59,215 nt of DNA, taken from the IMG/VR virus record IMGVR_UViG_3300021961_000106, positions 1 to 59,215 of that record; one strand, given 5' to 3'. How positions within the stretch are numbered: position 1 is the first letter of the stretch; each line of letters starts with the position of its first letter. Below the pieces are notes generated by a model that was given only the letters and a program-made list of their open reading frames with translations, was not told where the DNA came from and searched no databases. Source of the stretch: a virus. Taxonomy: Duplodnaviria > Caudoviricetes. Positions 1 through 59,215 of this stretch are shown piece by piece. The position numbers and the translations under genes were made by a program.

Positions 1-207
1 AGCGACATTGCTAAAATCATTGCTATATTGAAACAAATTCCAAGGCACATTCTCAACCAACCCCGAAGAATTTACACGGGTGCCGTCAGAGGCCCTTGTG
101 AAAACAAGGTCCGCGCTTCCGTCGATAGGGATTTCAGAATATACTACGTCCTCCTTGTATCCGCTCGGGATCATTACTAGGGACGCTTTTTCAAGTAGTG
201 TGCTCAT
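1..207 (-). CDS. Fibre/adhesin-like virion protein, N-terminal part (runs off window)
   Basis: Not in ORF track; read manually from ATG at 207: MSTLLEKASLVMIPSGYKEDVVYSEIPIDGSADLVFTRASDGTRVNSSGLVE. The 'FTRAS.ATRVN..G..E' pattern is typical of phage fibre N-termini. Confidence 0.6.
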   Translation of the reverse strand, partial: MSTLLEKASLVMIPSGYKEDVVYSEIPIDGSADLVFTRASDGTRVNSSGLVENVPWNLFQYSNDFSNVA

Positions 208-210
208 TTT

Positions 211-465
211 TTATTGTATGATGGATAGTGCCTGCAGACCCTTCTCAGCGCATGAGAGCGCCTCATAGTACCCGCTGTCTTGTGTTATTCTTGTTGCGTA
301 TGATGATTTGATGGACCAGCCTCCTAGCTTATTACGCAGGCACCCAGTGCCCTCGTAATAGCCTCCGTCTGCTGTTACACGGTTGTTGTATAGCGTTACC
401 AAATAGTAATCGTTCGTCTCTAAAAAGACGCTCGAGCCAACTATATTAGCAATACTTATCTGCAT
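211..465 (-). CDS. Small virion/fibre-adaptor protein
   Basis: 84 aa with two copies of a Y..R(V/I)T.D.GYYE...C motif; tightly packed between the spike-base and fibre genes. Confidence 0.55.
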   Translation of the reverse strand: MQISIANIVGSSVFLETNDYYLVTLYNNRVTADGGYYEGTGCLRNKLGGWSIKSSYATRITQDSGYYEALSCAEKGLQALSIIQ

Positions 466-466
466 C

Positions 467-733
467 TTACCAAAGGGCTACGATGTCAGTTGCGCTGGTT
501 CCAGTAGCGTAAACCTTAATCACCTGCACAGGCATAAAGGTACCTCCGTTCACTCCAGCGAATGTAATATCGTCTCCACCAATGGTGCGAACCTTAATGT
601 CTCCGTATCCACCTACATACAGCACGCAGCCGTTGTTGCCGGATCCGTTCTGAGTGGATACGCTAAGGATATTGGTGCTGTCGCTCGGAGTGACTGCAGC
701 AGCACGGGATATTTGTAGCTTCTGATAGGCCAT
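467..733 (-). CDS. Head-spike base protein (RcGTA Rcc01079-like)
   Basis: AVTPSD...LYVG..GD+.V...G....F.....G...PV.V..V.ATGT.AT.I.AL pattern. Confidence 0.7.
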   Translation of the reverse strand: MAYQKLQISRAAAVTPSDSTNILSVSTQNGSGNNGCVLYVGGYGDIKVRTIGGDDITFAGVNGGTFMPVQVIKVYATGTSATDIVALW

Positions 734-770
734 GATACTGCAAATTTAAGCAATCTTAGGCATTAAATAA

Positions 771-790
771 AAAGGGCCCCGCAGGGCCCT
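771..790 (-). terminator. Intrinsic terminator
   Basis: AGGGCCC-4 nt-GGGCCCT stem followed by a U-tract on the minus strand. Confidence 0.7.
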
Positions 791-795
791 CTCTT

Positions 796-966
796 TTAGT
801 CTTCTTTCTCGACTAGCTTGATCTCGCCAAACTCAACGTCCGGTTGTTCGTTTAAGTGCTCGATGGCCTTGACGATGTTACTCACTTCGAGAAGTCCGAA
901 GCATCCTTTTTGGATGGCAATGTTGAGAGCCTCGTTTACGATTTGAATTGCAGTTTTATTGTCCAT
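796..966 (-). CDS. Hypothetical 56-aa protein (possible fibre chaperone)
   Basis: Manual read MDNKTAIQIVNEALNIAIQKGCFGLLEVSN...; fills the gap between the 973 ORF and the terminator. Confidence 0.6.
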   Translation of the reverse strand: MDNKTAIQIVNEALNIAIQKGCFGLLEVSNIVKAIEHLNEQPDVEFGEIKLVEKED

Positions 967-972
967 AATTTT

Positions 973-1311
973 TTAAATAGTTGCCCAAGGTAGGGGTGTG
1001 TTTTCGGGAGATACAGGGGGGTTGATTTGCGAATCAATTTGACCTTGAATACAAGCCTCCAAGTTGTTAACGCCATCAATACCCAACTGGTCAACAATCC
1101 ATTGCAGAACTTGAGCCTCTGTCAAGTCGGCATAGGGGATGTAGTTAGGTTGGTCTGCGATAACCTCAAATTGTGCTGAGTTAGAAAGCGAAGCGGTGTA
1201 GTTTCCGTCTACGCCTGTTACAAGGTAGAGAGCCGTTACAACGTAATCGGGTTCGTTTGTTACGGGAATGGTGTACAAGTTCGTAACCTCCCAAGTGTAA
1301 GTAGTTGCCAT
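973..1311 (-). CDS. Fibre-associated small protein (assembly/chaperone-like)
   Basis: TYTW...YIPYADLTEAQVLQW...PLPW pattern, commonly found downstream of phage fibre genes. Confidence 0.55.
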   Translation of the reverse strand: MATTYTWEVTNLYTIPVTNEPDYVVTALYLVTGVDGNYTASLSNSAQFEVIADQPNYIPYADLTEAQVLQWIVDQLGIDGVNNLEACIQGQIDSQINPPVSPENTPLPWATI

Positions 1312-1327
1312 TTTTCAAATATACTAA

Positions 1328-2827
1328 TTAGACGCTTAACATTATTTTGTAGTCAGTTCCATTGATTTTCACGTCCCATAGGAATTGGGCCGGTACGTCT
1401 GCGGTTGGGTTTACTGCACCAGCGGGATAAGCAGCCGAACCGACTACGAATTGGTTGGAGGCTGTGGCTGTTGCATCACGACCTAAAATTATAGAAGCAT
1501 CAAAGTTGCCATTATTTGTCCCCGAACCTATTGCCGTATTGCTGGAACCCGTTGTGTTACTAAACCCAACTGCTCCAAACCCAATGGCAACATTATTTGT
1601 TCCCGTTGTGCTTGAGTTTAGAGAAGCGAAACCAAGAGCCGTATTTCTATTTCCGCTTGTTTGTGATTGTAAAGCAACATAACCGACCGCAACATTTTCG
1701 TTGCTTGTGCTATTTTGTAATGCTTGATACCCGATTGCAGTATTCTCTCTGCCCGTTGTAACAACCGATAATGCTTGATACCCTAAAGCGGTATTAAAAT
1801 TACCCGTACTTACTCTCAACGCTTGATACCCTATTGCAGTAATACCAGTCCCACTCGTATTACTAAACGCTGCCTCAAAGCCTACAGCGGTGTTGTTGGC
1901 AGCGGTGTTGTTGCGTAGAGAATCACGGCCTACTGCTGTATTAGCATTTGCGTTTACACTTGTTAAAGAACCTGTACCTATTGCTGTATTACTGATTCCT
2001 GTAGTGTTTGTCAATAAAGCACCATCACCGAATCCCGTATTTGCTATTCCCGTTGTATTGGCCGTTAATGCCTTAAAACCTACAGCGGTGTTGTAACCAC
2101 CAGTAGAACTTCTCAATGCCTGATAACCTACAGCAGTTATCTCTACCCCACTCGTATTGCTCAACGCTGCCTCAAAACCTACAGCGGTGTTGCTTGAGGC
2201 GGTGTTACTTTCTAACGCACTACGACCTATGGCGGTGTTTGCACTACCAGTTACGTTATAGTACAATGAAGCAGTACCTAATGACGTATTGTAGTCGCCA
2301 AGGCTGTTTGAAAATAAACTTGCACGGCCAACCGATGTGTTTTGCGTACCAGTTGTATTATTATATGCAGATTGATAACCCAATGCTGTATTGTAACTAC
2401 CCGTACTATTTCGCAACGCCTGATAACCTACTGCGGTAATTTCTACCCCACTCGTATTGAATTTTGCAGCCTCATAACCTATACCAACATTGCTGTTAGC
2501 AGTAGTGTTACTATTTAACGCATCGCTCCCCAACGCCACGTTATACGCACCTGTGGTATTGCTATTCAGCGTGCCTGTACCTATGGCCGTGTTGTAATCG
2601 CCAGTAGTAGAGGCGCTTCCAAGGGCGTTCTCTCCGAAGGCAGTGTTGTTAGCCACTCCAGCCTTACCATTACTAGTTACAGAGCCGGTGCTCAGTTTAA
2701 GAGGGGTATCGTTGCCCAAGCCATCGGTGATGGTCTTCAGCGATCCAGTCAGTTGGTCGTTATCAGTGGTCTTGATTAGACCATCGTATGTGTTCTTAGG
2801 GGTTAAGCCAGTTAGAGAAGTTCCCAT
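1328..2827 (-). CDS. Fibre/adhesin with YadA-head-like beta-roll repeats
   Basis: About 30 tandem ~14-aa repeats (NTA[VI]G..AL..NT.G). Confidence 0.75.
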   Translation of the reverse strand: MGTSLTGLTPKNTYDGLIKTTDNDQLTGSLKTITDGLGNDTPLKLSTGSVTSNGKAGVANNTAFGENALGSASTTGDYNTAIGTGTLNSNTTGAYNVALGSDALNSNTTANSNVGIGYEAAKFNTSGVEITAVGYQALRNSTGSYNTALGYQSAYNNTTGTQNTSVGRASLFSNSLGDYNTSLGTASLYYNVTGSANTAIGRSALESNTASSNTAVGFEAALSNTSGVEITAVGYQALRSSTGGYNTAVGFKALTANTTGIANTGFGDGALLTNTTGISNTAIGTGSLTSVNANANTAVGRDSLRNNTAANNTAVGFEAAFSNTSGTGITAIGYQALRVSTGNFNTALGYQALSVVTTGRENTAIGYQALQNSTSNENVAVGYVALQSQTSGNRNTALGFASLNSSTTGTNNVAIGFGAVGFSNTTGSSNTAIGSGTNNGNFDASIILGRDATATASNQFVVGSAAYPAGAVNPTADVPAQFLWDVKINGTDYKIMLSV

Positions 2828-2845
2828 GTTGCAAAGATACGTTAA

Positions 2846-3208
2846 TTACTTATTACAATTATTCCAATTCGTGTCCCAGTCTTCCCAGACGACAGGTGTG
2901 ATAAGCTCCCACAAGTCAGTTGAGTAGCAGCCGTCACTCGATCCACCCGTCATGTCAAGGGCAATAATACTATCAGCCGTCGTGCCAGTAGCGAATACCT
3001 TCGTCACATGCACAGGCATAAATGTACCACCAGGAACACTATAGAATGTTACATCATCGCCGCCAGCCGTTAGCACGCGTACGTTACCTCCTACGCCAAT
3101 ATATAGCGCTGAATATTTGTTACTCGCAGATAGTTGAAACTGTAACGTCTCCGTGTCAGACGGATACACCAGTGCGCCCTGCGCGTGCTGAAGTTGCTGG
3201 GTAGGCAT
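2846..3208 (-). CDS. Second head-spike base paralogue with C-terminal extension
   Basis: Aligns with 467..733 (GGDDVTF..V.GGTFMPV.V.KV.ATGT) and adds a Trp-rich tail. Confidence 0.7.
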   Translation of the reverse strand: MPTQQLQHAQGALVYPSDTETLQFQLSASNKYSALYIGVGGNVRVLTAGGDDVTFYSVPGGTFMPVHVTKVFATGTTADSIIALDMTGGSSDGCYSTDLWELITPVVWEDWDTNWNNCNK

Positions 3209-3226
3209 GGTGCAAAGTTAATGAAT

Positions 3227-3373
3227 TTACCCTTGACCGCGATTCGGTTTGCGGTAGTTCTTGCTGCCCTTAGTCTTAGAGGTCTTCGTCTTAGCATGAA
3301 CGCCAGGTCTTCTAACCTTCGGTTTGACCTTGTACGAAGAGGAGTTTAGCGAACCGCCTTTAGCCTTTGCCAT
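3227..3373 (-). CDS. Very basic 48-aa protein
   Basis: Manual read MAKAKGGSLNSSSYKVKPKVRRPGVHAKTKTSKTKGSKNYRKPNRGQG. Confidence 0.6.
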   Translation of the reverse strand: MAKAKGGSLNSSSYKVKPKVRRPGVHAKTKTSKTKGSKNYRKPNRGQG

Positions 3374-3518
3374 ATGGGAACGCCTTGTTTAGAGCCTCCT
3401 TGCGCTTAGAGCAGCCGCAGTCCTTGCCAGTAATCTTACTATATTTGTCAGCCATCTTCTTGATGCCCGTGGCGATGGTCATCTTCTCGATCGTATCGCC
3501 CAATCCCTTTGATTTCAT
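3360..3518 (-). CDS. Small phage protein with GLGDT...DCGC..RK..LN motif
   Basis: Start set to MKSKGLGD, 4 nt downstream of a TATATTTG promoter motif. Confidence 0.65.
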   Translation of the reverse strand: MKSKGLGDTIEKMTIATGIKKMADKYSKITGKDCGCSKRKEALNKAFPYGKG

Positions 3519-3587
3519 ATAGCAAATATAGCACATGTTCACATGTGCTATCTATGAAGTATTGTGGCTCTCTCTGAAGTAACGTGG

Positions 3588-3932
3588 TTATCTCCGCACA
3601 GCCTTCACCCTAGCACCCATGCCTACTCTTGACTTCTCTCTTTTCTTGGCGGCAAGCTTAGAGCCGCTCATCTCTGACTTTGTCACCGGAGTCTTCGAGC
3701 TCACGCGCTTAGTGGGGCGGCAGTACTCGTTCTTACCACCAGCTCCGCATGGCTTGCCTGTCTTTGTGTCCTGCCACTTCTCAGCGCCCCAGCGCTTTAG
3801 GCTAGCGCCTTTCTCGCTCTTGGTGACGTTGCCACTTGCCTTGCGGCACTTGGCAATGGCCTGTGAGGCACGAGCACTAGGAAAGATCTTGTACTGGGCC
3901 TTTACTTTGCTATAGCAGGCATCTTTTGGCAT
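3588..3932 (-). CDS. Basic hypothetical protein
   Basis: 114 aa, K/R-rich, with DACY.KVK..Y..FPSA and LKRW..EKW motifs; promoter motif 4 nt upstream. Confidence 0.65.
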   Translation of the reverse strand: MPKDACYSKVKAQYKIFPSARASQAIAKCRKASGNVTKSEKGASLKRWGAEKWQDTKTGKPCGAGGKNEYCRPTKRVSSKTPVTKSEMSGSKLAAKKREKSRVGMGARVKAVRR

Positions 3933-4030
3933 GGTGCAAAGTTAGCGTAATCTATCAAACATATTTGTGTTTGAGAGTCTGACTACAAAGTCTTCGTATG
4001 TTATAGTAAATTTGTGCCAAATCTACTACA

Positions 4031-4555
4031 ATGACATACGATTTCATGAAATTCTGGAGGCCTGTGCGCATCTGGACCCTTAGAGAGTACAAGCTCAAGA
4101 ACTCAGAGCTGGATATGATGCTCTTCCTTTACTCCGAGAACTGGTTTACACGCGGAGATTTCGACCTTATTGGCGATGTCATGTCTTGGGACCGCAAAAT
4201 CTTTGACGATATCATGAACAAAGGCTATATCATCAAGGTCAAAGAGCACGTTCCCTACCGATCAAAGGCCAGATACGCCCTTTCTCAGCACGCCAAAGGC
4301 ATTGTCGCCCATATGTACAGAAAACTCACCGGCGAAGAGTCTCTAAAGAGGTTCTCCGGCGGTGAGTTCACCACAAAACGCTATAACTTGCTCCAGGAGC
4401 GTATGGCTAGCACACGAGAACTACGTCCTGCTCCCGTATCACGTAACACGAGACACCGTTTACCAAAATCGGATGGCCGGCGGTCTTATCGACATACAAA
4501 AGAAGGCCTTCCTTCAAAGCGTGGTGGCACTCAGTCCCCACCGCCAGAACAGTAG
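4031..4555 (+). CDS. Winged-helix (MarR-like) putative regulator
   Basis: L..SELDM+LFLY...Y.LS..AK pattern; own TAAATTTG promoter at 4007-4014. The 3' end overlaps groES in antisense. Confidence 0.5.
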   Translation: MTYDFMKFWRPVRIWTLREYKLKNSELDMMLFLYSENWFTRGDFDLIGDVMSWDRKIFDDIMNKGYIIKVKEHVPYRSKARYALSQHAKGIVAHMYRKLTGEESLKRFSGGEFTTKRYNLLQERMASTRELRPAPVSRNTRHRLPKSDGRRSYRHTKEGLPSKRGGTQSPPPEQ

Positions 4556-4688
4556 CCTTCTTGTAGCGCATGTCGTTGCTATCCTTGACACCCAACAACA
4601 GCCCACTCTCGCTAGTTTTCTCTTGCTCCACGACCTCCTCGACCAGTATGTACTTGCCGATGGCCTTGATATTGTCTAGTTTGCTCAT
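4407..4688 (-). CDS. groES: Co-chaperonin GroES (Cpn10)
   Basis: IKAIGKYILVE..EKTSESGLLL..ATVLAVG..VIREQDVV. Confidence 0.9.
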   Translation of the reverse strand: MSKLDNIKAIGKYILVEEVVEQEKTSESGLLLGVKDSNDMRYKKATVLAVGTECHHALKEGLLLYVDKTAGHPILVNGVSCYVIREQDVVLVC

Positions 4689-6214
4689 AAATCTCTTACA
4701 TTAGATACAATAACTGACGTTCCCATGATGGTAGAGGCCACACTTACTGCGTTCTGCAGTGCCGTTCTGGTTACCTTCGCTGGGTCAGTCACCCCCATCT
4801 CAATCATGTTGCCGTAGCGCTGCGTTCTCACGTTGAACCCTAGCCCTGGCTCGTCCATCTGACCCTCCACGTAAGCCCAATCGTCGCCAGCGTTCTTCAA
4901 AATCTGACGCATTGGCGCCTTCAGAGCCTCTTTTAGGATGGCTGAGGCCTTGGAGTTTGACTCGACTAGTGCTGTAGTAGCGTTATGTAACGCTACTCCG
5001 CCACCAGCGAGGATCCCCTCCTCGAGGGCTGCGCGCACAGCGCACACAGCGTCGTCCACCCTGTCCTTCTTCTCCTTCTGCTCAATCTCAGAGTCAGCCC
5101 CAACGTATATGATACCAATGCCGCCCGTCAAGTTTGCCAGCCTCTGCTGCTCAAATGCGTCTGTTGAGCCCTTTAGCGCCTCGATGCGGGCGTCCACCAC
5201 GCTCTGCTCGCCACGACCGCCCACAATGACCGTCTGCTCCTGGCTTGAGATGACCTTGTCAGCCTTACCCAACCAGTCCATACCAACCAGGCTCAGCTCG
5301 TCGCCCGTGTCCTCGCTCACCAACCGAGCGCCGACCATGGCAGCGATGTCCTCCATCAGCTCCTTGCGTCGGTACCCAAAGTCGGGAGGTAAGATCTGGC
5401 ACACCTTGATCGTGCCCTTCATGGCGTTTACGTTCAAAGTGTTCATAGCGTTCATCCCCATCTCGGAGATGATGAGCAAACTGTCGCCGTTCTGCACAAT
5501 AGGTGCCAGCACGTGCTCGAGCTTGGAGAGGTTCTCAATCTTCTGATCGGAGACGAGGACGTAGGGGTTCTGAAGAACCCCTTCATTCTTCTTCTGATCC
5601 GTGATGAAGAACCTGGAGCCAATGCCCCTGTCAATCTTAATGCCTTGGATAATCTCAGAGTATGTCTCTGACGTCTTTGAGTCAGCCACGCTCACGTAGC
5701 TCACCTGCTTGTAGGCATCAGCAATGAGCTCGCCTATCTCAGCGTCACCGTTGGCGCTCACTGTCGCCACGTCCACCAGCGTCTCGTCCGTCACTGGCAC
5801 TGCCATCTCCTTGAGCGCGTCCACCACCTTGGCGGCAATGGCCTGCAGCTCACGGGTCACCGTTCCCATGTCCACGGCACCACCCAACTGCTTGCGGGCC
5901 TCGTTGATGATGGCCTGCGTCAGCACAATGCTCGTGGTCGTCCCGTCTCCAGCCTGAGTGGCTGTCTTCTCGGATGCCTCACGGGCAATGCCCACAGCCA
6001 TGTTCTCGACAGGGTCAAGAAGGTTAATGGACCTTGCCACCGAGACACCATCCTTGGTAATGACCACGCCATGGGTGTGGTTCTCAGACTCGATCAGCAC
6101 CGTGCGCCCCTTTGGGCCCAGTGTGCTCTTGACAGCGTCAGCCAGCGTGTTGATGCCGCTGATTAGTTTCTCTTGGCCATCCTGACCAAAATGTACATGC
6201 TTTAAAATTGCCAT
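4685..6214 (-). CDS. groEL: Chaperonin GroEL (Cpn60), phage type
   Basis: TLGPKGR, ITKDGVSVA, AGDGTTT, AGGGVAL and DPAKVTR motifs. Start set to MAILKHVHF, downstream of the promoter motif at 6232-6239. Confidence 0.95.
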   Translation of the reverse strand: MAILKHVHFGQDGQEKLISGINTLADAVKSTLGPKGRTVLIESENHTHGVVITKDGVSVARSINLLDPVENMAVGIAREASEKTATQAGDGTTTSIVLTQAIINEARKQLGGAVDMGTVTRELQAIAAKVVDALKEMAVPVTDETLVDVATVSANGDAEIGELIADAYKQVSYVSVADSKTSETYSEIIQGIKIDRGIGSRFFITDQKKNEGVLQNPYVLVSDQKIENLSKLEHVLAPIVQNGDSLLIISEMGMNAMNTLNVNAMKGTIKVCQILPPDFGYRRKELMEDIAAMVGARLVSEDTGDELSLVGMDWLGKADKVISSQEQTVIVGGRGEQSVVDARIEALKGSTDAFEQQRLANLTGGIGIIYVGADSEIEQKEKKDRVDDAVCAVRAALEEGILAGGGVALHNATTALVESNSKASAILKEALKAPMRQILKNAGDDWAYVEGQMDEPGLGFNVRTQRYGNMIEMGVTDPAKVTRTALQNAVSVASTIMGTSVIVSNVRDL

Positions 6215-6314
6215 AGATTTGATTCTTGGTGCAAATATACCAAGACCATACCAATTAGGCAAGGACTGACAAGGTGTCTTGTGTGAGCCCCAACCTAACA
6301 GCGTAGCTGCTAGG

Positions 6315-6968
6315 TCACAACCCCTTCAGCATCGCAATGAGGTTCGCGGCAGGGTAGCAGTCGCTCTTGTCCGTGCGGTAGCTGGTGTGGTTCCAAATGC
6401 CAGGGGCGCCACTCATGGCCTCCTTGCTGATGTCCCACATGTCCTCGTTGTATACCAATGGTATGTCGTAGACACGAGTCCAGTACTTGAGTAGCTTCTC
6501 CACCGACTCAATCTGCTCGTCAGTGTATGTGTGCCAGAACTTGTGCTTCTTGAATGGTGTCTCCAACTCCTCAACCTCCTCGTTGGGGATGGTTTGACCA
6601 TATATGGTCTTGAATACACCTGCCTCGTATTTCAAGGGGCCATACGCACAAATTTCAATGCCAATACTACTCTTGTCCAGGTTCTGGTACTTGAGACCAA
6701 GAGGTGTGAAGTGCTTGGTGCCTAGCCCCAAGTGGCTGGCCCAGTACTTTGAGCTGTAGGCCTGGTGGATCACACCATCGCCACCAACCACCACGGCAGT
6801 GGCAACTCTCTCCGGGGTCTTGTCCCACCCACGGATTACATTGGCAGCGTTGCGGTTGCTAACCGTATGGTGCAATACAATCTGCGTCTTTTTTGGCATC
6901 TCCTTCACGTACTGACTCGCACTCAATGGGGTCTGTACAATATTCAAATCATCAAGCATAATTGGCAT
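6315..6968 (-). CDS. N-acetylmuramoyl-L-alanine amidase (Amidase_2, endolysin)
   Basis: IVLHHT, SIGIEI and H....R.DKSDC.P zinc-amidase motifs. Confidence 0.85.
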   Translation of the reverse strand: MPIMLDDLNIVQTPLSASQYVKEMPKKTQIVLHHTVSNRNAANVIRGWDKTPERVATAVVVGGDGVIHQAYSSKYWASHLGLGTKHFTPLGLKYQNLDKSSIGIEICAYGPLKYEAGVFKTIYGQTIPNEEVEELETPFKKHKFWHTYTDEQIESVEKLLKYWTRVYDIPLVYNEDMWDISKEAMSGAPGIWNHTSYRTDKSDCYPAANLIAMLKGL

Positions 6969-7007
6969 ACCACAAAGATATGGACTAAAACAGATATTCT
7001 GCAGTGA

Positions 7008-7260
7008 TTGACATAAATGTCAAACAATGTAGAAATGCTGAAACTTTTTCTCTTTTCTAGAAATATATTTTTATGTATCTATCTTATTTTTTTTTTTTTA
7101 TTTTCAGCTAAAAAAAACAGCATTTCAGCATTTTAATAGATAAATATAAGAAAATCAATAAGTTACACGATGTAGAAACGAATGCTGAAGAGTGCTGAAA
7201 CTACCGTGAAACTGTGAAACAGCACTATTTAACATAATGTTATGTCATAGAAATGTCATT
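7008..7260. repeat. AT-rich origin-like element, copy A
   Basis: T-tract, repeated TGCTG/TGTAG/TGTCA pentamers, IHF-consensus match AATCAATAAGTTA (7153-7165). Inverted homologue at 12527-12770. Confidence 0.55.
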
Positions 7261-7352
7261 ATCGTATTATTGCGATAGAGATGATGAGAAAGTTTTAGCA
7301 CTTATCAAAGTGTTTAAAAACACCTCGAGCGATGGACTTATTTACCGATTGG

Positions 7353-7490
7353 TCAAATCCAGGCAATCGACAAGCGGATGATCAATAGGTCTAAAACAAC
7401 CTCGTAATAAGGATCCTCCTTGTCAGGGTTGTACAGCTGGAAGCCTACCAAAAGGCCATAGCGGAGTCGGGACTCTAAGGTAATGGTCAT
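7353..7490 (-). CDS. Hypothetical 45-aa protein
   Basis: MTITLESRLRYGLLVGFQLY...; degenerate promoter GACCTTTG 4 nt upstream. Confidence 0.55.
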   Translation of the reverse strand: MTITLESRLRYGLLVGFQLYNPDKEDPYYEVVLDLLIIRLSIAWI

Positions 7491-7978
7491 GGTGCAAAGG
7501 TCAACAAAATTTGTTAGACGTATGGGGGTTGAGGGTAATAATATAATTTCACAGTCCCCGACCCGATCGGAAAGTCGATTTTTTCGGATAGGGGGGGTCG
7601 GGATTTTGGCTCGCCGTTCCCGAATTTTTGGGGTTTCCTGTGGGTACCTGTTGGCCATACTAGGCACGGCACAGCCCCACAGCCTAGCCCGTCGCTTGCC
7701 GCAGTCTAGGACCTAGGACCTAGCCCGTTTTGCTTCCCCGATTCCTAGGCACGCTCACAGAACAAGTGTCAACATGACGCTTCTGCTGTGAGACGGGGCA
7801 ACCGGAAAACTGCAGCCCCACCTTCCCCCACTTTGCCCCAATTCTAGGGCCTAGAAAGAGAGGGTTTCCCCCACCGAACCCCACATTTCCCCGCCAACAA
7901 GTCACCCCCGATAAAAAGGGCCAAAAACTTTATAAAAAAAAATATTTGCCCTAACTGATTGATTTTCAATTAAATCCC

Positions 7979-7997
7979 ATTTAGAATGATTCTAAAT
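7979..7997. promoter_or_regulatory. Perfect 9-1-9 palindrome, Fur-family-box-like operator
   Basis: ATTTAGAAT-G-ATTCTAAAT, 21 nt upstream of the early promoter -33 element. Confidence 0.55.
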
Positions 7998-8018
7998 TAA
8001 CACTTTTTTTCACAAAAA

Positions 8019-8050
8019 TTTGGTAGTCACAAACCCGCGCCCCAACTTTG
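8019..8050 (+). promoter_or_regulatory. Early promoter, Bacteroidota sigma-A type
   Basis: TTTG (8019-8022), 20-nt spacer, CAACTTTG (one mismatch to TAnnTTTG); AT-rich upstream region. Confidence 0.6.
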
Positions 8051-8155
8051 CATCATCGTTCTGATACATCACCGCCCCACTTCACCCGTGACCCTTTGGG
8101 TATGGCGGTACCGGTTCCACCTTCTAGACCACTGCGGTGCAGTGCTCGCCGGACC

Positions 8156-8172
8156 CGTTCTTTGACTTATTG
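8156..8172 (+). promoter_or_regulatory. boxA-like antitermination element
   Basis: CGTTCTTTGACTTATTG in the structured early leader. Confidence 0.5.
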
Positions 8173-8246
8173 ATACTACCGCATGGCGCCGAGAGACGGC
8201 TCTCTCCACCCACATCCTGTAGCCCATGGATGAGCGCCACCTACAA

Positions 8247-8295
8247 ACCCAAGCCAATTGGCTTGCTGCCCGTTCGAGTCGGGCCTTGGGTTCCA
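8247..8295 (+). ncRNA. Mini-tRNA mimic 1 (no anticodon arm)
   Basis: ACCCAAG/CTTGGGT 7 bp, GCCCG/CGGGC 5 bp, loop TTCGAGT, then T-CCA. Confidence 0.75.
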
Positions 8296-8310
8296 CCTAA
8301 AACTAACATC

Positions 8311-8502
8311 ATGAAAAACAAAAATTCAATGACCAACACAGAAATCAAAATTGCCGCCGCTGAGTACTTCGTAAAGCATATGCTTCAAGTTTATCGCGAT
8401 GAAAAGAAATATGACAAAAGAGCGGCCGAAGACACCGAGTACATCCTTTGCCTTATTGATAAGTACAAGGAAGAACTTTTGGAAAAAGGGCGAGGCTTCT
8501 AG
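8311..8502 (+). CDS. Early hypothetical protein (63 aa)
   Basis: Start reset to MKNKNS after an A-rich spacer; the upstream part of the track ORF is structured RNA. Confidence 0.6.
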   Translation: MKNKNSMTNTEIKIAAAEYFVKHMLQVYRDEKKYDKRAAEDTEYILCLIDKYKEELLEKGRGF

Positions 8503-8551
8503 TCAAACTGATGAGTCCTAAATGGACGAAACGCCTACGGGCGTCTTTGAC
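8502..8551 (+). ncRNA. Hammerhead ribozyme (type I)
   Basis: Stem I GTCAAA/TTTGAC; core CTGATGA; stem II GTCC/GGAC; GAAA; stem III ACGCC/GGCGT; GTC cleavage triplet (cut after 8545). Confidence 0.92.
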
Positions 8552-8566
8552 ATAACCCTAAACATT

Positions 8567-9067
8567 ATGAAAGCAATCAAAATCACCCCCGACCAATTAC
8601 GCCAAGAGCCACCAAGAGCCTACAACCCCAAGGAATGGGACGCCTCTGTCGACAGGATGCTGAAGTATGGCGATGTCATCTTCTACAAGGTAGACAAGGC
8701 CGATGGGGCCTATGGATGGGATAAGTACTATGCCGAGTACACCATCCCCGAAGGCATCCGACTCCTAGGCCAATTCAGTTACGGAGGCGCCATCACCAAC
8801 GGCGGCTTCTATCAACTACACAAATCCCAAAAGACTCCCGACGGCCGCGGGCTCGAGCAGGTGCTAGACCTAGCACAAGAGGGCAAGATGGACGAGGCTA
8901 AGGCCCTAATGGTCGAGATAGAAAAATCCGATGTAGTCGAGTTGATGCTAGGCACATTCCAAAACGAACACGGCGAAGAATGCCTAATCGGAACTAGCAA
9001 GGAAGCGAGAGCCGACATGGCTGAGCGCTCTAGAAAGTACGGCTCCGTCTTCACCAAGGGGTTCTAA
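8567..9067 (+). CDS. Early hypothetical protein (166 aa)
   Basis: Start reset to MKAIKIT because the track ATG lies inside the ribozyme. Confidence 0.7.
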   Translation: MKAIKITPDQLRQEPPRAYNPKEWDASVDRMLKYGDVIFYKVDKADGAYGWDKYYAEYTIPEGIRLLGQFSYGGAITNGGFYQLHKSQKTPDGRGLEQVLDLAQEGKMDEAKALMVEIEKSDVVELMLGTFQNEHGEECLIGTSKEARADMAERSRKYGSVFTKGF

Positions 9068-9073
9068 CCCCCA

Positions 9074-9123
9074 TCCCCTGTCTACACCGGTAGCGAGCAG
9101 AGCGAGACTGCACAGGGGAGCCA
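9074..9123 (+). ncRNA. Mini-tRNA mimic 2
   Basis: TCCCCTGT/ACAGGGGA 8 bp, GCAG/CTGC 4 bp, loop AGCGAGA, then G-CCA; inner hairpin CTAC/GTAG. Confidence 0.7.
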
Positions 9124-9128
9124 CCATT

Positions 9129-9353
9129 ATGAAAATCAAGACATTTAACATCGGAGAGTATGCCATCGGAGGCAGAGTACAGGTCGAGAGACTAGGTAAT
9201 GGCACCTATCGGGTGCGCTGCTTAGATTGGGACACGAGAAAGTTAGTGCACGATGCACTATGCTCAGACCTTAACGACCTACAATCACACCTAGAGCAAG
9301 AGGTAACATCTTGCTATTGGGCAGATGAGATTTACAATCACTTCAAAAAGTAA
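9129..9353 (+). CDS. Early hypothetical protein
   Basis: 74-aa ORF in a packed operon. Confidence 0.65.
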   Translation: MKIKTFNIGEYAIGGRVQVERLGNGTYRVRCLDWDTRKLVHDALCSDLNDLQSHLEQEVTSCYWADEIYNHFKK

Positions 9354-9358
9354 CCATT

Positions 9359-9526
9359 ATGAAATTCTTTTTAATTAATGACGGCCGCGTAATCGAGGCC
9401 AAGAGCAAGGTAGAAGCCCTTCGCTCAGCAGGCTATGACCTAATTTATTGGCAAGGCATGACCCCATACGCACAAAAGTGGGGCATCTATCCAAAACGAG
9501 TAATCGCTAAACAATACAAACCATGA
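9359..9526 (+). CDS. Early hypothetical protein (55 aa)
   Basis: Manual read MKFFLINDGRVIEAKSK...; ATGA overlap with the next ORF. Confidence 0.6.
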   Translation: MKFFLINDGRVIEAKSKVEALRSAGYDLIYWQGMTPYAQKWGIYPKRVIAKQYKP

Positions 9527-9726
9527 AACCAATTAAACTAACAGCCCTAGGCGGAGGCGATGTCTTCGTCAACCCCAATCAAATCGGCCACATCTGCGTC
9601 ATTACTGACCTGTTGGACAAAAAGACCTACACTATCGTGGGAGTCACTACTCACAACAACGGCGGCCTAAAGATAAAGGAGACGCCCGAGCAAATCATTA
9701 AACTAATTGAACAAACAAACCAATAA
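9523..9726 (+). CDS. Small FlbD/SwrD-like beta-domain protein
   Basis: IKLT......VFVNPNQI......IKETPEQI pattern. Confidence 0.5.
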   Translation: MKPIKLTALGGGDVFVNPNQIGHICVITDLLDKKTYTIVGVTTHNNGGLKIKETPEQIIKLIEQTNQ

Positions 9727-9732
9727 ACAACC

Positions 9733-9825
9733 ATGAACCAAGATTTAAAAGAAACCCTCATCGGCTTTTCAGCCATCATCGCGCTAGGCGTGGCATGTTT
9801 AATCACCTTAATCATTTTCGCATGA
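9733..9825 (+). CDS. 30-aa membrane peptide
   Basis: MNQDLKETLIGFSAIIALGVACLITLIIFA; ATGA overlap with the next ORF. Confidence 0.5.
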   Translation: MNQDLKETLIGFSAIIALGVACLITLIIFA

Positions 9826-10190
9826 ACAAGCGCATTTTAGCAATCAGCCTAGGGCTCAACCTTATCCTGTTGGGCTCTAGTTTCACGAGTGACGCAAGGT
9901 CTCGCATCATCAGCAACCTAGAAGACCTACGCGAATGGATGGAGCAAGACTTCGAGGCGGCTCTCGACCACGGCGACACCGGTACGGCTGAGCACCTTGC
10001 TCAGTACATGGAGACAATCGAAGAGACGCTAGAGCACGCCTACGACAAGCCCATCGAGCAACCCGAGTTCAACCACTTCGTATACACAAAGGACGCCAAG
10101 GTCGTGACCGACAGCGCCGGCAATGTGAACTGCGTATGGGTAGACGGACAACCTTACACCTTAGACCTAACAATACTAGAAAACTTATGA
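9822..10190 (+). CDS. Membrane-anchored or exported acidic protein
   Basis: N-terminal MNKRILAISLGLNLILLG hydrophobic segment. Confidence 0.6.
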   Translation: MNKRILAISLGLNLILLGSSFTSDARSRIISNLEDLREWMEQDFEAALDHGDTGTAEHLAQYMETIEETLEHAYDKPIEQPEFNHFVYTKDAKVVTDSAGNVNCVWVDGQPYTLDLTILENL

Positions 10191-10489
10191 AAACCACAAC
10201 AGGAGCCCTAGGCAACACGGGCATGCATTCAAACGGAGGCGGAGGCGTAATCGCTGAGCGTCGCAGACCCGAACTATTCTTCCGAGACGAGACAGGCCAC
10301 ACTCAGTACCTGTGCCCAAACAATGATGTCCACTACGACAACGACGGCAACCCGTACTTGCTAGTCAAACTCGACAGGTTCCGTCAGTTCATGGCCTACC
10401 TAGACTTGACAGGCCAAGACATTGACGACGTGTGCTACGGATACATGGGTAGGGTAGGGGACGCTGTTCGTGTCGACATCCACTTCTAA
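10187..10489 (+). CDS. Early hypothetical protein
   Basis: Start MKTTTG overlaps the upstream stop (ATGA). Confidence 0.6.
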   Translation: MKTTTGALGNTGMHSNGGGGVIAERRRPELFFRDETGHTQYLCPNNDVHYDNDGNPYLLVKLDRFRQFMAYLDLTGQDIDDVCYGYMGRVGDAVRVDIHF

Positions 10490-10496
10490 CATTTGC

Positions 10497-10542
10497 TCCC
10501 GCCATGGTGCATGGCTTGGTTCGACTCCAAGCGCGGGACCCA
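10497..10542 (+). ncRNA. Mini-tRNA mimic 3
   Basis: TCCCGC/GCGGGA 6 bp, GCTTGG/CCAAGC 6 bp, loop TTCGACT, then C-CCA; inner hairpin CATG/CATG. Confidence 0.75.
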
Positions 10543-10559
10543 ACCTAAACTAAAATATT

Positions 10560-10931
10560 ATGAACAACGAGACAACAAAATTCACCTACCTAGTAGAGAT
10601 TAACGGAAACCTTGAATACCTCCTCATGACAGAGGGGCAGTTCCTAAATTACAGGTCATTAAAATATGGTGACAAGACCTGTGAGGAGTTTAATGTCGTA
10701 AGCAAGGAGCCATTCATCGACCCAAGAAACAAGACAAGATGGCATTTCACCATAGAGCGCACATTTAAGACTCGCCTTTCAGTAATGGCATCTGATGCAG
10801 AGGAGGCTAAGCAACTATTCTCTGACATGACTTTTGATGAGCTTCTAGAACAAGAAAGAGCCCAATATCATGTAACATCAACGCAAGTGCGTGTGACAAA
10901 CTTTGAAAGCGGCGCTGACTTTGAATTATAA
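10560..10931 (+). CDS. Early hypothetical protein (C-terminal DpnD/PcfM-like V.A.D.EEA motif)
   Basis: 123 aa; ...LSVMASDAEEAK... Confidence 0.55.
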   Translation: MNNETTKFTYLVEINGNLEYLLMTEGQFLNYRSLKYGDKTCEEFNVVSKEPFIDPRNKTRWHFTIERTFKTRLSVMASDAEEAKQLFSDMTFDELLEQERAQYHVTSTQVRVTNFESGADFEL

Positions 10932-10944
10932 TAAACACATAATC

Positions 10945-11130
10945 ATGAACTACGAATTCATCATTTGGCATACCTTCTCTACCCGTGTGGTAGTAGATGC
11001 TGACAACGAAGATGAGGCCTTGGAGCACATCAAACTCATGGACAAAATGGGTAACCTAGACAACCTAATGCTAGAGCAAAACGACTTGGTCGACAAGACC
11101 ATCGAGAGCCGAGGCGAGATAAACAACTAA
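10945..11130 (+). CDS. Small protein with V.VDADNEDEA motif
   Basis: Start MNYEF; resembles the C-terminal part of the previous ORF. Confidence 0.55.
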   Translation: MNYEFIIWHTFSTRVVVDADNEDEALEHIKLMDKMGNLDNLMLEQNDLVDKTIESRGEINN

Positions 11131-11135
11131 TCATT

Positions 11136-11420
11136 ATGAAAATCAAAGACATTCGATCCTTGCAACAGGAGATTGGCTACGCGCCACTCCAACGACTAGT
11201 AGACACAGGACAGGCGTGGCACATGGAAGGCTCAACGGGCCGCCTGTGCATGAGCCTTCTTAAGGTAGGCGCCCTGTTCTTGCCGCGCAAAGACTTCCGC
11301 GATGCCTATGGCAACATAGTCCCATCACGGACAAAACTCAAGGCCGGCACGACAGGCACGCTAGAACTATCAATCCAATACTACACCAACAAACTATTCG
11401 CAACCGATGAGAGCATCTAA
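11136..11420 (+). CDS. Early hypothetical protein
   Basis: Q.LVDTG.AW.MEG..GR motif. Confidence 0.65.
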   Translation: MKIKDIRSLQQEIGYAPLQRLVDTGQAWHMEGSTGRLCMSLLKVGALFLPRKDFRDAYGNIVPSRTKLKAGTTGTLELSIQYYTNKLFATDESI

Positions 11421-11604
11421 ACTAATCAGACAACTTCAAGAGATTGCCGACGAGCACGGCCTGTCTCTAGACGACATCAACGTGAACTTCCGCTACGACT
11501 ACAATAGCGATGTTCATAACATCAACCACGTGTTCGAGGACCTGTACGACGAGAAGACAGGGACCATCCTCGAGAGCATCAGCCTACTAGCAGAATTTGA
11601 CTAA
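11407..11604 (+). CDS. Early acidic hypothetical protein
   Basis: Packed ORF. Confidence 0.6.
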   Translation: MRASKLIRQLQEIADEHGLSLDDINVNFRYDYNSDVHNINHVFEDLYDEKTGTILESISLLAEFD

Positions 11605-11836
11605 CATGGAACTGAAACAATTTGAACAACTGCTAGAGAGACAAGGCGCTCGCATCATGCGTAATGATGGACGACTAATCTTCATCAACGCAGAGGCAAC
11701 GCCCGACCTGTTTGACTATTGGGACGAAGAGTTCTTTGTATTGGGTGTTCACCCCGAAATGCAAGCCATTGCCGATGATAACGGATGGTACTTTGAGTGG
11801 GAGAATGCCGGCACAATTGTCGCTGTTCCTGACTAG
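11597..11836 (+). CDS. Early acidic hypothetical protein
   Basis: GVHP......GWY.EWENAGT motif. Confidence 0.6.
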   Translation: MTNMELKQFEQLLERQGARIMRNDGRLIFINAEATPDLFDYWDEEFFVLGVHPEMQAIADDNGWYFEWENAGTIVAVPD

Positions 11837-11843
11837 ACAAACA

Positions 11844-11891
11844 TCCCCGACCCTAAGAAGGCGCGCCGAGCAAGACGGCAACGGGGAACCA
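11844..11891 (+). ncRNA. Mini-tRNA mimic 4
   Basis: TCCCCG/CGGGGA 6 bp, two unpaired positions, GCCG/CGGC 4 bp, loop AGCAAGA, then A-CCA; ATG 2 nt later. Confidence 0.6.
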
Positions 11892-11893
11892 CT

Positions 11894-12148
11894 ATGAATA
11901 AAAAACAATCAATCCAAATCATTAAGAGCGGGAAGTTCTTCTCCTGTGAGTTCATCAAGAAAGACGGAAGCGTTCGACACCTTCGTGGTCGCTCCGGAGT
12001 AACCAAAGGCCTCAAGCCAAACGCTGGTCCACGACCATACGACGCCTCTAAACTAGGCTACCTGTGCGTGTGGGACTTGGACGCCAAGAACTACCGGCTA
12101 ATTAACCTTCAAACCTTAACCAAAGTAAATCAAATCAAAGTAAAATGA
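11894..12148 (+). CDS. SH3/Sm-like beta-barrel protein (WYL_2/DUF2693-like)
   Basis: F.KKDGS.R...G......WDLD...YR..N pattern. Confidence 0.65.
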   Translation: MNKKQSIQIIKSGKFFSCEFIKKDGSVRHLRGRSGVTKGLKPNAGPRPYDASKLGYLCVWDLDAKNYRLINLQTLTKVNQIKVK

Positions 12149-12510
12149 GCAACCTATTATCACTTACCCGAAACGCTGAGACCAACAAGACAGGGTTCAG
12201 TTACAACCTCAACACAGGGGACGAGGCACCAAGCCACGGCTACATGGTGTCAATGGAAGGCCACGAGACAAAGGTCGACGAGGGCCAAGACCTAGTTCAA
12301 CAAACTAAAATCTACATCATGTTTAATGCCGACACACTATATGACGGCGAGGTGTATTTGGGATGTTGGTGGGACCCAGAGACACGGGCATGGTACCTTG
12401 ACATGAGCCTCCACTTCGAGACAAAAGAGGAGGCGATGGCCTATGGTCTGAGAGAAAACCAACGATCGATTTGGGACCTAGAGAATGACGAATCAATCAA
12501 CCTGTCCTAA
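12145..12510 (+). CDS. Hypothetical protein (G.W.D....YLD.S....EEA...G...Q..IWDL family)
   Basis: 121 aa; paralogous to the C-terminal half of 13140..13805. Confidence 0.65.
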   Translation: MSNLLSLTRNAETNKTGFSYNLNTGDEAPSHGYMVSMEGHETKVDEGQDLVQQTKIYIMFNADTLYDGEVYLGCWWDPETRAWYLDMSLHFETKEEAMAYGLRENQRSIWDLENDESINLS

Positions 12511-12526
12511 TTACTAGACACTAAGT

Positions 12527-12770
12527 AATGTCAGAGAATTGTCACAGAAATGTCACGCTTATGTCAGGCGAATGCTGTTTCACGGTTTCACGCACAAAAC
12601 AGCATCGTTCAGCATCGGCTTTAGCACTCTGTAACTCTCTGACTTTCTTTATCTTAACTCTTAAAATGCTGAAATGCTAAAAAAATCTAGAAATCTAGAA
12701 AAAATAAAAAAGTAAAAAAGTAAAAAAATATATTTAGAAAAAGAGACATTCAAAACTACATTTCTACATC
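12527..12770. repeat. AT-rich origin-like element, copy B (inverted relative to A)
   Basis: TGTCA at 12529/12540/12551/12562 (11-bp phase), A-tracts, and blocks shared with 7027-7225 in reverse complement. Confidence 0.55.
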
Positions 12771-13007
12771 ATGACACAAGAACTAATTCAACACATCGAG
12801 TCGCATGATTCATTGGTGGCAATAGCCGACCAAGTATGCGACAGGGTTTTCTTCAAGGACCTCGACCGGTTTGATGCCGCGTTCGAGATTCGTCACAGAC
12901 TCAACCAAGCCTTCGACATGGACTCTGACCTATGGCATTCAGTTCGTGGCGTAGACTTCGTAGAGGTCATCGAACACTTTATGGATAAGAACTATGAGAA
13001 CTATTAA
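12771..13007 (+). CDS. Hypothetical protein
   Basis: 78-aa ORF. Confidence 0.6.
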   Translation: MTQELIQHIESHDSLVAIADQVCDRVFFKDLDRFDAAFEIRHRLNQAFDMDSDLWHSVRGVDFVEVIEHFMDKNYENY

Positions 13008-13161
13008 AGCAATAATCAAATGGTACCTGCACCGCAGGTGGGCACGCAAGAATCGAATCGTTGAGGTGCCACCACGACCATGCCCACAACGGGACAAACA
13101 GATTGACGGATTCGAAGAATTTACTAAAAACCTAGAAGAATGGAGATTAAAGAAGAGATAA
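12994..13161 (+). CDS. Hypothetical 55-aa protein
   Basis: Manual read MRTIKAIIKWYLHRRW...; fills the gap. Confidence 0.45.
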   Translation: MRTIKAIIKWYLHRRWARKNRIVEVPPRPCPQRDKQIDGFEEFTKNLEEWRLKKR

Positions 13162-13805
13162 GAAAAGCGATACGTAGAGAGACAGGCCTGAGCGCAAGTT
13201 TCATCATTCGCTCAACTAGCCGACAGCGAGAGTTCGTCATCATCAGAAGCATACTCATGCACATTCTGAGAGAAGAGGGGCACACGTTCAAGAAGATTGG
13301 CAAGATGTTCAAGCGAGACCACTCGACCATCATCCACGGATGCAACAGCTTTGACATGTGGGTGCAACTACCCAAGCAGTACAAAGAAGAGAACAGACTA
13401 ATTAAACTACTACTCGATCCCGATCGAAAGCAAAAAACAAATTCAATGAGTAACCTATTAACATTCCACCGGACAATCATGGACAAGGGCGAGGCCCTGT
13501 ACAACATGGAGACACAAGAGTTTAACCCAACAAGCGGGTTCTTCGTAGGCTTAGGCATACGACAGGCCAAGAAACTATCTGACTATTCATTCGAGGACAT
13601 ATTCGAGCCGTCATCCATCATCGTCAAGCACATGCGCCTGCTAGAGGACGACAGCGTGTTCTTGCGTGGACGCATCATCGAGGACTCAATCGAGTTAGAC
13701 ATTGTTCAGGAGTGCCCTGTGTTTAAGGACGCCGTAGACGTAGCCCTTGAGCATCGCATCCGCACCATCTATGACGCATCAACAGGACTGGAGGTGAGCA
13801 TATGA
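13140..13805 (+). CDS. DnaA C-terminal-type HTH protein fused to a paralogue of 12145..12510
   Basis: SRQREFVIIRSILMHILRE...KIGKMFKRDHSTIIHG is the Bac_DnaA_C signature; second half begins MSNLL. Confidence 0.75.
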   Translation: MEIKEEIRKAIRRETGLSASFIIRSTSRQREFVIIRSILMHILREEGHTFKKIGKMFKRDHSTIIHGCNSFDMWVQLPKQYKEENRLIKLLLDPDRKQKTNSMSNLLTFHRTIMDKGEALYNMETQEFNPTSGFFVGLGIRQAKKLSDYSFEDIFEPSSIIVKHMRLLEDDSVFLRGRIIEDSIELDIVQECPVFKDAVDVALEHRIRTIYDASTGLEVSI

Positions 13806-13969
13806 CGCCTCCCAGTGTGTTCGGACACCTACTGGTGTCGCTAGCCAAGAGCGCACTGCGCATTGCCGGATGCTTAATCGTCATGATTGCTGGCGCTGAG
13901 TATGTCGTTTTCATGGCCATGCTGTTTTTATTTGCCGAGGCCCTTGGAGTATTGGAGGAACTGGTATGA
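13802..13969 (+). CDS. Small two-TM membrane protein (55 aa)
   Basis: Manual read ...H..VSLAKSALRIAGC...FAEALGVLEELV; ATGA overlaps on both sides. Confidence 0.6.
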   Translation: MTPPSVFGHLLVSLAKSALRIAGCLIVMIAGAEYVVFMAMLFLFAEALGVLEELV

Positions 13970-14463
13970 TTACTGGTGAGCAACTATGGCGAAGCGTGTC
14001 GCTGAGTGAGCCTGTGTTTCAGCATGCTGGCCACCACTTCGTCATCAACTATGGGCTCAAGGTATTGCGCAACGACAGGACAGGTGAGATTCACATGCGC
14101 AACACTAGAGTCGGAGGTGACTTCTATGGTCCTGTGGCTGACTATCAGTACCTGTGGGTCTTTACGTATGGCTTTGAGATTGGAGCAAGGCTCATCGCCA
14201 TTGATACCATCGTCAATACCATCAGCAGCATAAACAGCCTTATTCAAAATTCAAGAGGTAACTCACTTGACAAACTAAGGAGCTACCGATCAAACTTAAT
14301 TAAACAAATAATAAAAGAACATGAAAAAATTAATGATTTACAACGAAGAGAACTTAACGATGACGCCGGCCAGAAACTGCAGGCGCTTATTGCTAACATC
14401 ATTACTGGCGAACGTGGGGCTTTTGGCTTGCTTATTGATGAGCCCAGACTCTCAGAGAGTTAA
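13966..14463 (+). CDS. Hypothetical protein
   Basis: 165 aa; 3' end overlaps the next ORF in another frame. Confidence 0.55.
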   Translation: MITGEQLWRSVSLSEPVFQHAGHHFVINYGLKVLRNDRTGEIHMRNTRVGGDFYGPVADYQYLWVFTYGFEIGARLIAIDTIVNTISSINSLIQNSRGNSLDKLRSYRSNLIKQIIKEHEKINDLQRRELNDDAGQKLQALIANIITGERGAFGLLIDEPRLSES

Positions 14464-14830
14464 AAAAGAAATCGTCCATATCTTTCACCGAGACACGTTC
14501 AAGGTCGACCCCATGCCATTGACTGACTCAGCCATCACTGCTGAATTGGTAGGACTTGGATGCGTCCTTCCAAACGTGGCGTTGGCTCAATTCAAGTTAG
14601 AGACAGGTCACTTCCGCTCTGCCATATGCCGAGAGAACTTCAACTTGGCTGGCATCAAGACCAGCCGATCCAAGTATGTCATTGGGAAGAACCGAGACCA
14701 CTGCGTGTACCGATCCTATCGTGACTGCCTGAAGGACTACGTCAGAATCCAGAACCGATACCTGAAGAACATTGACGGCAAGTATGCTGCGCCTGGTAAG
14801 TATGTCGAACGCATAACGCAAGTCAAATGA
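14321..14830 (+). CDS. Membrane-anchored glucosaminidase (GH73-like) peptidoglycan hydrolase
   Basis: ALAQFKLETG..NLAGIK..Y.SY..C.KDY..YA....Y motifs plus an N-terminal TM segment. Confidence 0.7.
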   Translation: MKKLMIYNEENLTMTPARNCRRLLLTSLLANVGLLACLLMSPDSQRVKKEIVHIFHRDTFKVDPMPLTDSAITAELVGLGCVLPNVALAQFKLETGHFRSAICRENFNLAGIKTSRSKYVIGKNRDHCVYRSYRDCLKDYVRIQNRYLKNIDGKYAAPGKYVERITQVK

Positions 14831-15225
14831 ACCACAAACACTACATGCAAATCGCAAACATTGTGGCCAGTGCGTCGTACTGTAACAGGGCACAAGTTGG
14901 TTCAATCATTGTGAAGGATGGCAACATCATTGCCATTGGATACAATGGCACACCTTCAGGTTGGCCGAACATCTGCGAAGATGATAGTGGAAAGACAGAG
15001 GAGTGGGTGCTACACGCGGAGTCAAACGCCATTGCCAAATGCGCAAGGGCTGGCTACTCAAGCGATGGTGCTTCAATTTACGCGACGCATTCACCTTGCG
15101 TAGAGTGCGCCAAGTTGATTGTTCAAGCTGGTATTGCAAAAGTTTATTACGGACAAATTTACCGTTGCACAAAAGGTCTCGGTATATTAATATTGCATGG
15201 CATTGATTGCGAACAAGTTATATGA
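14827..15225 (+). CDS. dCMP deaminase
   Basis: GYNGTPSG, HAESNAI and SPCVEC zinc motifs. Confidence 0.92.
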   Translation: MNHKHYMQIANIVASASYCNRAQVGSIIVKDGNIIAIGYNGTPSGWPNICEDDSGKTEEWVLHAESNAIAKCARAGYSSDGASIYATHSPCVECAKLIVQAGIAKVYYGQIYRCTKGLGILILHGIDCEQVI

Positions 15226-15377
15226 ACATCAGAATTGTAGAAGCCAAAGTAAACGGCATCCCTTTGTGGAGGGTCTATGTCAACCAAAATGTTGAGGCCA
15301 CATTCCCAACATATGAGGCAGCCCTAAAGTACGCCAAGGACCGGTCAAGATTTGGAGATGATAATTCCGTCACTTAA
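15222..15377 (+). CDS. Hypothetical 51-aa protein (paralogue of 17306..17458)
   Basis: MNIRIVEAKVNGIPLWRVYVNQNVEATFPTYEAALKYA. Confidence 0.65.
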   Translation: MNIRIVEAKVNGIPLWRVYVNQNVEATFPTYEAALKYAKDRSRFGDDNSVT

Positions 15378-15656
15378 CTGACGCTATTTAGCTAAACTCC
15401 GTCAGTCTGGGCTATATATCGGTCATTTATAGCCCAGATTTGACCGATAAAGTCTCATTAAAGGCATAAAAACATGGTCAAATATGACCTATAAAACAAC
15501 ATTATGGCCCAAGGCTGACCTATATGCAAATAAGTATAATTAAACCTATAAGTTTAAAATAAGCGTTAAAACATATACCCGAACGTGAACAAATGGGCGC
15601 AAATGATTAAAAATAGGCGCAGATTAACCCGAACGGGAACAACACCAAAGCGAGAA

Positions 15657-15869
15657 ATGAAAACACCAATGCAAGAACTATTGGAGTGGGTTAGAACAAC
15701 CCTACCAATGGATTTAGATACATCAAGAATGATTGAGGCAAAGATTGAGTCAATGCTTGAGAAAGAGAAGGAGGTGATTATGAATGCTTATATATTTGGC
15801 ATTCAAGATGAATATGTAATTGGCTCACAAAGATATTATAACGAAACCTTTAACACCAAAGAGAAATGA
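15657..15869 (+). CDS. Cassette ORF (MKTPMQEL...EKE.I..AY...YYNETFNTKEK)
   Basis: Starts and ends within J motifs. Confidence 0.7.
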   Translation: MKTPMQELLEWVRTTLPMDLDTSRMIEAKIESMLEKEKEVIMNAYIFGIQDEYVIGSQRYYNETFNTKEK

Positions 15870-16075
15870 CACAACAAGAAAGAACATCATCAATAAGATT
15901 GGATGAGGTGAAGATAACCCTACCAATCGTGTGGAGTTCAAGGAAATCAAAGATATATTCTTTGATACTAAGGGACTCAGCGGGAGTATACCATTATTTT
16001 AATCCCGATGGTACTTATGATGGGTATTCGTCAGATCCACATATAGATGGAATGACGGGACAAAGTTTGAATTAA
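15866..16075 (+). CDS. Cassette ORF, hypothetical
   Basis: Starts in J; its stop lies in the next J. Confidence 0.6.
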   Translation: MTQQERTSSIRLDEVKITLPIVWSSRKSKIYSLILRDSAGVYHYFNPDGTYDGYSSDPHIDGMTGQSLN

Positions 16076-16087
16076 CACCAAAGAGAA

Positions 16088-16128
16088 ATGAAAACACCAA
16101 TAACAAAACATACGGAGGTAACAAATGA
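16088..16128 (+). pseudogene. Empty or deleted cassette remnant
   Basis: First 23 nt match the start of ORF 16517 (one mismatch), joined through AAACA to the last 23 nt of the same ORF. Confidence 0.6.
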
Positions 16129-16469
16129 AGATAGAACTAAAATGCCCATTTGAAATGGACACATCCACATCAAGTGCCACTAAATGTAAACTTTGTGGTC
16201 TAGAAAAATGGAAACATCAAAAAGAGATGAAAGAAGAACAGAAATTGGATAAACCACTAAAACCGCAACCGAATATACCTGCAGTTGTAAGTAATCCTAT
16301 TGAATTAGTGTCAGTTTTAGCTGAGATAGAACACATAAACAATTTAGGTAAATCAACATGGTATGAAGTTGTTTACTTTGATGGAAACTGGAGATGTTAC
16401 GCTGGTAGTAAAACATTCAAAGATGGTGAAAGAGTTATTAAGTGGAAATATGCTAAGGATTGTTTATAA
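16125..16469 (+). CDS. Cassette ORF with CxxC
   Basis: Starts in a K motif; CKLCG. Confidence 0.6.
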   Translation: MKIELKCPFEMDTSTSSATKCKLCGLEKWKHQKEMKEEQKLDKPLKPQPNIPAVVSNPIELVSVLAEIEHINNLGKSTWYEVVYFDGNWRCYAGSKTFKDGERVIKWKYAKDCL

Positions 16470-16516
16470 CAAAGATAGAGATAAGATTAAATGTAAACCT
16501 TTAACACCAAAGAGAA

Positions 16517-16768
16517 ATGAAAACACTAATAACAAAACAGATTGCAGACAGATTAGAAGAGCTAGCTGTACAATGGAAAGACCACACATCACAAGCAGAA
16601 GCCTTAATGATGGCAGCTAAAGAAGTAATGACCTTTCAAGAGGAAGAGAAAGAGCAGATGAGATTAATTTATGAAGGATTATTGCAAAACATAGGAACAT
16701 CTATAAAGCAATCGGATTTGCCAACATTTGAAGAATATCATGAACAAACATACGGAGGTAACAAATGA
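16517..16768 (+). CDS. Cassette ORF (MKTL...EKEQM...EQTYGGNK)
   Basis: Starts in J, ends in K. Confidence 0.7.
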   Translation: MKTLITKQIADRLEELAVQWKDHTSQAEALMMAAKEVMTFQEEEKEQMRLIYEGLLQNIGTSIKQSDLPTFEEYHEQTYGGNK

Positions 16769-17004
16769 ACGAAGTAACAATCTTTATTAATCGACTCAAG
16801 AAAATAGGTATTGAGTTAGAACTCGCTGGCAATTATCCTTGGATTTATCTTGAGAAGGTGAATGGTAATAGAGTACAGCCTGAAGATTGGATTAATGCTA
16901 ATCACGGCTATACTATAGCTTGGAGCCCAGTACGTAATGATCAAGATTACCGTCTTGACCACGATTGGAAGGAAATGTTTCGCATAATTAGAAAATATAA
17001 ATAG
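16765..17004 (+). CDS. Cassette ORF, hypothetical
   Basis: RLKKIGIE.EL.GNYPWIYL..VNG motif; starts in K. Confidence 0.65.
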   Translation: MNEVTIFINRLKKIGIELELAGNYPWIYLEKVNGNRVQPEDWINANHGYTIAWSPVRNDQDYRLDHDWKEMFRIIRKYK

Positions 17005-17130
17005 TGCAAAATAAAGCACTTTAATTCGGAAAAGTTCCGAATTACGACAGAATTTATACCAATAGTGTAATTTAAGGCTCAATTTCAAACCAAAATGAGC
17101 CACAAATGTCCAATAAATGAACTAAAAAAC

Positions 17131-17313
17131 ATGACATACAAAGTAACATATCTACCAGAAAACAAATCTAAAGGAGGTTTCAGAACTCTTAAGGACGCAT
17201 GGGACTACATCGCAGAGAGCTTCTGTGATGAGTGCTACAAAGAATACATAGATCACGGAACACACGGGTCATGCTCAGACCCATGGGACATTGAACAAGT
17301 AGAAGATGAATAA
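17131..17313 (+). CDS. Hypothetical protein with CxxC
   Basis: Start MTYKVTY after an A-rich spacer; CDEC...C. Confidence 0.55.
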   Translation: MTYKVTYLPENKSKGGFRTLKDAWDYIAESFCDECYKEYIDHGTHGSCSDPWDIEQVEDE

Positions 17314-17458
17314 AAACATCCGCATCGTTGAGGCCATCGTCAATGGCCTGCTGCTTTGGAGAGTGTATGTGAACATGCACTTGGAAGCAACATTCCCGTC
17401 ATACGAAGAGGCCCTCAAGTATGCGGTTGATAGAGAAGGAAGGGCCGTAGAGTTATGA
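17306..17458 (+). CDS. Hypothetical 50-aa protein (paralogue of 15222..15377)
   Basis: MNKNIRIVEAIVNGLLLWRVYVNMHLEATFPSYEEALKYA. Confidence 0.65.
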   Translation: MNKNIRIVEAIVNGLLLWRVYVNMHLEATFPSYEEALKYAVDREGRAVEL

Positions 17459-17622
17459 TCCGCAATATAATTAGCATGATTTCCATGCGCCCTATTGAAT
17501 TCGCGTATTTTGACGAATACGACAACAAGGACGTTTGGATTCATATTGACAAGTACGGATCTGAGTTTATTGCAAATTTGGGATACATTCCCTTTTTAAG
17601 TATTAGAATAAAAATAAAATGA
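17455..17622 (+). CDS. Hypothetical 55-aa protein
   Basis: Manual read; ATGA overlaps at both ends. Confidence 0.5.
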   Translation: MIRNIISMISMRPIEFAYFDEYDNKDVWIHIDKYGSEFIANLGYIPFLSIRIKIK

Positions 17623-17798
17623 AAACTTTAGTAATTTTGGCTGTGTACGCTATGAGTATTGGTGGGTTCCAGTATGCATTTAAGGAACCATCTACGGGGC
17701 GCACTGGCCGCATGAGACTACCAGAAGAGATGAAGGTTGGAGATACTGTGGTCATTGACTCCTTGTATAGGATCATAGACTACAGACCCATCCGATGA
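17619..17798 (+). CDS. Hypothetical 59-aa protein with hydrophobic N-terminus
   Basis: Manual read MKTLVILAVYAMSIGG...; ATGA overlaps. Confidence 0.5.
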   Translation: MKTLVILAVYAMSIGGFQYAFKEPSTGRTGRMRLPEEMKVGDTVVIDSLYRIIDYRPIR

Positions 17799-18034
17799 TT
17801 GACAATTTGTTAACAACTTCATTTGCACAGGACCTAAAGCCCGGTGTATTTTTGTACCTCCACCAAGAAAAAAGATTTGTCTACATCCACTACATTGAAA
17901 GATACGAAGACTCTGTGCTGGCGGCATTCGCTCACACAGAAGTCGGTGAAGGAAATGTACAGGTGGACATCTTTGACATCGACAAGGATGCCTTGGTGGA
18001 GTACTTCGAACCATGCCAAATACAACTCAACTAA
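17795..18034 (+). CDS. Hypothetical protein
   Basis: 79-aa packed ORF. Confidence 0.55.
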   Translation: MIDNLLTTSFAQDLKPGVFLYLHQEKRFVYIHYIERYEDSVLAAFAHTEVGEGNVQVDIFDIDKDALVEYFEPCQIQLN

Positions 18035-18035
18035 A

Positions 18036-18251
18036 ATGGAAGACAACGTAAATCACCCTAAACACTATACCCAAGGAGGTATTGAATGTATCGACGCCAT
18101 CGAATCATCCATGACTCAGCAAGAGTTCCGTGGATACTTGAAGGGGAACATACAGAAATACATCTGGCGGTATGAGTTAAAGAAAAATCCTGCTGAGGAC
18201 TTGAAAAAGGCTCAGTTTTACCTAAACAAACTAATTAATACATTTGAATGA
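18036..18251 (+). CDS. DUF3310 family protein
   Basis: DNVNHPKHYTQGGIECIDAI..GYLKGNIQKYIWRY..EDLKKAQFYL. Confidence 0.9.
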   Translation: MEDNVNHPKHYTQGGIECIDAIESSMTQQEFRGYLKGNIQKYIWRYELKKNPAEDLKKAQFYLNKLINTFE

Positions 18252-18889
18252 AAACAATTTATGAAACCTTGTCGAAGATCAATGTCAACGACAAGACCGA
18301 AAAGAAAGGTAGTCAGACCTACCTATCATGGGCCCATGCATGGGCTGAGATCAAAAAGTTCTATCCTGGCGTTCAGCGTAAGGTGTACGAAGACCACAAT
18401 GGATTCAACTACTTCACAGACGGCAAGACCTGCTGGGTCAAGGTCGGTGTAATTATTGATGAACTAGAGCACATTGATTACCTTCCAATCATGGACATGC
18501 GCAATAACGCTATCCAGTTTGAGAGGGTCACATCATTTGATGTAAACAAAGCCATCCAACGCTCAACGGCAAAGGCTATTGCCATGCACGGACTTGGCCT
18601 GTACATCTACGCCGGAGAGGACATGCCAGAGGCTCCCGTATCTACTAAGGACAGCGTAGTTTCCACCCTTCAGAAAGATGGGTTTAAGATTGCCACAGAG
18701 GCAGACATGGACGCGGCTGGAGTAATTGACTTCAAAAAACTCACCGAGTTCATGAAGCGAGCTGTAGACAGAGGAGACTCATGGGAGACTACCATTGCCA
18801 CAATCGAGGCAAAGAAAGGCGAATTAGCACCAACAACAAAAGGCAATATTCATAATGAATTCAATAGACTTGTTGCGGAGCGACGATAA
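18248..18889 (+). CDS. Sak-type single-strand annealing protein (DUF1071)
   Basis: YLSWAHAW...LPIMD.RN...NKAIQR...KAIAMHGLGLYIYAGED. Confidence 0.85.
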   Translation: MKTIYETLSKINVNDKTEKKGSQTYLSWAHAWAEIKKFYPGVQRKVYEDHNGFNYFTDGKTCWVKVGVIIDELEHIDYLPIMDMRNNAIQFERVTSFDVNKAIQRSTAKAIAMHGLGLYIYAGEDMPEAPVSTKDSVVSTLQKDGFKIATEADMDAAGVIDFKKLTEFMKRAVDRGDSWETTIATIEAKKGELAPTTKGNIHNEFNRLVAERR

Positions 18890-19574
18890 TTACTACGGCA
18901 CGGAAGGCCGCAAGTACTTATCAAACTCAGACATCCGCGCACTTCTAAAGGATCCACATTCCTTTCGAAAGGAGCAGCCGAAGTCTGTAGCGATGGTGGA
19001 GGGTTCGTACTTCCACACGGCAATGCTAGAGCCACACAAACTAGACCAATTCAAGTTTGTTGACGCTAGCACACGAAACACAAACAAGTACAAGGAAGAG
19101 GCTGGAGGAGATATTATCCTTTTGGAGAGCGAGAAGGTGGAGCTCGACAGGATGGTTGATGCCCTCCAGTCTAACCTTGAGTTGTACGAGATGATATACG
19201 CTGAAGGTGCTAAGTTTGAAGAGCCCGCCATTGGTGAGATAAAGCATACAATGTGGAAAGGAAAGGCAGATGTTCTGACAGGTGACTACATTGTTGACAT
19301 CAAGACCACATCGTCGATCGATGAGTTTAAGTGGTCAGCGGCTAAGTACAACTATGACTCTCAGGCGTGGATATATAACCAGCTGTTTGGTCGCCCGCTT
19401 GTGTTCATCGCAATCGAGAAGAAGACATGCCGCACAGGCGTATTCGAATGCAGCGAGAACTTCCTTGACAAGGGCAAGGAGAAGGTCATGCGTGCTATCG
19501 AGGTCTACAATAGGTTCTTTGCCCCTGATTCTAAGGAGCTGTTGAGCCAGTATTTTATCAGTGAAACCCTTTAA
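18855..19574 (+). CDS. PD-(D/E)XK exonuclease (RecE/DUF3799-like)
   Basis: LSNSD, GS.FH...LEP, KGKAD, DIKTT and Y.YD.QA.IY motifs. Confidence 0.85.
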   Translation: MNSIDLLRSDDNYYGTEGRKYLSNSDIRALLKDPHSFRKEQPKSVAMVEGSYFHTAMLEPHKLDQFKFVDASTRNTNKYKEEAGGDIILLESEKVELDRMVDALQSNLELYEMIYAEGAKFEEPAIGEIKHTMWKGKADVLTGDYIVDIKTTSSIDEFKWSAAKYNYDSQAWIYNQLFGRPLVFIAIEKKTCRTGVFECSENFLDKGKEKVMRAIEVYNRFFAPDSKELLSQYFISETL

Positions 19575-19586
19575 TTATTTATTTAT

Positions 19587-19892
19587 ATGGCTAGTGTAGT
19601 TAGTATTTCGATCGATCTTTCGAAGATCGACAAGAGCAAAATCGTAGAAGGTAAGAACGGCGCCAAGTATTTGGACCTGAACCTATCTATCAACGACGAG
19701 ACAAACGATTATGGTAAGAACGTAAGTGTATTCCATTCTCAAACAAAGGAGGAGCGAGAGGGTAAAGTACCTCGCGACTATGTCGGCAACGGCAAACTTG
19801 TTTGGACAGACGGCAAGATAACAATGGCCGAGTCTAAGCAGAAGCCTAAGCCACAAAAGCAACAAAAGTTCGGGGACGATCTCGGATTCTAA
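19587..19892 (+). CDS. Single-stranded DNA-binding protein (Bacteroidota phage type)
   Basis: SIDLSKI.K..GK.G.KYL...QTKEERE...YVGNGK; acidic tail DDLGF. Confidence 0.7.
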   Translation: MASVVSISIDLSKIDKSKIVEGKNGAKYLDLNLSINDETNDYGKNVSVFHSQTKEEREGKVPRDYVGNGKLVWTDGKITMAESKQKPKPQKQQKFGDDLGF

Positions 19893-19901
19893 GTTTCACA
19901 C

Positions 19902-19924
19902 GGGGCCCTTCGGGGCCCCTTTCT
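19902..19924 (+). terminator. GC hairpin, likely terminator or attenuator
   Basis: GGGGCCC-TTCG-GGGCCCC-TTTCT. Confidence 0.6.
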
Positions 19925-19937
19925 ACCAAACAACAAA

Positions 19938-22337
19938 ATGAACGTAACTATATTCAAAGACATTAAAGACACGTCCACCCCATTCCATAGGGACGTGATG
20001 GTCATCCTTGACCGAATTAGGGATGGGAAATCAAAAGAGATTGTAGGTCGCGTAAGGTCAGAGAAAAATAAGGACATGCGCAACATTGCAAAGCAGGAGC
20101 TTCCGGCGATATGCTTCAGTGGAGAGTTCACAAAGCGAGAGGACAAGGCTATAGTTAAGCACAGCGGTCTTATCTGCATCGACTTTGATAACTTCCCTAG
20201 CAAGAGCGAGATGGGATCAATGCGTGAGTTCTTGATCAATGACAAGTACACATTTAGTGTGTTTACATCTCCTAGTGGAAACGGGCTAAAGGTTCTGGTT
20301 AAGATTCCTGCTGACGCTGACAAGCACCGAGACTACTTCGAGGGTCTGCAGGCTTACTACAACTCAGACTACTTTGATAAGAGCTGCAAGAACGTGAGCC
20401 GTGTGTGTTATGAGTCATATGACCCATTGATCCACATCAATGAAAACAGCGACACTTGGACCAAAATTGCAGAGAAAGAATACAAGCACCTTGAGGTTGG
20501 GATGACAGCTCCAACAATTAGGGTATCAGACAGCAATGAAGTTGTTAGGCGCCTTAAGCTGTGGTGGGAGAAGAAGTATGGTATCGTAGTAGGTGAGCGA
20601 AACAACAATCTGTTCAAGCTAGCTGCCGCGTTCAATGACTTTGGCATTAGTAAGGACATGGCTCACTACTTGATGCTTGAGTATCAGCATGACGGGTTCC
20701 CAGCTTCCGAGATTCGAACCATTGTGGACAGCGCATACAGGGCCACAGAAAAGTTTAATACCAAGTTCTTTGAGGACACCGACGCTCTTGACACTGTAAA
20801 GCGACAGATCAAAATGGGTGTGCCAAAAAAGGAAGTGCGGACTCAACTGCGAGATGCTGGCGTTGAAGACTCCGCTATTGATGCCGTCATATATCGTGCA
20901 GAAGAAGAGAGCAAGTCGGCTGAGTTCTGGACGAAAAGTGAAAAGGGTGTCGTCAGTATCGCCCCACATTTATTCAAGCAATTTTTAGAAGACAATGGAT
21001 TTAGAAAGTATAGGCCAGAGGGGTCGGACGCTTTTATTTTCGTTAAGGTTACGAATAGCCTTATATCGAATACGTCGGAAGACCTCATCAAGGATTTTGT
21101 TTTAAACTACTTGGAGAACCTTGGAGACATGTCTGTGTACAATCACTTTGCAGACAAGACCAAGTACTTCAAAGAGGACTACCTGAAGCTTATGTCTCCG
21201 GTAGATGTATACTTCATACAAGATACCAAGGACACCGCATACCTATACTTCCGCAACTGCGCTGTACAGGTGAAGGCAGATGAGTTTAGGATCATAGACT
21301 ACCTTGACCTAAATGGTTTTGTATGGAAGGACCAGGTTATTCAGCGAGACTTCGAGGACTGCAACAGCACTCGCTGTGATTTCAAGCAGTTCATCCGGAA
21401 CATATCAGGCAAGGACTCTAATCGTATTGCGTCTATCGAGAGCACTATAGGATACCTGATGCACGGATACAAAATGTCGTCAAAGGCGCCTGCTGTCATC
21501 ATCAACGACGAGGTCATATCGGACAACCCAGAGGGCGGTACCGGTAAAGGATTATTTGTCAATGGCGTTAGCAAGATGAAGAAGATGGTAACTATCGACG
21601 GAAAGGCGTTTAACTTCGAGCGCTCATTTGCATATCAGTTAGTATCGGCCGATACCCAGGTCTTGACGTTTGATGACGTTCGAAAGCACTTTGACTTTGA
21701 GCGATTGTTTTCTATTGTAACGGAAGGTATAACGCTTGAAAAGAAGAACAAGGACGCCATTAAGATACCATTTGAGAAGTCTCCTAAGATTGTCATTACG
21801 ACGAACTATGCCATCAAGGGATCCGGCAATTCATTTGCTCGACGTAAGTGGGAACTGGAGTTTAAGAAGTACTACTCTAAGGACTTTACTCCTTACGAAG
21901 AGTTTGGTCGTATGCTTTTCTCTGAGTGGGATACGGATGAGTGGTGCCGCTTTGACAACTACATGATCACGTGCCTTCAGTTATATCTGGAGAACGGACT
22001 AATTGAGAGTGACTTCGTCAACCTTAAGGAGCGCAAGTTCCATGCAGAGACCTGCAAGGAGTTTGCTGACTGGTGTAAGGACGAGATGGGTATTCGCTTC
22101 AAATACAACACGTATATCAGCTTGGCCGATATAATGGCTGCGTTTACCAACGAGTACCCAGACTTTGGAGCACGGGGCAAGTATAGCATATCTACCCGAC
22201 AGATGTCTAGGTGGATGGTGGCATACAACCGATTCATGTTTGGCATGGACACCAAGGAGTCGCGCAACGCAAGAGGAAAAACAATTCTAATCCAAACATC
22301 TTCATCTGAACTAGATGAGGAAGAAATACCATTCTAA
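19938..22337 (+). CDS. Primase-helicase (BT4734/VirE-N, PriCT, P-loop ATPase)
   Basis: K..LPAICFSG.F..R, GLICIDFD, SPSGNGLK, GERNN.LF, GGTGKG Walker A, FDD Walker B. Confidence 0.85.
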   Translation: MNVTIFKDIKDTSTPFHRDVMVILDRIRDGKSKEIVGRVRSEKNKDMRNIAKQELPAICFSGEFTKREDKAIVKHSGLICIDFDNFPSKSEMGSMREFLINDKYTFSVFTSPSGNGLKVLVKIPADADKHRDYFEGLQAYYNSDYFDKSCKNVSRVCYESYDPLIHINENSDTWTKIAEKEYKHLEVGMTAPTIRVSDSNEVVRRLKLWWEKKYGIVVGERNNNLFKLAAAFNDFGISKDMAHYLMLEYQHDGFPASEIRTIVDSAYRATEKFNTKFFEDTDALDTVKRQIKMGVPKKEVRTQLRDAGVEDSAIDAVIYRAEEESKSAEFWTKSEKGVVSIAPHLFKQFLEDNGFRKYRPEGSDAFIFVKVTNSLISNTSEDLIKDFVLNYLENLGDMSVYNHFADKTKYFKEDYLKLMSPVDVYFIQDTKDTAYLYFRNCAVQVKADEFRIIDYLDLNGFVWKDQVIQRDFEDCNSTRCDFKQFIRNISGKDSNRIASIESTIGYLMHGYKMSSKAPAVIINDEVISDNPEGGTGKGLFVNGVSKMKKMVTIDGKAFNFERSFAYQLVSADTQVLTFDDVRKHFDFERLFSIVTEGITLEKKNKDAIKIPFEKSPKIVITTNYAIKGSGNSFARRKWELEFKKYYSKDFTPYEEFGRMLFSEWDTDEWCRFDNYMITCLQLYLENGLIESDFVNLKERKFHAETCKEFADWCKDEMGIRFKYNTYISLADIMAAFTNEYPDFGARGKYSISTRQMSRWMVAYNRFMFGMDTKESRNARGKTILIQTSSSELDEEEIPF

Positions 22338-23581
22338 TGATAAAACTAAGAGATTACCAAGAGTCAATAGCAAGTGAAGGCTATAAGATACTTAGGAGCC
22401 GAGGCCTTCTGTATCTCTCTATGGAGGTAAGGACGGGAAAGACGCTGACGTCGTTGTCTATATGTGATAGGCTTAGAGTCGACAATGTCCTGTTTCTAAC
22501 AAAGAAGAAGGCTATAAGCTCAATCACAAAGGACAGCGACATGCTATGCCCAACGTATGTTCTGTTTGTAATGAACTATGAGAGCATCCATAAGCTTCCT
22601 CCAATAAAGTGGGACGTGATTATCTGTGACGAGGCCCATACAATGGGGGCGTTCCCAAAACCAAGCAAGCGAGCCAAGCAGGTTCGTGAGCTTCTGAAGG
22701 ACGGAGCCATGCTCATGCTCATGAGCGGAACACCTACGCCTGAGTCATTTTCACAGATGTACCATCAGGTCTATGGCCATAGACGCAACCCGTTCTTTGA
22801 GTTCACAAACTTCTACCGGTTCGCCGATAAGCACGTCACCGTGACTCAGCGTTACCTTGGGCATGGGATGGTGAAGGACTATACCATTGGCAAGCAGTCT
22901 ATCATTGACGCCATGAAGCCATACACCATAAGCTATACGCAGAAGGAGGCAGGCTTTGTTGGTGAGATTGAGGAGGAGGTTCTGTACGTACAGATGAACG
23001 ACCAAACCTACGACATGTGCAAGCAGCTCAAGAAAGATCTGGTGCTAATTGGAAAGGAGGAATCTATCGTAGCCGACACAGGAGCTAAGCTCATGCAGAA
23101 GCTGCATCAGATGTTCAGCGGTACGGTGATCTTTGAATCTGGGAACTACAAGGTGTTTGACCTATCAAAGGCTGAGGCCATACGTGCCAAGTTTGAAGGG
23201 AAGAAGATTGGAATCTTTTACAAGTTCAAGGCTGAGTTCGACGCCATTAAGCAGGTCTTCGGAAAGGAGAATGTTACGCAAGAGGTTGACACGTTTGACA
23301 ACACCGATTGTCAGGTAATAGCCTTACAAATAGTAAGCGGTCGTGAAGGTATATCTTTACGAAATGCCGAGTATCTGATCTTCTACAACATCGACTTCTC
23401 TGCAACAAGTTATTGGCAGGCAAGGGATAGGATGACTACCAAGGAACGCAAATTCAACAAGGTGTACTGGGTGTTTTCTAGAGGTGGCATTGAGGAAAAA
23501 ATCTATCAAAGTGTTAATAAAAAGAAGGACTATACGCTTGAGCACTTCCGTAGAGATTTACTAAATTTGCCCCTCCTATGA
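22337..23581 (+). CDS. SNF2-like superfamily 2 helicase
   Basis: RTGKT, DEAH, SGTP, GREGISL and YWQARDR motifs. Confidence 0.85.
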   Translation: MIKLRDYQESIASEGYKILRSRGLLYLSMEVRTGKTLTSLSICDRLRVDNVLFLTKKKAISSITKDSDMLCPTYVLFVMNYESIHKLPPIKWDVIICDEAHTMGAFPKPSKRAKQVRELLKDGAMLMLMSGTPTPESFSQMYHQVYGHRRNPFFEFTNFYRFADKHVTVTQRYLGHGMVKDYTIGKQSIIDAMKPYTISYTQKEAGFVGEIEEEVLYVQMNDQTYDMCKQLKKDLVLIGKEESIVADTGAKLMQKLHQMFSGTVIFESGNYKVFDLSKAEAIRAKFEGKKIGIFYKFKAEFDAIKQVFGKENVTQEVDTFDNTDCQVIALQIVSGREGISLRNAEYLIFYNIDFSATSYWQARDRMTTKERKFNKVYWVFSRGGIEEKIYQSVNKKKDYTLEHFRRDLLNLPLL

Positions 23582-23817
23582 CGGAGCAACAGATTCAATC
23601 AAGGAGAATAAAAGAACTTGAATCTGAAGGGTACTACGTCATAAAACTCATCAAGACCAACAAGAATGGCATCCCTGATCTGATTGCATTGCATCCAGAT
23701 AAGGGAATACTATTCTCCGAAATTAAAACTGCTAAAGGGAGACTCTCTGCCCTTCAGGAGTATCGAATTAAAGAACTGAGAGACAACGGATTTACAGTAG
23801 AAATATACAAACCATGA
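23578..23817 (+). CDS. VRR-NUC nuclease
   Basis: E..IQ...GIPDL...EIK...GRLS.LQ. Confidence 0.85.
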   Translation: MTEQQIQSRRIKELESEGYYVIKLIKTNKNGIPDLIALHPDKGILFSEIKTAKGRLSALQEYRIKELRDNGFTVEIYKP

Positions 23818-25670
23818 ACATATCACAGAAAATTTTATCAGACATCATTGTGTACTCAAAGTACGCACGCTACAACTCTTTAATTGGTCGCCGTGAGACT
23901 TGGGAAGAAATTGTCACACGTAACAAGAACATGCACATCCGTAAGTTCCCTCACATGAAGGAGCGTATTGAGGCTGCATACAAATTGGTATACGACAAGA
24001 AGATCCTTCCATCTATGCGTTCGCTTCAGTTTGGTGGCAACGCCATTGAGGTAAACAACGCGCGACTATTCAACTGCTCGTACTTGCCTATTGATGACCA
24101 CCGTGCATTCTCTGAGGCATTTTTCTTGTTATTGTCTGGCTGTGGCGTAGGCTATTCTGTTCAGAAGCACCACGTAGATCGTTTGCCTGAGATCAAGAAG
24201 CCAACCAAGCAGCGCAAGTTCTTAATATCAGATGATATTATGGGCTGGGCTGATGCTGTTAAGGCTCTTATGAAGTCATACTTCGGAATGAGCAGCTCTG
24301 AGCCCGTGTTTGACTTCCGCTCAGTCCGCCCACAGGGAGAGCCATTGAAGACCAGTGGTGGCGTAGCTCCAGGCCCTGGGCCATTGCGTGTGGCTCTTGG
24401 TAAGATTAAGGGTGTGCTTGAGAACAAGACTGACGGAGATAAGCTGACACCACTGGAGTGCCATGACATCATGTGCCACATTGCCGACTCTGTGTTGGCT
24501 GGAGGTATTCGTCGCAGTGCCATGATTAGTTTGTTTGACCATGATGACAATGAGATGTTGACTTGCAAGTTCGGTAATTGGTGGGAGCTTAACCCTCAAC
24601 GTGGACGTGCAAACAACAGCGTGGTACTTGAGCGTAACAGTATCTCTCGTGACTACTTCATGGAGTTATGGAAGAAGGTTGAGTTGTCTAACAGCGGAGA
24701 ACCCGGTTTCTACTTTACTCACAACAAAGACTGGGGAACTAATCCATGCTGCGAGATTGGACTGCAGCCTTTCCAGTTCTGTAACTTGGTAGAGGTTAAC
24801 GCAAGCGACGTCAAGGATCAAATTGACCTGAACGAACGTGTAGGGTCAGCTGCTCTTATTGGAACGCTCCAAGCGTCGTACACCGACTTCCACTATTTGA
24901 GGCCCATTTGGCAGCGCACAACGGAGGAAGACGCCCTTCTTGGTATCGGAATGACAGGCATCGCCTCAAATGCTCTTAGAGGGCTTAATTTGAGCGAGGC
25001 TGTTGAGGTTGCTAAGGCCGTCAACAAGGTGGCATCATCTGACATTGGAATCAATGAGGCTGCTCGCATTACCTGTGTGAAGCCAAGCGGAACGTCATCA
25101 ATCGTTCTTGGCACCTCTAGCGGTATCCACGCATGGCACGACCAGTATTATATCCGTCGAGTTCGCGTTGGCAAAGAGGAGCCATTGTATAAGTACTTGG
25201 CTGAGGCTGCTCCAGAAATGCTAGAGGACGATTTTTTCAAGCCAATGGACCAAGCTGTGATCTCTGTTCCTCAATCTGCTCCACAAGGATCAGTACTGAG
25301 AGGCGAAGAAGACGCATTGACTTTTCTTGAGCGCATCAAGCGGTTCTCTATTGACTGGATCAAGCCAGGACACAAGAAGGGAGCTAACACTCACAACATC
25401 TCTGCTACAGTTACTATTGATGATAGTGAATGGAAAGAGGTAGGAGAGTGGCTGTGGGCAAACAAGGATTTTTACAACGGCCTTTCGTTTTTGCCGAAGG
25501 ATTTGGGCACGTACGTTCAGACGCCATTTGAATCAACCACGCAAGATGTGTACGAGTCAATGATGGCTACTCTCAAGGACATCGACCTGCGCAACGTGCA
25601 GGAGGGTACTGACAACACCAACCTGATGGGCGAGGCATCCTGTGCTGGTGGCGCGTGCGAGGTACAATAG
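23814..25670 (+). CDS. nrdJ: Class II (adenosylcobalamin-dependent) ribonucleotide reductase
   Basis: KYARY, RRETW, LPSMR, FNC, NPCCE, VKPSGT and C-terminal CAGGAC; no adjacent beta subunit. Confidence 0.85.
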   Translation: MNISQKILSDIIVYSKYARYNSLIGRRETWEEIVTRNKNMHIRKFPHMKERIEAAYKLVYDKKILPSMRSLQFGGNAIEVNNARLFNCSYLPIDDHRAFSEAFFLLLSGCGVGYSVQKHHVDRLPEIKKPTKQRKFLISDDIMGWADAVKALMKSYFGMSSSEPVFDFRSVRPQGEPLKTSGGVAPGPGPLRVALGKIKGVLENKTDGDKLTPLECHDIMCHIADSVLAGGIRRSAMISLFDHDDNEMLTCKFGNWWELNPQRGRANNSVVLERNSISRDYFMELWKKVELSNSGEPGFYFTHNKDWGTNPCCEIGLQPFQFCNLVEVNASDVKDQIDLNERVGSAALIGTLQASYTDFHYLRPIWQRTTEEDALLGIGMTGIASNALRGLNLSEAVEVAKAVNKVASSDIGINEAARITCVKPSGTSSIVLGTSSGIHAWHDQYYIRRVRVGKEEPLYKYLAEAAPEMLEDDFFKPMDQAVISVPQSAPQGSVLRGEEDALTFLERIKRFSIDWIKPGHKKGANTHNISATVTIDDSEWKEVGEWLWANKDFYNGLSFLPKDLGTYVQTPFESTTQDVYESMMATLKDIDLRNVQEGTDNTNLMGEASCAGGACEVQ

Positions 25671-25757
25671 TTAATAAGTTGTTAACCACTATTGATATAT
25701 AGTTGAATATATTTGTCATAACAAATTGGTTGTTTTCATTTTGGTATGTTTAGGTAT

Positions 25758-25789
25758 GGGGCTCAGAGATAATCTGGGCCCCTTTTATT
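25758..25789 (+). terminator. Intrinsic terminator
   Basis: GGGGCTCAGA/TCTGGGCCCC stem followed by TTTTATT. Confidence 0.65.
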
Positions 25790-25800
25790 AAGGACAAAAA

Positions 25801-25971
25801 ATGAACGGTAAAATACTATATATCAATATATTGATGGATAAGCTCAATGATCTTATGATCGAGCTATATGAAGAAATGGCAGATGAGGAGGACAAGAAAG
25901 TTGTCAAAATCTGTGAAAAAATCCAAGACATAATTCGCCAGATAAAGTCTGATCATAGCGAAGAAGTCTAA
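25801..25971 (+). CDS. Hypothetical 56-aa helical protein
   Basis: Manual read MNGKILYINILMDKLNDLMIELYEEM... Confidence 0.55.
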   Translation: MNGKILYINILMDKLNDLMIELYEEMADEEDKKVVKICEKIQDIIRQIKSDHSEEV

Positions 25972-25984
25972 AAATCAAATAAAC

Positions 25985-27103
25985 ATGTCAAATTACAAAC
26001 AGGAAGCGTTCGAAATGTACCAAGCTGGGTACGGATCGAAGGCCGAAATTGCGAGGGCTCTTAAGAACAAGTACTCTCTGTCAACACCACAAGATACGCT
26101 TCGTAGAAGCATCTCTAAGTACATCCACAAGCAAGAAAGCCGCGGCCTCCAGGAGGAGTGCGAGAAGGTTGGGCTGCCAATGGACAATGTATCTCACTAC
26201 TGGTATAAGGGCAAGCATTACTCGATCAATGTAAAGGGCTCCAATATGCCATCATGGGAAGACGTCAAGGAGGACATGATCTCCGAGATGAAATCACACG
26301 CTTACAATTATGAAAGAATTCAATACCCCAAACAAACCAACGGTCACCTTCTTGTCGTTGATCCGGCGGATGTACACATCGGCAAACTGGCCAGCGCTAT
26401 GGAGACTGGCGAGGCTTACGATTCTCAAACAGCTGTGGCTCGTGTCATTGAAGGTGTCCACGGCATTCTCGAAAAAGCAGAAGGGTTCAAAGTAGACCAA
26501 ATCTTGTTCGTTGGAGGCAATGATATTTTACACATTGACACTCCTAAGCGAATGACTACGAGCGGCACTCCACAGGACACTGATGGCATGTGGTATGAGA
26601 ACTTCTTGACTGCCAAGAAGTTATATGTGCACGTGCTTGAGTTATTGATGGAGAAAGCCCCAGTACACTTCTGCTTTAACCCATCAAACCATGACTATAC
26701 CAATGGCTTCTTTTTGGCTGATGTGATCCAGAGTTGGTTCCACAACTGCGAGGCTATGACATTTGATTGTAGCATTGCACACAGAAAGTACTACCGGTAC
26801 TTTAATAACTTGATTGGTACTACTCACGGTGACGGAGCAAAGCCACAAGATCTTCCACTGCTAATGGCTCAAGAGGCGGCAGCTGATTGGGCTGACACTA
26901 AGCATCGATATGTGTACACACACCACGTCCACCACAAGGTGGCGAAGGACTTCATTGGCGTTACGGTAGAGAGCCTTCGCTCTCCATCAGGGACTGACAG
27001 CTGGCACCATCGCAATGGATACCAGCACAACCCAAAGGCTATTGAAGGTTTCTTGCATTCAAAAGAACATGGGCAAGTCGCAAGACTCACCCATATATTC
27101 TGA
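25985..27103 (+). CDS. Calcineurin-like metallophosphoesterase with N-terminal HTH-like region
   Basis: D.H.G, GND..H.D, SNHD, HGD and H.HH motifs. Confidence 0.85.
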   Translation: MSNYKQEAFEMYQAGYGSKAEIARALKNKYSLSTPQDTLRRSISKYIHKQESRGLQEECEKVGLPMDNVSHYWYKGKHYSINVKGSNMPSWEDVKEDMISEMKSHAYNYERIQYPKQTNGHLLVVDPADVHIGKLASAMETGEAYDSQTAVARVIEGVHGILEKAEGFKVDQILFVGGNDILHIDTPKRMTTSGTPQDTDGMWYENFLTAKKLYVHVLELLMEKAPVHFCFNPSNHDYTNGFFLADVIQSWFHNCEAMTFDCSIAHRKYYRYFNNLIGTTHGDGAKPQDLPLLMAQEAAADWADTKHRYVYTHHVHHKVAKDFIGVTVESLRSPSGTDSWHHRNGYQHNPKAIEGFLHSKEHGQVARLTHIF

Positions 27104-27108
27104 CGGAG

Positions 27109-27131
27109 AGGGCCCCTATGGGCCCTTTTTT
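27109..27131 (+). terminator. Terminator at the convergence of the two arms
   Basis: AGGGCCC-CTAT-GGGCCCT-TTTTT. Confidence 0.7.
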
Positions 27132-30100
27132 ATTCTCCTTTTGTTATCTCGGCCTTCTTTACTTTGGCCTGAATAACTCCGCCTGATTGGGACTCGGATT
27201 TTCCTTTTTCTAAATCCTTATATAGATCTTTTATTAGAATCCTACGTAAATCTTTGTAAAGAGGAACAAATCCAAGGTTGCCCATTATTTCGAGTGGCGT
27301 TCTTGTTGTTAGTTCTTTCATTCTTCGTTCTCTAGCTTCCTCTGTCTTTAAGTCTGTCTTAGATGCTACCTCGATTGCTCTCGATACAGCAGAAAATGCT
27401 GGAGAAAACGCGCCGGAGAATGTCTTAATATATTGAAGTATATCGCCTTGGTCTCTCTTTTCCTTGGGAATAACTGTGTACTGAATGGCGTCTTTGTAAG
27501 GATCATACTCTCCTGTGCGCATAGAGTCTAGGTATTTTTCATTGAACTTTTCTACGGCTATGTTTATTGGAGCCTTTACTACGTTTCCAAAGTTTCTTCC
27601 CAACAAAAGACCAGTAAGTGCCGATGCTGATGCTTGCGCCATGTCTTGCAATAGCGTGTCGTCATCTTCTTCTTCATCACCAAACAAAGAAGACAACAAC
27701 AATTTAACCAGCTGCGTAGACATAAAGCTATACATAATCATCCTTGATAAGCTTGCTCCTATAATAGCAGCACCTTGTGCTCGTGAAATCTTTCCTTCAC
27801 CCATCAATGCATACACTCCTGTCCTAGCTGTAGAATATTCGTATATCAAGAATCTTGTCATGAAGTTATTGTATTTATTAAAAGCTTGTCTCAAGAAACC
27901 CTGATTCGCAGTGTTAGCGCCCTTCAAGATTCCAGTAAATGGGTTATCTGAAGCACCAACTCGAACGCTTGTTTCGTCAGCCTTTGCGCTTGCTTGTCTA
28001 ATTGCGTCACGGTATTTTGTCAGATAAACCTCATCCCCTTTTGCTATCTTGTTGAAGTCTACGTCTATACCTGTCTGAGCCTTGAACTCTCTAGCAAATG
28101 AGCCAAACCATAATGGTTTCATTACAATTTTATCTGGCGTAGAGATTAAGTAGTCTGACGTCGTTTCTGCTACGTTCTTTACTTTCTTTAGGGAGTTATT
28201 GTATATAATACTAGATGCGTTTGCTACGTCATTTAATGAGCGACCAGCTTTTATTCCGGATGCTTGAGACATCGTTTCTTTATCGATAATCTTACCAGAT
28301 AGTTTACTACCTGGATATAGTCTTTCGATTTGCTCTGAGTTAACATTGCGCATCACATCAAGGCCGTCTTGAGACATTACGATATTCGAATACCCCATGC
28401 CATCAATAAATGATTTTGGATCATATAGTGCTACAAATGATAGGTTAGACGCAAGTTCAGCAAATGCCCTTGGCACACTAGCAAGCATGGCTCTATAGCC
28501 AGTTTTTTCTACGTAGCTAATAGCATCTTCAACAAAGCTAGTCTCTGTATATGAGTTAGCAAGTACGTTTGAAAGTGACTGCTCAAGGACTCTTGATATT
28601 GCGTTTACAATCTTCTTAGCTTCTCCTTTAGTATTGGTTTTTGCGTAGTTAAGAGTTCTCCTTGCCGTACGAATTGGTTCAGTCAAATGGTAATCCATCA
28701 ACAAATACTTTGCCCCACGAACAGTAGAAGAGAAAGGATCAAACACCAAAGGCGTAACCTTGCCTGTGCGCTCCTCTAAGCTTTTAGCCTTAGTAGAAGG
28801 TTTCATTGACGCATTAAATAGGTCAGCGATATTTAGATCCGTCACATCATCAATAGCAGATTTTTCCATCAGCACATTGTGGTGTATGTATTTATTTATT
28901 GATCCAACCTTTCTTCCACGGATAATAGCAGAGGTAAACGAAACCTTATCGCTCATCGAGTCATTGATCTTGGTGATCATCTCAATCGCCCTTTTCTCAG
29001 CCTTATTAAATGTTTCGTATACTGCATCGAGATCAATTTCTTCCTCTGCAAAGAATTTATTACGGATGTCCTTTAGGTTTTGGATATCTTTTTTGCTGTA
29101 TGTGTTTTGGTCATTCTCTTCTGCATAGTTAATGGTCTCATCAAGGAATGCCTTTGCAGAATTGACAGCTTTATCTCCAATGTTTGACTGGTACTCTCGC
29201 TGAAGCATAAACGCCATCATCTTCTGCTTTGAGTATTGAGTCTTGTTTGGGTTGTTCAAGTAAGACTTAGCTACATCAGAAAGTGCCTTGTCTAGGTTTG
29301 ACATAATTGTATTTATATCACCTTGATACTTACTATACGCCTGAGAGACTGGCTTGAATATAGAATTAAATATTGGTCTTGTGTTGAAGTTTCCAAATAA
29401 CTCATCAATAAAGAAAAGAGGGTTTCGCTCAATTGCCTTTACTAATGCACTATTTTCTTTGCCAAATAGAACTTTCATTCTAGATATAACACCTTCAAAA
29501 GGAAGTTTCTTGGCGTTTTTGGCTGCATTGGCAAGCTCTTCTCCACGGTTATACTGGTTCATCTTTTCTTTGATGATCTGTGCATAGTGTGGCAAGAAGC
29601 CATTTTCTATGTTGTCAAGTACGCCTAGTAAATCCTTAAGCTCCTTATTACTCATCTTGTCGATAGCGCCTGTCTTAATGAGCTCATAAATACTTCTAGC
29701 CAAATTACGCTCATCTACGGTTGGAAGCTGAGAGAATATAGGCGTATAAGACTTTACTTGATCAACAAGCTCTAAGCGCTCTTCTTCGATCTCTTCTTCT
29801 GATCTTGGATCTTTTTTGGTTCTCTCCATGATCAATGACTTGTACTTTTTAAGAAGCTCTCCATCTTCTGGAGAGATTGATCCATCGGCTACCATTTTGC
29901 TTATGGTCTCAGAGTACATCAATTTTCCATCTTTGTCTACCTCTTTGTCTTGGTAATTGCTGAATACTTCCTCTAGTGCCTTGACTCGCTCTATTTCACC
30001 CTCTACTGAAGATAGTATGTTTTTTGCCTTGTTTGTTACAATATCTATATCGGTAAGCCCAAGAACAGTTCTACGCTCAGAGAACGTCTCAACAAGCTCA

Positions 30101-33100
30101 GCGTAGTCATTAAACACATTCTTTGGAATCGTATAGGCGTTTAGCGAGAATACTTTTTGCAATAATGGAGAAAGGCCATCTGCGATACCAATCTTTGTTG
30201 CTGCGTTACGCTTTGCTATTTTAAGGCTGTTGTTAAGTTTGTAGGCTCTCTCAGCAAACTCGGCATTCTTCATCACCCTTTCTAGATAGTCAATGAAGCT
30301 TCTAACACTTTCAGCATCTACCAATTTTACTTTTGAAGCTTTGTTGAGTATAGCTCGCATCTGGAAAGCGGTAATTTTACCACTTGTTTTAAGCCTCATG
30401 GCTTCCTTTCCAATGCCACGAAGCATGCTCTGCATAAAGTCCTCTGCATATTTTGCAGCCTTAGCTCTTTCTGCAATGAGATTTGTATTTGTAGTAAGGA
30501 TTTTATCCTCTGGCTTTATGCCTAACACACGATGAACTCTAGGTGCTGACTTGATGCGCTCACCAAGTTCTTTCTTGATATCACGTACCATCTGCTCACG
30601 CTGAGAGTCGTTGGCGATCTCGTACACCTTGCTTGTCTGAAGATATCCTATAGCGTCTTCAAGTATTCTGGCTTTGTTTGCCCCTCTCTCTTTTGCCTTT
30701 TCAATAACTCCATCAAGGTTTTCCCGCATGCGGTCGTAACCAGGAAGATCTTTGTAGTTGATCTTCTGAGAGCGAGCGGTGATTGTAGTGGCTGACTCAA
30801 CGGCAGATACAAGGTTTGGATTTTCTCCGGTTTCTTTTGCAATAATATATGCTCTTGCAACTTGGTTAGACAATACTTGCTTCTTGTTTTTTGGAGTGCC
30901 ATCTTGATTAAATCCATATGCATCAAAATCAAATGGAGAAACCCTTGGTAAATCGGTGGATCCGGATTTCTCATTAATCTTAGCCACTTCTTTATCGGTA
31001 AGCACTCTATTGACTTTCATTTCGCCAGATATAATCCAGCTTCCTGTCATATTTGAATTTGTCTTATACTTATAATTACCAAGAGCTGGTAACTGGTCGG
31101 TTATATGGGCAGTCCTAGGTATAATTTTACCGTCTTTTGTCTTTTCTGCTCTATTATTAGCTTCTGTTTGCCAGTCAAAATCATCACCAACTTCAACTTC
31201 AGCCCATACCTGATCGCTATCTCTTAATGTTGGAGCTTTGTCGCTTGGATTTTTCTTTGATCCAATATGTGTAGCAATTGCGAACTCTCCAGAATGCCAG
31301 CCTGGCCTATAGGCCAATGGTCCAAGAGTTGACTTAACCATAGTCTTTCCTTCTTTTGTTGTGGTCAATTCGCCAGCCTTTGCAGCAATCCAATCTCCAG
31401 TTGTAACAGATTCATTAGCCCCAACAAAAAGTGGAAATAATTCTCCAGGAAATCCCTTCTTTACTTTAAATAATTTGTAGGCTTTTTGTGTTTTATTAGG
31501 TGCTTTTACATCTTTATGAATTAAATCTTTTAAAGATTCAAGTTCATTGTTGTCTAGATTGTTTAATGACGATGAAAGCGCCTTGACCTCAGATGGATTT
31601 ATTTTTTGTGACCTAGCGCTTAATTCTATTTCTCCATCTTGAATACCAAAGTTATCATTGAGCGTTTCAATTTCCTCGGTAGTAAGTTTTACTTCTTTCT
31701 TCTTGGCGGCGCCCGATGTGTCGGTATTTCGTTCTTGAGCGTTATCGATGCCATCTTTGAACTCTTTTACAGAAGAGCCGTATTTGTCGCCCATTGCTCC
31801 ATCCGTTTCTATGTCAGATCCCTCAAGCACAGACAAGTCTCCAGCTTTTAGTTGTTCTAAAGAAAACACCCCGTCATTTACTCTATTAACGAGTCTATTG
31901 GCAGATGATGAATATGTTGCGTCCTCCCTTTGTTTGACCCCTAGATGTCCAAACAGATTTTTCTCATAAATCCACAATATTGCTTGAATGTCTGATACGG
32001 ATAATTTTTGTCCAGACTCTTTAGCTATTTTATCTCTGGCGGCTTCAAATGCCTTTTTTGTAAAGCTTCTAAAGTCCTTTGCATATTGTTTTTTATTTGA
32101 AACACCAGACTCTATGCCTTCAGATATGTCATTAACAACTCCTTGCGCCTTCTTCCATATTTGATCGCCTTTTCTATATGGCTTCAAGGCCTCGTTTCTT
32201 TCGGCCTTTGCAATTCCTTTGTATTTACCACGGCCCCCAAGAATTGCCTGGAATAGTTTTGAATGCTCTTGCGCTAAGGTTAATGCATCTGAATATGACA
32301 CACCATCTATGCCATTGGCTTCTTTAAAATCTTGCATTTCATTTTCAGAAACCTTAGACCTCATATCGCCCTTATACCGATATATGGTTCTAATACACCA
32401 TCTATCAATGGTAGGCGTTCCGTCTAGCCCAGATAGGTTAGAATAAAACGCTCCAATCTTAGGCCCAAATATTAAAACGGACATTGGCAACATTTCATTG
32501 CTATTCCACTCTGGGTCTGTTGCTAAGTTCTGTGACTTCGCCTGTGCATAACTGCTAAGACCAAATTCTTTTAATAGGGTTTTGCTTAAATTTGATACCG
32601 TGTCAATTTGCTGTAAGAACTCGGCTGTTTTTACAGGATCATTATTAAATTTCTTTAATATATTATTGTACCTATCTATACCAGATGCAATAGCGCTTGC
32701 ACCTTTGCCTGTTCCAACATCTGTAGGTACTTTCCTAGTTTTCTTAAACTGATCTATTCCATATATTACCCTGGTTAGATTTTCATATACGGCTGTTGAG
32801 TTTGAAGCAACAGCGATAATAGCAGTGGCGGCTTCCTTTATGGCTGGGTTATTTTTTATATCTGAATCCAGTTTTGAAAGGATGTCAAGTGCTTTTGCAT
32901 AGTCTTCCGTATACCATCCTTTTCCAGAATCAGAGCCAAATTTTGACATCGCAAACAATATCTCATTCTTGGCATAGTCAGATACAATATCCACTGCATT
33001 GTCAGAAAAATCAGTAATTCCTAGTGAGCCGTATGTTTTTTCATAATACTCATTCATTGCAGAGGCAATGTCATAGTTTGTTACCTTTGATTTCCCTGTC

Positions 33101-36100
33101 TTTGGGTTTATTGTTCCAACCTGTATTCCAAGTTTTTCCATTGCGCCATCAAAGGCATCGATAACTTGTTTTCTAGCTGTAATGTCTTCTTCAGTAGCGC
33201 CTTGTTCTTTCTCTTCAAAGAACTGCTCAACTGTCTCGCCTTTTGACACCTTTTCAGAGATGGTCACCATGAAGTCAATGATGTTCTCTGGTGTGGCATC
33301 CTTTAAGAATACCTCTTTGCCAGTCAGCTCAAGAGCAAATTTGTTGATAATGTCCTTGATCTTTTCAAGCAGAGTCTTTTCTTGCTGCGTTAGGTTTTTA
33401 GGATCAAGACCACCCTCTACCAACATGCCACCAAACTCAGCCATGTACTCACGGAACATAGCCTCTGTGCCCTGATCAGCATATTCGTTTGAGAACTTTG
33501 TAAGAGCCTCCGCTACATCTTCGTATCCAGATACCTTCAGCTGGGCATCTATGGCCTTTCTAAACTCTGCAAACTTTTCTGGGTTTTGCCCAAACGCATC
33601 GTTCAGCATCACTTCCCAGGCCTCATGACCAGCTGTGCGGTTATTGGCCTGTGTCTTGTTGATTACAATAGCAATTGGCTTTGCTCCTGCAAACAGGGCC
33701 TGACCACGGACATTTGTGAAGCCATCGGCTACCGCTTGGGCTTTTTCTGCTCCATACCTAGGAGTCAATGCCTCTACAATGCGAGCCTTCGTGTCTTGCA
33801 GCTTATCCCCAACAATAAACTCAACCTCTGGGAATGCAACGCCAAGAGCGGTAGACGCTGCGTCGATGCTCTGCTTAACTTCAGATGGGGTTGATGTTAC
33901 TGTTATTTGCTCTACAGCAGGAGCTTCTTGAAGAGCCCTTGCTTGCTCTACAAAAGAGTCACGATAGGCCATAGCCTTGTCGTAATTATCAAAAGTCTTC
34001 TCCTCAATATCAAGCTGGTTGTTTGGATCATACACCATGGCTACAACATCGGGTGTGCCATGTACTTCTTTGTTCCATCCTTTTGGAGCAAACTCTTCAG
34101 CAAACTCCATTCTTGAAGCAATCCTAAAACCGTTTTTCTTGTATACTTTTGTTAGGTACGTATCAAAGTTGTCTAGCTTGATACCACCATTTTTTACAGC
34201 CTCTTTCAAGACGTCATCTGCCACTCCTTTTCGAGTAGTTTCTGGAGTCTTAAACACGCCCTTAATGTCGCCTTCTGGAGATACAAATCCATAGCCGCCA
34301 TCAACAGATACTATAGTACCACTCTTTGCTGTTTCGAGTTCAACTGGATCTACGCTCCAGTAAAGTGTTGGGTCAGACACTTTTGTACGGTCGAGCTCCT
34401 GTACGTAAAACTCGGGCGTTACTTCTTCGACTTTACCTTCTTCGATAACGACTTTAGGTTTTGTTTCTGTTTTTGTTTCTCCATTCTTTTTCAGGATAGG
34501 CAAATCTATCTTTACGACGTTTCCATCTTGTCGTATGTTACTTTCATTTAGTCCAAGTTTTTGAATATATGGCAATACAGCTTCTTTGACTTTGTTAAAT
34601 TGCTCATCATTATATACCCCTACTGGTGAAAATTTATCAGAAGGAATGGGTACTCCTAAATCATTAACTATAGAGGCTCCATTAATACGCACTTCAGTTG
34701 TTTCTACATTCCCATTTTCGTCGTATTGCAATTCATATCCTCTATCTAATTGTTGATTCCAAAACCTAAGTCCATCTGTAGATATGCTTGTTTTTTCTGT
34801 GTATTCGTGTCCAATGGGGAGCATTGACTGGACGCCAGCCAACATTATTTTTAAATTCTCTTTGTTTCTAGATGCATTCTCTAGTTTTGAGCTCCATTTA
34901 TTAGTTGGTTTCCCGTCTTCATAAAGACGATAGAATCCTACAAAATTACCAGCTGAAGTTCCTGTTACAACCACATCAATAGAGCCTGTTTCTGGGTTTG
35001 CATATTTTACAAATTCAATTCCATTGTTTTTTGCATAATCAACAGGAACTGCATCAATGTTGCTTTTGCCTAGTGCTCTAGAGAATTTACCAGCTGTGAG
35101 AAAAGTTTTTTGTTCTATCTTAGATTCTGTTTCTTTTCTTCTGTCTTCTATCTCATTTACTGGGATTATGTTTTCTTCGACTTTACCTTCTTCGGTAACG
35201 ACTTCAGGTTTTGTTTCGGGTGCTCCTTCCGCCATTTCTTCGCCAACTCGGGCTTCTGGCTGAACAGGAACTTCACTTGTTGTTTGCTTTTGAACGGCAT
35301 TGTTTTTTACTCTTTGAACTAGTTCTTGTCTTTTGTTTATTAATGAAATAGCGCTTGACTTAAGATTCTCAAGTGCAATTTTCTTTGCATCTTCACTCAT
35401 TGTAGTGCTAGCTTTAATAGCATCGGCATCTGCAATGTTTTTATTTAGTTTTGACTTTATCTCAAGCATTTCAACAATGTCTTGATTAGTCATATTGTCA
35501 ACGAAATCAGAAGCTCCTTGAAGAACTTCTTCTCTCTTTAATACAATTGATCGTGCTGCAAATGACAAAGCAGCCAACTCTGCTGGATCATTTGTGCTAG
35601 TCATAGCACCTTGTAGACTCGCTAGTTGTTGGTTTGACTCGCGAAGCCAGTTTGTAGCTTCTTTGGTCATTGCGCTAACCTCAAGATATGGCTTTACCTT
35701 TTCTTTATATGCGGATATTGACAGTGATGGAGCCGACATTCCCCCTCCGCTAAAAGCACCAATGAGTGCGGCATCAAAAACACGCTCAGAGAATTGTTGT
35801 AAAGTGATTGGCTTGCCTAAAACTAAAGCGTCTGCACCTTCTTGGACAACAGATGTAAGCCCTTCTGTCGTTCCCTCTAGTCCAACTGCGCTAATAAATT
35901 CGCCAGCTATATTTTCGGAAATCTGTTTAGACGCAATTGAATTTCCTATAGACGCTCTGGCTAATCTATTCATACCAGCCGATCCAACCCCTTCTAGAAC
36001 GCCTTCTGCAAGACCATTAATAACGGCCGTGCCAAGCAATTCTTTAGATATTGTATTCCCTTCCTTCAGTTCTTGGTCTATCTTGTTTACAGCCGTTACT

Positions 36101-37236
36101 GCTCCAAGTCCAAGTATAGGACCAGCTGCAAAATAAGATTCTATACCAGCTGTCCCAGCTGCTGGGCCCATTGTCATTGCCGCTAGTGTATACGGTATGC
36201 TCCCGATGGCCTCTGTTGCTGTTCTAAATGCAGCTTGAGCAATATTTCCGTTAGCTATATCTGATTGTATAGATGTGTCGTATTCCTTTGTTTTTTCCCT
36301 TTGGCTTTTTGCATACCTCCTAAACCTTTCAGCAACATCCCCTAGCGAATAAAAGTATGCACCAAGACCGCCAACCCCGGATTGACCAACAACTGGAATG
36401 CCAAGCTCGATGGCCATGGCCTCGTCTCTTTTTTCTTCTGGTAGTTTATTTATTCTAGCTATTTGATCTTTTGATAATCCTCCATAGCCTAGCATTTGCA
36501 TGGACTTGTATTTGGTCCATGGGAAATCTAAAGCCCCAGCGGTAAACTCTGCAGCCGTAGCATTAAATTTATTTACAGCATCAAACCAAGAGGCTTCGTC
36601 AGATGAAGCAGACAAGTCTTTTGCCTCTTCATCTATAAGCCTATTTTTTACTTCTGGTATATTTAGTACGTTTTTAGTTGCTTCGACTTTGTCTACTGCG
36701 CTAAGCTGATCATAATTTTCTGGCAAGTACCCTCTTATAATCTGATCAGTCGTTACAAAAGGCATAAACTCTGTAAGTTCTGCTTTTGATAGAGAGATAG
36801 GCGCAGGAGCTACCGGGGCAGCTTCTCCAAACAAGCCCGTCTTAGGAGCCTCTTCCTCAAATGAAATATACTCTTGAGCCTTGGGCTGCTGGGCCTGCTG
36901 CTGTTGATACTGTTGGTAGATTGGACCTAGATCATATAGTTGACCTTCTCCAGAAGACGCCAACTGCTGATCCTGTGCCATTGCACTGGTACCCAATAAA
37001 CCACCGTCTGCCAAAGGCTGCAAAGGCAAGCCCTCTTCTTTTTTTTTTAATATATCGCCAAAGAATTGGTTCTGAAAGTCAGCTAATGGCTTAGTGTACA
37101 GGTTATCTTGTCTAAGAGCAGTATGCAGTTTTTGAATACTTTCTGGAGTTGAGAACTGATTCTTGAATTCTTCAAGACTCTTGGTGTACAATCCATCTTG
37201 TTTTAGGGCGGTATAAAGATTATCTATTCCGGGCAT
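27130..37236 (-). CDS. Giant ejection-type / large polyvalent protein (3,368 aa)
   Basis: Last gene of the virion operon; mosaic of GNAT-like, zincin-like, glycosylase-like and YRPGWH modules plus a long helical C-terminus. Start set to MPGIDN, downstream of the promoter at 37261-37268. Confidence 0.7.
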   Translation of the reverse strand: MPGIDNLYTALKQDGLYTKSLEEFKNQFSTPESIQKLHTALRQDNLYTKPLADFQNQFFGDILKKKEEGLPLQPLADGGLLGTSAMAQDQQLASSGEGQLYDLGPIYQQYQQQQAQQPKAQEYISFEEEAPKTGLFGEAAPVAPAPISLSKAELTEFMPFVTTDQIIRGYLPENYDQLSAVDKVEATKNVLNIPEVKNRLIDEEAKDLSASSDEASWFDAVNKFNATAAEFTAGALDFPWTKYKSMQMLGYGGLSKDQIARINKLPEEKRDEAMAIELGIPVVGQSGVGGLGAYFYSLGDVAERFRRYAKSQREKTKEYDTSIQSDIANGNIAQAAFRTATEAIGSIPYTLAAMTMGPAAGTAGIESYFAAGPILGLGAVTAVNKIDQELKEGNTISKELLGTAVINGLAEGVLEGVGSAGMNRLARASIGNSIASKQISENIAGEFISAVGLEGTTEGLTSVVQEGADALVLGKPITLQQFSERVFDAALIGAFSGGGMSAPSLSISAYKEKVKPYLEVSAMTKEATNWLRESNQQLASLQGAMTSTNDPAELAALSFAARSIVLKREEVLQGASDFVDNMTNQDIVEMLEIKSKLNKNIADADAIKASTTMSEDAKKIALENLKSSAISLINKRQELVQRVKNNAVQKQTTSEVPVQPEARVGEEMAEGAPETKPEVVTEEGKVEENIIPVNEIEDRRKETESKIEQKTFLTAGKFSRALGKSNIDAVPVDYAKNNGIEFVKYANPETGSIDVVVTGTSAGNFVGFYRLYEDGKPTNKWSSKLENASRNKENLKIMLAGVQSMLPIGHEYTEKTSISTDGLRFWNQQLDRGYELQYDENGNVETTEVRINGASIVNDLGVPIPSDKFSPVGVYNDEQFNKVKEAVLPYIQKLGLNESNIRQDGNVVKIDLPILKKNGETKTETKPKVVIEEGKVEEVTPEFYVQELDRTKVSDPTLYWSVDPVELETAKSGTIVSVDGGYGFVSPEGDIKGVFKTPETTRKGVADDVLKEAVKNGGIKLDNFDTYLTKVYKKNGFRIASRMEFAEEFAPKGWNKEVHGTPDVVAMVYDPNNQLDIEEKTFDNYDKAMAYRDSFVEQARALQEAPAVEQITVTSTPSEVKQSIDAASTALGVAFPEVEFIVGDKLQDTKARIVEALTPRYGAEKAQAVADGFTNVRGQALFAGAKPIAIVINKTQANNRTAGHEAWEVMLNDAFGQNPEKFAEFRKAIDAQLKVSGYEDVAEALTKFSNEYADQGTEAMFREYMAEFGGMLVEGGLDPKNLTQQEKTLLEKIKDIINKFALELTGKEVFLKDATPENIIDFMVTISEKVSKGETVEQFFEEKEQGATEEDITARKQVIDAFDGAMEKLGIQVGTINPKTGKSKVTNYDIASAMNEYYEKTYGSLGITDFSDNAVDIVSDYAKNEILFAMSKFGSDSGKGWYTEDYAKALDILSKLDSDIKNNPAIKEAATAIIAVASNSTAVYENLTRVIYGIDQFKKTRKVPTDVGTGKGASAIASGIDRYNNILKKFNNDPVKTAEFLQQIDTVSNLSKTLLKEFGLSSYAQAKSQNLATDPEWNSNEMLPMSVLIFGPKIGAFYSNLSGLDGTPTIDRWCIRTIYRYKGDMRSKVSENEMQDFKEANGIDGVSYSDALTLAQEHSKLFQAILGGRGKYKGIAKAERNEALKPYRKGDQIWKKAQGVVNDISEGIESGVSNKKQYAKDFRSFTKKAFEAARDKIAKESGQKLSVSDIQAILWIYEKNLFGHLGVKQREDATYSSSANRLVNRVNDGVFSLEQLKAGDLSVLEGSDIETDGAMGDKYGSSVKEFKDGIDNAQERNTDTSGAAKKKEVKLTTEEIETLNDNFGIQDGEIELSARSQKINPSEVKALSSSLNNLDNNELESLKDLIHKDVKAPNKTQKAYKLFKVKKGFPGELFPLFVGANESVTTGDWIAAKAGELTTTKEGKTMVKSTLGPLAYRPGWHSGEFAIATHIGSKKNPSDKAPTLRDSDQVWAEVEVGDDFDWQTEANNRAEKTKDGKIIPRTAHITDQLPALGNYKYKTNSNMTGSWIISGEMKVNRVLTDKEVAKINEKSGSTDLPRVSPFDFDAYGFNQDGTPKNKKQVLSNQVARAYIIAKETGENPNLVSAVESATTITARSQKINYKDLPGYDRMRENLDGVIEKAKERGANKARILEDAIGYLQTSKVYEIANDSQREQMVRDIKKELGERIKSAPRVHRVLGIKPEDKILTTNTNLIAERAKAAKYAEDFMQSMLRGIGKEAMRLKTSGKITAFQMRAILNKASKVKLVDAESVRSFIDYLERVMKNAEFAERAYKLNNSLKIAKRNAATKIGIADGLSPLLQKVFSLNAYTIPKNVFNDYAELVETFSERRTVLGLTDIDIVTNKAKNILSSVEGEIERVKALEEVFSNYQDKEVDKDGKLMYSETISKMVADGSISPEDGELLKKYKSLIMERTKKDPRSEEEIEEERLELVDQVKSYTPIFSQLPTVDERNLARSIYELIKTGAIDKMSNKELKDLLGVLDNIENGFLPHYAQIIKEKMNQYNRGEELANAAKNAKKLPFEGVISRMKVLFGKENSALVKAIERNPLFFIDELFGNFNTRPIFNSIFKPVSQAYSKYQGDINTIMSNLDKALSDVAKSYLNNPNKTQYSKQKMMAFMLQREYQSNIGDKAVNSAKAFLDETINYAEENDQNTYSKKDIQNLKDIRNKFFAEEEIDLDAVYETFNKAEKRAIEMITKINDSMSDKVSFTSAIIRGRKVGSINKYIHHNVLMEKSAIDDVTDLNIADLFNASMKPSTKAKSLEERTGKVTPLVFDPFSSTVRGAKYLLMDYHLTEPIRTARRTLNYAKTNTKGEAKKIVNAISRVLEQSLSNVLANSYTETSFVEDAISYVEKTGYRAMLASVPRAFAELASNLSFVALYDPKSFIDGMGYSNIVMSQDGLDVMRNVNSEQIERLYPGSKLSGKIIDKETMSQASGIKAGRSLNDVANASSIIYNNSLKKVKNVAETTSDYLISTPDKIVMKPLWFGSFAREFKAQTGIDVDFNKIAKGDEVYLTKYRDAIRQASAKADETSVRVGASDNPFTGILKGANTANQGFLRQAFNKYNNFMTRFLIYEYSTARTGVYALMGEGKISRAQGAAIIGASLSRMIMYSFMSTQLVKLLLSSLFGDEEEDDDTLLQDMAQASASALTGLLLGRNFGNVVKAPINIAVEKFNEKYLDSMRTGEYDPYKDAIQYTVIPKEKRDQGDILQYIKTFSGAFSPAFSAVSRAIEVASKTDLKTEEARERRMKELTTRTPLEIMGNLGFVPLYKDLRRILIKDLYKDLEKGKSESQSGGVIQAKVKKAEITKGE
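34423..35217. repeat. 45-bp direct repeat pair (34423-34467 and 35173-35217)
   Basis: 43/45 identical, 750 bp apart, in frame. Confidence 0.9.
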
Positions 37237-37289
37237 TGCTAGAAGTCTTTGCGACTCCTGCAAATATACGCAATATTACCATTGCGGTC

Positions 37290-38777
37290 TTAAAGATATT
37301 CATATCTTCCAGGACTAGAAGCCTTTCTCCAGTATCCCAAAATATCATTTGACTGACTCTCTTGCTGTGGTCTAAGCCATGGTGCTGTTCTTATGCCCTG
37401 GTTTGTGTCAAGTAGATTTTGGAACTCTTCCATTGATATTTTATACTCAGGATCAGTAGCCTTTGCGTTTGCAGCATCATTGTACAATGAACTTAACTCG
37501 GCTAAATTATAATCCTGGGAGCTCTCAATGATACTATCTCCAGACGGGGTTTTAAACGTAACCTTGTATTGGCCACCAAGCGTACGTTCAATTTTAGACA
37601 CAGTACCTAGTCCTTCAACTTTAGCACCCTTGATATATTTCCAGGGGCCTTGTGGGTTAGTTGGGTCTACCAAAAACTCGTTAATGTTTTTTACCCTCTC
37701 CTGTATAAGGTTACCCTTTTGTGCACTCTTTCCAGCTGCCGCTTTTCTACCTTCAGAAAGGGCCGTATATTGAAGTCCAAGAGACTTTCTTTGATATTCA
37801 GTCATCCCCTGCTCTTCCTTATAGTCAACCTGTGCCATGATAGCCTGCTTAACAACCTCTTCTGCCTGTGCCATAAGCTCAGGAGTGATCTCTGGAGTGT
37901 ATATACCTTGAGCGTTTGGCTTTACAACTACAGCCTTTCTTTTTTCTTCTGGAGAAAGCTTAGCGTAATCTTCTGGGCTTACTGCTTCGAATCCAGTAGC
38001 ATTGTCCAACAACACAGACGCTATAGCCTTGTTATTGGAAAGAATTGCCGCTGTGGTTTCTGTAAGAATCTTGTCCTTTTGATTCAAGTCAATACCAGCC
38101 AAAACATACTTCCCGGTTACAGGATCTTTTCCTCCATACTGGCCGAAGCGCTTCACATAGTTATTTACAGCAGCGCCAAGATCAAGCTTAGTTACCTTTT
38201 GGTTCAAGGCGTTGTTGATGGTCTTAACGTCCATCAGGCCTTCTGTGATCACCTGACCAGTCTTTGGATCTGTTTTAGCAATGTATAGATTTCCGTCAGC
38301 GGGGTTAATGTATAGTTGCTTGTTCACCAAGTCTGTCATTGACAGATATTTCTCACGAGCAAACTTTTCCAATGCAGAAGCCGTATCACCATCTACGCGC
38401 TCCAAGAAGTCAGCGTAGTCTTGGTTGAAGGTCTTCATGTTGTTGGCGTATGCACCCCATCCCTCTTGGGCTCTCAATACATTTATCTTGTACTGAGCTG
38501 GCGTAAGCATTCCTTGCTTGAGTAGCTTGTTCTGAGAGGCCATGTAGTCACGCATGGTGTTGATACCATTCAGCGTAAACTCGTTGACTGTTTGGGACTT
38601 GCCCATCTCGATCTTGTTGACCTCCGCCATGGCGTCGGACTGCATCTGATCAAGCTCAGCCTTTTGGTTCTCACGATCTTTATATACCTCTTGCAGCCCA
38701 GTTGAGAGTTCACGGGTGATTGCTCCCCAGTCTGTGCGAGGAACCTGTGGTGCTACGTATTGTGCAAATGTTGCCAT
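37290..38777 (-). CDS. Probable internal virion (ejection) protein
   Basis: 495 aa, helical, located between the nozzle genes and the giant ORF. Confidence 0.55.
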   Translation of the reverse strand: MATFAQYVAPQVPRTDWGAITRELSTGLQEVYKDRENQKAELDQMQSDAMAEVNKIEMGKSQTVNEFTLNGINTMRDYMASQNKLLKQGMLTPAQYKINVLRAQEGWGAYANNMKTFNQDYADFLERVDGDTASALEKFAREKYLSMTDLVNKQLYINPADGNLYIAKTDPKTGQVITEGLMDVKTINNALNQKVTKLDLGAAVNNYVKRFGQYGGKDPVTGKYVLAGIDLNQKDKILTETTAAILSNNKAIASVLLDNATGFEAVSPEDYAKLSPEEKRKAVVVKPNAQGIYTPEITPELMAQAEEVVKQAIMAQVDYKEEQGMTEYQRKSLGLQYTALSEGRKAAAGKSAQKGNLIQERVKNINEFLVDPTNPQGPWKYIKGAKVEGLGTVSKIERTLGGQYKVTFKTPSGDSIIESSQDYNLAELSSLYNDAANAKATDPEYKISMEEFQNLLDTNQGIRTAPWLRPQQESQSNDILGYWRKASSPGRYEYL

Positions 38778-39661
38778 TAGAATTCAAGCGGGTTTGTAAA
38801 TGCAGACATTGGATTGTACGCAGTTGGGGCGTATGGATTATATCTAAAATCAGATGGCGGCAAGAACTGAGGGGTAAATTGATTTGTTGGTGCAGCAAAT
38901 GCAGAACCAGTGTATGGTGACTTAGGCTGCGTCAATCCAGCATATGGTGACATTGGAAATGCAGTTCCTGGAGCATATGCGGCTTCTGGAGTAAAGAATG
39001 TTCCTTGTGGAGCATTAGCAGCCAGTGATTGATCGAACGTCTGCGGCCCATAACTAGACGGAGAGTACCCTGTTTTTTGTAGTTCTTTTCCAACTTGTTG
39101 CTCTTTATACAACGGCATCGTGCTATAAATATCAAGACCAGCCTGCGCAATGCCAGATGCCGCGCTAGTAATTGCGGCTCGCTTCTCTGATTCAGCTTGA
39201 GCGGCAGCCTGTTGAGCGCCACCCAATTCCATGGCTTGAATACCAAGCTCCTTGTTAATATTGGCCTCTGAAATTGCTTGACGGTTTCTGGCTAGTTCAA
39301 GATTCCTGGCATATTCTAGCTGATCAAGTTCAGCCATTCTAGCCAAGTCTTCTTCAGCGCCCATAGCGGCAAGTCCTGGTGTTCCACCAAGAACAGCAGC
39401 GCCTCCAGCCTCTTGTAGGGCCTGGATCTGCATGGCTTCACGCTGAGCTTGTTTCTCGGCAGACTGCTCTGCTCCCATCATGGGGATTTGAAGACCAGCC
39501 ATTGTGTCTTCAAAACGCATAGCACGCATTTTGGCAGCGGCAGCATCTGCTGCAGCCTCGGCTTCTTTACGTCGCTTAGATGCATTTACTGCCTGAGCTG
39601 CGTTTAGGCCAGATCCTATAAGCGTAGTGGCTATTGGTATTACTAGTGCTGGTAGCGGCAT
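38777..39661 (-). CDS. Probable small ejection/pilot protein
   Basis: Ala/Gly/Gln-rich with a hydrophobic N-terminus. Confidence 0.6.
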   Translation of the reverse strand: MPLPALVIPIATTLIGSGLNAAQAVNASKRRKEAEAAADAAAAKMRAMRFEDTMAGLQIPMMGAEQSAEKQAQREAMQIQALQEAGGAAVLGGTPGLAAMGAEEDLARMAELDQLEYARNLELARNRQAISEANINKELGIQAMELGGAQQAAAQAESEKRAAITSAASGIAQAGLDIYSTMPLYKEQQVGKELQKTGYSPSSYGPQTFDQSLAANAPQGTFFTPEAAYAPGTAFPMSPYAGLTQPKSPYTGSAFAAPTNQFTPQFLPPSDFRYNPYAPTAYNPMSAFTNPLEF

Positions 39662-39680
39662 ATTGCAAAGATACTATATA

Positions 39681-40409
39681 TTATGGGTAACTCTTGAAGA
39701 CCTCTGAAGATACTGAGAATAACTCAACGTCTGTAATGCTATCATTGGTGAGCTCGACTTGCATATAATATCCACGAGCACCAAATGATTCGGCTTGGCT
39801 ATTCTTGATATAAAGAATAAATGCTCCTGGAGAAGGGCTGCTCAAAAGTGTTGCGACAGTTATGGAGGACCCTGTGTGTGCTGTAACAACACCAACTTGC
39901 AGGATAGTTCCTGCGTTGTCATAATAAACAACATCACCTACGCTAATCGCAGAAGGTACAGAGAATGTAAAGTTAAGAGTAGTGCCTACTATCGATTGCA
40001 ATGCACCTATTCCCTGAGCAGATAACAAATCCAAATCTGTGGCACCTGTGTTTCTACGGATATACGTGAAGTAGTTACCTTCCTTCAGATCATAGTAAGC
40101 AGCATCCATAGACCCAGACGACATGTCTGTAGTGATAACGGTGTCCCAAGGGCTGTCGCTCTCAAGCTCCATGGTCTTAAACATCTTAGCCTCTAGTGGG
40201 TCTTGGTTAAATACCATTGTTACTTGAGAAGGCGTGAATGTTCCATAGAATGTATTCCTATCTTCATTTGGGTCGTTATGAACATATATCTCACCGTTCT
40301 TAAAGGTATAGAATCGGCCAGACATCCCAATCATCCACTCTGGATAATAGGAATGGAAGGACGTCCATCCGTCAGCCTGTGGTGAATATGTAAGTGTATA
40401 TGTAGCCAT
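39681..40409 (-). CDS. Tail nozzle C-terminal part
   Basis: TLTYS....GWTSFHSY.PE...FYTFKNG.+Y.H and G.RGYYM.V.L motifs. Confidence 0.6.
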   Translation of the reverse strand: MATYTLTYSPQADGWTSFHSYYPEWMIGMSGRFYTFKNGEIYVHNDPNEDRNTFYGTFTPSQVTMVFNQDPLEAKMFKTMELESDSPWDTVITTDMSSGSMDAAYYDLKEGNYFTYIRRNTGATDLDLLSAQGIGALQSIVGTTLNFTFSVPSAISVGDVVYYDNAGTILQVGVVTAHTGSSITVATLLSSPSPGAFILYIKNSQAESFGARGYYMQVELTNDSITDVELFSVSSEVFKSYP

Positions 40410-43400
40410 TAGCAGTTTTCTATGTTTGTTACTTTTCCGTTTGCGTCAATCTGAATGGTTTGACCATTGTTCATTTGATACCACAAGTTACTACCATCGA
40501 CAGGTGCTACTTTGTTTTGGTCTGCATAAATATAGTCATCAATTACAGGGAATGTATATTCACCGCTGTGGTATCGAATGTTTATGTTTGCCACAACTCC
40601 GCAAGATAAAGCCGATGTTGCATATCCGGTTGAGTCTAATCCAAATGGAGTAAGAACGATAGACTCATCTTGAACTTGAATCAAGAAGGTCTCATCTGCG
40701 CTAGTTCCAAAGCAGTTGGTCGCATTGACTGTTACTTCAAATGTTCCAATGGTTTCAGATACACCATAAATAACCCCGCTCAATCCATCAAATGAAATAC
40801 CATCTGGCAGAACCTCGTTTACGCAAACTCCATTACTAGATGATATTGCATCAACCCCGATGTTTTTGATAAAAACAGCAGAAGAACAAGAATATATTGT
40901 TTCGTTTGCATTTACAGACACCACTTTTGGCAAGCCTGTTTCACAATCTATACCAGAAAAGACACCGCCACTATTTCCTCCGTATAGCTCATAGCTAACG
41001 CAAGAAGAAACAAGATCCCACTCAATCGGGTTATTTGATGCCTCTAGTGATACGTATATACTTTCGTTAGGCGCGAAAGATACGTCTGACTGAGTGATTG
41101 TTGGAGCGGCAACCTCAGAGCACGTGCACGACTCGAATGATATTACATATCCATCTGTATCAATTACGGTATAATCGTTCCCAGCAGGCCCCACTCTGTG
41201 GTATGCATTCGCTCCATTGAATGGCGTTGTTCCAGCCGAGTCTGTGTAAATACGAGCACCTAAGTCAACAGATCCAGTGGTGCTATCTGTATAATACGTA
41301 CCATACGATGTTTGCGAACAAACGTTTGAAGATGTGCCATTTGTTGGATCGATCTCAATTGGTATCAACGCTGGACAATTCATAGTGGCAGAAAAGTCTA
41401 TAGTTCCTCCGCCAATGTTTTCATTAGTTATAATCAAAAGAGCTGTCGTTGGAGTAGATGTTCTCTTTACAAATGAAAGAGTTCCACTGGTGGAAACAAC
41501 TCCAGAGTCAGCCACAACGACTCCATCGTATTGAATTTGGAACCGCATATTACCCGAGTTTACCGTGTATGACACGTCAACCAAACCAATGTTACCCCCA
41601 ATAGTGTATTCAATCGATGTTTGACCCTCAGTACCAACATAAGAACCGGATGTTCCACAGCTCAACCCGCTACGATAATCCCATATCAAATACAAATAAT
41701 CATCGTTAGATGGATTCGAGTAAGAGAATGTGGCGTCATAGTTTCCTCCAACAAGAGATGGCGTTATTGGCGTAGAGGCAGCAATTAACGCATTGTAGTC
41801 CCCTTGCTCGTACTTGGTATTTGAAACCAAATAATACATTTTGTTTCCAATACTGGGAACAAATGGCTTTGCAATACCTCCGTTTATCCCTGTCGTCTCA
41901 TCGTATCCACGAACAGTAACAGTTTCTGATGGCAAAGGAATTTGTCCATCTCCAGAATACCCAGCATATACATCATACAAAGAAACACTAGTGTTTTTCA
42001 ATACTGTGTCCACGAACTGAATCCCCAATCCACCAGTGCTGGTCATGTTGTAAAGTTGTGTAGCAACCTTTGTGGCATCAATTGGATTATTAACCACGAC
42101 AGCAACACGTTGCACTTTTGATGATGGCGATTGCTCTAGTGTGAACGATTCGTTTCCAGAACAACCAGCAATAGTTAATACAACAGACCTAACTGTGGAT
42201 CCGTTGTTTTGAGCTAGCGTTCCATATATATCTTGGTTACCGCTACCGCTAACAACTACATTGGTTAGCCATGCTGCTGAGTAAGTAATAGTCCAAGAGC
42301 TATTGCTTCTAATAGAGAACAAGTACATATTGCTACTTGTTTTGGACACAAGCAGCTTGTTCCTAGAAATGTCAAACTCACAGGCAACTGCTGGAGTTTC
42401 CGTAGACGTAAGAACATACATATTGTGGTATGGGTCGTATGCTCCAATCTTTTGAGTATCTCCGTCCGCAATGAATAGATCACGGAACCAATCTCTCATG
42501 CCCTGAGATGAAATCTCAAACATACCATCTTGGCCTAAACGAAGCGCAGCATTTCTACGCTGATCAGTAAAGAATACATTGTTCCCCCATTGAGCAAAGC
42601 TTTCTGGGTTATTTGAAATACCGTATTCTCCGCTATACGCAATCTGAGTGCCAAGAACCTGTGGTATTGAAGCCACGGTCCCCCCACCAACAGAGTCGCT
42701 AAGCAAGTTCTTCTCGTATAACACTTTGGATACCTTGTTTTCTTGGAAAACAATCAAATCCGTATCTCGAGAGTATAACTTTTGGATGCTACCAAATTCT
42801 TGGTCTAGGTATTTAAAGTTGGCATTTGACAAATTGAACTCGTTAAGTTTATTTAAGCCAGATGTAACTTGGTACACCCCACTATATGTCAAAGCGTTTT
42901 TAACTCTCTCCTCTGCATACTTGTCAGTAGTTGTTAAAGCTCGAGGGCTATACTTCATTGTAAACGAATTAAAGTCGTCTCTAATTCGATAGCATTCTGC
43001 TCCATTGCCAAATGTGAATGCATTAAAAGAAGGAATCTGTACAATAGCTGGCTTCTGTGTTGTTGACACGCTGCTTCTTGTTTGATTCTGCTCCCCAGAA
43101 AGACCAGCACTTTGATGAAGACCATCTACAATTTCATAAGTATATGGAAGTTCATGGTAGACATCAATGTCCGTATCATTGGGTACTGTCTCTATAATTA
43201 CAGAGTCAGTCAGTTGCGATACCTCAACTTCTACTATAATAAAGTTTCTTTCGCAAGAAAGATAGTTTAGGGCATTGCTGGTAAAGTTCTTCCTAGAATC
43301 ACCATATCCCTTCAATACCATGTATAAGGAATCTTTAGCCGTAAGGAATGGAGTTCCAGAATCTTGGAACAACATGTCCACTCGCGCTCCATCATTTTGT

Positions 43401-45748
43401 CCAGTATCTAGACTGCTACCTCTTCTGAAAAATACACTCTTGGCACCCTTGTTTGTATTTGGAGCATCGCCTACGGCTGGACCAGAGAGCATCTTAAAGT
43501 TGTTGTAAATGCCATCTTCAAAGAACCACTCCTCTAAGTTTTCATAAGTTTTAGAAGAAGTAAATATTTGTTCTGGCTGATCTTGTACGTTTTGGCTTTC
43601 TGATATCTTGAACTTTATCTGAGCTCCAGTATTAATCGTATAGTCTGATGGTATTATAGCAAAACCACCTTCACGTTTATTTGGGTCGAATACAGTTGGA
43701 AGGCCAAATACATTAGGGCCGTTAGCTGATCGCGCATTTACAATCCAATAATCGCCAGCAACAAGACCGCTAGTTGACGTGAACATGATGTATGCTACAT
43801 CAGTTCCATTTGGCGTGTCTTTTAAAGAATATTCTGTATTCGCAGTAATAACTTGATCTGAAGCCATTACAGGCACAGAAGATCCAAATATATAATAATT
43901 AAAGCTTGGGTTAGCAGATCCTGTTGCTGTTGTGATTTCGACTTTATATCGAATATCCGATGTGCCAAAAAAGTTGTTACCCCTAGCGGCAATTAGCTTT
44001 GTCTTAGAGTTTGGGGAAGCGGTGTATCCAATTGGATTTTCTACCATTGGTTTCCAGCTTCCAGCCATTACAGGTCCTCTTGTTTTTCTGTGACACTTTA
44101 GACCAGTTACAGCTCTCAATCCATCGGTAGAGTTTGCTCCTTGTCCTTTGTATTTAGATACCTGTATGATGTCCTTATTGATAGACACGTCATTATCTAT
44201 GACGATTTTTATATAAACACCTTCAACAGATGGGATTCCAGTGCCTATTGCATCCTTGCTTAAGTATGAAACGTCAAGGACTTTATATTGAGTTCCAATA
44301 TTAACAACTCCGTTTGAGTCTGTTTTGAATACAACATAGTCATTGGTCTTTACTTTATCTACGTCAGATTGGTTTATCTTGAAGTATTTGAAAGACCCGT
44401 CCTCGACAAAAAAGGTGGGATAAATATTATAGTAATCGCCTTTTGTTTGCTTTATAGCTAGTCTATAATGGGTAGCAAAACATGGTGCCTCGTTGTAAAT
44501 GTTTATTCGAAGACTATTCTTATCGTCAGAATAGCTCGGGTCAATGAATATGCTATTTGTTGGACTAGTCTGAACAGTTGTCATTCTTCCATAGTCGTCC
44601 AAGTAAACAATTCCAAATTCGTAGTCCCTATTTGATTTCCATGTTTCTTGTGGAGATCCGGAGTTTAAAGAGAGCTCATCATAAGTCTCGGAATTAAGCT
44701 CTATGTTAAATGACGGGAAAATGCCAACTCCATCGCAGTCTCTAATATCATAAAATTGAACATAGTTTCCATATGCCAATCTATTTCCTATGATCTCTTG
44801 AGCCTTTGCCTTTAGAGGAACATTATCAAAAAGTCTAGTTAATTGGTCTGTTGGTAATGGTGCGTAGATTTTGTTGTTAGAGAAAGAAAATGAATAAACA
44901 GTATTGTCGTCATACTTTAACTCTGCTTTATTCAAGGTTTCAATAATATAAGCATTGATCTTGCTTGTGTCAAAAAAGATTAATTGAATGTCAGTGACAG
45001 AGTCTTCTCCAGAATTGAACGATATATCATACACATTGTTAGCGTTCAACATCCCTTCGTTTACACCACTATTTCCATTTACTGCAAATGTTTTAGGGAA
45101 AAATGCCACTTCCGAGAAAGGAGATAGAGAACTATATTCATCGTCAACATATCTATATCTGTACCCAAAATACAAGAACCTATCAGAAAGACTGTCTGAT
45201 GATACGGTGCTGTCGTTTCTTCCAACTATGGTAGGTGGATTCAAAGGGGGTTTTACTATTACATTGACGTCATCTTCATAAAATCCATTAACACCATAAG
45301 ACTTTGCTCTTTGTATGTTTATCTTTCTAGGAGGATTATAGTCGTCAGTCCAACACAAGAATCCATTGATATAGTTTACGCCGGTTATTAAGTGTTCGCT
45401 ATCAAAGTTCAGAACATTATTTGCGCCAGGTCTACTATCTTTTAATACTATACTTACAGCATCTGTCGATTGGTTATATTCATAGATATAATTAGCATCA
45501 TTAGCCTTGACAAACCAATATATACAACCAACTTCTTCTGCGGTAACAGCTCCAATTGAAATGCCATTGGTGTGAGAGTATGTTCCCTTCTTTAGGTTGC
45601 CATACTCGTTCTCTATTGCGCCCATGTTCGTGGATTCAGAAGAACCCACTTGAATGTTCATAGCATCCACATACTGGCCGTCTGGTATCAGACGCTCATC
45701 GAGGTCCTTGTTCATGACCCCTGCGACGAAGCTCTTGGTTATCTTCAT
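40409..45748 (-). CDS. Tail nozzle/muzzle (tubular protein B-like) with appended Ig-like domains
   Basis: G.MNKDLDERL.P.G.Y.DA.N, WTD..N.PRKIN, RL.YGNY and YGIS.NPESFA motifs. Confidence 0.75.
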   Translation of the reverse strand: MKITKSFVAGVMNKDLDERLIPDGQYVDAMNIQVGSSESTNMGAIENEYGNLKKGTYSHTNGISIGAVTAEEVGCIYWFVKANDANYIYEYNQSTDAVSIVLKDSRPGANNVLNFDSEHLITGVNYINGFLCWTDDYNPPRKINIQRAKSYGVNGFYEDDVNVIVKPPLNPPTIVGRNDSTVSSDSLSDRFLYFGYRYRYVDDEYSSLSPFSEVAFFPKTFAVNGNSGVNEGMLNANNVYDISFNSGEDSVTDIQLIFFDTSKINAYIIETLNKAELKYDDNTVYSFSFSNNKIYAPLPTDQLTRLFDNVPLKAKAQEIIGNRLAYGNYVQFYDIRDCDGVGIFPSFNIELNSETYDELSLNSGSPQETWKSNRDYEFGIVYLDDYGRMTTVQTSPTNSIFIDPSYSDDKNSLRINIYNEAPCFATHYRLAIKQTKGDYYNIYPTFFVEDGSFKYFKINQSDVDKVKTNDYVVFKTDSNGVVNIGTQYKVLDVSYLSKDAIGTGIPSVEGVYIKIVIDNDVSINKDIIQVSKYKGQGANSTDGLRAVTGLKCHRKTRGPVMAGSWKPMVENPIGYTASPNSKTKLIAARGNNFFGTSDIRYKVEITTATGSANPSFNYYIFGSSVPVMASDQVITANTEYSLKDTPNGTDVAYIMFTSTSGLVAGDYWIVNARSANGPNVFGLPTVFDPNKREGGFAIIPSDYTINTGAQIKFKISESQNVQDQPEQIFTSSKTYENLEEWFFEDGIYNNFKMLSGPAVGDAPNTNKGAKSVFFRRGSSLDTGQNDGARVDMLFQDSGTPFLTAKDSLYMVLKGYGDSRKNFTSNALNYLSCERNFIIVEVEVSQLTDSVIIETVPNDTDIDVYHELPYTYEIVDGLHQSAGLSGEQNQTRSSVSTTQKPAIVQIPSFNAFTFGNGAECYRIRDDFNSFTMKYSPRALTTTDKYAEERVKNALTYSGVYQVTSGLNKLNEFNLSNANFKYLDQEFGSIQKLYSRDTDLIVFQENKVSKVLYEKNLLSDSVGGGTVASIPQVLGTQIAYSGEYGISNNPESFAQWGNNVFFTDQRRNAALRLGQDGMFEISSQGMRDWFRDLFIADGDTQKIGAYDPYHNMYVLTSTETPAVACEFDISRNKLLVSKTSSNMYLFSIRSNSSWTITYSAAWLTNVVVSGSGNQDIYGTLAQNNGSTVRSVVLTIAGCSGNESFTLEQSPSSKVQRVAVVVNNPIDATKVATQLYNMTSTGGLGIQFVDTVLKNTSVSLYDVYAGYSGDGQIPLPSETVTVRGYDETTGINGGIAKPFVPSIGNKMYYLVSNTKYEQGDYNALIAASTPITPSLVGGNYDATFSYSNPSNDDYLYLIWDYRSGLSCGTSGSYVGTEGQTSIEYTIGGNIGLVDVSYTVNSGNMRFQIQYDGVVVADSGVVSTSGTLSFVKRTSTPTTALLIITNENIGGGTIDFSATMNCPALIPIEIDPTNGTSSNVCSQTSYGTYYTDSTTGSVDLGARIYTDSAGTTPFNGANAYHRVGPAGNDYTVIDTDGYVISFESCTCSEVAAPTITQSDVSFAPNESIYVSLEASNNPIEWDLVSSCVSYELYGGNSGGVFSGIDCETGLPKVVSVNANETIYSCSSAVFIKNIGVDAISSSNGVCVNEVLPDGISFDGLSGVIYGVSETIGTFEVTVNATNCFGTSADETFLIQVQDESIVLTPFGLDSTGYATSALSCGVVANINIRYHSGEYTFPVIDDYIYADQNKVAPVDGSNLWYQMNNGQTIQIDANGKVTNIENC

Positions 45749-45750
45749 AT

Positions 45751-46668
45751 TTATTTAATCCACTTGTCCTGTCCTCTCAGGTTCATTAAGAGACGACCGG
45801 GGTGAAGGTTGCTTAAACGAATCTTTGCGTTACGCAAATTTGCTGTCTTTTCTTTATTGGCTCGGTTGACAACATACTCTTGGATTCCAAACTTGTTGTT
45901 GAGCAGTGCCCACTTGATGTAGGCATACAAGAACTCTTCTGCAAACTTGTGAATCTTTACACTATCGTCATCTCCGTTCTCCATTCCATCTGATACGTAC
46001 TCAAGAACAATCAATTGGTTGGCTACGCCTGAGCTAAAGTTTATCACGCCACCGGCTTTGTTTACACGGAAGCTTGGGTTGATGTTAGCAGTCTCGGTGT
46101 TCAAACCAAAGGCTCCTCCAACATTGTAACCGAAGTACCACGCACCATCAACTTCCCATCCGTATTGACCAGCATAAAGGCCCGCTCCATTGTAAAGTGT
46201 TTGGGGCAAGCCAGCTAGGCGGTTGGCGTCTAAGTCAGATGTGCCAGTAAGTACATTCCCATCTTGGTCAAACAACACATTCAAGTTGTTGTCCTGTAGG
46301 TATGCGGAGGCGTAGTTCACTTGAGTATTCTCGTGCAATGGATACAGCACACCATTGATCTGTACGGATACTCGAATGTAGTTCACGTAGTCAGGGGGAA
46401 GAATAAGGCGAAGGTCATCTCCAACCTCAATCTCAACCACCTTGGTATTTTTCAACGCATCGTAGTTAATCTCCTGGATACCACGCTTAGCATGGAACAA
46501 GACATTGTAGCGATTGACGTTATTGACGAGCTTGTCGTCACCGACATACATCAACATGAAGTTGTTCACTAGGTCAGCAAGGCTGACATACTGATACTCG
46601 CCCCAGTTCTGATCCGTTGGCGCAACTCCGTTGTTGGTGTAGTATTGATAATTACTAATGTATGCCAT
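45751..46668 (-). CDS. Tail ring/adaptor protein
   Basis: LPPDYVNY and I.LEYVSDG motifs; position in the tail operon. Confidence 0.65.
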   Translation of the reverse strand: MAYISNYQYYTNNGVAPTDQNWGEYQYVSLADLVNNFMLMYVGDDKLVNNVNRYNVLFHAKRGIQEINYDALKNTKVVEIEVGDDLRLILPPDYVNYIRVSVQINGVLYPLHENTQVNYASAYLQDNNLNVLFDQDGNVLTGTSDLDANRLAGLPQTLYNGAGLYAGQYGWEVDGAWYFGYNVGGAFGLNTETANINPSFRVNKAGGVINFSSGVANQLIVLEYVSDGMENGDDDSVKIHKFAEEFLYAYIKWALLNNKFGIQEYVVNRANKEKTANLRNAKIRLSNLHPGRLLMNLRGQDKWIK

Positions 46669-47375
46669 TATTCTCCTTGTTGTTTATTCATCATCTCTTC
46701 TTGCTTTGCAAACTGAGTCACTTCGTACTCGCGGATGTTGACACCAGCGTATTGTAGAATTCGCAGAATCAAGTCATTGGCATCAGAGAGAGGTAGTTCA
46801 AAATCTTGGTAATCAACTGCCGATTGGTTAAACAATGGGTTTCCACCAATCTGAGTATATGTCCATTTAGGATCCAGTGGGTATCGCACATAGAATGCGC
46901 TTACTCCAGCGGTAATGGTTGTTGGATATACAGTAATCAAATCACTACCATCAGCTGCTCTGTCACGCTTAACATAGGCAGGGTAAGCTGTGGTAGGGGC
47001 AGTCAGATTAGAAGCTAAAAGGTTTAGTGACTTGTATTGCGTAATAGGCTCAACCTCTTTCCCGTTGTAGTAAACCACATTGATGGAGTAGTAGTCAGAT
47101 GGCAACTTGAAGCTGCTGCCAGCATCTAGTGTGAGCGAAGCATTGGCTGAGAATGAGTCAATCACCTCTGCTGTTTGCTTCAGTTTATCTGCATAGCCAC
47201 TATTGTACGCTCTGTTGTTTTGCTTTACAACACCATCAACATAACGAAAGAAGTAGTCCTCAAATACTTCAAGCTGGGCCTGCTTGGCGAAAAGGTTGAA
47301 CTCCTCGGGCGTAATGTAGCCGTTGTTGTCCTTGCTGAGGATCGCCATCACAGTATTTCTGACCTCGTTGATCAT
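46668..47375 (-). CDS. Head-tail connector/ring protein
   Basis: V...V.AIL.K...GYITP.EFN.FA.QAQ and Y.RYP..P.W motifs. Confidence 0.65.
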   Translation of the reverse strand: MINEVRNTVMAILSKDNNGYITPEEFNLFAKQAQLEVFEDYFFRYVDGVVKQNNRAYNSGYADKLKQTAEVIDSFSANASLTLDAGSSFKLPSDYYSINVVYYNGKEVEPITQYKSLNLLASNLTAPTTAYPAYVKRDRAADGSDLITVYPTTITAGVSAFYVRYPLDPKWTYTQIGGNPLFNQSAVDYQDFELPLSDANDLILRILQYAGVNIREYEVTQFAKQEEMMNKQQGE

Positions 47376-47390
47376 TTGCACAAAGATAAC

Positions 47391-47419
47391 AAAAAAAGGC
47401 CACCCGAGGTCGGATGGCC
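47391..47419 (-). terminator. Intrinsic terminator
   Basis: GGCCATCCGA/TCGGGTGGCC stem followed by U7 on the minus strand. Confidence 0.7.
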
Positions 47420-47440
47420 CTTTCCTGTAGGCTATTGCTA

Positions 47441-48169
47441 TTAAAGGAGTTTAATCAACATATCTTTTGCTTCAATACCATCTTCTGTCATCAGCCACGC
47501 TGACAACACGTCAATAGGATCTTGACCATAAGGAGTTGAACAGATCTTCTTCTTATTGTCTGGTAAGCTGAAGTAAATGTCGTTGTTTCGGCGGATTGTA
47601 ATCAAGCCATCACTAACGAAGCGATGAGCATAGTCATCCAGCTCCATGTCTGGGTCATCTAACATCTCCAAAAAGTCACGTGGACGCTCCTTGGCAAACA
47701 ACAACAAGTCTCGCTTAAGTTCAGAAGAAGACATCTTAGCTACGTTCAAGCCAAGCGCTACTCGGCAAATGGCTTCCACCTTTTCAATGGGCAAAGACTT
47801 AGCCGCAATCAAAGCGTCAATCTCGTAGTTGATGTTGTCGAGGGCTTTTTCAGCATCCTTCTCCATGTCTGCTTCTTCAAACAATGTTCCATTCTTTGGG
47901 TGAAGCTCAAGGAATCTATTTAAAATGGTGTTGTGTTTGTCAACTCTTAAAACACCATCTTCAAATACGATAGGCTCCAAGATTGCGTGCTCGTCCTGCT
48001 CATCCATAAACGGGCTCTTTTGATTTCGAGCATAACGCAATGGACGATTGACACCGGTCTTGGGGTCAAAGTGAAGAAGAGGGGCTCTGTGGGTGTGGCG
48101 AGATGCCAATGTAAACGTCAAGGGACTACTCTTTCCCTTTAGTACGTAGATTCGATCTTTAAATTCCAT
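47441..48169 (-). CDS. Conserved structural-module protein
   Basis: R.LRYA.NQKSPF.DEQ...I.FEDG.L motif; directly downstream of the MCP gene. Confidence 0.6.
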   Translation of the reverse strand: MEFKDRIYVLKGKSSPLTFTLASRHTHRAPLLHFDPKTGVNRPLRYARNQKSPFMDEQDEHAILEPIVFEDGVLRVDKHNTILNRFLELHPKNGTLFEEADMEKDAEKALDNINYEIDALIAAKSLPIEKVEAICRVALGLNVAKMSSSELKRDLLLFAKERPRDFLEMLDDPDMELDDYAHRFVSDGLITIRRNNDIYFSLPDNKKKICSTPYGQDPIDVLSAWLMTEDGIEAKDMLIKLL

Positions 48170-48207
48170 TGTATATAATATTAGATTTAACGATACAAAG
48201 ATAATAC

Positions 48208-48236
48208 AAAAAAAAGAGGGGGATTTCTCCCCCTCT
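48208..48236 (-). terminator. Intrinsic terminator after MCP
   Basis: AGAGGGGGA/TCCCCCTCT stem followed by a U-tract. Confidence 0.8.
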
Positions 48237-48257
48237 ATTTGTTAGATACACTAATTA

Positions 48258-49652
48258 TCAATCCTGAAATAGGAAGAAATTATTAGCTCCCATAGTGCAC
48301 AAAGCACGCTCAGACAAGAAGTGAACTTCCATTGCGTCCAAGTCGCTGTTGCTAGCACCACCAGCAGAACCAGTCATCCAAGTCTTGTAACGACGATTCT
48401 CGGTCTCAGAAGCACGGTAACGAACGTGCAAGAAAGGACGCTTAGCGTTCTTACCCAAAACCATATCATAAACGGTGGTAGAACCAGCAGGAACCAAAAC
48501 GCCATTGATAGCACCAGCTACCAAACCGCCACGCAAGGTGGGATCGTTCAAGTATTTCCAGTCAGTCTTGTAGAACTCATAACCACGCTTGAAGCCAGTG
48601 AAGCCCAAGTTCAAAGCCATTTGCTCGCTGTTGTTGAACAAACCGTAGCTAGTTCCGTTAGCACCGTAGCTGTTTTGAGCAGCCAACATATCGTCGATAT
48701 CGAAGCTGAACTGACGGTTAACGAACAAAGCGTTCTCTTGGATAGCACCTTGCTTGTCCAAACGCTGGATAACAGCGTCGAAATCACCCAAAGTGGTTGG
48801 GTTACCACCACCCCATACGTTACCGCGGTTTTCGATGGTGTAGAACATACCTTCGGTACCTTTGTTTCCTACATCACCAGTAGCAGCGATAGCACCAGAT
48901 GCAGTCTCAGCAGGAACACCTTCTACCATAGACATTTCCAAGTAGTCTTCGAAACGCAAACGAGTCTCGTGCTCGCTCTTCAAGTACCACAAGTAACCAG
49001 TAGCACCATTCTCAGTAGTAACTTCTACCCAGCCGATCTGAGCCATGTCAGAACCGCTAACAGCATATTTGTCCTTGATGATGATGGGGCTGTTTTCAAA
49101 GATATCGTCTTCAGCTTCCAAAGATCCAACCATACCGTTAGAACCTTTCTTGAACTCAGAACCGTAAACGAAACAGGTAGAAGCAGTAGAGGCAGCCATA
49201 GTTTGGCCACCAGCTTCGTAGTAAGCAACGGTGAAAGTCAAGCCAGATACAGCAGTAATGATGGCTTTGTTAGAGAAAGTAGAAGAAGCGGTGTTATCAG
49301 AAATGAAAACAGTTTGACCTACGCGGAAGTTACAAGCAGTAACACCAGGGTCAGCGACAGTCCAAACAGCAGTGTCAGCAGCGGCAGCAGCAGCAGAAGT
49401 ACAAGAGGTGTACTTAGTGTGCAAACGGCCTTGCTCAGCCCATTTGATCAAGTCAGAGTTGGAGGGCATTTCTGCACCTACCATGCGCAAGAAAGAAGCG
49501 ATGGAACGATTTCCATAACGCTCGAATTCCTTCTCGTAGGTATCGGGAAGATACTGGTTCAAGAAGTCAAAGTTAGTAATGTAGTTCGTGGGCAATGTAG
49601 CCTTCACTGAACTAGGGGTCAGGTCATAACCTGGTACGCTTAATACAGCCAT
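48258..49652 (-). CDS. Major capsid protein
   Basis: 464 aa after portal and scaffold, strong codon bias, own terminator; QYLPD.YEKE.ERYG and W.EQGRLH motifs. Confidence 0.85.
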   Translation of the reverse strand: MAVLSVPGYDLTPSSVKATLPTNYITNFDFLNQYLPDTYEKEFERYGNRSIASFLRMVGAEMPSNSDLIKWAEQGRLHTKYTSCTSAAAAAADTAVWTVADPGVTACNFRVGQTVFISDNTASSTFSNKAIITAVSGLTFTVAYYEAGGQTMAASTASTCFVYGSEFKKGSNGMVGSLEAEDDIFENSPIIIKDKYAVSGSDMAQIGWVEVTTENGATGYLWYLKSEHETRLRFEDYLEMSMVEGVPAETASGAIAATGDVGNKGTEGMFYTIENRGNVWGGGNPTTLGDFDAVIQRLDKQGAIQENALFVNRQFSFDIDDMLAAQNSYGANGTSYGLFNNSEQMALNLGFTGFKRGYEFYKTDWKYLNDPTLRGGLVAGAINGVLVPAGSTTVYDMVLGKNAKRPFLHVRYRASETENRRYKTWMTGSAGGASNSDLDAMEVHFLSERALCTMGANNFFLFQD

Positions 49653-49681
49653 TTTTGTGTTTTTTTAAAAGGTTATTGTTG

Positions 49682-50776
49682 TTATTGTTTAATCTTTATG
49701 CGTAAACCATTACCCGAATCGCTATCCAACGATGACACCTTTAGTCCGCTGAAGTTGCTGGCTGGTTGAGCAGATTGTCTAACACCCATTTGAATGTTCT
49801 TACTTTCTTTGCTCATGCCATCAACTGCATCTGCCTTGCCCTTGTCATAGAAGAACTTAGCTAATGCATCAGCATTTAAAGCTGCCGCCATTGCTTTGTG
49901 ATAACCAGCTGCATCTTTGACATATCCATTTTCATCGATGAATTTGGAGATGAAGTTGTTGATGTCTGATTGAGAAGTCTTAATTTTCTCAGTGTCTCCT
50001 GGCTTGAACTTCAAGGATGATTCTCCGACACTAAACTCGAAACCTTCGAATCCGTCATTGAATACCTCGTTAGTTTTCTGCAAGAAAAACTCAGACCGCT
50101 TCAACTGTTCCTGTTGCACCTGGGTGAGATCTTGGTTATACTTCTTGTAAGCCTCGTATCCCTCACGATCGGCATCAGGAACTGAGGTTGCCTTAGACTC
50201 TAATGGCACCTTGTACTGCTCCTTCTGTTTCTCGAAGTGACCCTTGGCTTTAGCAAGTTCACGTTTCATAGCCAGCTTTTGTTTCTTGATAGTCTTGTCG
50301 TCGTCCAAGTCTTCGTCATACTTGAAGTTCTCCAGCTCCATCATTACATCCTCATCGTCATACATAGGATTGGTGTCCTTGATGTAAGATGCCAAAAGTT
50401 GTTCGGGTGACATCTTCTCAAAGTCTTGATTCAACTTCATGAAGTCGTCTAACCCTCGGCCAGTCTCTTTTTTGTACTTCAAGAATGTAGCGACATCTTC
50501 TGGAAGTTCTTCTGACGGCTGCTCTCGCTTGGCCAAAATTTCGTCCATCGAATTAAACTCTACATCCTTGTAGCGGTTTTTGATAAATGTAAGAACGTCT
50601 TCCTCCGAAAGCTCAACGGGTTGAACTTTTGGGGTTTCTTCAACTACAGGAGTTTCCTCGGTAGTTTGTTCTACAGCATTTTGCTGTTCTTCATGCTTCT
50701 GCAAAAGTGCCTCTTCAACCTCTTGGATTGACTTTGGCTCTTCAGCAGAAACTTCTTTAATTTTAATTTCTGCCAT
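49682..50776 (-). CDS. Capsid scaffolding protein
   Basis: Acidic, coiled-coil, between portal and MCP. Confidence 0.7.
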   Translation of the reverse strand: MAEIKIKEVSAEEPKSIQEVEEALLQKHEEQQNAVEQTTEETPVVEETPKVQPVELSEEDVLTFIKNRYKDVEFNSMDEILAKREQPSEELPEDVATFLKYKKETGRGLDDFMKLNQDFEKMSPEQLLASYIKDTNPMYDDEDVMMELENFKYDEDLDDDKTIKKQKLAMKRELAKAKGHFEKQKEQYKVPLESKATSVPDADREGYEAYKKYNQDLTQVQQEQLKRSEFFLQKTNEVFNDGFEGFEFSVGESSLKFKPGDTEKIKTSQSDINNFISKFIDENGYVKDAAGYHKAMAAALNADALAKFFYDKGKADAVDGMSKESKNIQMGVRQSAQPASNFSGLKVSSLDSDSGNGLRIKIKQ

Positions 50777-50808
50777 GATATTAGATTTTGTTACAAAATT
50801 AGGTATTT

Positions 50809-53238
50809 TTATCTAGGCTCAAATTGCGATAAATCGAAGCCATCCAAGGTGTCCTCAGTTGACTCGAAGTTTATTGGAGGAAGATCTTTCTTCCTCTGCT
50901 CAATGAGCTTTGATTGCTGTGTGTTCTGTAAGCTAATGCGATTGTCCTTAGCCTTCTCTTTCTCCATCTCACGATTCTTTAGGCTATCGACCTCAACGCC
51001 TTTTAGTTGCATCTGCATTTGGAACTCACGCTCCATCAACTGCAACTTCAGATTGGCCTCAGACTGCATCTTCTCAATCTCGAACTGATTCTTGGCCTGC
51101 TCAATCTGCATCTTGGCCTGAGCTTCTGCTTGGATCTGCTGGAGCTTAGATTCGGCAGCGGCTTGAGAAGACTGGATGTTCCCTTGCGTCTGCATCTGAA
51201 CCCTCTGCTGCTCGTTCTCCATGTCTTGCTTTTGCTTATGCTTGCGCTTCATCTTCAACAACTCGTTAGCCAGCTTGATATTCTTCATCTGACGGATATC
51301 AATGGCATCCTCCAATGAGATTTGATCACGGCTCAAAGCCATCTGAATATTGGCTTCAAGCTGAGCCTTCTGCTCTTCGTCAGGAGAAACCTCAATGAAG
51401 ATACCAAAGTCGTAGATGTATAGGTCCTTCATTTCGTCAAGAACACCAACATTGTTCTTGCCAATCTGCATAGCAAACTCTTCGGCAAAGTCAGCGTACT
51501 CCAAAACGTCAGCCACACGGCAAGACAATGCCTCCGCCAATCTCTTGGTGATATTCAATGATCCCTCAAGGATATGTCGAGTGGCTGTGTTGCTATTAGC
51601 GGCAGCCAACTTCTGTAGACCAACTAGTGAGTTAGGATCTGGCATAGACCCATCACGGGCCTCGTTCAATCCAGTTACGTCACGCAGTTGCTGCATGTAC
51701 TGGTTGTATGCTCCGATGAGGCTAGCCATCTTGGCTTGACCACTGTTCTTGCTAAGCTCTTGGATAGGAACACGAGCGTTGTTAAACTCTCCGTCTTGTG
51801 TATATGAGCGACCAATTACACTACCCGTTTGGAAGTACAAACGAAGTGCATCCTCTGGGTTGTAAGCGGCTCCATTTCCAAGATCAACCTCGTTCAAACC
51901 ATCTGCGTCAATGAACACACCATCAGGTACAATCTTAGAAAGAACCTGCTGTAGCTTCAAGTGGGTGATTTGGATCAAGTCAGCGAATGGAATCATTCGG
52001 CGAACCAAAGACTCAATCACGCCCTTATACATGCGAGGGGCTACAGCGATATAGCTTGGAATGCTATACTGAGATGCAGACTTAGGACGTACCATGTTGG
52101 ACTGGAGTTCCCACTTCAACAAGTAGTTTGAACCCATAACCATCACACCATCGTACCAAACGTCAATGCGCTTCTCGATGCGCTCAAAACGCTCCTTCTC
52201 ATCCATTGGAGGATTGAATGTGTCATCCTTGCGGATTACACGCTCACCACCATTGTCTAGGAACTTCTTCTTGTATACAAACTTCTTGTCAGTCTTGTAA
52301 CTGAAGTAGAGCAACGTAACAGTGTCACGGTCGAATACGCTATCGCGGTATGGCCGAATTGCAGGATAAGCGTCCCACCAGTTGTACCCAATCTTCGAAA
52401 TCTCCTCCAGCTCCTCCTTCTTGATATCAGGCTTAATCTTCTTAATCTCTGTAATTGGGACCGTCTTGACCTCTCCGTAGTAGAAGCAGTCATCGAACGT
52501 AGGAGATTCCGTGTATGAATAAACGACATTAGCAGGATCAACGTAATCAACTTTAACACCATTGGCCATGTCGAAGGAATGCTTAACCATTCCAAGGCCC
52601 AGGACTGTAATGTCATAATCAACGCGCTTACGAACCTCATCATAGCGGTTCTTATCAAGCAAAGTGTGTATAGCTTCTTCTTCTGCAATTTCAATGCTTG
52701 GCTTGTAGTTGATCTGCATGTACAGATTCAACTCCTCGTCACTACCAGGCAGCTCGTCTTGTGGCACGTTAAATGCATCTAGGCCAAACATTTCTTTAGC
52801 CTGAAGCAAGAAGTCTTTAGCCACCATGTCGGCTTCGACCATGTCCTGGTACTTGGAGCGCTTCTCTGCGCTCATAGCGTCCTGTGCGTATGCCTTCACG
52901 CTGAATAAGCGATCGGCCATTCCGTTGACAACAATGTCAACAAACTTTGGAATAATAGGAACGGGTGTCCAATCAAGATTCAAATAGGACAAGTCTCCGT
53001 CAACTGCAAGTTCGTTCTTGTACTTGCCAACAGGCTGCTCTCCACGAGCATACAAACGCAATTTATGAAACTGTATCCACTGATCGTAGTAACGGCAGGA
53101 ACCTCCTCCGTTACGGAACCATTCGTATTGAATGCTCTGTCCAACCTGCAAGCCATAGTTCTCGGAAGCCTTCTCGGCATCCGTGGCTAACTGGTTTGGG
53201 AACGATACGTATGGTAGAATAATTTTCTGATCCGCCAT
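50809..53238 (-). CDS. Portal protein
   Basis: About 810 aa after TerL; YLNLDW.PVPIIPKFVDIVVNG motif; Gln-rich C-terminal barrel coil. Confidence 0.85.
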   Translation of the reverse strand: MADQKIILPYVSFPNQLATDAEKASENYGLQVGQSIQYEWFRNGGGSCRYYDQWIQFHKLRLYARGEQPVGKYKNELAVDGDLSYLNLDWTPVPIIPKFVDIVVNGMADRLFSVKAYAQDAMSAEKRSKYQDMVEADMVAKDFLLQAKEMFGLDAFNVPQDELPGSDEELNLYMQINYKPSIEIAEEEAIHTLLDKNRYDEVRKRVDYDITVLGLGMVKHSFDMANGVKVDYVDPANVVYSYTESPTFDDCFYYGEVKTVPITEIKKIKPDIKKEELEEISKIGYNWWDAYPAIRPYRDSVFDRDTVTLLYFSYKTDKKFVYKKKFLDNGGERVIRKDDTFNPPMDEKERFERIEKRIDVWYDGVMVMGSNYLLKWELQSNMVRPKSASQYSIPSYIAVAPRMYKGVIESLVRRMIPFADLIQITHLKLQQVLSKIVPDGVFIDADGLNEVDLGNGAAYNPEDALRLYFQTGSVIGRSYTQDGEFNNARVPIQELSKNSGQAKMASLIGAYNQYMQQLRDVTGLNEARDGSMPDPNSLVGLQKLAAANSNTATRHILEGSLNITKRLAEALSCRVADVLEYADFAEEFAMQIGKNNVGVLDEMKDLYIYDFGIFIEVSPDEEQKAQLEANIQMALSRDQISLEDAIDIRQMKNIKLANELLKMKRKHKQKQDMENEQQRVQMQTQGNIQSSQAAAESKLQQIQAEAQAKMQIEQAKNQFEIEKMQSEANLKLQLMEREFQMQMQLKGVEVDSLKNREMEKEKAKDNRISLQNTQQSKLIEQRKKDLPPINFESTEDTLDGFDLSQFEPR

Positions 53239-53258
53239 GGCTTTCTGCAAAGATAAGG

Positions 53259-55454
53259 CTATTTCCTTATCTCGCTAACATAACCCTTGTTGGAGTAGGT
53301 AGGTAGCTTGATACTAATCTTTTCACTTTTAGTGTCTGTGTTTAGTATGAACTTTTGATTTGCCATCAGTGCTAAACCAGAACTAATAGCTGCGTCATAC
53401 TTTGTTCGATTGTTAATATCAAAGCGAGCCCAGTCTTGTAGAGTCCTTGAAAAGTACATGTTCCCTATCTCGTCGGGCTCTCTGTATGTCCCGTCCATGT
53501 CAAAGCCAACGTATTTCTCGATATAAGCCTCAATAGAGGTCGCGTGAGCCTGTTTCACGTCCTCGGACGAGTTAGGTATACCCCCGAGCTCTTTCTCGGT
53601 CTTAGAGAGCATATTTACCTTTCTGTCTGGCCTGTTCATAGAAAACGGTCTGTAGCCCCTTTCCTTGAAATAGTACAGCAGTCGAGCCTTGTTGTTCTCG
53701 GCAAGGATCGGCATACCATAAAAGTGACAGGCCATCAGAACCTCCTCAAAGAATATCTCTGCTGTCTGTGGCCTTGCCACATACTCCAAGAAGAATGTGT
53801 TGCTTGGACCCTCGTCCATGTGGAACTTCGTCATGCCATGCAGAGCACCTGCCGACCCCCTGCCAAATGTTACAGCAGAGATGTCATACGGGTCACAGCC
53901 AAATGAGCCCATGTGCTCGTTGCCAGGATACTTCAGTCCATTTCTTGTGATGACTTTGTTTCGCTGGTGCTGCGACGGGAGCCAAGAAACGAGAAATCGA
54001 CCACTTGGGTCAGGCGTCCAAATAACTTCTGTGTCTTGCTTGCCATCTCTCCAGTGAAATCGCCCACGAGTGAGCACACGGTCTTTAATAAGTGTGTCAT
54101 TATAGTCTATCTGTTGATATATCTTAGTTAGGTTGAACAAAGAGTTCTTGCTCTCGTCCCTGAATGCGTGCGCCTCTGTGCGGGGGAACTGACGATAGAA
54201 CTCGTTGAGTGCGTCTGAATCGCTTTTGAGAGACTTGACTTCGTTCTCCCAGTACTGGACTACGCTGATGTCCACGTAGTTCCCTTCTGAGTTTATCACG
54301 TCCTCTCCGTTAGTCTCAAGGATAGGCCAGCCGTACTCATCAAAGTACCCTTCAAAGTTCCACTCCATTGGAATAAACAGAGCATACAGGCCGCTCTTGG
54401 TCTGCCCGTTTGCATTTCTGTTAGATGGGTTAGAGTCCTCGTATAGTCTCTTGAAGTTGTCACCACCTCTATCTAATGCATTGCAGGTAGAGCCCATCAT
54501 GCACTTACCAATGACCTTACTACCCAAGCGCAAACACGTCTTGGTTACACGCCAGTTGTTTAGAATGTTGTTAGGCTTTTCCCACTTTCCGCTCTCGTCA
54601 TGGACCAGCATACGCATCTTCTCGCCGTCATAGCTGTTGTCGTCTGTATTGCGCCAGTCAATGGTGGTATCAAGACCCTCCAAGTCCTCCTCCTCTTTCG
54701 TGTCTATGTTCTTTCGTGTAATCTTAGACGCAGGAACACGGTATGCTAGCTCTGTCTTTGGCTTGTCCATACCGTCTTGGATAGGCTTGAAGAAGAATGG
54801 GTAGTTGCTTGAGATTGGCACCACCTTGTCGGTGAACATCTTCTTGGCGTCAGCACCTGTCTTGGAGAGTATGCCAAAGCGTGAGTCACGGGTGATTGTA
54901 CCTTGGTTTACCATCTCTGCGCTTGACATGAACGAGAAACCAGAACGTCGGTTCTTTAGGTAGCACATTCCGAAGCTTCTCATGTCAGCTTTACATGCTT
55001 CCCAAAAGATGAAGAATATTCGGTTGGCCTCACGAAACTCTGGGTGACCTACGTCAATCTTCGTCCACTGTAAGTACATATAGTGGCTACCTGTGATATA
55101 AGTAGGCTTGCCGTTGTTCATGAACCAGTGACCATTGTCTCTACGATCAAACTCCTGCTCGATGTAGTCTACCCACTTAGCCTTGAACGCATTGTCTCTG
55201 CGGTTCCAGTCGAATATGCTCTTGACCTTCTCGAGCTCCTTTGGGAGTTCTTTTGGAGCCCATTTGTTAGACTTGGTGTCTATTGGGTCACTAAGCTTAG
55301 GAAGACCAACCTTGAGTCCATTGATGTTATACACCTCTCCAACGGTTCCATCCTTAGAGATGACAACCATGTCGGTATCAGCGTCATAGCCGTAGCTCCA
55401 GTGCTTGCGCCTTGGAAGCTTCTCGTCTAATATCTCATACAAGCCATAGTTCAC
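53259..55454 (-). CDS. terL: Terminase large subunit
   Basis: KNRRSGFS Walker A variant, LVHDESGK Walker B, MGST, FGCDPYD nuclease motif. Confidence 0.9.
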   Translation of the reverse strand: MNYGLYEILDEKLPRRKHWSYGYDADTDMVVISKDGTVGEVYNINGLKVGLPKLSDPIDTKSNKWAPKELPKELEKVKSIFDWNRRDNAFKAKWVDYIEQEFDRRDNGHWFMNNGKPTYITGSHYMYLQWTKIDVGHPEFREANRIFFIFWEACKADMRSFGMCYLKNRRSGFSFMSSAEMVNQGTITRDSRFGILSKTGADAKKMFTDKVVPISSNYPFFFKPIQDGMDKPKTELAYRVPASKITRKNIDTKEEEDLEGLDTTIDWRNTDDNSYDGEKMRMLVHDESGKWEKPNNILNNWRVTKTCLRLGSKVIGKCMMGSTCNALDRGGDNFKRLYEDSNPSNRNANGQTKSGLYALFIPMEWNFEGYFDEYGWPILETNGEDVINSEGNYVDISVVQYWENEVKSLKSDSDALNEFYRQFPRTEAHAFRDESKNSLFNLTKIYQQIDYNDTLIKDRVLTRGRFHWRDGKQDTEVIWTPDPSGRFLVSWLPSQHQRNKVITRNGLKYPGNEHMGSFGCDPYDISAVTFGRGSAGALHGMTKFHMDEGPSNTFFLEYVARPQTAEIFFEEVLMACHFYGMPILAENNKARLLYYFKERGYRPFSMNRPDRKVNMLSKTEKELGGIPNSSEDVKQAHATSIEAYIEKYVGFDMDGTYREPDEIGNMYFSRTLQDWARFDINNRTKYDAAISSGLALMANQKFILNTDTKSEKISIKLPTYSNKGYVSEIRK

Positions 55455-55738
55455 TTGCTACGCCTTTCCGCAAATCCTTTTGTAGATGTAATAGACTCTG
55501 ATACCACAGAGTCCTCAGAGGCTAGCATATTGCGCTCCTCGTCTATTCTGCGAAGAATATCGAACGCGTCCATAATGGCCAATCGCTTGGCAGCAGCAGC
55601 GTTCTTTAGCCTATCGGCAGCCAGATCACTCTCCATGTCGCCAGTTACAATAGGTTCCTTAGCGACCTTGATGAGCTCCTTTACAGCATGCTCGCCAGCT
55701 GAGATAATCTCCTCTTTTAGCTTTCTTGTATTAGACAT
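55451..55738 (-). CDS. Probable terminase small subunit
   Basis: 95-aa helical ORF overlapping the TerL start. Confidence 0.55.
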   Translation of the reverse strand: MSNTRKLKEEIISAGEHAVKELIKVAKEPIVTGDMESDLAADRLKNAAAAKRLAIMDAFDILRRIDEERNMLASEDSVVSESITSTKGFAERRSK

Positions 55739-56292
55739 ATATTTGAATCGTACATTCTGTAAAGTTTCTCGCCGTCTATCCGAAACTCATACTCGGACTC
55801 TGGCTGAAACGAAATAACAGCTCCAGGTTCTACACCAAGATCCTGTAGCCTTGCATTTGGGTAAACCATGTGGCCCCATAGCTCACGTTCTTCACCCTTG
55901 CGTTTTATGAATGTGTCTTCTTCGTGCTTGATTGGCTTTACAAAGCAGTAACGCCCAACAGGGACCCATGTCTCTCCAGGCTTTCGGTATGCATACATCT
56001 GCATATCGTCAAGATAGTATAGGTTCTCTCTGATGAAGGAGTAGGAGTCAATCTCCTTTCCTCTCATATCAAACATCTTACGAAAAACATTGTGATGAAC
56101 AATAACATCATCACCGATAGCGATAGGACCGCTATATCCGAAGGGGACATTAATGACTTTGGCGAGCCTGCTCGTGACGGTATGGTCCTCTTGCGAGGTG
56201 CTGATGATGAACTCCTTGCCTCCGTAGTTCCGAGTGTTGTCGTACCTTTTTCCATCCACAGGCTCTACCACAAAATAGTAGAGCGATTGCAT
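55717..56292 (-). CDS. Tandem double GroES-like protein
   Basis: Two Cpn10-like halves (F+VEP...AKV..VP....I.IGD.V.V; P.GRYCFVKP...G.+V.....GV.PG.V+.F.....F.IDGEKLY.M....I). Confidence 0.55.
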   Translation of the reverse strand: MQSLYYFVVEPVDGKRYDNTRNYGGKEFIISTSQEDHTVTSRLAKVINVPFGYSGPIAIGDDVIVHHNVFRKMFDMRGKEIDSYSFIRENLYYLDDMQMYAYRKPGETWVPVGRYCFVKPIKHEEDTFIKRKGEERELWGHMVYPNARLQDLGVEPGAVISFQPESEYEFRIDGEKLYRMYDSNICLIQES

Positions 56293-56293
56293 A

Positions 56294-56515
56294 TTAAAAA
56301 TCTATATTGTATTCGATTGAGCATGGCATAGATGGCATGAAAGCCTTCCACAACATGATCTCTTTACCTTCATTCATAACCCAAACCTGGACAGCTCCTT
56401 CTTTTGTTTGGATAATGTTGGTTACAGTATGGGTGCCATTAAGGATTGTTTGACCCTTAATATAGTTCATGGCATTCTTGTAGTCAGATCCGATTGAAAT
56501 TTTGCGAATGTCCAT
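56294..56515 (-). CDS. Hypothetical protein
   Basis: IRKISIGSDYKNAM.Y..GQ; packed ORF. Confidence 0.6.
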   Translation of the reverse strand: MDIRKISIGSDYKNAMNYIKGQTILNGTHTVTNIIQTKEGAVQVWVMNEGKEIMLWKAFMPSMPCSIEYNIDF

Positions 56516-56516
56516 A

Positions 56517-57122
56517 TTAGGCTCCTATCTTCCAAATCTGCAAATTAGCAGATGGCACGTTGTCCCAGCTACTTGCAGTAACGTGATCGTACAAACCGCC
56601 ATCATTTACTCCAGAGCTATCACGCAAGATTTCAAATGTAAATGTAGTGCCTGCTACAGATACATAAAAAGGAATGGTGATTTCGTATGGCATCATAGAT
56701 TGGCTTGTTCCAATGTCAAACCCTTTTACAACGCCAACAGGAGTTCCATTTACCAATGGACGAAACAACAAAGTAGCGACCCCGCCAGATCCAGAGCGCT
56801 CTACATTACCCATTCCATTCACAAGGTAAAGTCCTGTTTGGTTGAACGTAACTAAACCAGCTGCGCTAACCATTACAGGGTCAGAAGACGTTCCTTGTGC
56901 GGCTCCAAAGTTTACCTGGAGAGCGACATCAAGTCCACTTGGCACTTGATCGCTATAGCTGGCAGCATTAAGCACTTGGGTGGCAGACATTTGTCCGCCA
57001 ACAAAAGCAGCAATGCTTGATACCGTAAAGTTCTTGGTAGCGTCAGATGCGCTTGTATCAGTTCCGATGAGAAGGTCAGTCCCGGTAGGAGTGACGGCAG
57101 CGTATGAAGAGATCTTAGTCAT
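56517..57122 (-). CDS. Probable fibre/decoration protein (C1q/BclA-like beta C-terminus)
   Basis: KISSY......DLLIGTD......TKNF N-terminal anchor; VTFNQTGLY. Confidence 0.55.
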   Translation of the reverse strand: MTKISSYAAVTPTGTDLLIGTDTSASDATKNFTVSSIAAFVGGQMSATQVLNAASYSDQVPSGLDVALQVNFGAAQGTSSDPVMVSAAGLVTFNQTGLYLVNGMGNVERSGSGGVATLLFRPLVNGTPVGVVKGFDIGTSQSMMPYEITIPFYVSVAGTTFTFEILRDSSGVNDGGLYDHVTASSWDNVPSANLQIWKIGA

Positions 57123-57336
57123 TGATTTGTCCTGTTTGCATGTTTATCTTTACGTCTCCATACTTGGTGTGTAGACCGGCTTGGAAGTCTCCTAGCTCTG
57201 TCATCACCGCCTCATACTCGACGACTTTTTTTAGTTTGTGCATCTCCACCTGGGCAATGTCTTGCTCAAGGGTTCTGCGTCTTTCGACCAATTGCCTCAA
57301 CTGGTCAAATTCATTTGATTCTAATTGCTTATCCAT
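57115..57336 (-). CDS. Small coiled-coil protein
   Basis: Ends with L..KYG.V.IN..TG.I. Confidence 0.6.
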   Translation of the reverse strand: MDKQLESNEFDQLRQLVERRRTLEQDIAQVEMHKLKKVVEYEAVMTELGDFQAGLHTKYGDVKINMQTGQIND

Positions 57337-57740
57337 TTGCCTACAAATTTAAGCAAATTTGTGATGGCAACCAATGCAAACAAAATAAGTAACCATTTGA
57401 GGGTTACCTGCCAGTCACACTTCTTCTCAGTGATCATGACCTGTGGCGGTAATGTCTTGGTGATTCGTACCGTATCCGCCTTACACTTGGTATATACTTT
57501 TATGATATCCTTTTCTCGTATCACTTGAGTATATACGAACGAGTCTTCCAATGTAACAGTGTCGTACTCAGTCGTCAAGAAGGTGTCGTGCAATACCTTC
57601 TCCTCACGAATAATGATCGTGTCGAAAACCGTAACGTGCGTTAGGATTCCAGGCTCCTTCTTTACGGCCCTTTTGATGTGCCAGTTGGCAGAGCAGGACG
57701 TAAGAAGCAGCGCAATTAAAATAGATTGCAGTGCGCGCAT
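57321..57740 (-). CDS. Lipoprotein with C-terminal TM (unimolecular-spanin-like architecture)
   Basis: Lipobox LLTSC, beta-rich DT repeats, hydrophobic WLLILFALVAI. Confidence 0.55.
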   Translation of the reverse strand: MRALQSILIALLLTSCSANWHIKRAVKKEPGILTHVTVFDTIIIREEKVLHDTFLTTEYDTVTLEDSFVYTQVIREKDIIKVYTKCKADTVRITKTLPPQVMITEKKCDWQVTLKWLLILFALVAITNLLKFVGKWISN

Positions 57741-57804
57741 GCTAGTTACTTCTTAGGCTTAGGCATCGTAGCTGCCTTGATTTTTGAGGTGCAGGGTTTG
57801 CTTT

Positions 57805-57954
57805 TCATTTCTTTTTCTTTTTAGACATCATCATTTTCTCTTTCTTTTCCATGCTCTTGCCTTCGGCTTTCTCATGCATTTTCATTTGTCTCTTTGAGCC
57901 GTAGGACTCCATCCCACCGTACTCTTTAATCATTTTCTTCTTTGGGTTCTTCAT
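57805..57954 (-). CDS. Very basic 49-aa protein
   Basis: MKNPKKKMIKEYGG...MKMHEKAEGK...SKKKKK. Confidence 0.55.
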   Translation of the reverse strand: MKNPKKKMIKEYGGMESYGSKRQMKMHEKAEGKSMEKKEKMMMSKKKKK

Positions 57955-57955
57955 A

Positions 57956-58261
57956 TTAACTTCCTTTCTTCCATTTTTTGCTTGGAGAAGCGGTCTTGCT
58001 AGGACTCCATTTAACTTTATCTGCCCAATAGGCAGCAGACATCTTTCCTTTAGAAATGTTCTTTGCGTGACGAGACTTAAATGCCTCACGCTGACCAGCC
58101 GTTTGGTTGGTCTTTACGCCTTGTTGACCAAAGCGAATAGTCTTTACCTTGTCACCTTCTTTAGCCACAACAACATGGCTTTTCTTTGGGTGACTTGGAG
58201 TTCTCTTAGGCTTGTTAAACCCAGACACGCCAGCTCGAACTAAGCGAGGATCTTTAGCCAT
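57956..58261 (-). CDS. Basic protein with RFGQQG...F.SRH...SAAYWA.K.KW motif
   Basis: Start reset to MAKDPRL after an A-tract. Confidence 0.65.
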   Translation of the reverse strand: MAKDPRLVRAGVSGFNKPKRTPSHPKKSHVVVAKEGDKVKTIRFGQQGVKTNQTAGQREAFKSRHAKNISKGKMSAAYWADKVKWSPSKTASPSKKWKKGS

Positions 58262-58319
58262 TTTGTTTGTTTTTTTTTTTATTTTGGGACAGGCATTAAA
58301 GCCTGTCCCAAAATGGATC

Positions 58320-58499
58320 TTACCTTTTCTTTGCCTTTTTATAAAGCTGTCCGCTCGGTGTTGCGTAATCTGCTTTCTTAGCCAAGTATTTGTACTCGGC
58401 TTTTTTACCAGCAACCTTACCAACAACTTTACCAACAGCTCTACGAGTGGCTGGCAATTTTTTCATTCCCGCAGGGGGAGTAGACTTTGTGTTTTTCAT
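58320..58499 (-). CDS. Very basic 59-aa protein
   Basis: Manual read MKNTKSTPPAGMKKLPATRRAVGKVVGKVAGKK... Confidence 0.5.
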   Translation of the reverse strand: MKNTKSTPPAGMKKLPATRRAVGKVVGKVAGKKAEYKYLAKKADYATPSGQLYKKAKKR

Positions 58500-58518
58500 A
58501 TTTTTGTTTTTAAAAGGG

Positions 58519-58740
58519 TTATTTATTTGCGAACTTCTCCAGCACAGAGCCGAAGACGGTTGACATTACCAGGTACTCAACAGCGCTCACCAGCTCAGGG
58601 CTAGGCGCAATATCAATACTGGAAAAAGAATTAGCGACCATAGTAGCAACCAAAGCCAAGAAACCGATGGATCCGAGGACTCGTTTGTGTGAGATGTCTC
58701 CGTCCTTTGAAGAGATCATTTGTTTAAAAAAGTTTTTCAT
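58519..58740 (-). CDS. Holin-like two-TM protein
   Basis: G.IS.KR followed by two hydrophobic helices. Confidence 0.55.
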   Translation of the reverse strand: MKNFFKQMISSKDGDISHKRVLGSIGFLALVATMVANSFSSIDIAPSPELVSAVEYLVMSTVFGSVLEKFANK

Positions 58741-59090
58741 TTCTCGTTTATTTTCATCATGTTGGACGTGCGAACAGAGTCATCAAACCACTGCTCACGA
58801 TCCTTTGGAACTTCAATGTTATTGGTCTCGAGAACGACCATCAAAAGCTCGGTCTTCTTCTTCATCTCCTCAGCCTCCTGCTTTACCTCCTCCATCTTAG
58901 TAACGACCTCCTCAATGGCAGCATCGTTCATCTCTTTGACCTCCTCGATGGCAGCCTTGGTCATCTCAATGCTGGCCCGAGCGTGATCGAGCTGCATGGA
59001 GTACTTTTTGTACGGATCAGCAGAGCTAAGCTCTGGAGCGACAGGAACAGCAGCAGCTGTCAAAGATGCAAGCAAAATGATGTGTTTCAT
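58737..59090 (-). CDS. Signal-anchored coiled-coil protein (spanin-like)
   Basis: N-terminal hydrophobic segment and long coil; adjacent to the holin-like gene. Confidence 0.45.
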   Translation of the reverse strand: MKHIILLASLTAAAVPVAPELSSADPYKKYSMQLDHARASIEMTKAAIEEVKEMNDAAIEEVVTKMEEVKQEAEEMKKKTELLMVVLETNNIEVPKDREQWFDDSVRTSNMMKINEK

Positions 59091-59215
59091 TATTTGATAA
59101 TGCCCATTTTTTGGTATGTTGTTAACTCAGCACGAAGCGCAGACGAGATGGAGTCTTGCGTCTTGAGCATGGAAGAAAACTGATCCAGTTTAGCTTCGCA
59201 TTTACTCAAGCGATC
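59090..59215 (-). CDS. C-terminal part of a coiled-coil protein (starts outside window)
   Basis: ...DRLSKCEAKLDQFSSMLKTQDSISSALRAELTTYQKMGIIK*. Confidence 0.5.
   Translation of the reverse strand, partial: DRLSKCEAKLDQFSSMLKTQDSISSALRAELTTYQKMGIIK

Follow-up and report, generated by a model that had tools for sequence, protein, structure and literature searches.

Two short gene-boundary sequences of an AT-rich phage island recur between diverse small genes in viral contigs and may act as sites of gene exchange

Why should five consecutive small genes of a phage all begin within one of two short repeated sequences? The locus raising this question lies in a viral genome of 59,215 bp, recovered as a single contig with a GC content of 44.3% (IMG/VR record IMGVR_UViG_3300021961_000106), the whole of which is called the window here. 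An initial annotation had described an AT-rich island of small genes joined by two motifs, J and K, and interpreted these as standardised connectors that let genes be gained, lost or reordered by short-homology recombination, like an integron without an integrase. The compositional part of that description is borne out, the island having 32–37% GC over about 15450-17250 as against 42–50% in the adjoining DNA, and the ORF coordinates confirm that all five intact ORFs (genes 1 to 5 below) start at a motif ATG. It is likewise correct that a motif supplies the C-terminus and stop of two of them, ..TFNTKEK-stop of the ORF at 15657 in J and ..TYGGNK-stop of the ORF at 16517 in K.

J (AACACCAAAGAGAAATGA) is present in three exact copies (15852-15869, 16074-16091 and 16503-16520), where shuffling predicts 0.09 and none of 100 shuffles reaches four; two of them share the full 26-mer AAACCTTTAACACCAAAGAGAAATGA (starting at 15844 and 16495). 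The fourth copy that had been counted, J' (15642-15661, AACACCAAAGCGAGAAATGA), is a variant with a 2-nt insertion (GC), missed by the substitution-only motif search and recognised by reading the sequence. K (AAACATACGGAGGTAACAAATGAA) does occur twice exactly, at 16106 and 16746 (0.00 expected by shuffling). Every one of the six copies lies on the + strand, between 15.6 and 16.8 kb, and contains an ATG or ends at it. The motifs had been called near-identical, which holds among the copies of each motif but not between J and K, although both begin with the common prefix TACTACAACGAAAC. A J-like match with three mismatches at 16213 was treated as chance, since it lies inside gene 3 and no ORF follows it. 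The features of the region are as follows:

15207..15377, + strand: small gene on the left flank, 56 aa, paralogous to 17306-17458 (ORF list)
15577..15642, + strand: upstream non-coding region with direct repeats (repeat family D12)
15642..15661, + strand: J', GC-insertion variant, supplying the ATG of gene 1 at 15657 (sequence reading)
15657..15869, + strand: gene 1, 70 aa, MKTPMQELIEW...YYNETF family, ending TFNTKEK-stop in J
15844..15869, + strand: J1, 26-nt connector, last codons and stop of gene 1 plus ATG of gene 2
15866..16075, + strand: gene 2, 69 aa, non-family, cassette between J1 and J2 (ORF list)
16074..16129, + strand: J2, family-gene 5' stub and K1 (J, ATGAAAACACCAATAACAAAACA, then K), deletion remnant
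16125..16469, + strand: gene 3, 114 aa, start from K1 (ORF list)
16495..16520, + strand: J3, 26-nt connector in non-coding context, ATG of gene 4
16517..16768, + strand: gene 4, 83 aa, family member, ending TYGGNK-stop inside K
16746..16769, + strand: K2 connector, Tyr-Gly-Gly-Asn-Lys-stop
16765..17004, + strand: gene 5, 79 aa, start from K2; PHROG 38683, function unknown, E 2e-17
17095..17622, + strand: right part of the segment missing from relatives L242/L243 (72-aa ORF, 50-aa second flanking-gene copy at 17306-17458, 55-aa ORF)
17619..17798, + strand: MKTLVIL.. gene, 59 aa
18248..18889, + strand: Sak single-strand annealing protein, PF06378, E 7e-38 (Pfam)
18855..19574, + strand: PDDEXK-type nuclease, DUF3799 / PF12684, E 4e-22 (Pfam)

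The upstream non-coding region contains the repeats ACCCGAACG[T/G]GAACAA (twice) and GGGCGCAAAT / AGGCGCAGAT, is also conserved in the relative L242 and is likely to be a regulatory region of the array; pairs of 'TAGGCGCA' upstream of J are also found in loci L016, L069, L105 and L121. The deletion remnant agrees with 16503-16539 at 36 of 37 positions over 16074-16110 and then runs on as 16751-16769, and a still shorter J-K joint, with 8 nt between the motifs, is present in L199. J3 stands in a non-coding context, the stop of gene 3 lying already at 16469, while K2 carries a GGAGG 8 nt upstream of the ATG of gene 5. In alignment the N-terminal half of gene 4 corresponds to the L143/L159 proteins and its C-terminal half is different.

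Searches of the island ORFs gave nothing above cut-offs in Pfam and only two matches in PHROGs, both of unknown function, namely gene 5 and the C-terminal half of gene 3 (PHROG 23756, E 7e-24); gene 2 matched neither database. Blastn of 15200-17500 found no relative of the island among GenBank phages, the only matches being those of 16347-16469, within gene 3, to hypothetical genes of Erwinia, Serratia and Xanthomonas jumbo phages (72–75% nucleotide identity). No inverted repeat or attC-like hairpin was found at J or K by the repeat search of the region or by comparison of folding with shuffles, the DNA of either strand folding with minimum free energies of 0 to -0.8 kcal/mol, no better than shuffled sequence, and this fits a role as translation starts, which we infer for both motifs. 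The scan of 15100-17800, confined to sigma-70-type promoters as distinct from Bacteroidota-type ones, revealed none overlapping J or K and five promoter-like sites in total as against 9.8 expected from shuffles; no terminator-like site was found at either motif on the + strand, and the only Rfam match, itself below threshold, is a chance hairpin at 15397-15448.

The initial annotation had proposed searching for J and K across phage metagenomes and tabulating their neighbours. Such a search of public viral contigs shows that the motifs also occur outside this phage: at least 122 stretches contain J exactly and 117 contain the 22-nt core of K, which corresponds to 140 and 110 distinct contexts, where the motifs adjoin very diverse small genes. 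Positions -8 to -1 of J, which lay outside the query, are 65–93% conserved as AAACCTTT, with background levels beyond on both sides, which argues that the J matches are not due to chance. In 102 of the 140 J contexts and 98 of the 110 K contexts the motif ATG opens an ORF that has 40 or more codons or runs off the end of the locus, and ORFs of at least 30 aa read into J in 70 contexts; the description of standard connectors that supply the next gene's start and, in many contexts, the last codons and stop of the previous gene is upheld. The frame leading into J is open for less than 15 codons in 36 of the 140 contexts, and J begins 3 nt after a tRNA-Arg in L007 and after a tRNA-Met in L086. Since the loci were chosen by exact motif, this exactness is ascertained; in an unbiased YYNET sample J accounts for 4 of 125 tails and K for 3 of 125. 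J-like leaders with one to five changes also head genes in L025 and L076, so gene starts tolerate an inexact leader, and exact identity across unrelated flanks therefore points to recent spread. In the literature other than subscription journals and bioRxiv supplements, no match to the motif strings, YYNETF or YYNETYGG was found.

Behind the connectors stands a very large, unnamed family of helical phage proteins of about 75 aa that end in ...YYNET[FY], recognisable by MKTPMQELIEW or QTAVEWL at the N-terminus, QAKEMEKEQI in the centre and AEQYYNET[FY] at the C-terminus. Gene 1 has 1031 homologs at E<=1e-3, none with a Pfam match or a name, which defines a family of at least this size whose 3' end seeded the connectors. 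A protein atlas search with gene 1 returned only viral hypothetical clusters, and its AF2 model consists of two helices (residues 4-15 and 20-64, pLDDT 79), too simple for a useful fold search. By HMM, 70 of the 86 K-upstream ORFs belong to the family, making K largely one family's conserved end, as against 27 of 70 for J; the remaining 43 J-upstream ORFs are non-family yet still end in ..(ETF)NTKEK-stop, and 96 of the 115 J-downstream ORFs likewise lie outside the family. The 365 flanking proteins form 150 clusters, and the family's cluster 0, which comprises 92 upstream ORFs, is followed by 55 different downstream clusters. At least 12 types of family tail acting as connectors were distinguished, and tail types other than K's keep its GGAGG spacing with different residues (GGNK, GGDK, GGGEQ, KGGEQ and GGEK). 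J and K are no device of this phage but two of these 3'-end variants, having begun as the 3' end of a family gene fused to the leader and ATG of the next gene. Both belong to a widespread class of 20-27-nt gene-boundary connectors of uncultured aquatic phages. The carrier phages probably infect Bacteroidota, as is weakly indicated by a BT4734-like primase domain, a crAss muzzle-protein domain and four of seven genome hits falling in Bacteroidota MAGs.

The connectors lie at mosaic breakpoints. Among pairs of contigs from these 140 J and 110 K contexts that share at least 60 nt on one side, homology is lost within 10 nt beyond the motif on 65 of 75 pair-sides for J and 46 of 62 for K, counts in which the ungapped extension scores an indel as loss of homology and from which about 23 collinear K pairs and three collinear J pairs had been dropped as exact duplicates, their restoration lowering the share lost at the motif to about 0.43 for K and about 0.80 for J. 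The background hazard within shared flanks is 0.042 (J) and 0.022 (K) per 10 nt, so that in contigs sharing one flank homology loss is 20–30 times commoner at the motif than elsewhere. Contig pairs have near-identical flanks on one side and unrelated genes on the other, and at their far ends the shared segments often stop at the next connector (for example L014/L064/L097, L017/33/34/58/91, L028/L045 and L141/L142/L194). Most breakpoints thus coincide with the motifs, but some lie elsewhere: several pairs switch at the family gene's internal ..LEKEKE.. (EKEKEQ) block, and the relative L240, which is 98.9% identical downstream, has an intragenic joint at a 9-nt microhomology away from J/K, where the 5' portion of a gene of the MKTLVIL type runs into window position 17192 at GGACGCATG.

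Gene content is not fixed among the relatives of the window, as the proposal of exchangeable cassettes had implied. L242 and L243, about 74% identical to the window at the nucleotide level, differ from it by indels at J-type junctions: the J that separates genes 1 and 2 is split by an HNH endonuclease gene, and both loci lack window 16089-17618, the two edges lying at ..ATGAAAAC. The MKTLVIL.. gene, preceded by an exact J in L035, stands directly after the ortholog of gene 2 (79% nucleotide identity) in these two loci. The left flanking gene is 76% identical over 41 aa to its right-hand copy, and shares its C-terminal 50 residues identically with an L242 protein (3353-3523), the sole copy in L242.

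We consider it somewhat probable that these family-derived boundary sequences both start translation and offer short homology for crossovers by which small genes are swapped. A connector is an unstructured element in which the final codons and stop of one gene overlap (ATGA) with the leader and start codon of the next; having arisen as the 3' end of the two-helix family, connectors now stand behind unrelated genes, tRNAs and non-coding DNA too. As one exact sequence is repeated at numerous junctions, both within single genomes and between phage genomes that occur together, recombination through this short homology could insert, delete and swap small accessory genes while leaving every gene with a working stop and start. 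The homology would drive the exchange, and the phages' own annealing proteins would presumably perform it. The initial annotation was right that this phage encodes Sak and an exonuclease, and the Sak and PDDEXK-type nuclease genes (18248-19574), 1.2 kb downstream of the array, are candidates for such a role at J and K; Rad52-like phage recombinases are reported to promote mosaicism through exchange guided by homology, even between highly diverged sequences (PMC3945230). The most likely origin of the 1.5-kb segment 16089-17618 in the window is an unequal crossover with another phage at a J copy, an event that would also have brought the second flanking-gene copy.

The sequences might instead matter for the start of genes only, either because they are favoured as leaders or for ribosome loading or because a phage translational regulator binds them, connector homology being irrelevant and breakpoints falling there because illegitimate recombinants survive at gene boundaries. 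In phages generally, gene boundaries are mosaic boundaries, and breakpoints might therefore be put there by selection that keeps genes intact, homology playing no role. The motif copies do end in the start codon of real ORFs, the GGAGG spacing of K is kept in other tail types despite differing residues, both motifs are unstructured, the L240 microhomology joint occurs in the same region, and the start-associated sequences (SAS) of Cluster K mycobacteriophages provide a precedent for repeats of this kind, of unknown mechanism (PMC3203893). We nonetheless regard this explanation as rather unlikely. The J variants that head genes imply that function does not require the exact 18-26-mer, yet the exact block recurs between unrelated flanks across the 140 J contexts, and illegitimate joints would not put the same 26-mer on both partners; ..NTKEK, ..FNTKEK and ..ETFNTKEK on unrelated proteins resemble crossovers inside the block. 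Position -3 of J is moreover G, not A, adenine at -3 being the positive determinant reported for Flavobacterium (PMC6847099).

Far less credit is due to the notion that J and K are simply the conserved C- and N-termini of tandem family copies, produced by duplication and divergence with no exchange, even though it would account for the size of the family and of cluster 0, the family membership of upstream ORFs, the many downstream genes that begin MKTPMQEL.. and the prefix shared by J and K. It is largely refuted by the non-family majority on both sides of J, by the J copies behind tRNAs and non-coding DNA, and by near-identical flanks on one side paired with unrelated genes on the other, which divergence cannot produce. 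Least probable of all, to the point of being barely credible, are enzyme-targeted sites, whether for an integron-like site-specific recombinase or for an HNH homing endonuclease whose cuts in connectors trigger repair and co-conversion of neighbouring cassettes. The HNH gene (NUMOD4+HNH_3) of L242/L243 does lie within J, between ..TTTAACAC and AAAAGAGAAATGA, and an HNH homolog in L070 has a full J on one side and a J-like copy on the other; against this, Pfam detects no integrase or site-specific recombinase domain among the 54 window ORFs scanned, the motifs lack inverted repeats and hairpins in the searches described above, and HNH homologs occur in only 4–5 of about 450 loci, with none in the window, which makes them look like cargo rather than driver. 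HNH-driven homing was rejected as a general mechanism because of this scarcity.

Exchange at connectors invites comparison with known systems. The array resembles an integron in its co-oriented small unrelated genes, with a recurring site between them and gene content varying among relatives, but differs from one (IntI, attI, attC) in that the site overlaps coding ends and a start codon; in the phrase 'integron without an integrase' the integron is an analogy only, no integrase having been detected in the ORFs scanned and no hairpin site at J or K. The best reading is that J and K would work like the promoter-early stem-loops (PeSLs) of T4-type phages, not like an integron. As described by Arbiol et al. 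2010 (PMC2839356) and Comeau et al. 2014 (PMC4122927), PeSLs are short repeated regulatory sequences flanking small, mostly ORFan genes of a variable region, whose shuffling is proposed to proceed via homologous recombination between the repeats; J and K similarly lie at the borders of indels and replacements among small accessory ORFs. A PeSL is an intergenic sigma-70-type promoter with a terminator hairpin, whereas J and K have no promoter match or stem-loop, would act on translation through a stop/start overlap, are partly coding and are shorter (18-27 nt); PeSL mini-circles have been physically shown.

With the SAS/ESAS of Cluster K mycobacteriophages, as described by Pope et al. 2011 (PMC3203893), J and K have in common a conserved asymmetric motif just before the ATG, in one orientation, in a non-structural region and in front of genes from different families; in some cases the motif also contains the stop codon of the preceding gene. 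The SAS consensus, 5'-GGGATAGGAGCCC, and the host differ, so the analogy is functional only, and SAS are described within one phage cluster, the part of that source used here making no mention of mosaic breakpoints, whereas J and K are common to more than 100 contigs, with unrelated flanks, and derive from the 3' end of a protein family. Comparable too are the linkers of modular theory, short conserved junction sequences proposed as homologous recombination sites between otherwise unrelated DNA (PMC3029335); the same short sequence between unrelated modules of different genomes is found with J and K, which are in addition explicit as well as exact, occur in large numbers and unite stop, leader and start in one element.

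Exact 18-27-mers at more than 100 junctions between unrelated small genes provide explicit and abundant boundary sequences, and make the boundary-sequence idea testable in a defined system. That idea reportedly stems from original work by Susskind and Botstein and from the HK620 paper. Most phage mosaic junctions share no sequence, for which reason illegitimate recombination has been favoured over conserved boundary sequences (PMC3029335). A bolder possibility, offered tentatively and with more doubt than belief, is a community-wide adapter system in which a few exact 20-27-nt linkers span many aquatic phage lineages and cassettes can move into any linker-bearing genome. It would include two pools, that of J at about 40% GC and that of K at about 35% GC, with genomes like the present one as a bridge between them, and the phages' annealing proteins would move a gene between linkers in frame and ready for translation. 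If true, this would be the clearest natural example to date of phage mosaicism through boundary sequences, and one built on translation signals, not promoters. The connectors could also anchor the recovery of accessory-gene cassettes from aquatic viromes.

They further explain why such regions break metagenome assemblies. In Logan contigs from four studies (runs X2-X5, assembled contigs in all four), contigs stop at J/K, leaving the pieces 15844-16099, 16100-16522 and 16746-17024, and loose ends with mixed sequence accumulate at 16490-16495 and 16525-16532; the gene 2 contigs of X3 and X4 span exactly 15843/4-16096/9. Joints in these contigs (for example 15869>16495, 16522>16747 and 15773>16495) have sides of only 20-30 nt and are accounted for by the repeated motifs, the 16074-16129 remnant or other organisms, so none was taken as a deletion or circle in this phage. 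The bins that bear motifs exceed the others 10-100 times in summed depth, and in X3 the word depth of the gene 2 contig is 201.8 as against 12.6 for the Sak-region contig, figures which, contig depth not being a copy number, are taken only as a hint of look-alike sequence in many other genomes of the sample. Among IMG/VR loci, 21 of 80 have a contig end no more than 150 nt away from J, compared with 6 of 80 for the YYNET control.

Complete at 59,215 bp in a single contig, the phage genome has an overall GC content of 44.3% and carries between the deaminase gene and sak a low-GC island (~15450–17250, 32–37% GC against 42–50% in its flanks), already seen as AT-rich in the initial annotation. J (AACACCAAAGAGAAATGA) occurs exactly at 15852, 16074 and 16503 (0.09 copies expected) and K (AAACATACGGAGGTAACAAATGAA) at 16106 and 16746 (0 expected), two K copies being what was originally given; of the four J copies claimed the one at 15642 is a variant with a 2-nt insertion. 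It was also correctly read from the sequence that five ORFs open at a motif ATG and that two end inside a motif (..TFNTKEK-stop, ..TYGGNK-stop):

15657–15869, + strand, gene 1
15866–16075, + strand, gene 2
16125–16469, + strand, gene 3
16517–16768, + strand, gene 4
16765–17004, + strand, gene 5

The connector copy at 16495–16520 lies 26 nt past the stop of gene 3, with AAACCTTT still present. The stretch 16074–16129 consists of J, 23 nt resembling the 5' end of the gene at 16517, and K; with 36/37 identities to 16503–16539, it is an internal-deletion remnant. Back-to-back J–K joints, 14 nt apart here (16074–16129) and 8 nt apart in viral contig locus L199 (1873–1921), look like empty cassette sites.

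The search across phage contigs proposed in the initial annotation found exact J in at least 122 IMG/VR stretches and the exact 22-nt core of K in 117; removal of contexts identical over ±100 nt left 140 J contexts (among the matches listed) and 110 K contexts. The 8 bases left of J, lying outside the query, were 65–93% AAACCTTT, with conservation sinking to background on either side of J (both among the J matches listed), and because these unsearched bases are conserved the matches are not chance words. An ORF that either has 40 codons or more or is still open at the end of the locus starts at the motif ATG in 102 of the 140 J contexts (matches listed) and 98 of the 110 K contexts. On both sides the flanking genes are small, mostly 40–100 aa, and 365 flanking proteins fell into 150 clusters. 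Apart from the window, just 5 of 239 loci fetched by motif (L001–L239) contain both J and K; median GC is 39.9% for J loci and 34.5% for K loci.

All context pairs were compared by ungapped extension outward from the motif, identical contexts (3 J and ~23 K pairs from different contigs) and overlapping loci of one contig having been left out before the pair count. Among J pairs sharing at least 60 nt, 27 did so on the left only, 44 on the right only and 2 collinearly (matches listed); the respective numbers for K were 12, 40 and 5. Homology ended within 10 nt past the motif in 65/75 flank-sharing pair-sides for J (matches listed) and 46/62 for K, the hazard of homology loss in shared flanks being 0.042 (J, matches listed) and 0.022 (K) per 10 nt. 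The distal end of shared segments is often the next connector, so that they act like cassettes with a boundary at either end:

L014, L064 and L097, and likewise L028 and L045: connector-bounded shared segments
L017, L033, L034, L058 and L091: connector-bounded 25-codon ORF
L141, L142 and L194: connector-bounded segment ending at a ..GGGEQ-stop connector

The upstream side is dominated by one cluster of 119 members, ~75-aa proteins including window genes 1 and 4, which begin with MKTPMQELIEW or QTAVEWL, share a central QAKEMEKEQI block and end, after a variable loop, in AEQYYNET[FY]. The structure model of this family has two helices, its protein atlas clusters are all viral, and its 1031 homologs (E≤1e-3) contain no Pfam domain and have as their only source name 'hypothetical protein'. 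J translates as YYNETF-NTKEK-stop and K as YYNETY-GGNK-stop, the stop overlapping the next ATG. In a control sample of 125 contexts fetched on the codons TACTACAACGAAAC alone, 4 tails were J and 3 K, the remainder being mostly the family C-terminus with at least 12 other short tails (e.g., ..ETFKSE-stop with the ATG 4–5 nt on, ..ETFKQQEQ-stop, ..ETFGGNNE, ..ETYGGGEQ-stop, ..ETYGGDK-stop), each found in identical form in more than one contig. J and K thus represent two alleles within a wider class of connectors.

The connector is more than a protein end: it is a unit at the nucleotide level. Among upstream ORFs of at least 30 aa, 43 of the 70 reading into J (matches listed) and 16 of the 86 reading into K are non-family by HMM, those before J ending in ..NTKEK, ..FNTKEK or ..ETFNTKEK, and 36 of the 140 J contexts (matches listed) have fewer than 15 open codons upstream. 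J starts 3 nt past a tRNA-Arg gene in L007 and past a tRNA-Met gene in L086; the downstream gene of both loci is also found in L010, there after a ..YYEETF gene.

Neither folding structure, nor a promoter-like or terminator-like site, nor an Rfam match was found for J or K. K has GGAGG 8 nt 5' of the ATG, and other tails of the control sample keep the GGAGG spacing while their residues change, a sign that selection acts on the RNA at GGAGG-bearing tails; J is purine-rich with G at -3 and has no Shine-Dalgarno (SD) sequence. Loci L320–L443 contain tails with well-spaced GGAGG (GGNK, GGDK, GGGEQ, KGGEQ, GGEK) and A-rich tails without SD (NTKEK, KSE, KQQEQ). Limited evidence suggests a Bacteroidota host, namely a BT4734-like primase, the crAss muzzle domain and labelled genome contigs (4/7 of those bearing J are Flavobacteriales or Saprospiraceae). 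Two tail styles would be odd if all hosts were Bacteroidota, whose ribosomes reportedly ignore SD and favour A at -3 (PMC6847099; PMC13000453). As for the exact identity across unrelated flanks, recent spread and homogenisation explain it better than constraint alone, because in the L025 and L076 arrays genes are still headed by J-like leaders with 1–5 changes.

The relatives L242 (a 62.8-kb contig) and L243, retrieved by way of Sak, have a core ~74% identical to the window and orthologs of gene 1 (87–89%) and gene 2 (79%); comparison of gene order, as originally suggested, shows that content is not fixed. Between genes 1 and 2, inside J, both carry a NUMOD4+HNH_3 endonuclease gene (L242:4688–5071; L243:1338–1722), which splits J after ..TTTAACAC and itself ends in ..AAAAGAGAAATGA, with ..ACAC on both sides; the gene might be mere cargo, or it might give rise to double-strand breaks close to connectors. 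A homolog in L070 has a full J on one side and a J-like copy on the other, and L115 belongs with L070 for this gene. Gene 2 of the relatives directly adjoins the ortholog of window gene 17619, which makes window 16089–17618 an additional segment, each edge of which lies at ..ATGAAAAC; in L035 exact J precedes the 17619-type gene. It closes with a second copy of the left island-flanking gene, 76% identical, which fits a gain of the segment from another phage through an unequal crossover in which a J copy served as the site.

Of the Sak and exonuclease initially proposed as recombination functions, Sak was found and the nuclease is a PDDEXK protein; the two would act at J and K. Rad52-like phage recombinases are reported to produce mosaics via homology-driven, divergence-tolerant exchange (PMC3945230). 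The expected location of breakpoints at J and K holds only in part. In L240, 98.9% identical to the window downstream, sequence matching the window from 17192 on follows the 5' part of an MKTLVIL-type gene (L240:1–100 compared with window 17120–17260); the two meet at GGACGCATG, a 9-nt microhomology with no connector nearby. Several pairs, gene 4 against L143 and L159 among them, change over at the family's central block instead. Both argue against an exclusive role of J and K. Gene 4 is near-exact to L143 and L159 over its first ~47 residues and diverges completely past the EKEQ block, an intragenic mosaic at that central block.

Metagenomes from marine, estuary, freshwater and lagoon sites, 24 runs from 16 studies in all, contain parts of the region. 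In four of the studies the Logan contigs included no island-spanning piece, ran from connector to connector (15844–16099; 16100–16522/3; 16746–16958/17024) and had mixed-sequence loose ends clustering at 16490–16495 and 16525–16532. The joints in these data have short sides and were left out of the evidence. A contig end was no more than 150 nt away from J in 21/80 IMG/VR loci, from K in 5/80 and from the YYNET control in 6/80. This pattern marks a repeat with many alternative neighbours and is no proof of recombination in the window phage.

The promoter-early stem-loop (PeSL) cassettes of T4-type phages, the start-associated sequences (SAS) of Cluster K mycobacteriophages and the short conserved boundary sequences of modular theory are the closest working analogues, but J and K lack the promoter and stem-loop of PeSL, are unlike SAS in sequence and work as boundary sequences in the form of stop/start signals. 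The boundary sequences of modular theory reportedly cannot be identified at the majority of mosaic boundaries (PMC3029335). The integron-like mechanism originally envisaged falls, there being neither integrase nor attC hairpin. Neither the motif strings nor the peptide ends were found in the literature covered, which excludes most subscription journals. The cassette-connector idea was thus largely right in kind but is not unique to the window phage; its descriptive core is very probably correct, and the full mechanistic reading, cassette connectors, is somewhat favoured.

Paired words, (A/T)AGGCGCA(A/C)A and ACCCGAACGGGAA, stand just 5' of the first connector in several arrays (window 15577–15642, L016, L069, L105, L121, L242:3895–3950) and might serve these small-gene arrays as operators or promoters. 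The last ~40 residues of gene 3 (16347–16469; PHROG 23756) match hypothetical genes in jumbo phages of Erwinia, Serratia and Xanthomonas at 72–75% nucleotide identity, a small domain common to very distant phages. The window also encodes a dCMP deaminase, an RNR-like protein and the following:

4685–6262, - strand, GroEL-type chaperonin (Cpn60_TCP1, E 4e-55)
27130–37263, - strand, giant ORF of 3377 aa without Pfam match
39681–40409, - strand, crAss-virus muzzle-protein C-terminal domain protein (E 1e-16)
40409–45748, - strand, giant ORF of 1779 aa without Pfam match

The muzzle-domain protein adjoins the giant ORFs, and together they indicate that the structural module is crAss-like. The protein of 3377 aa may be a virion RNA polymerase.
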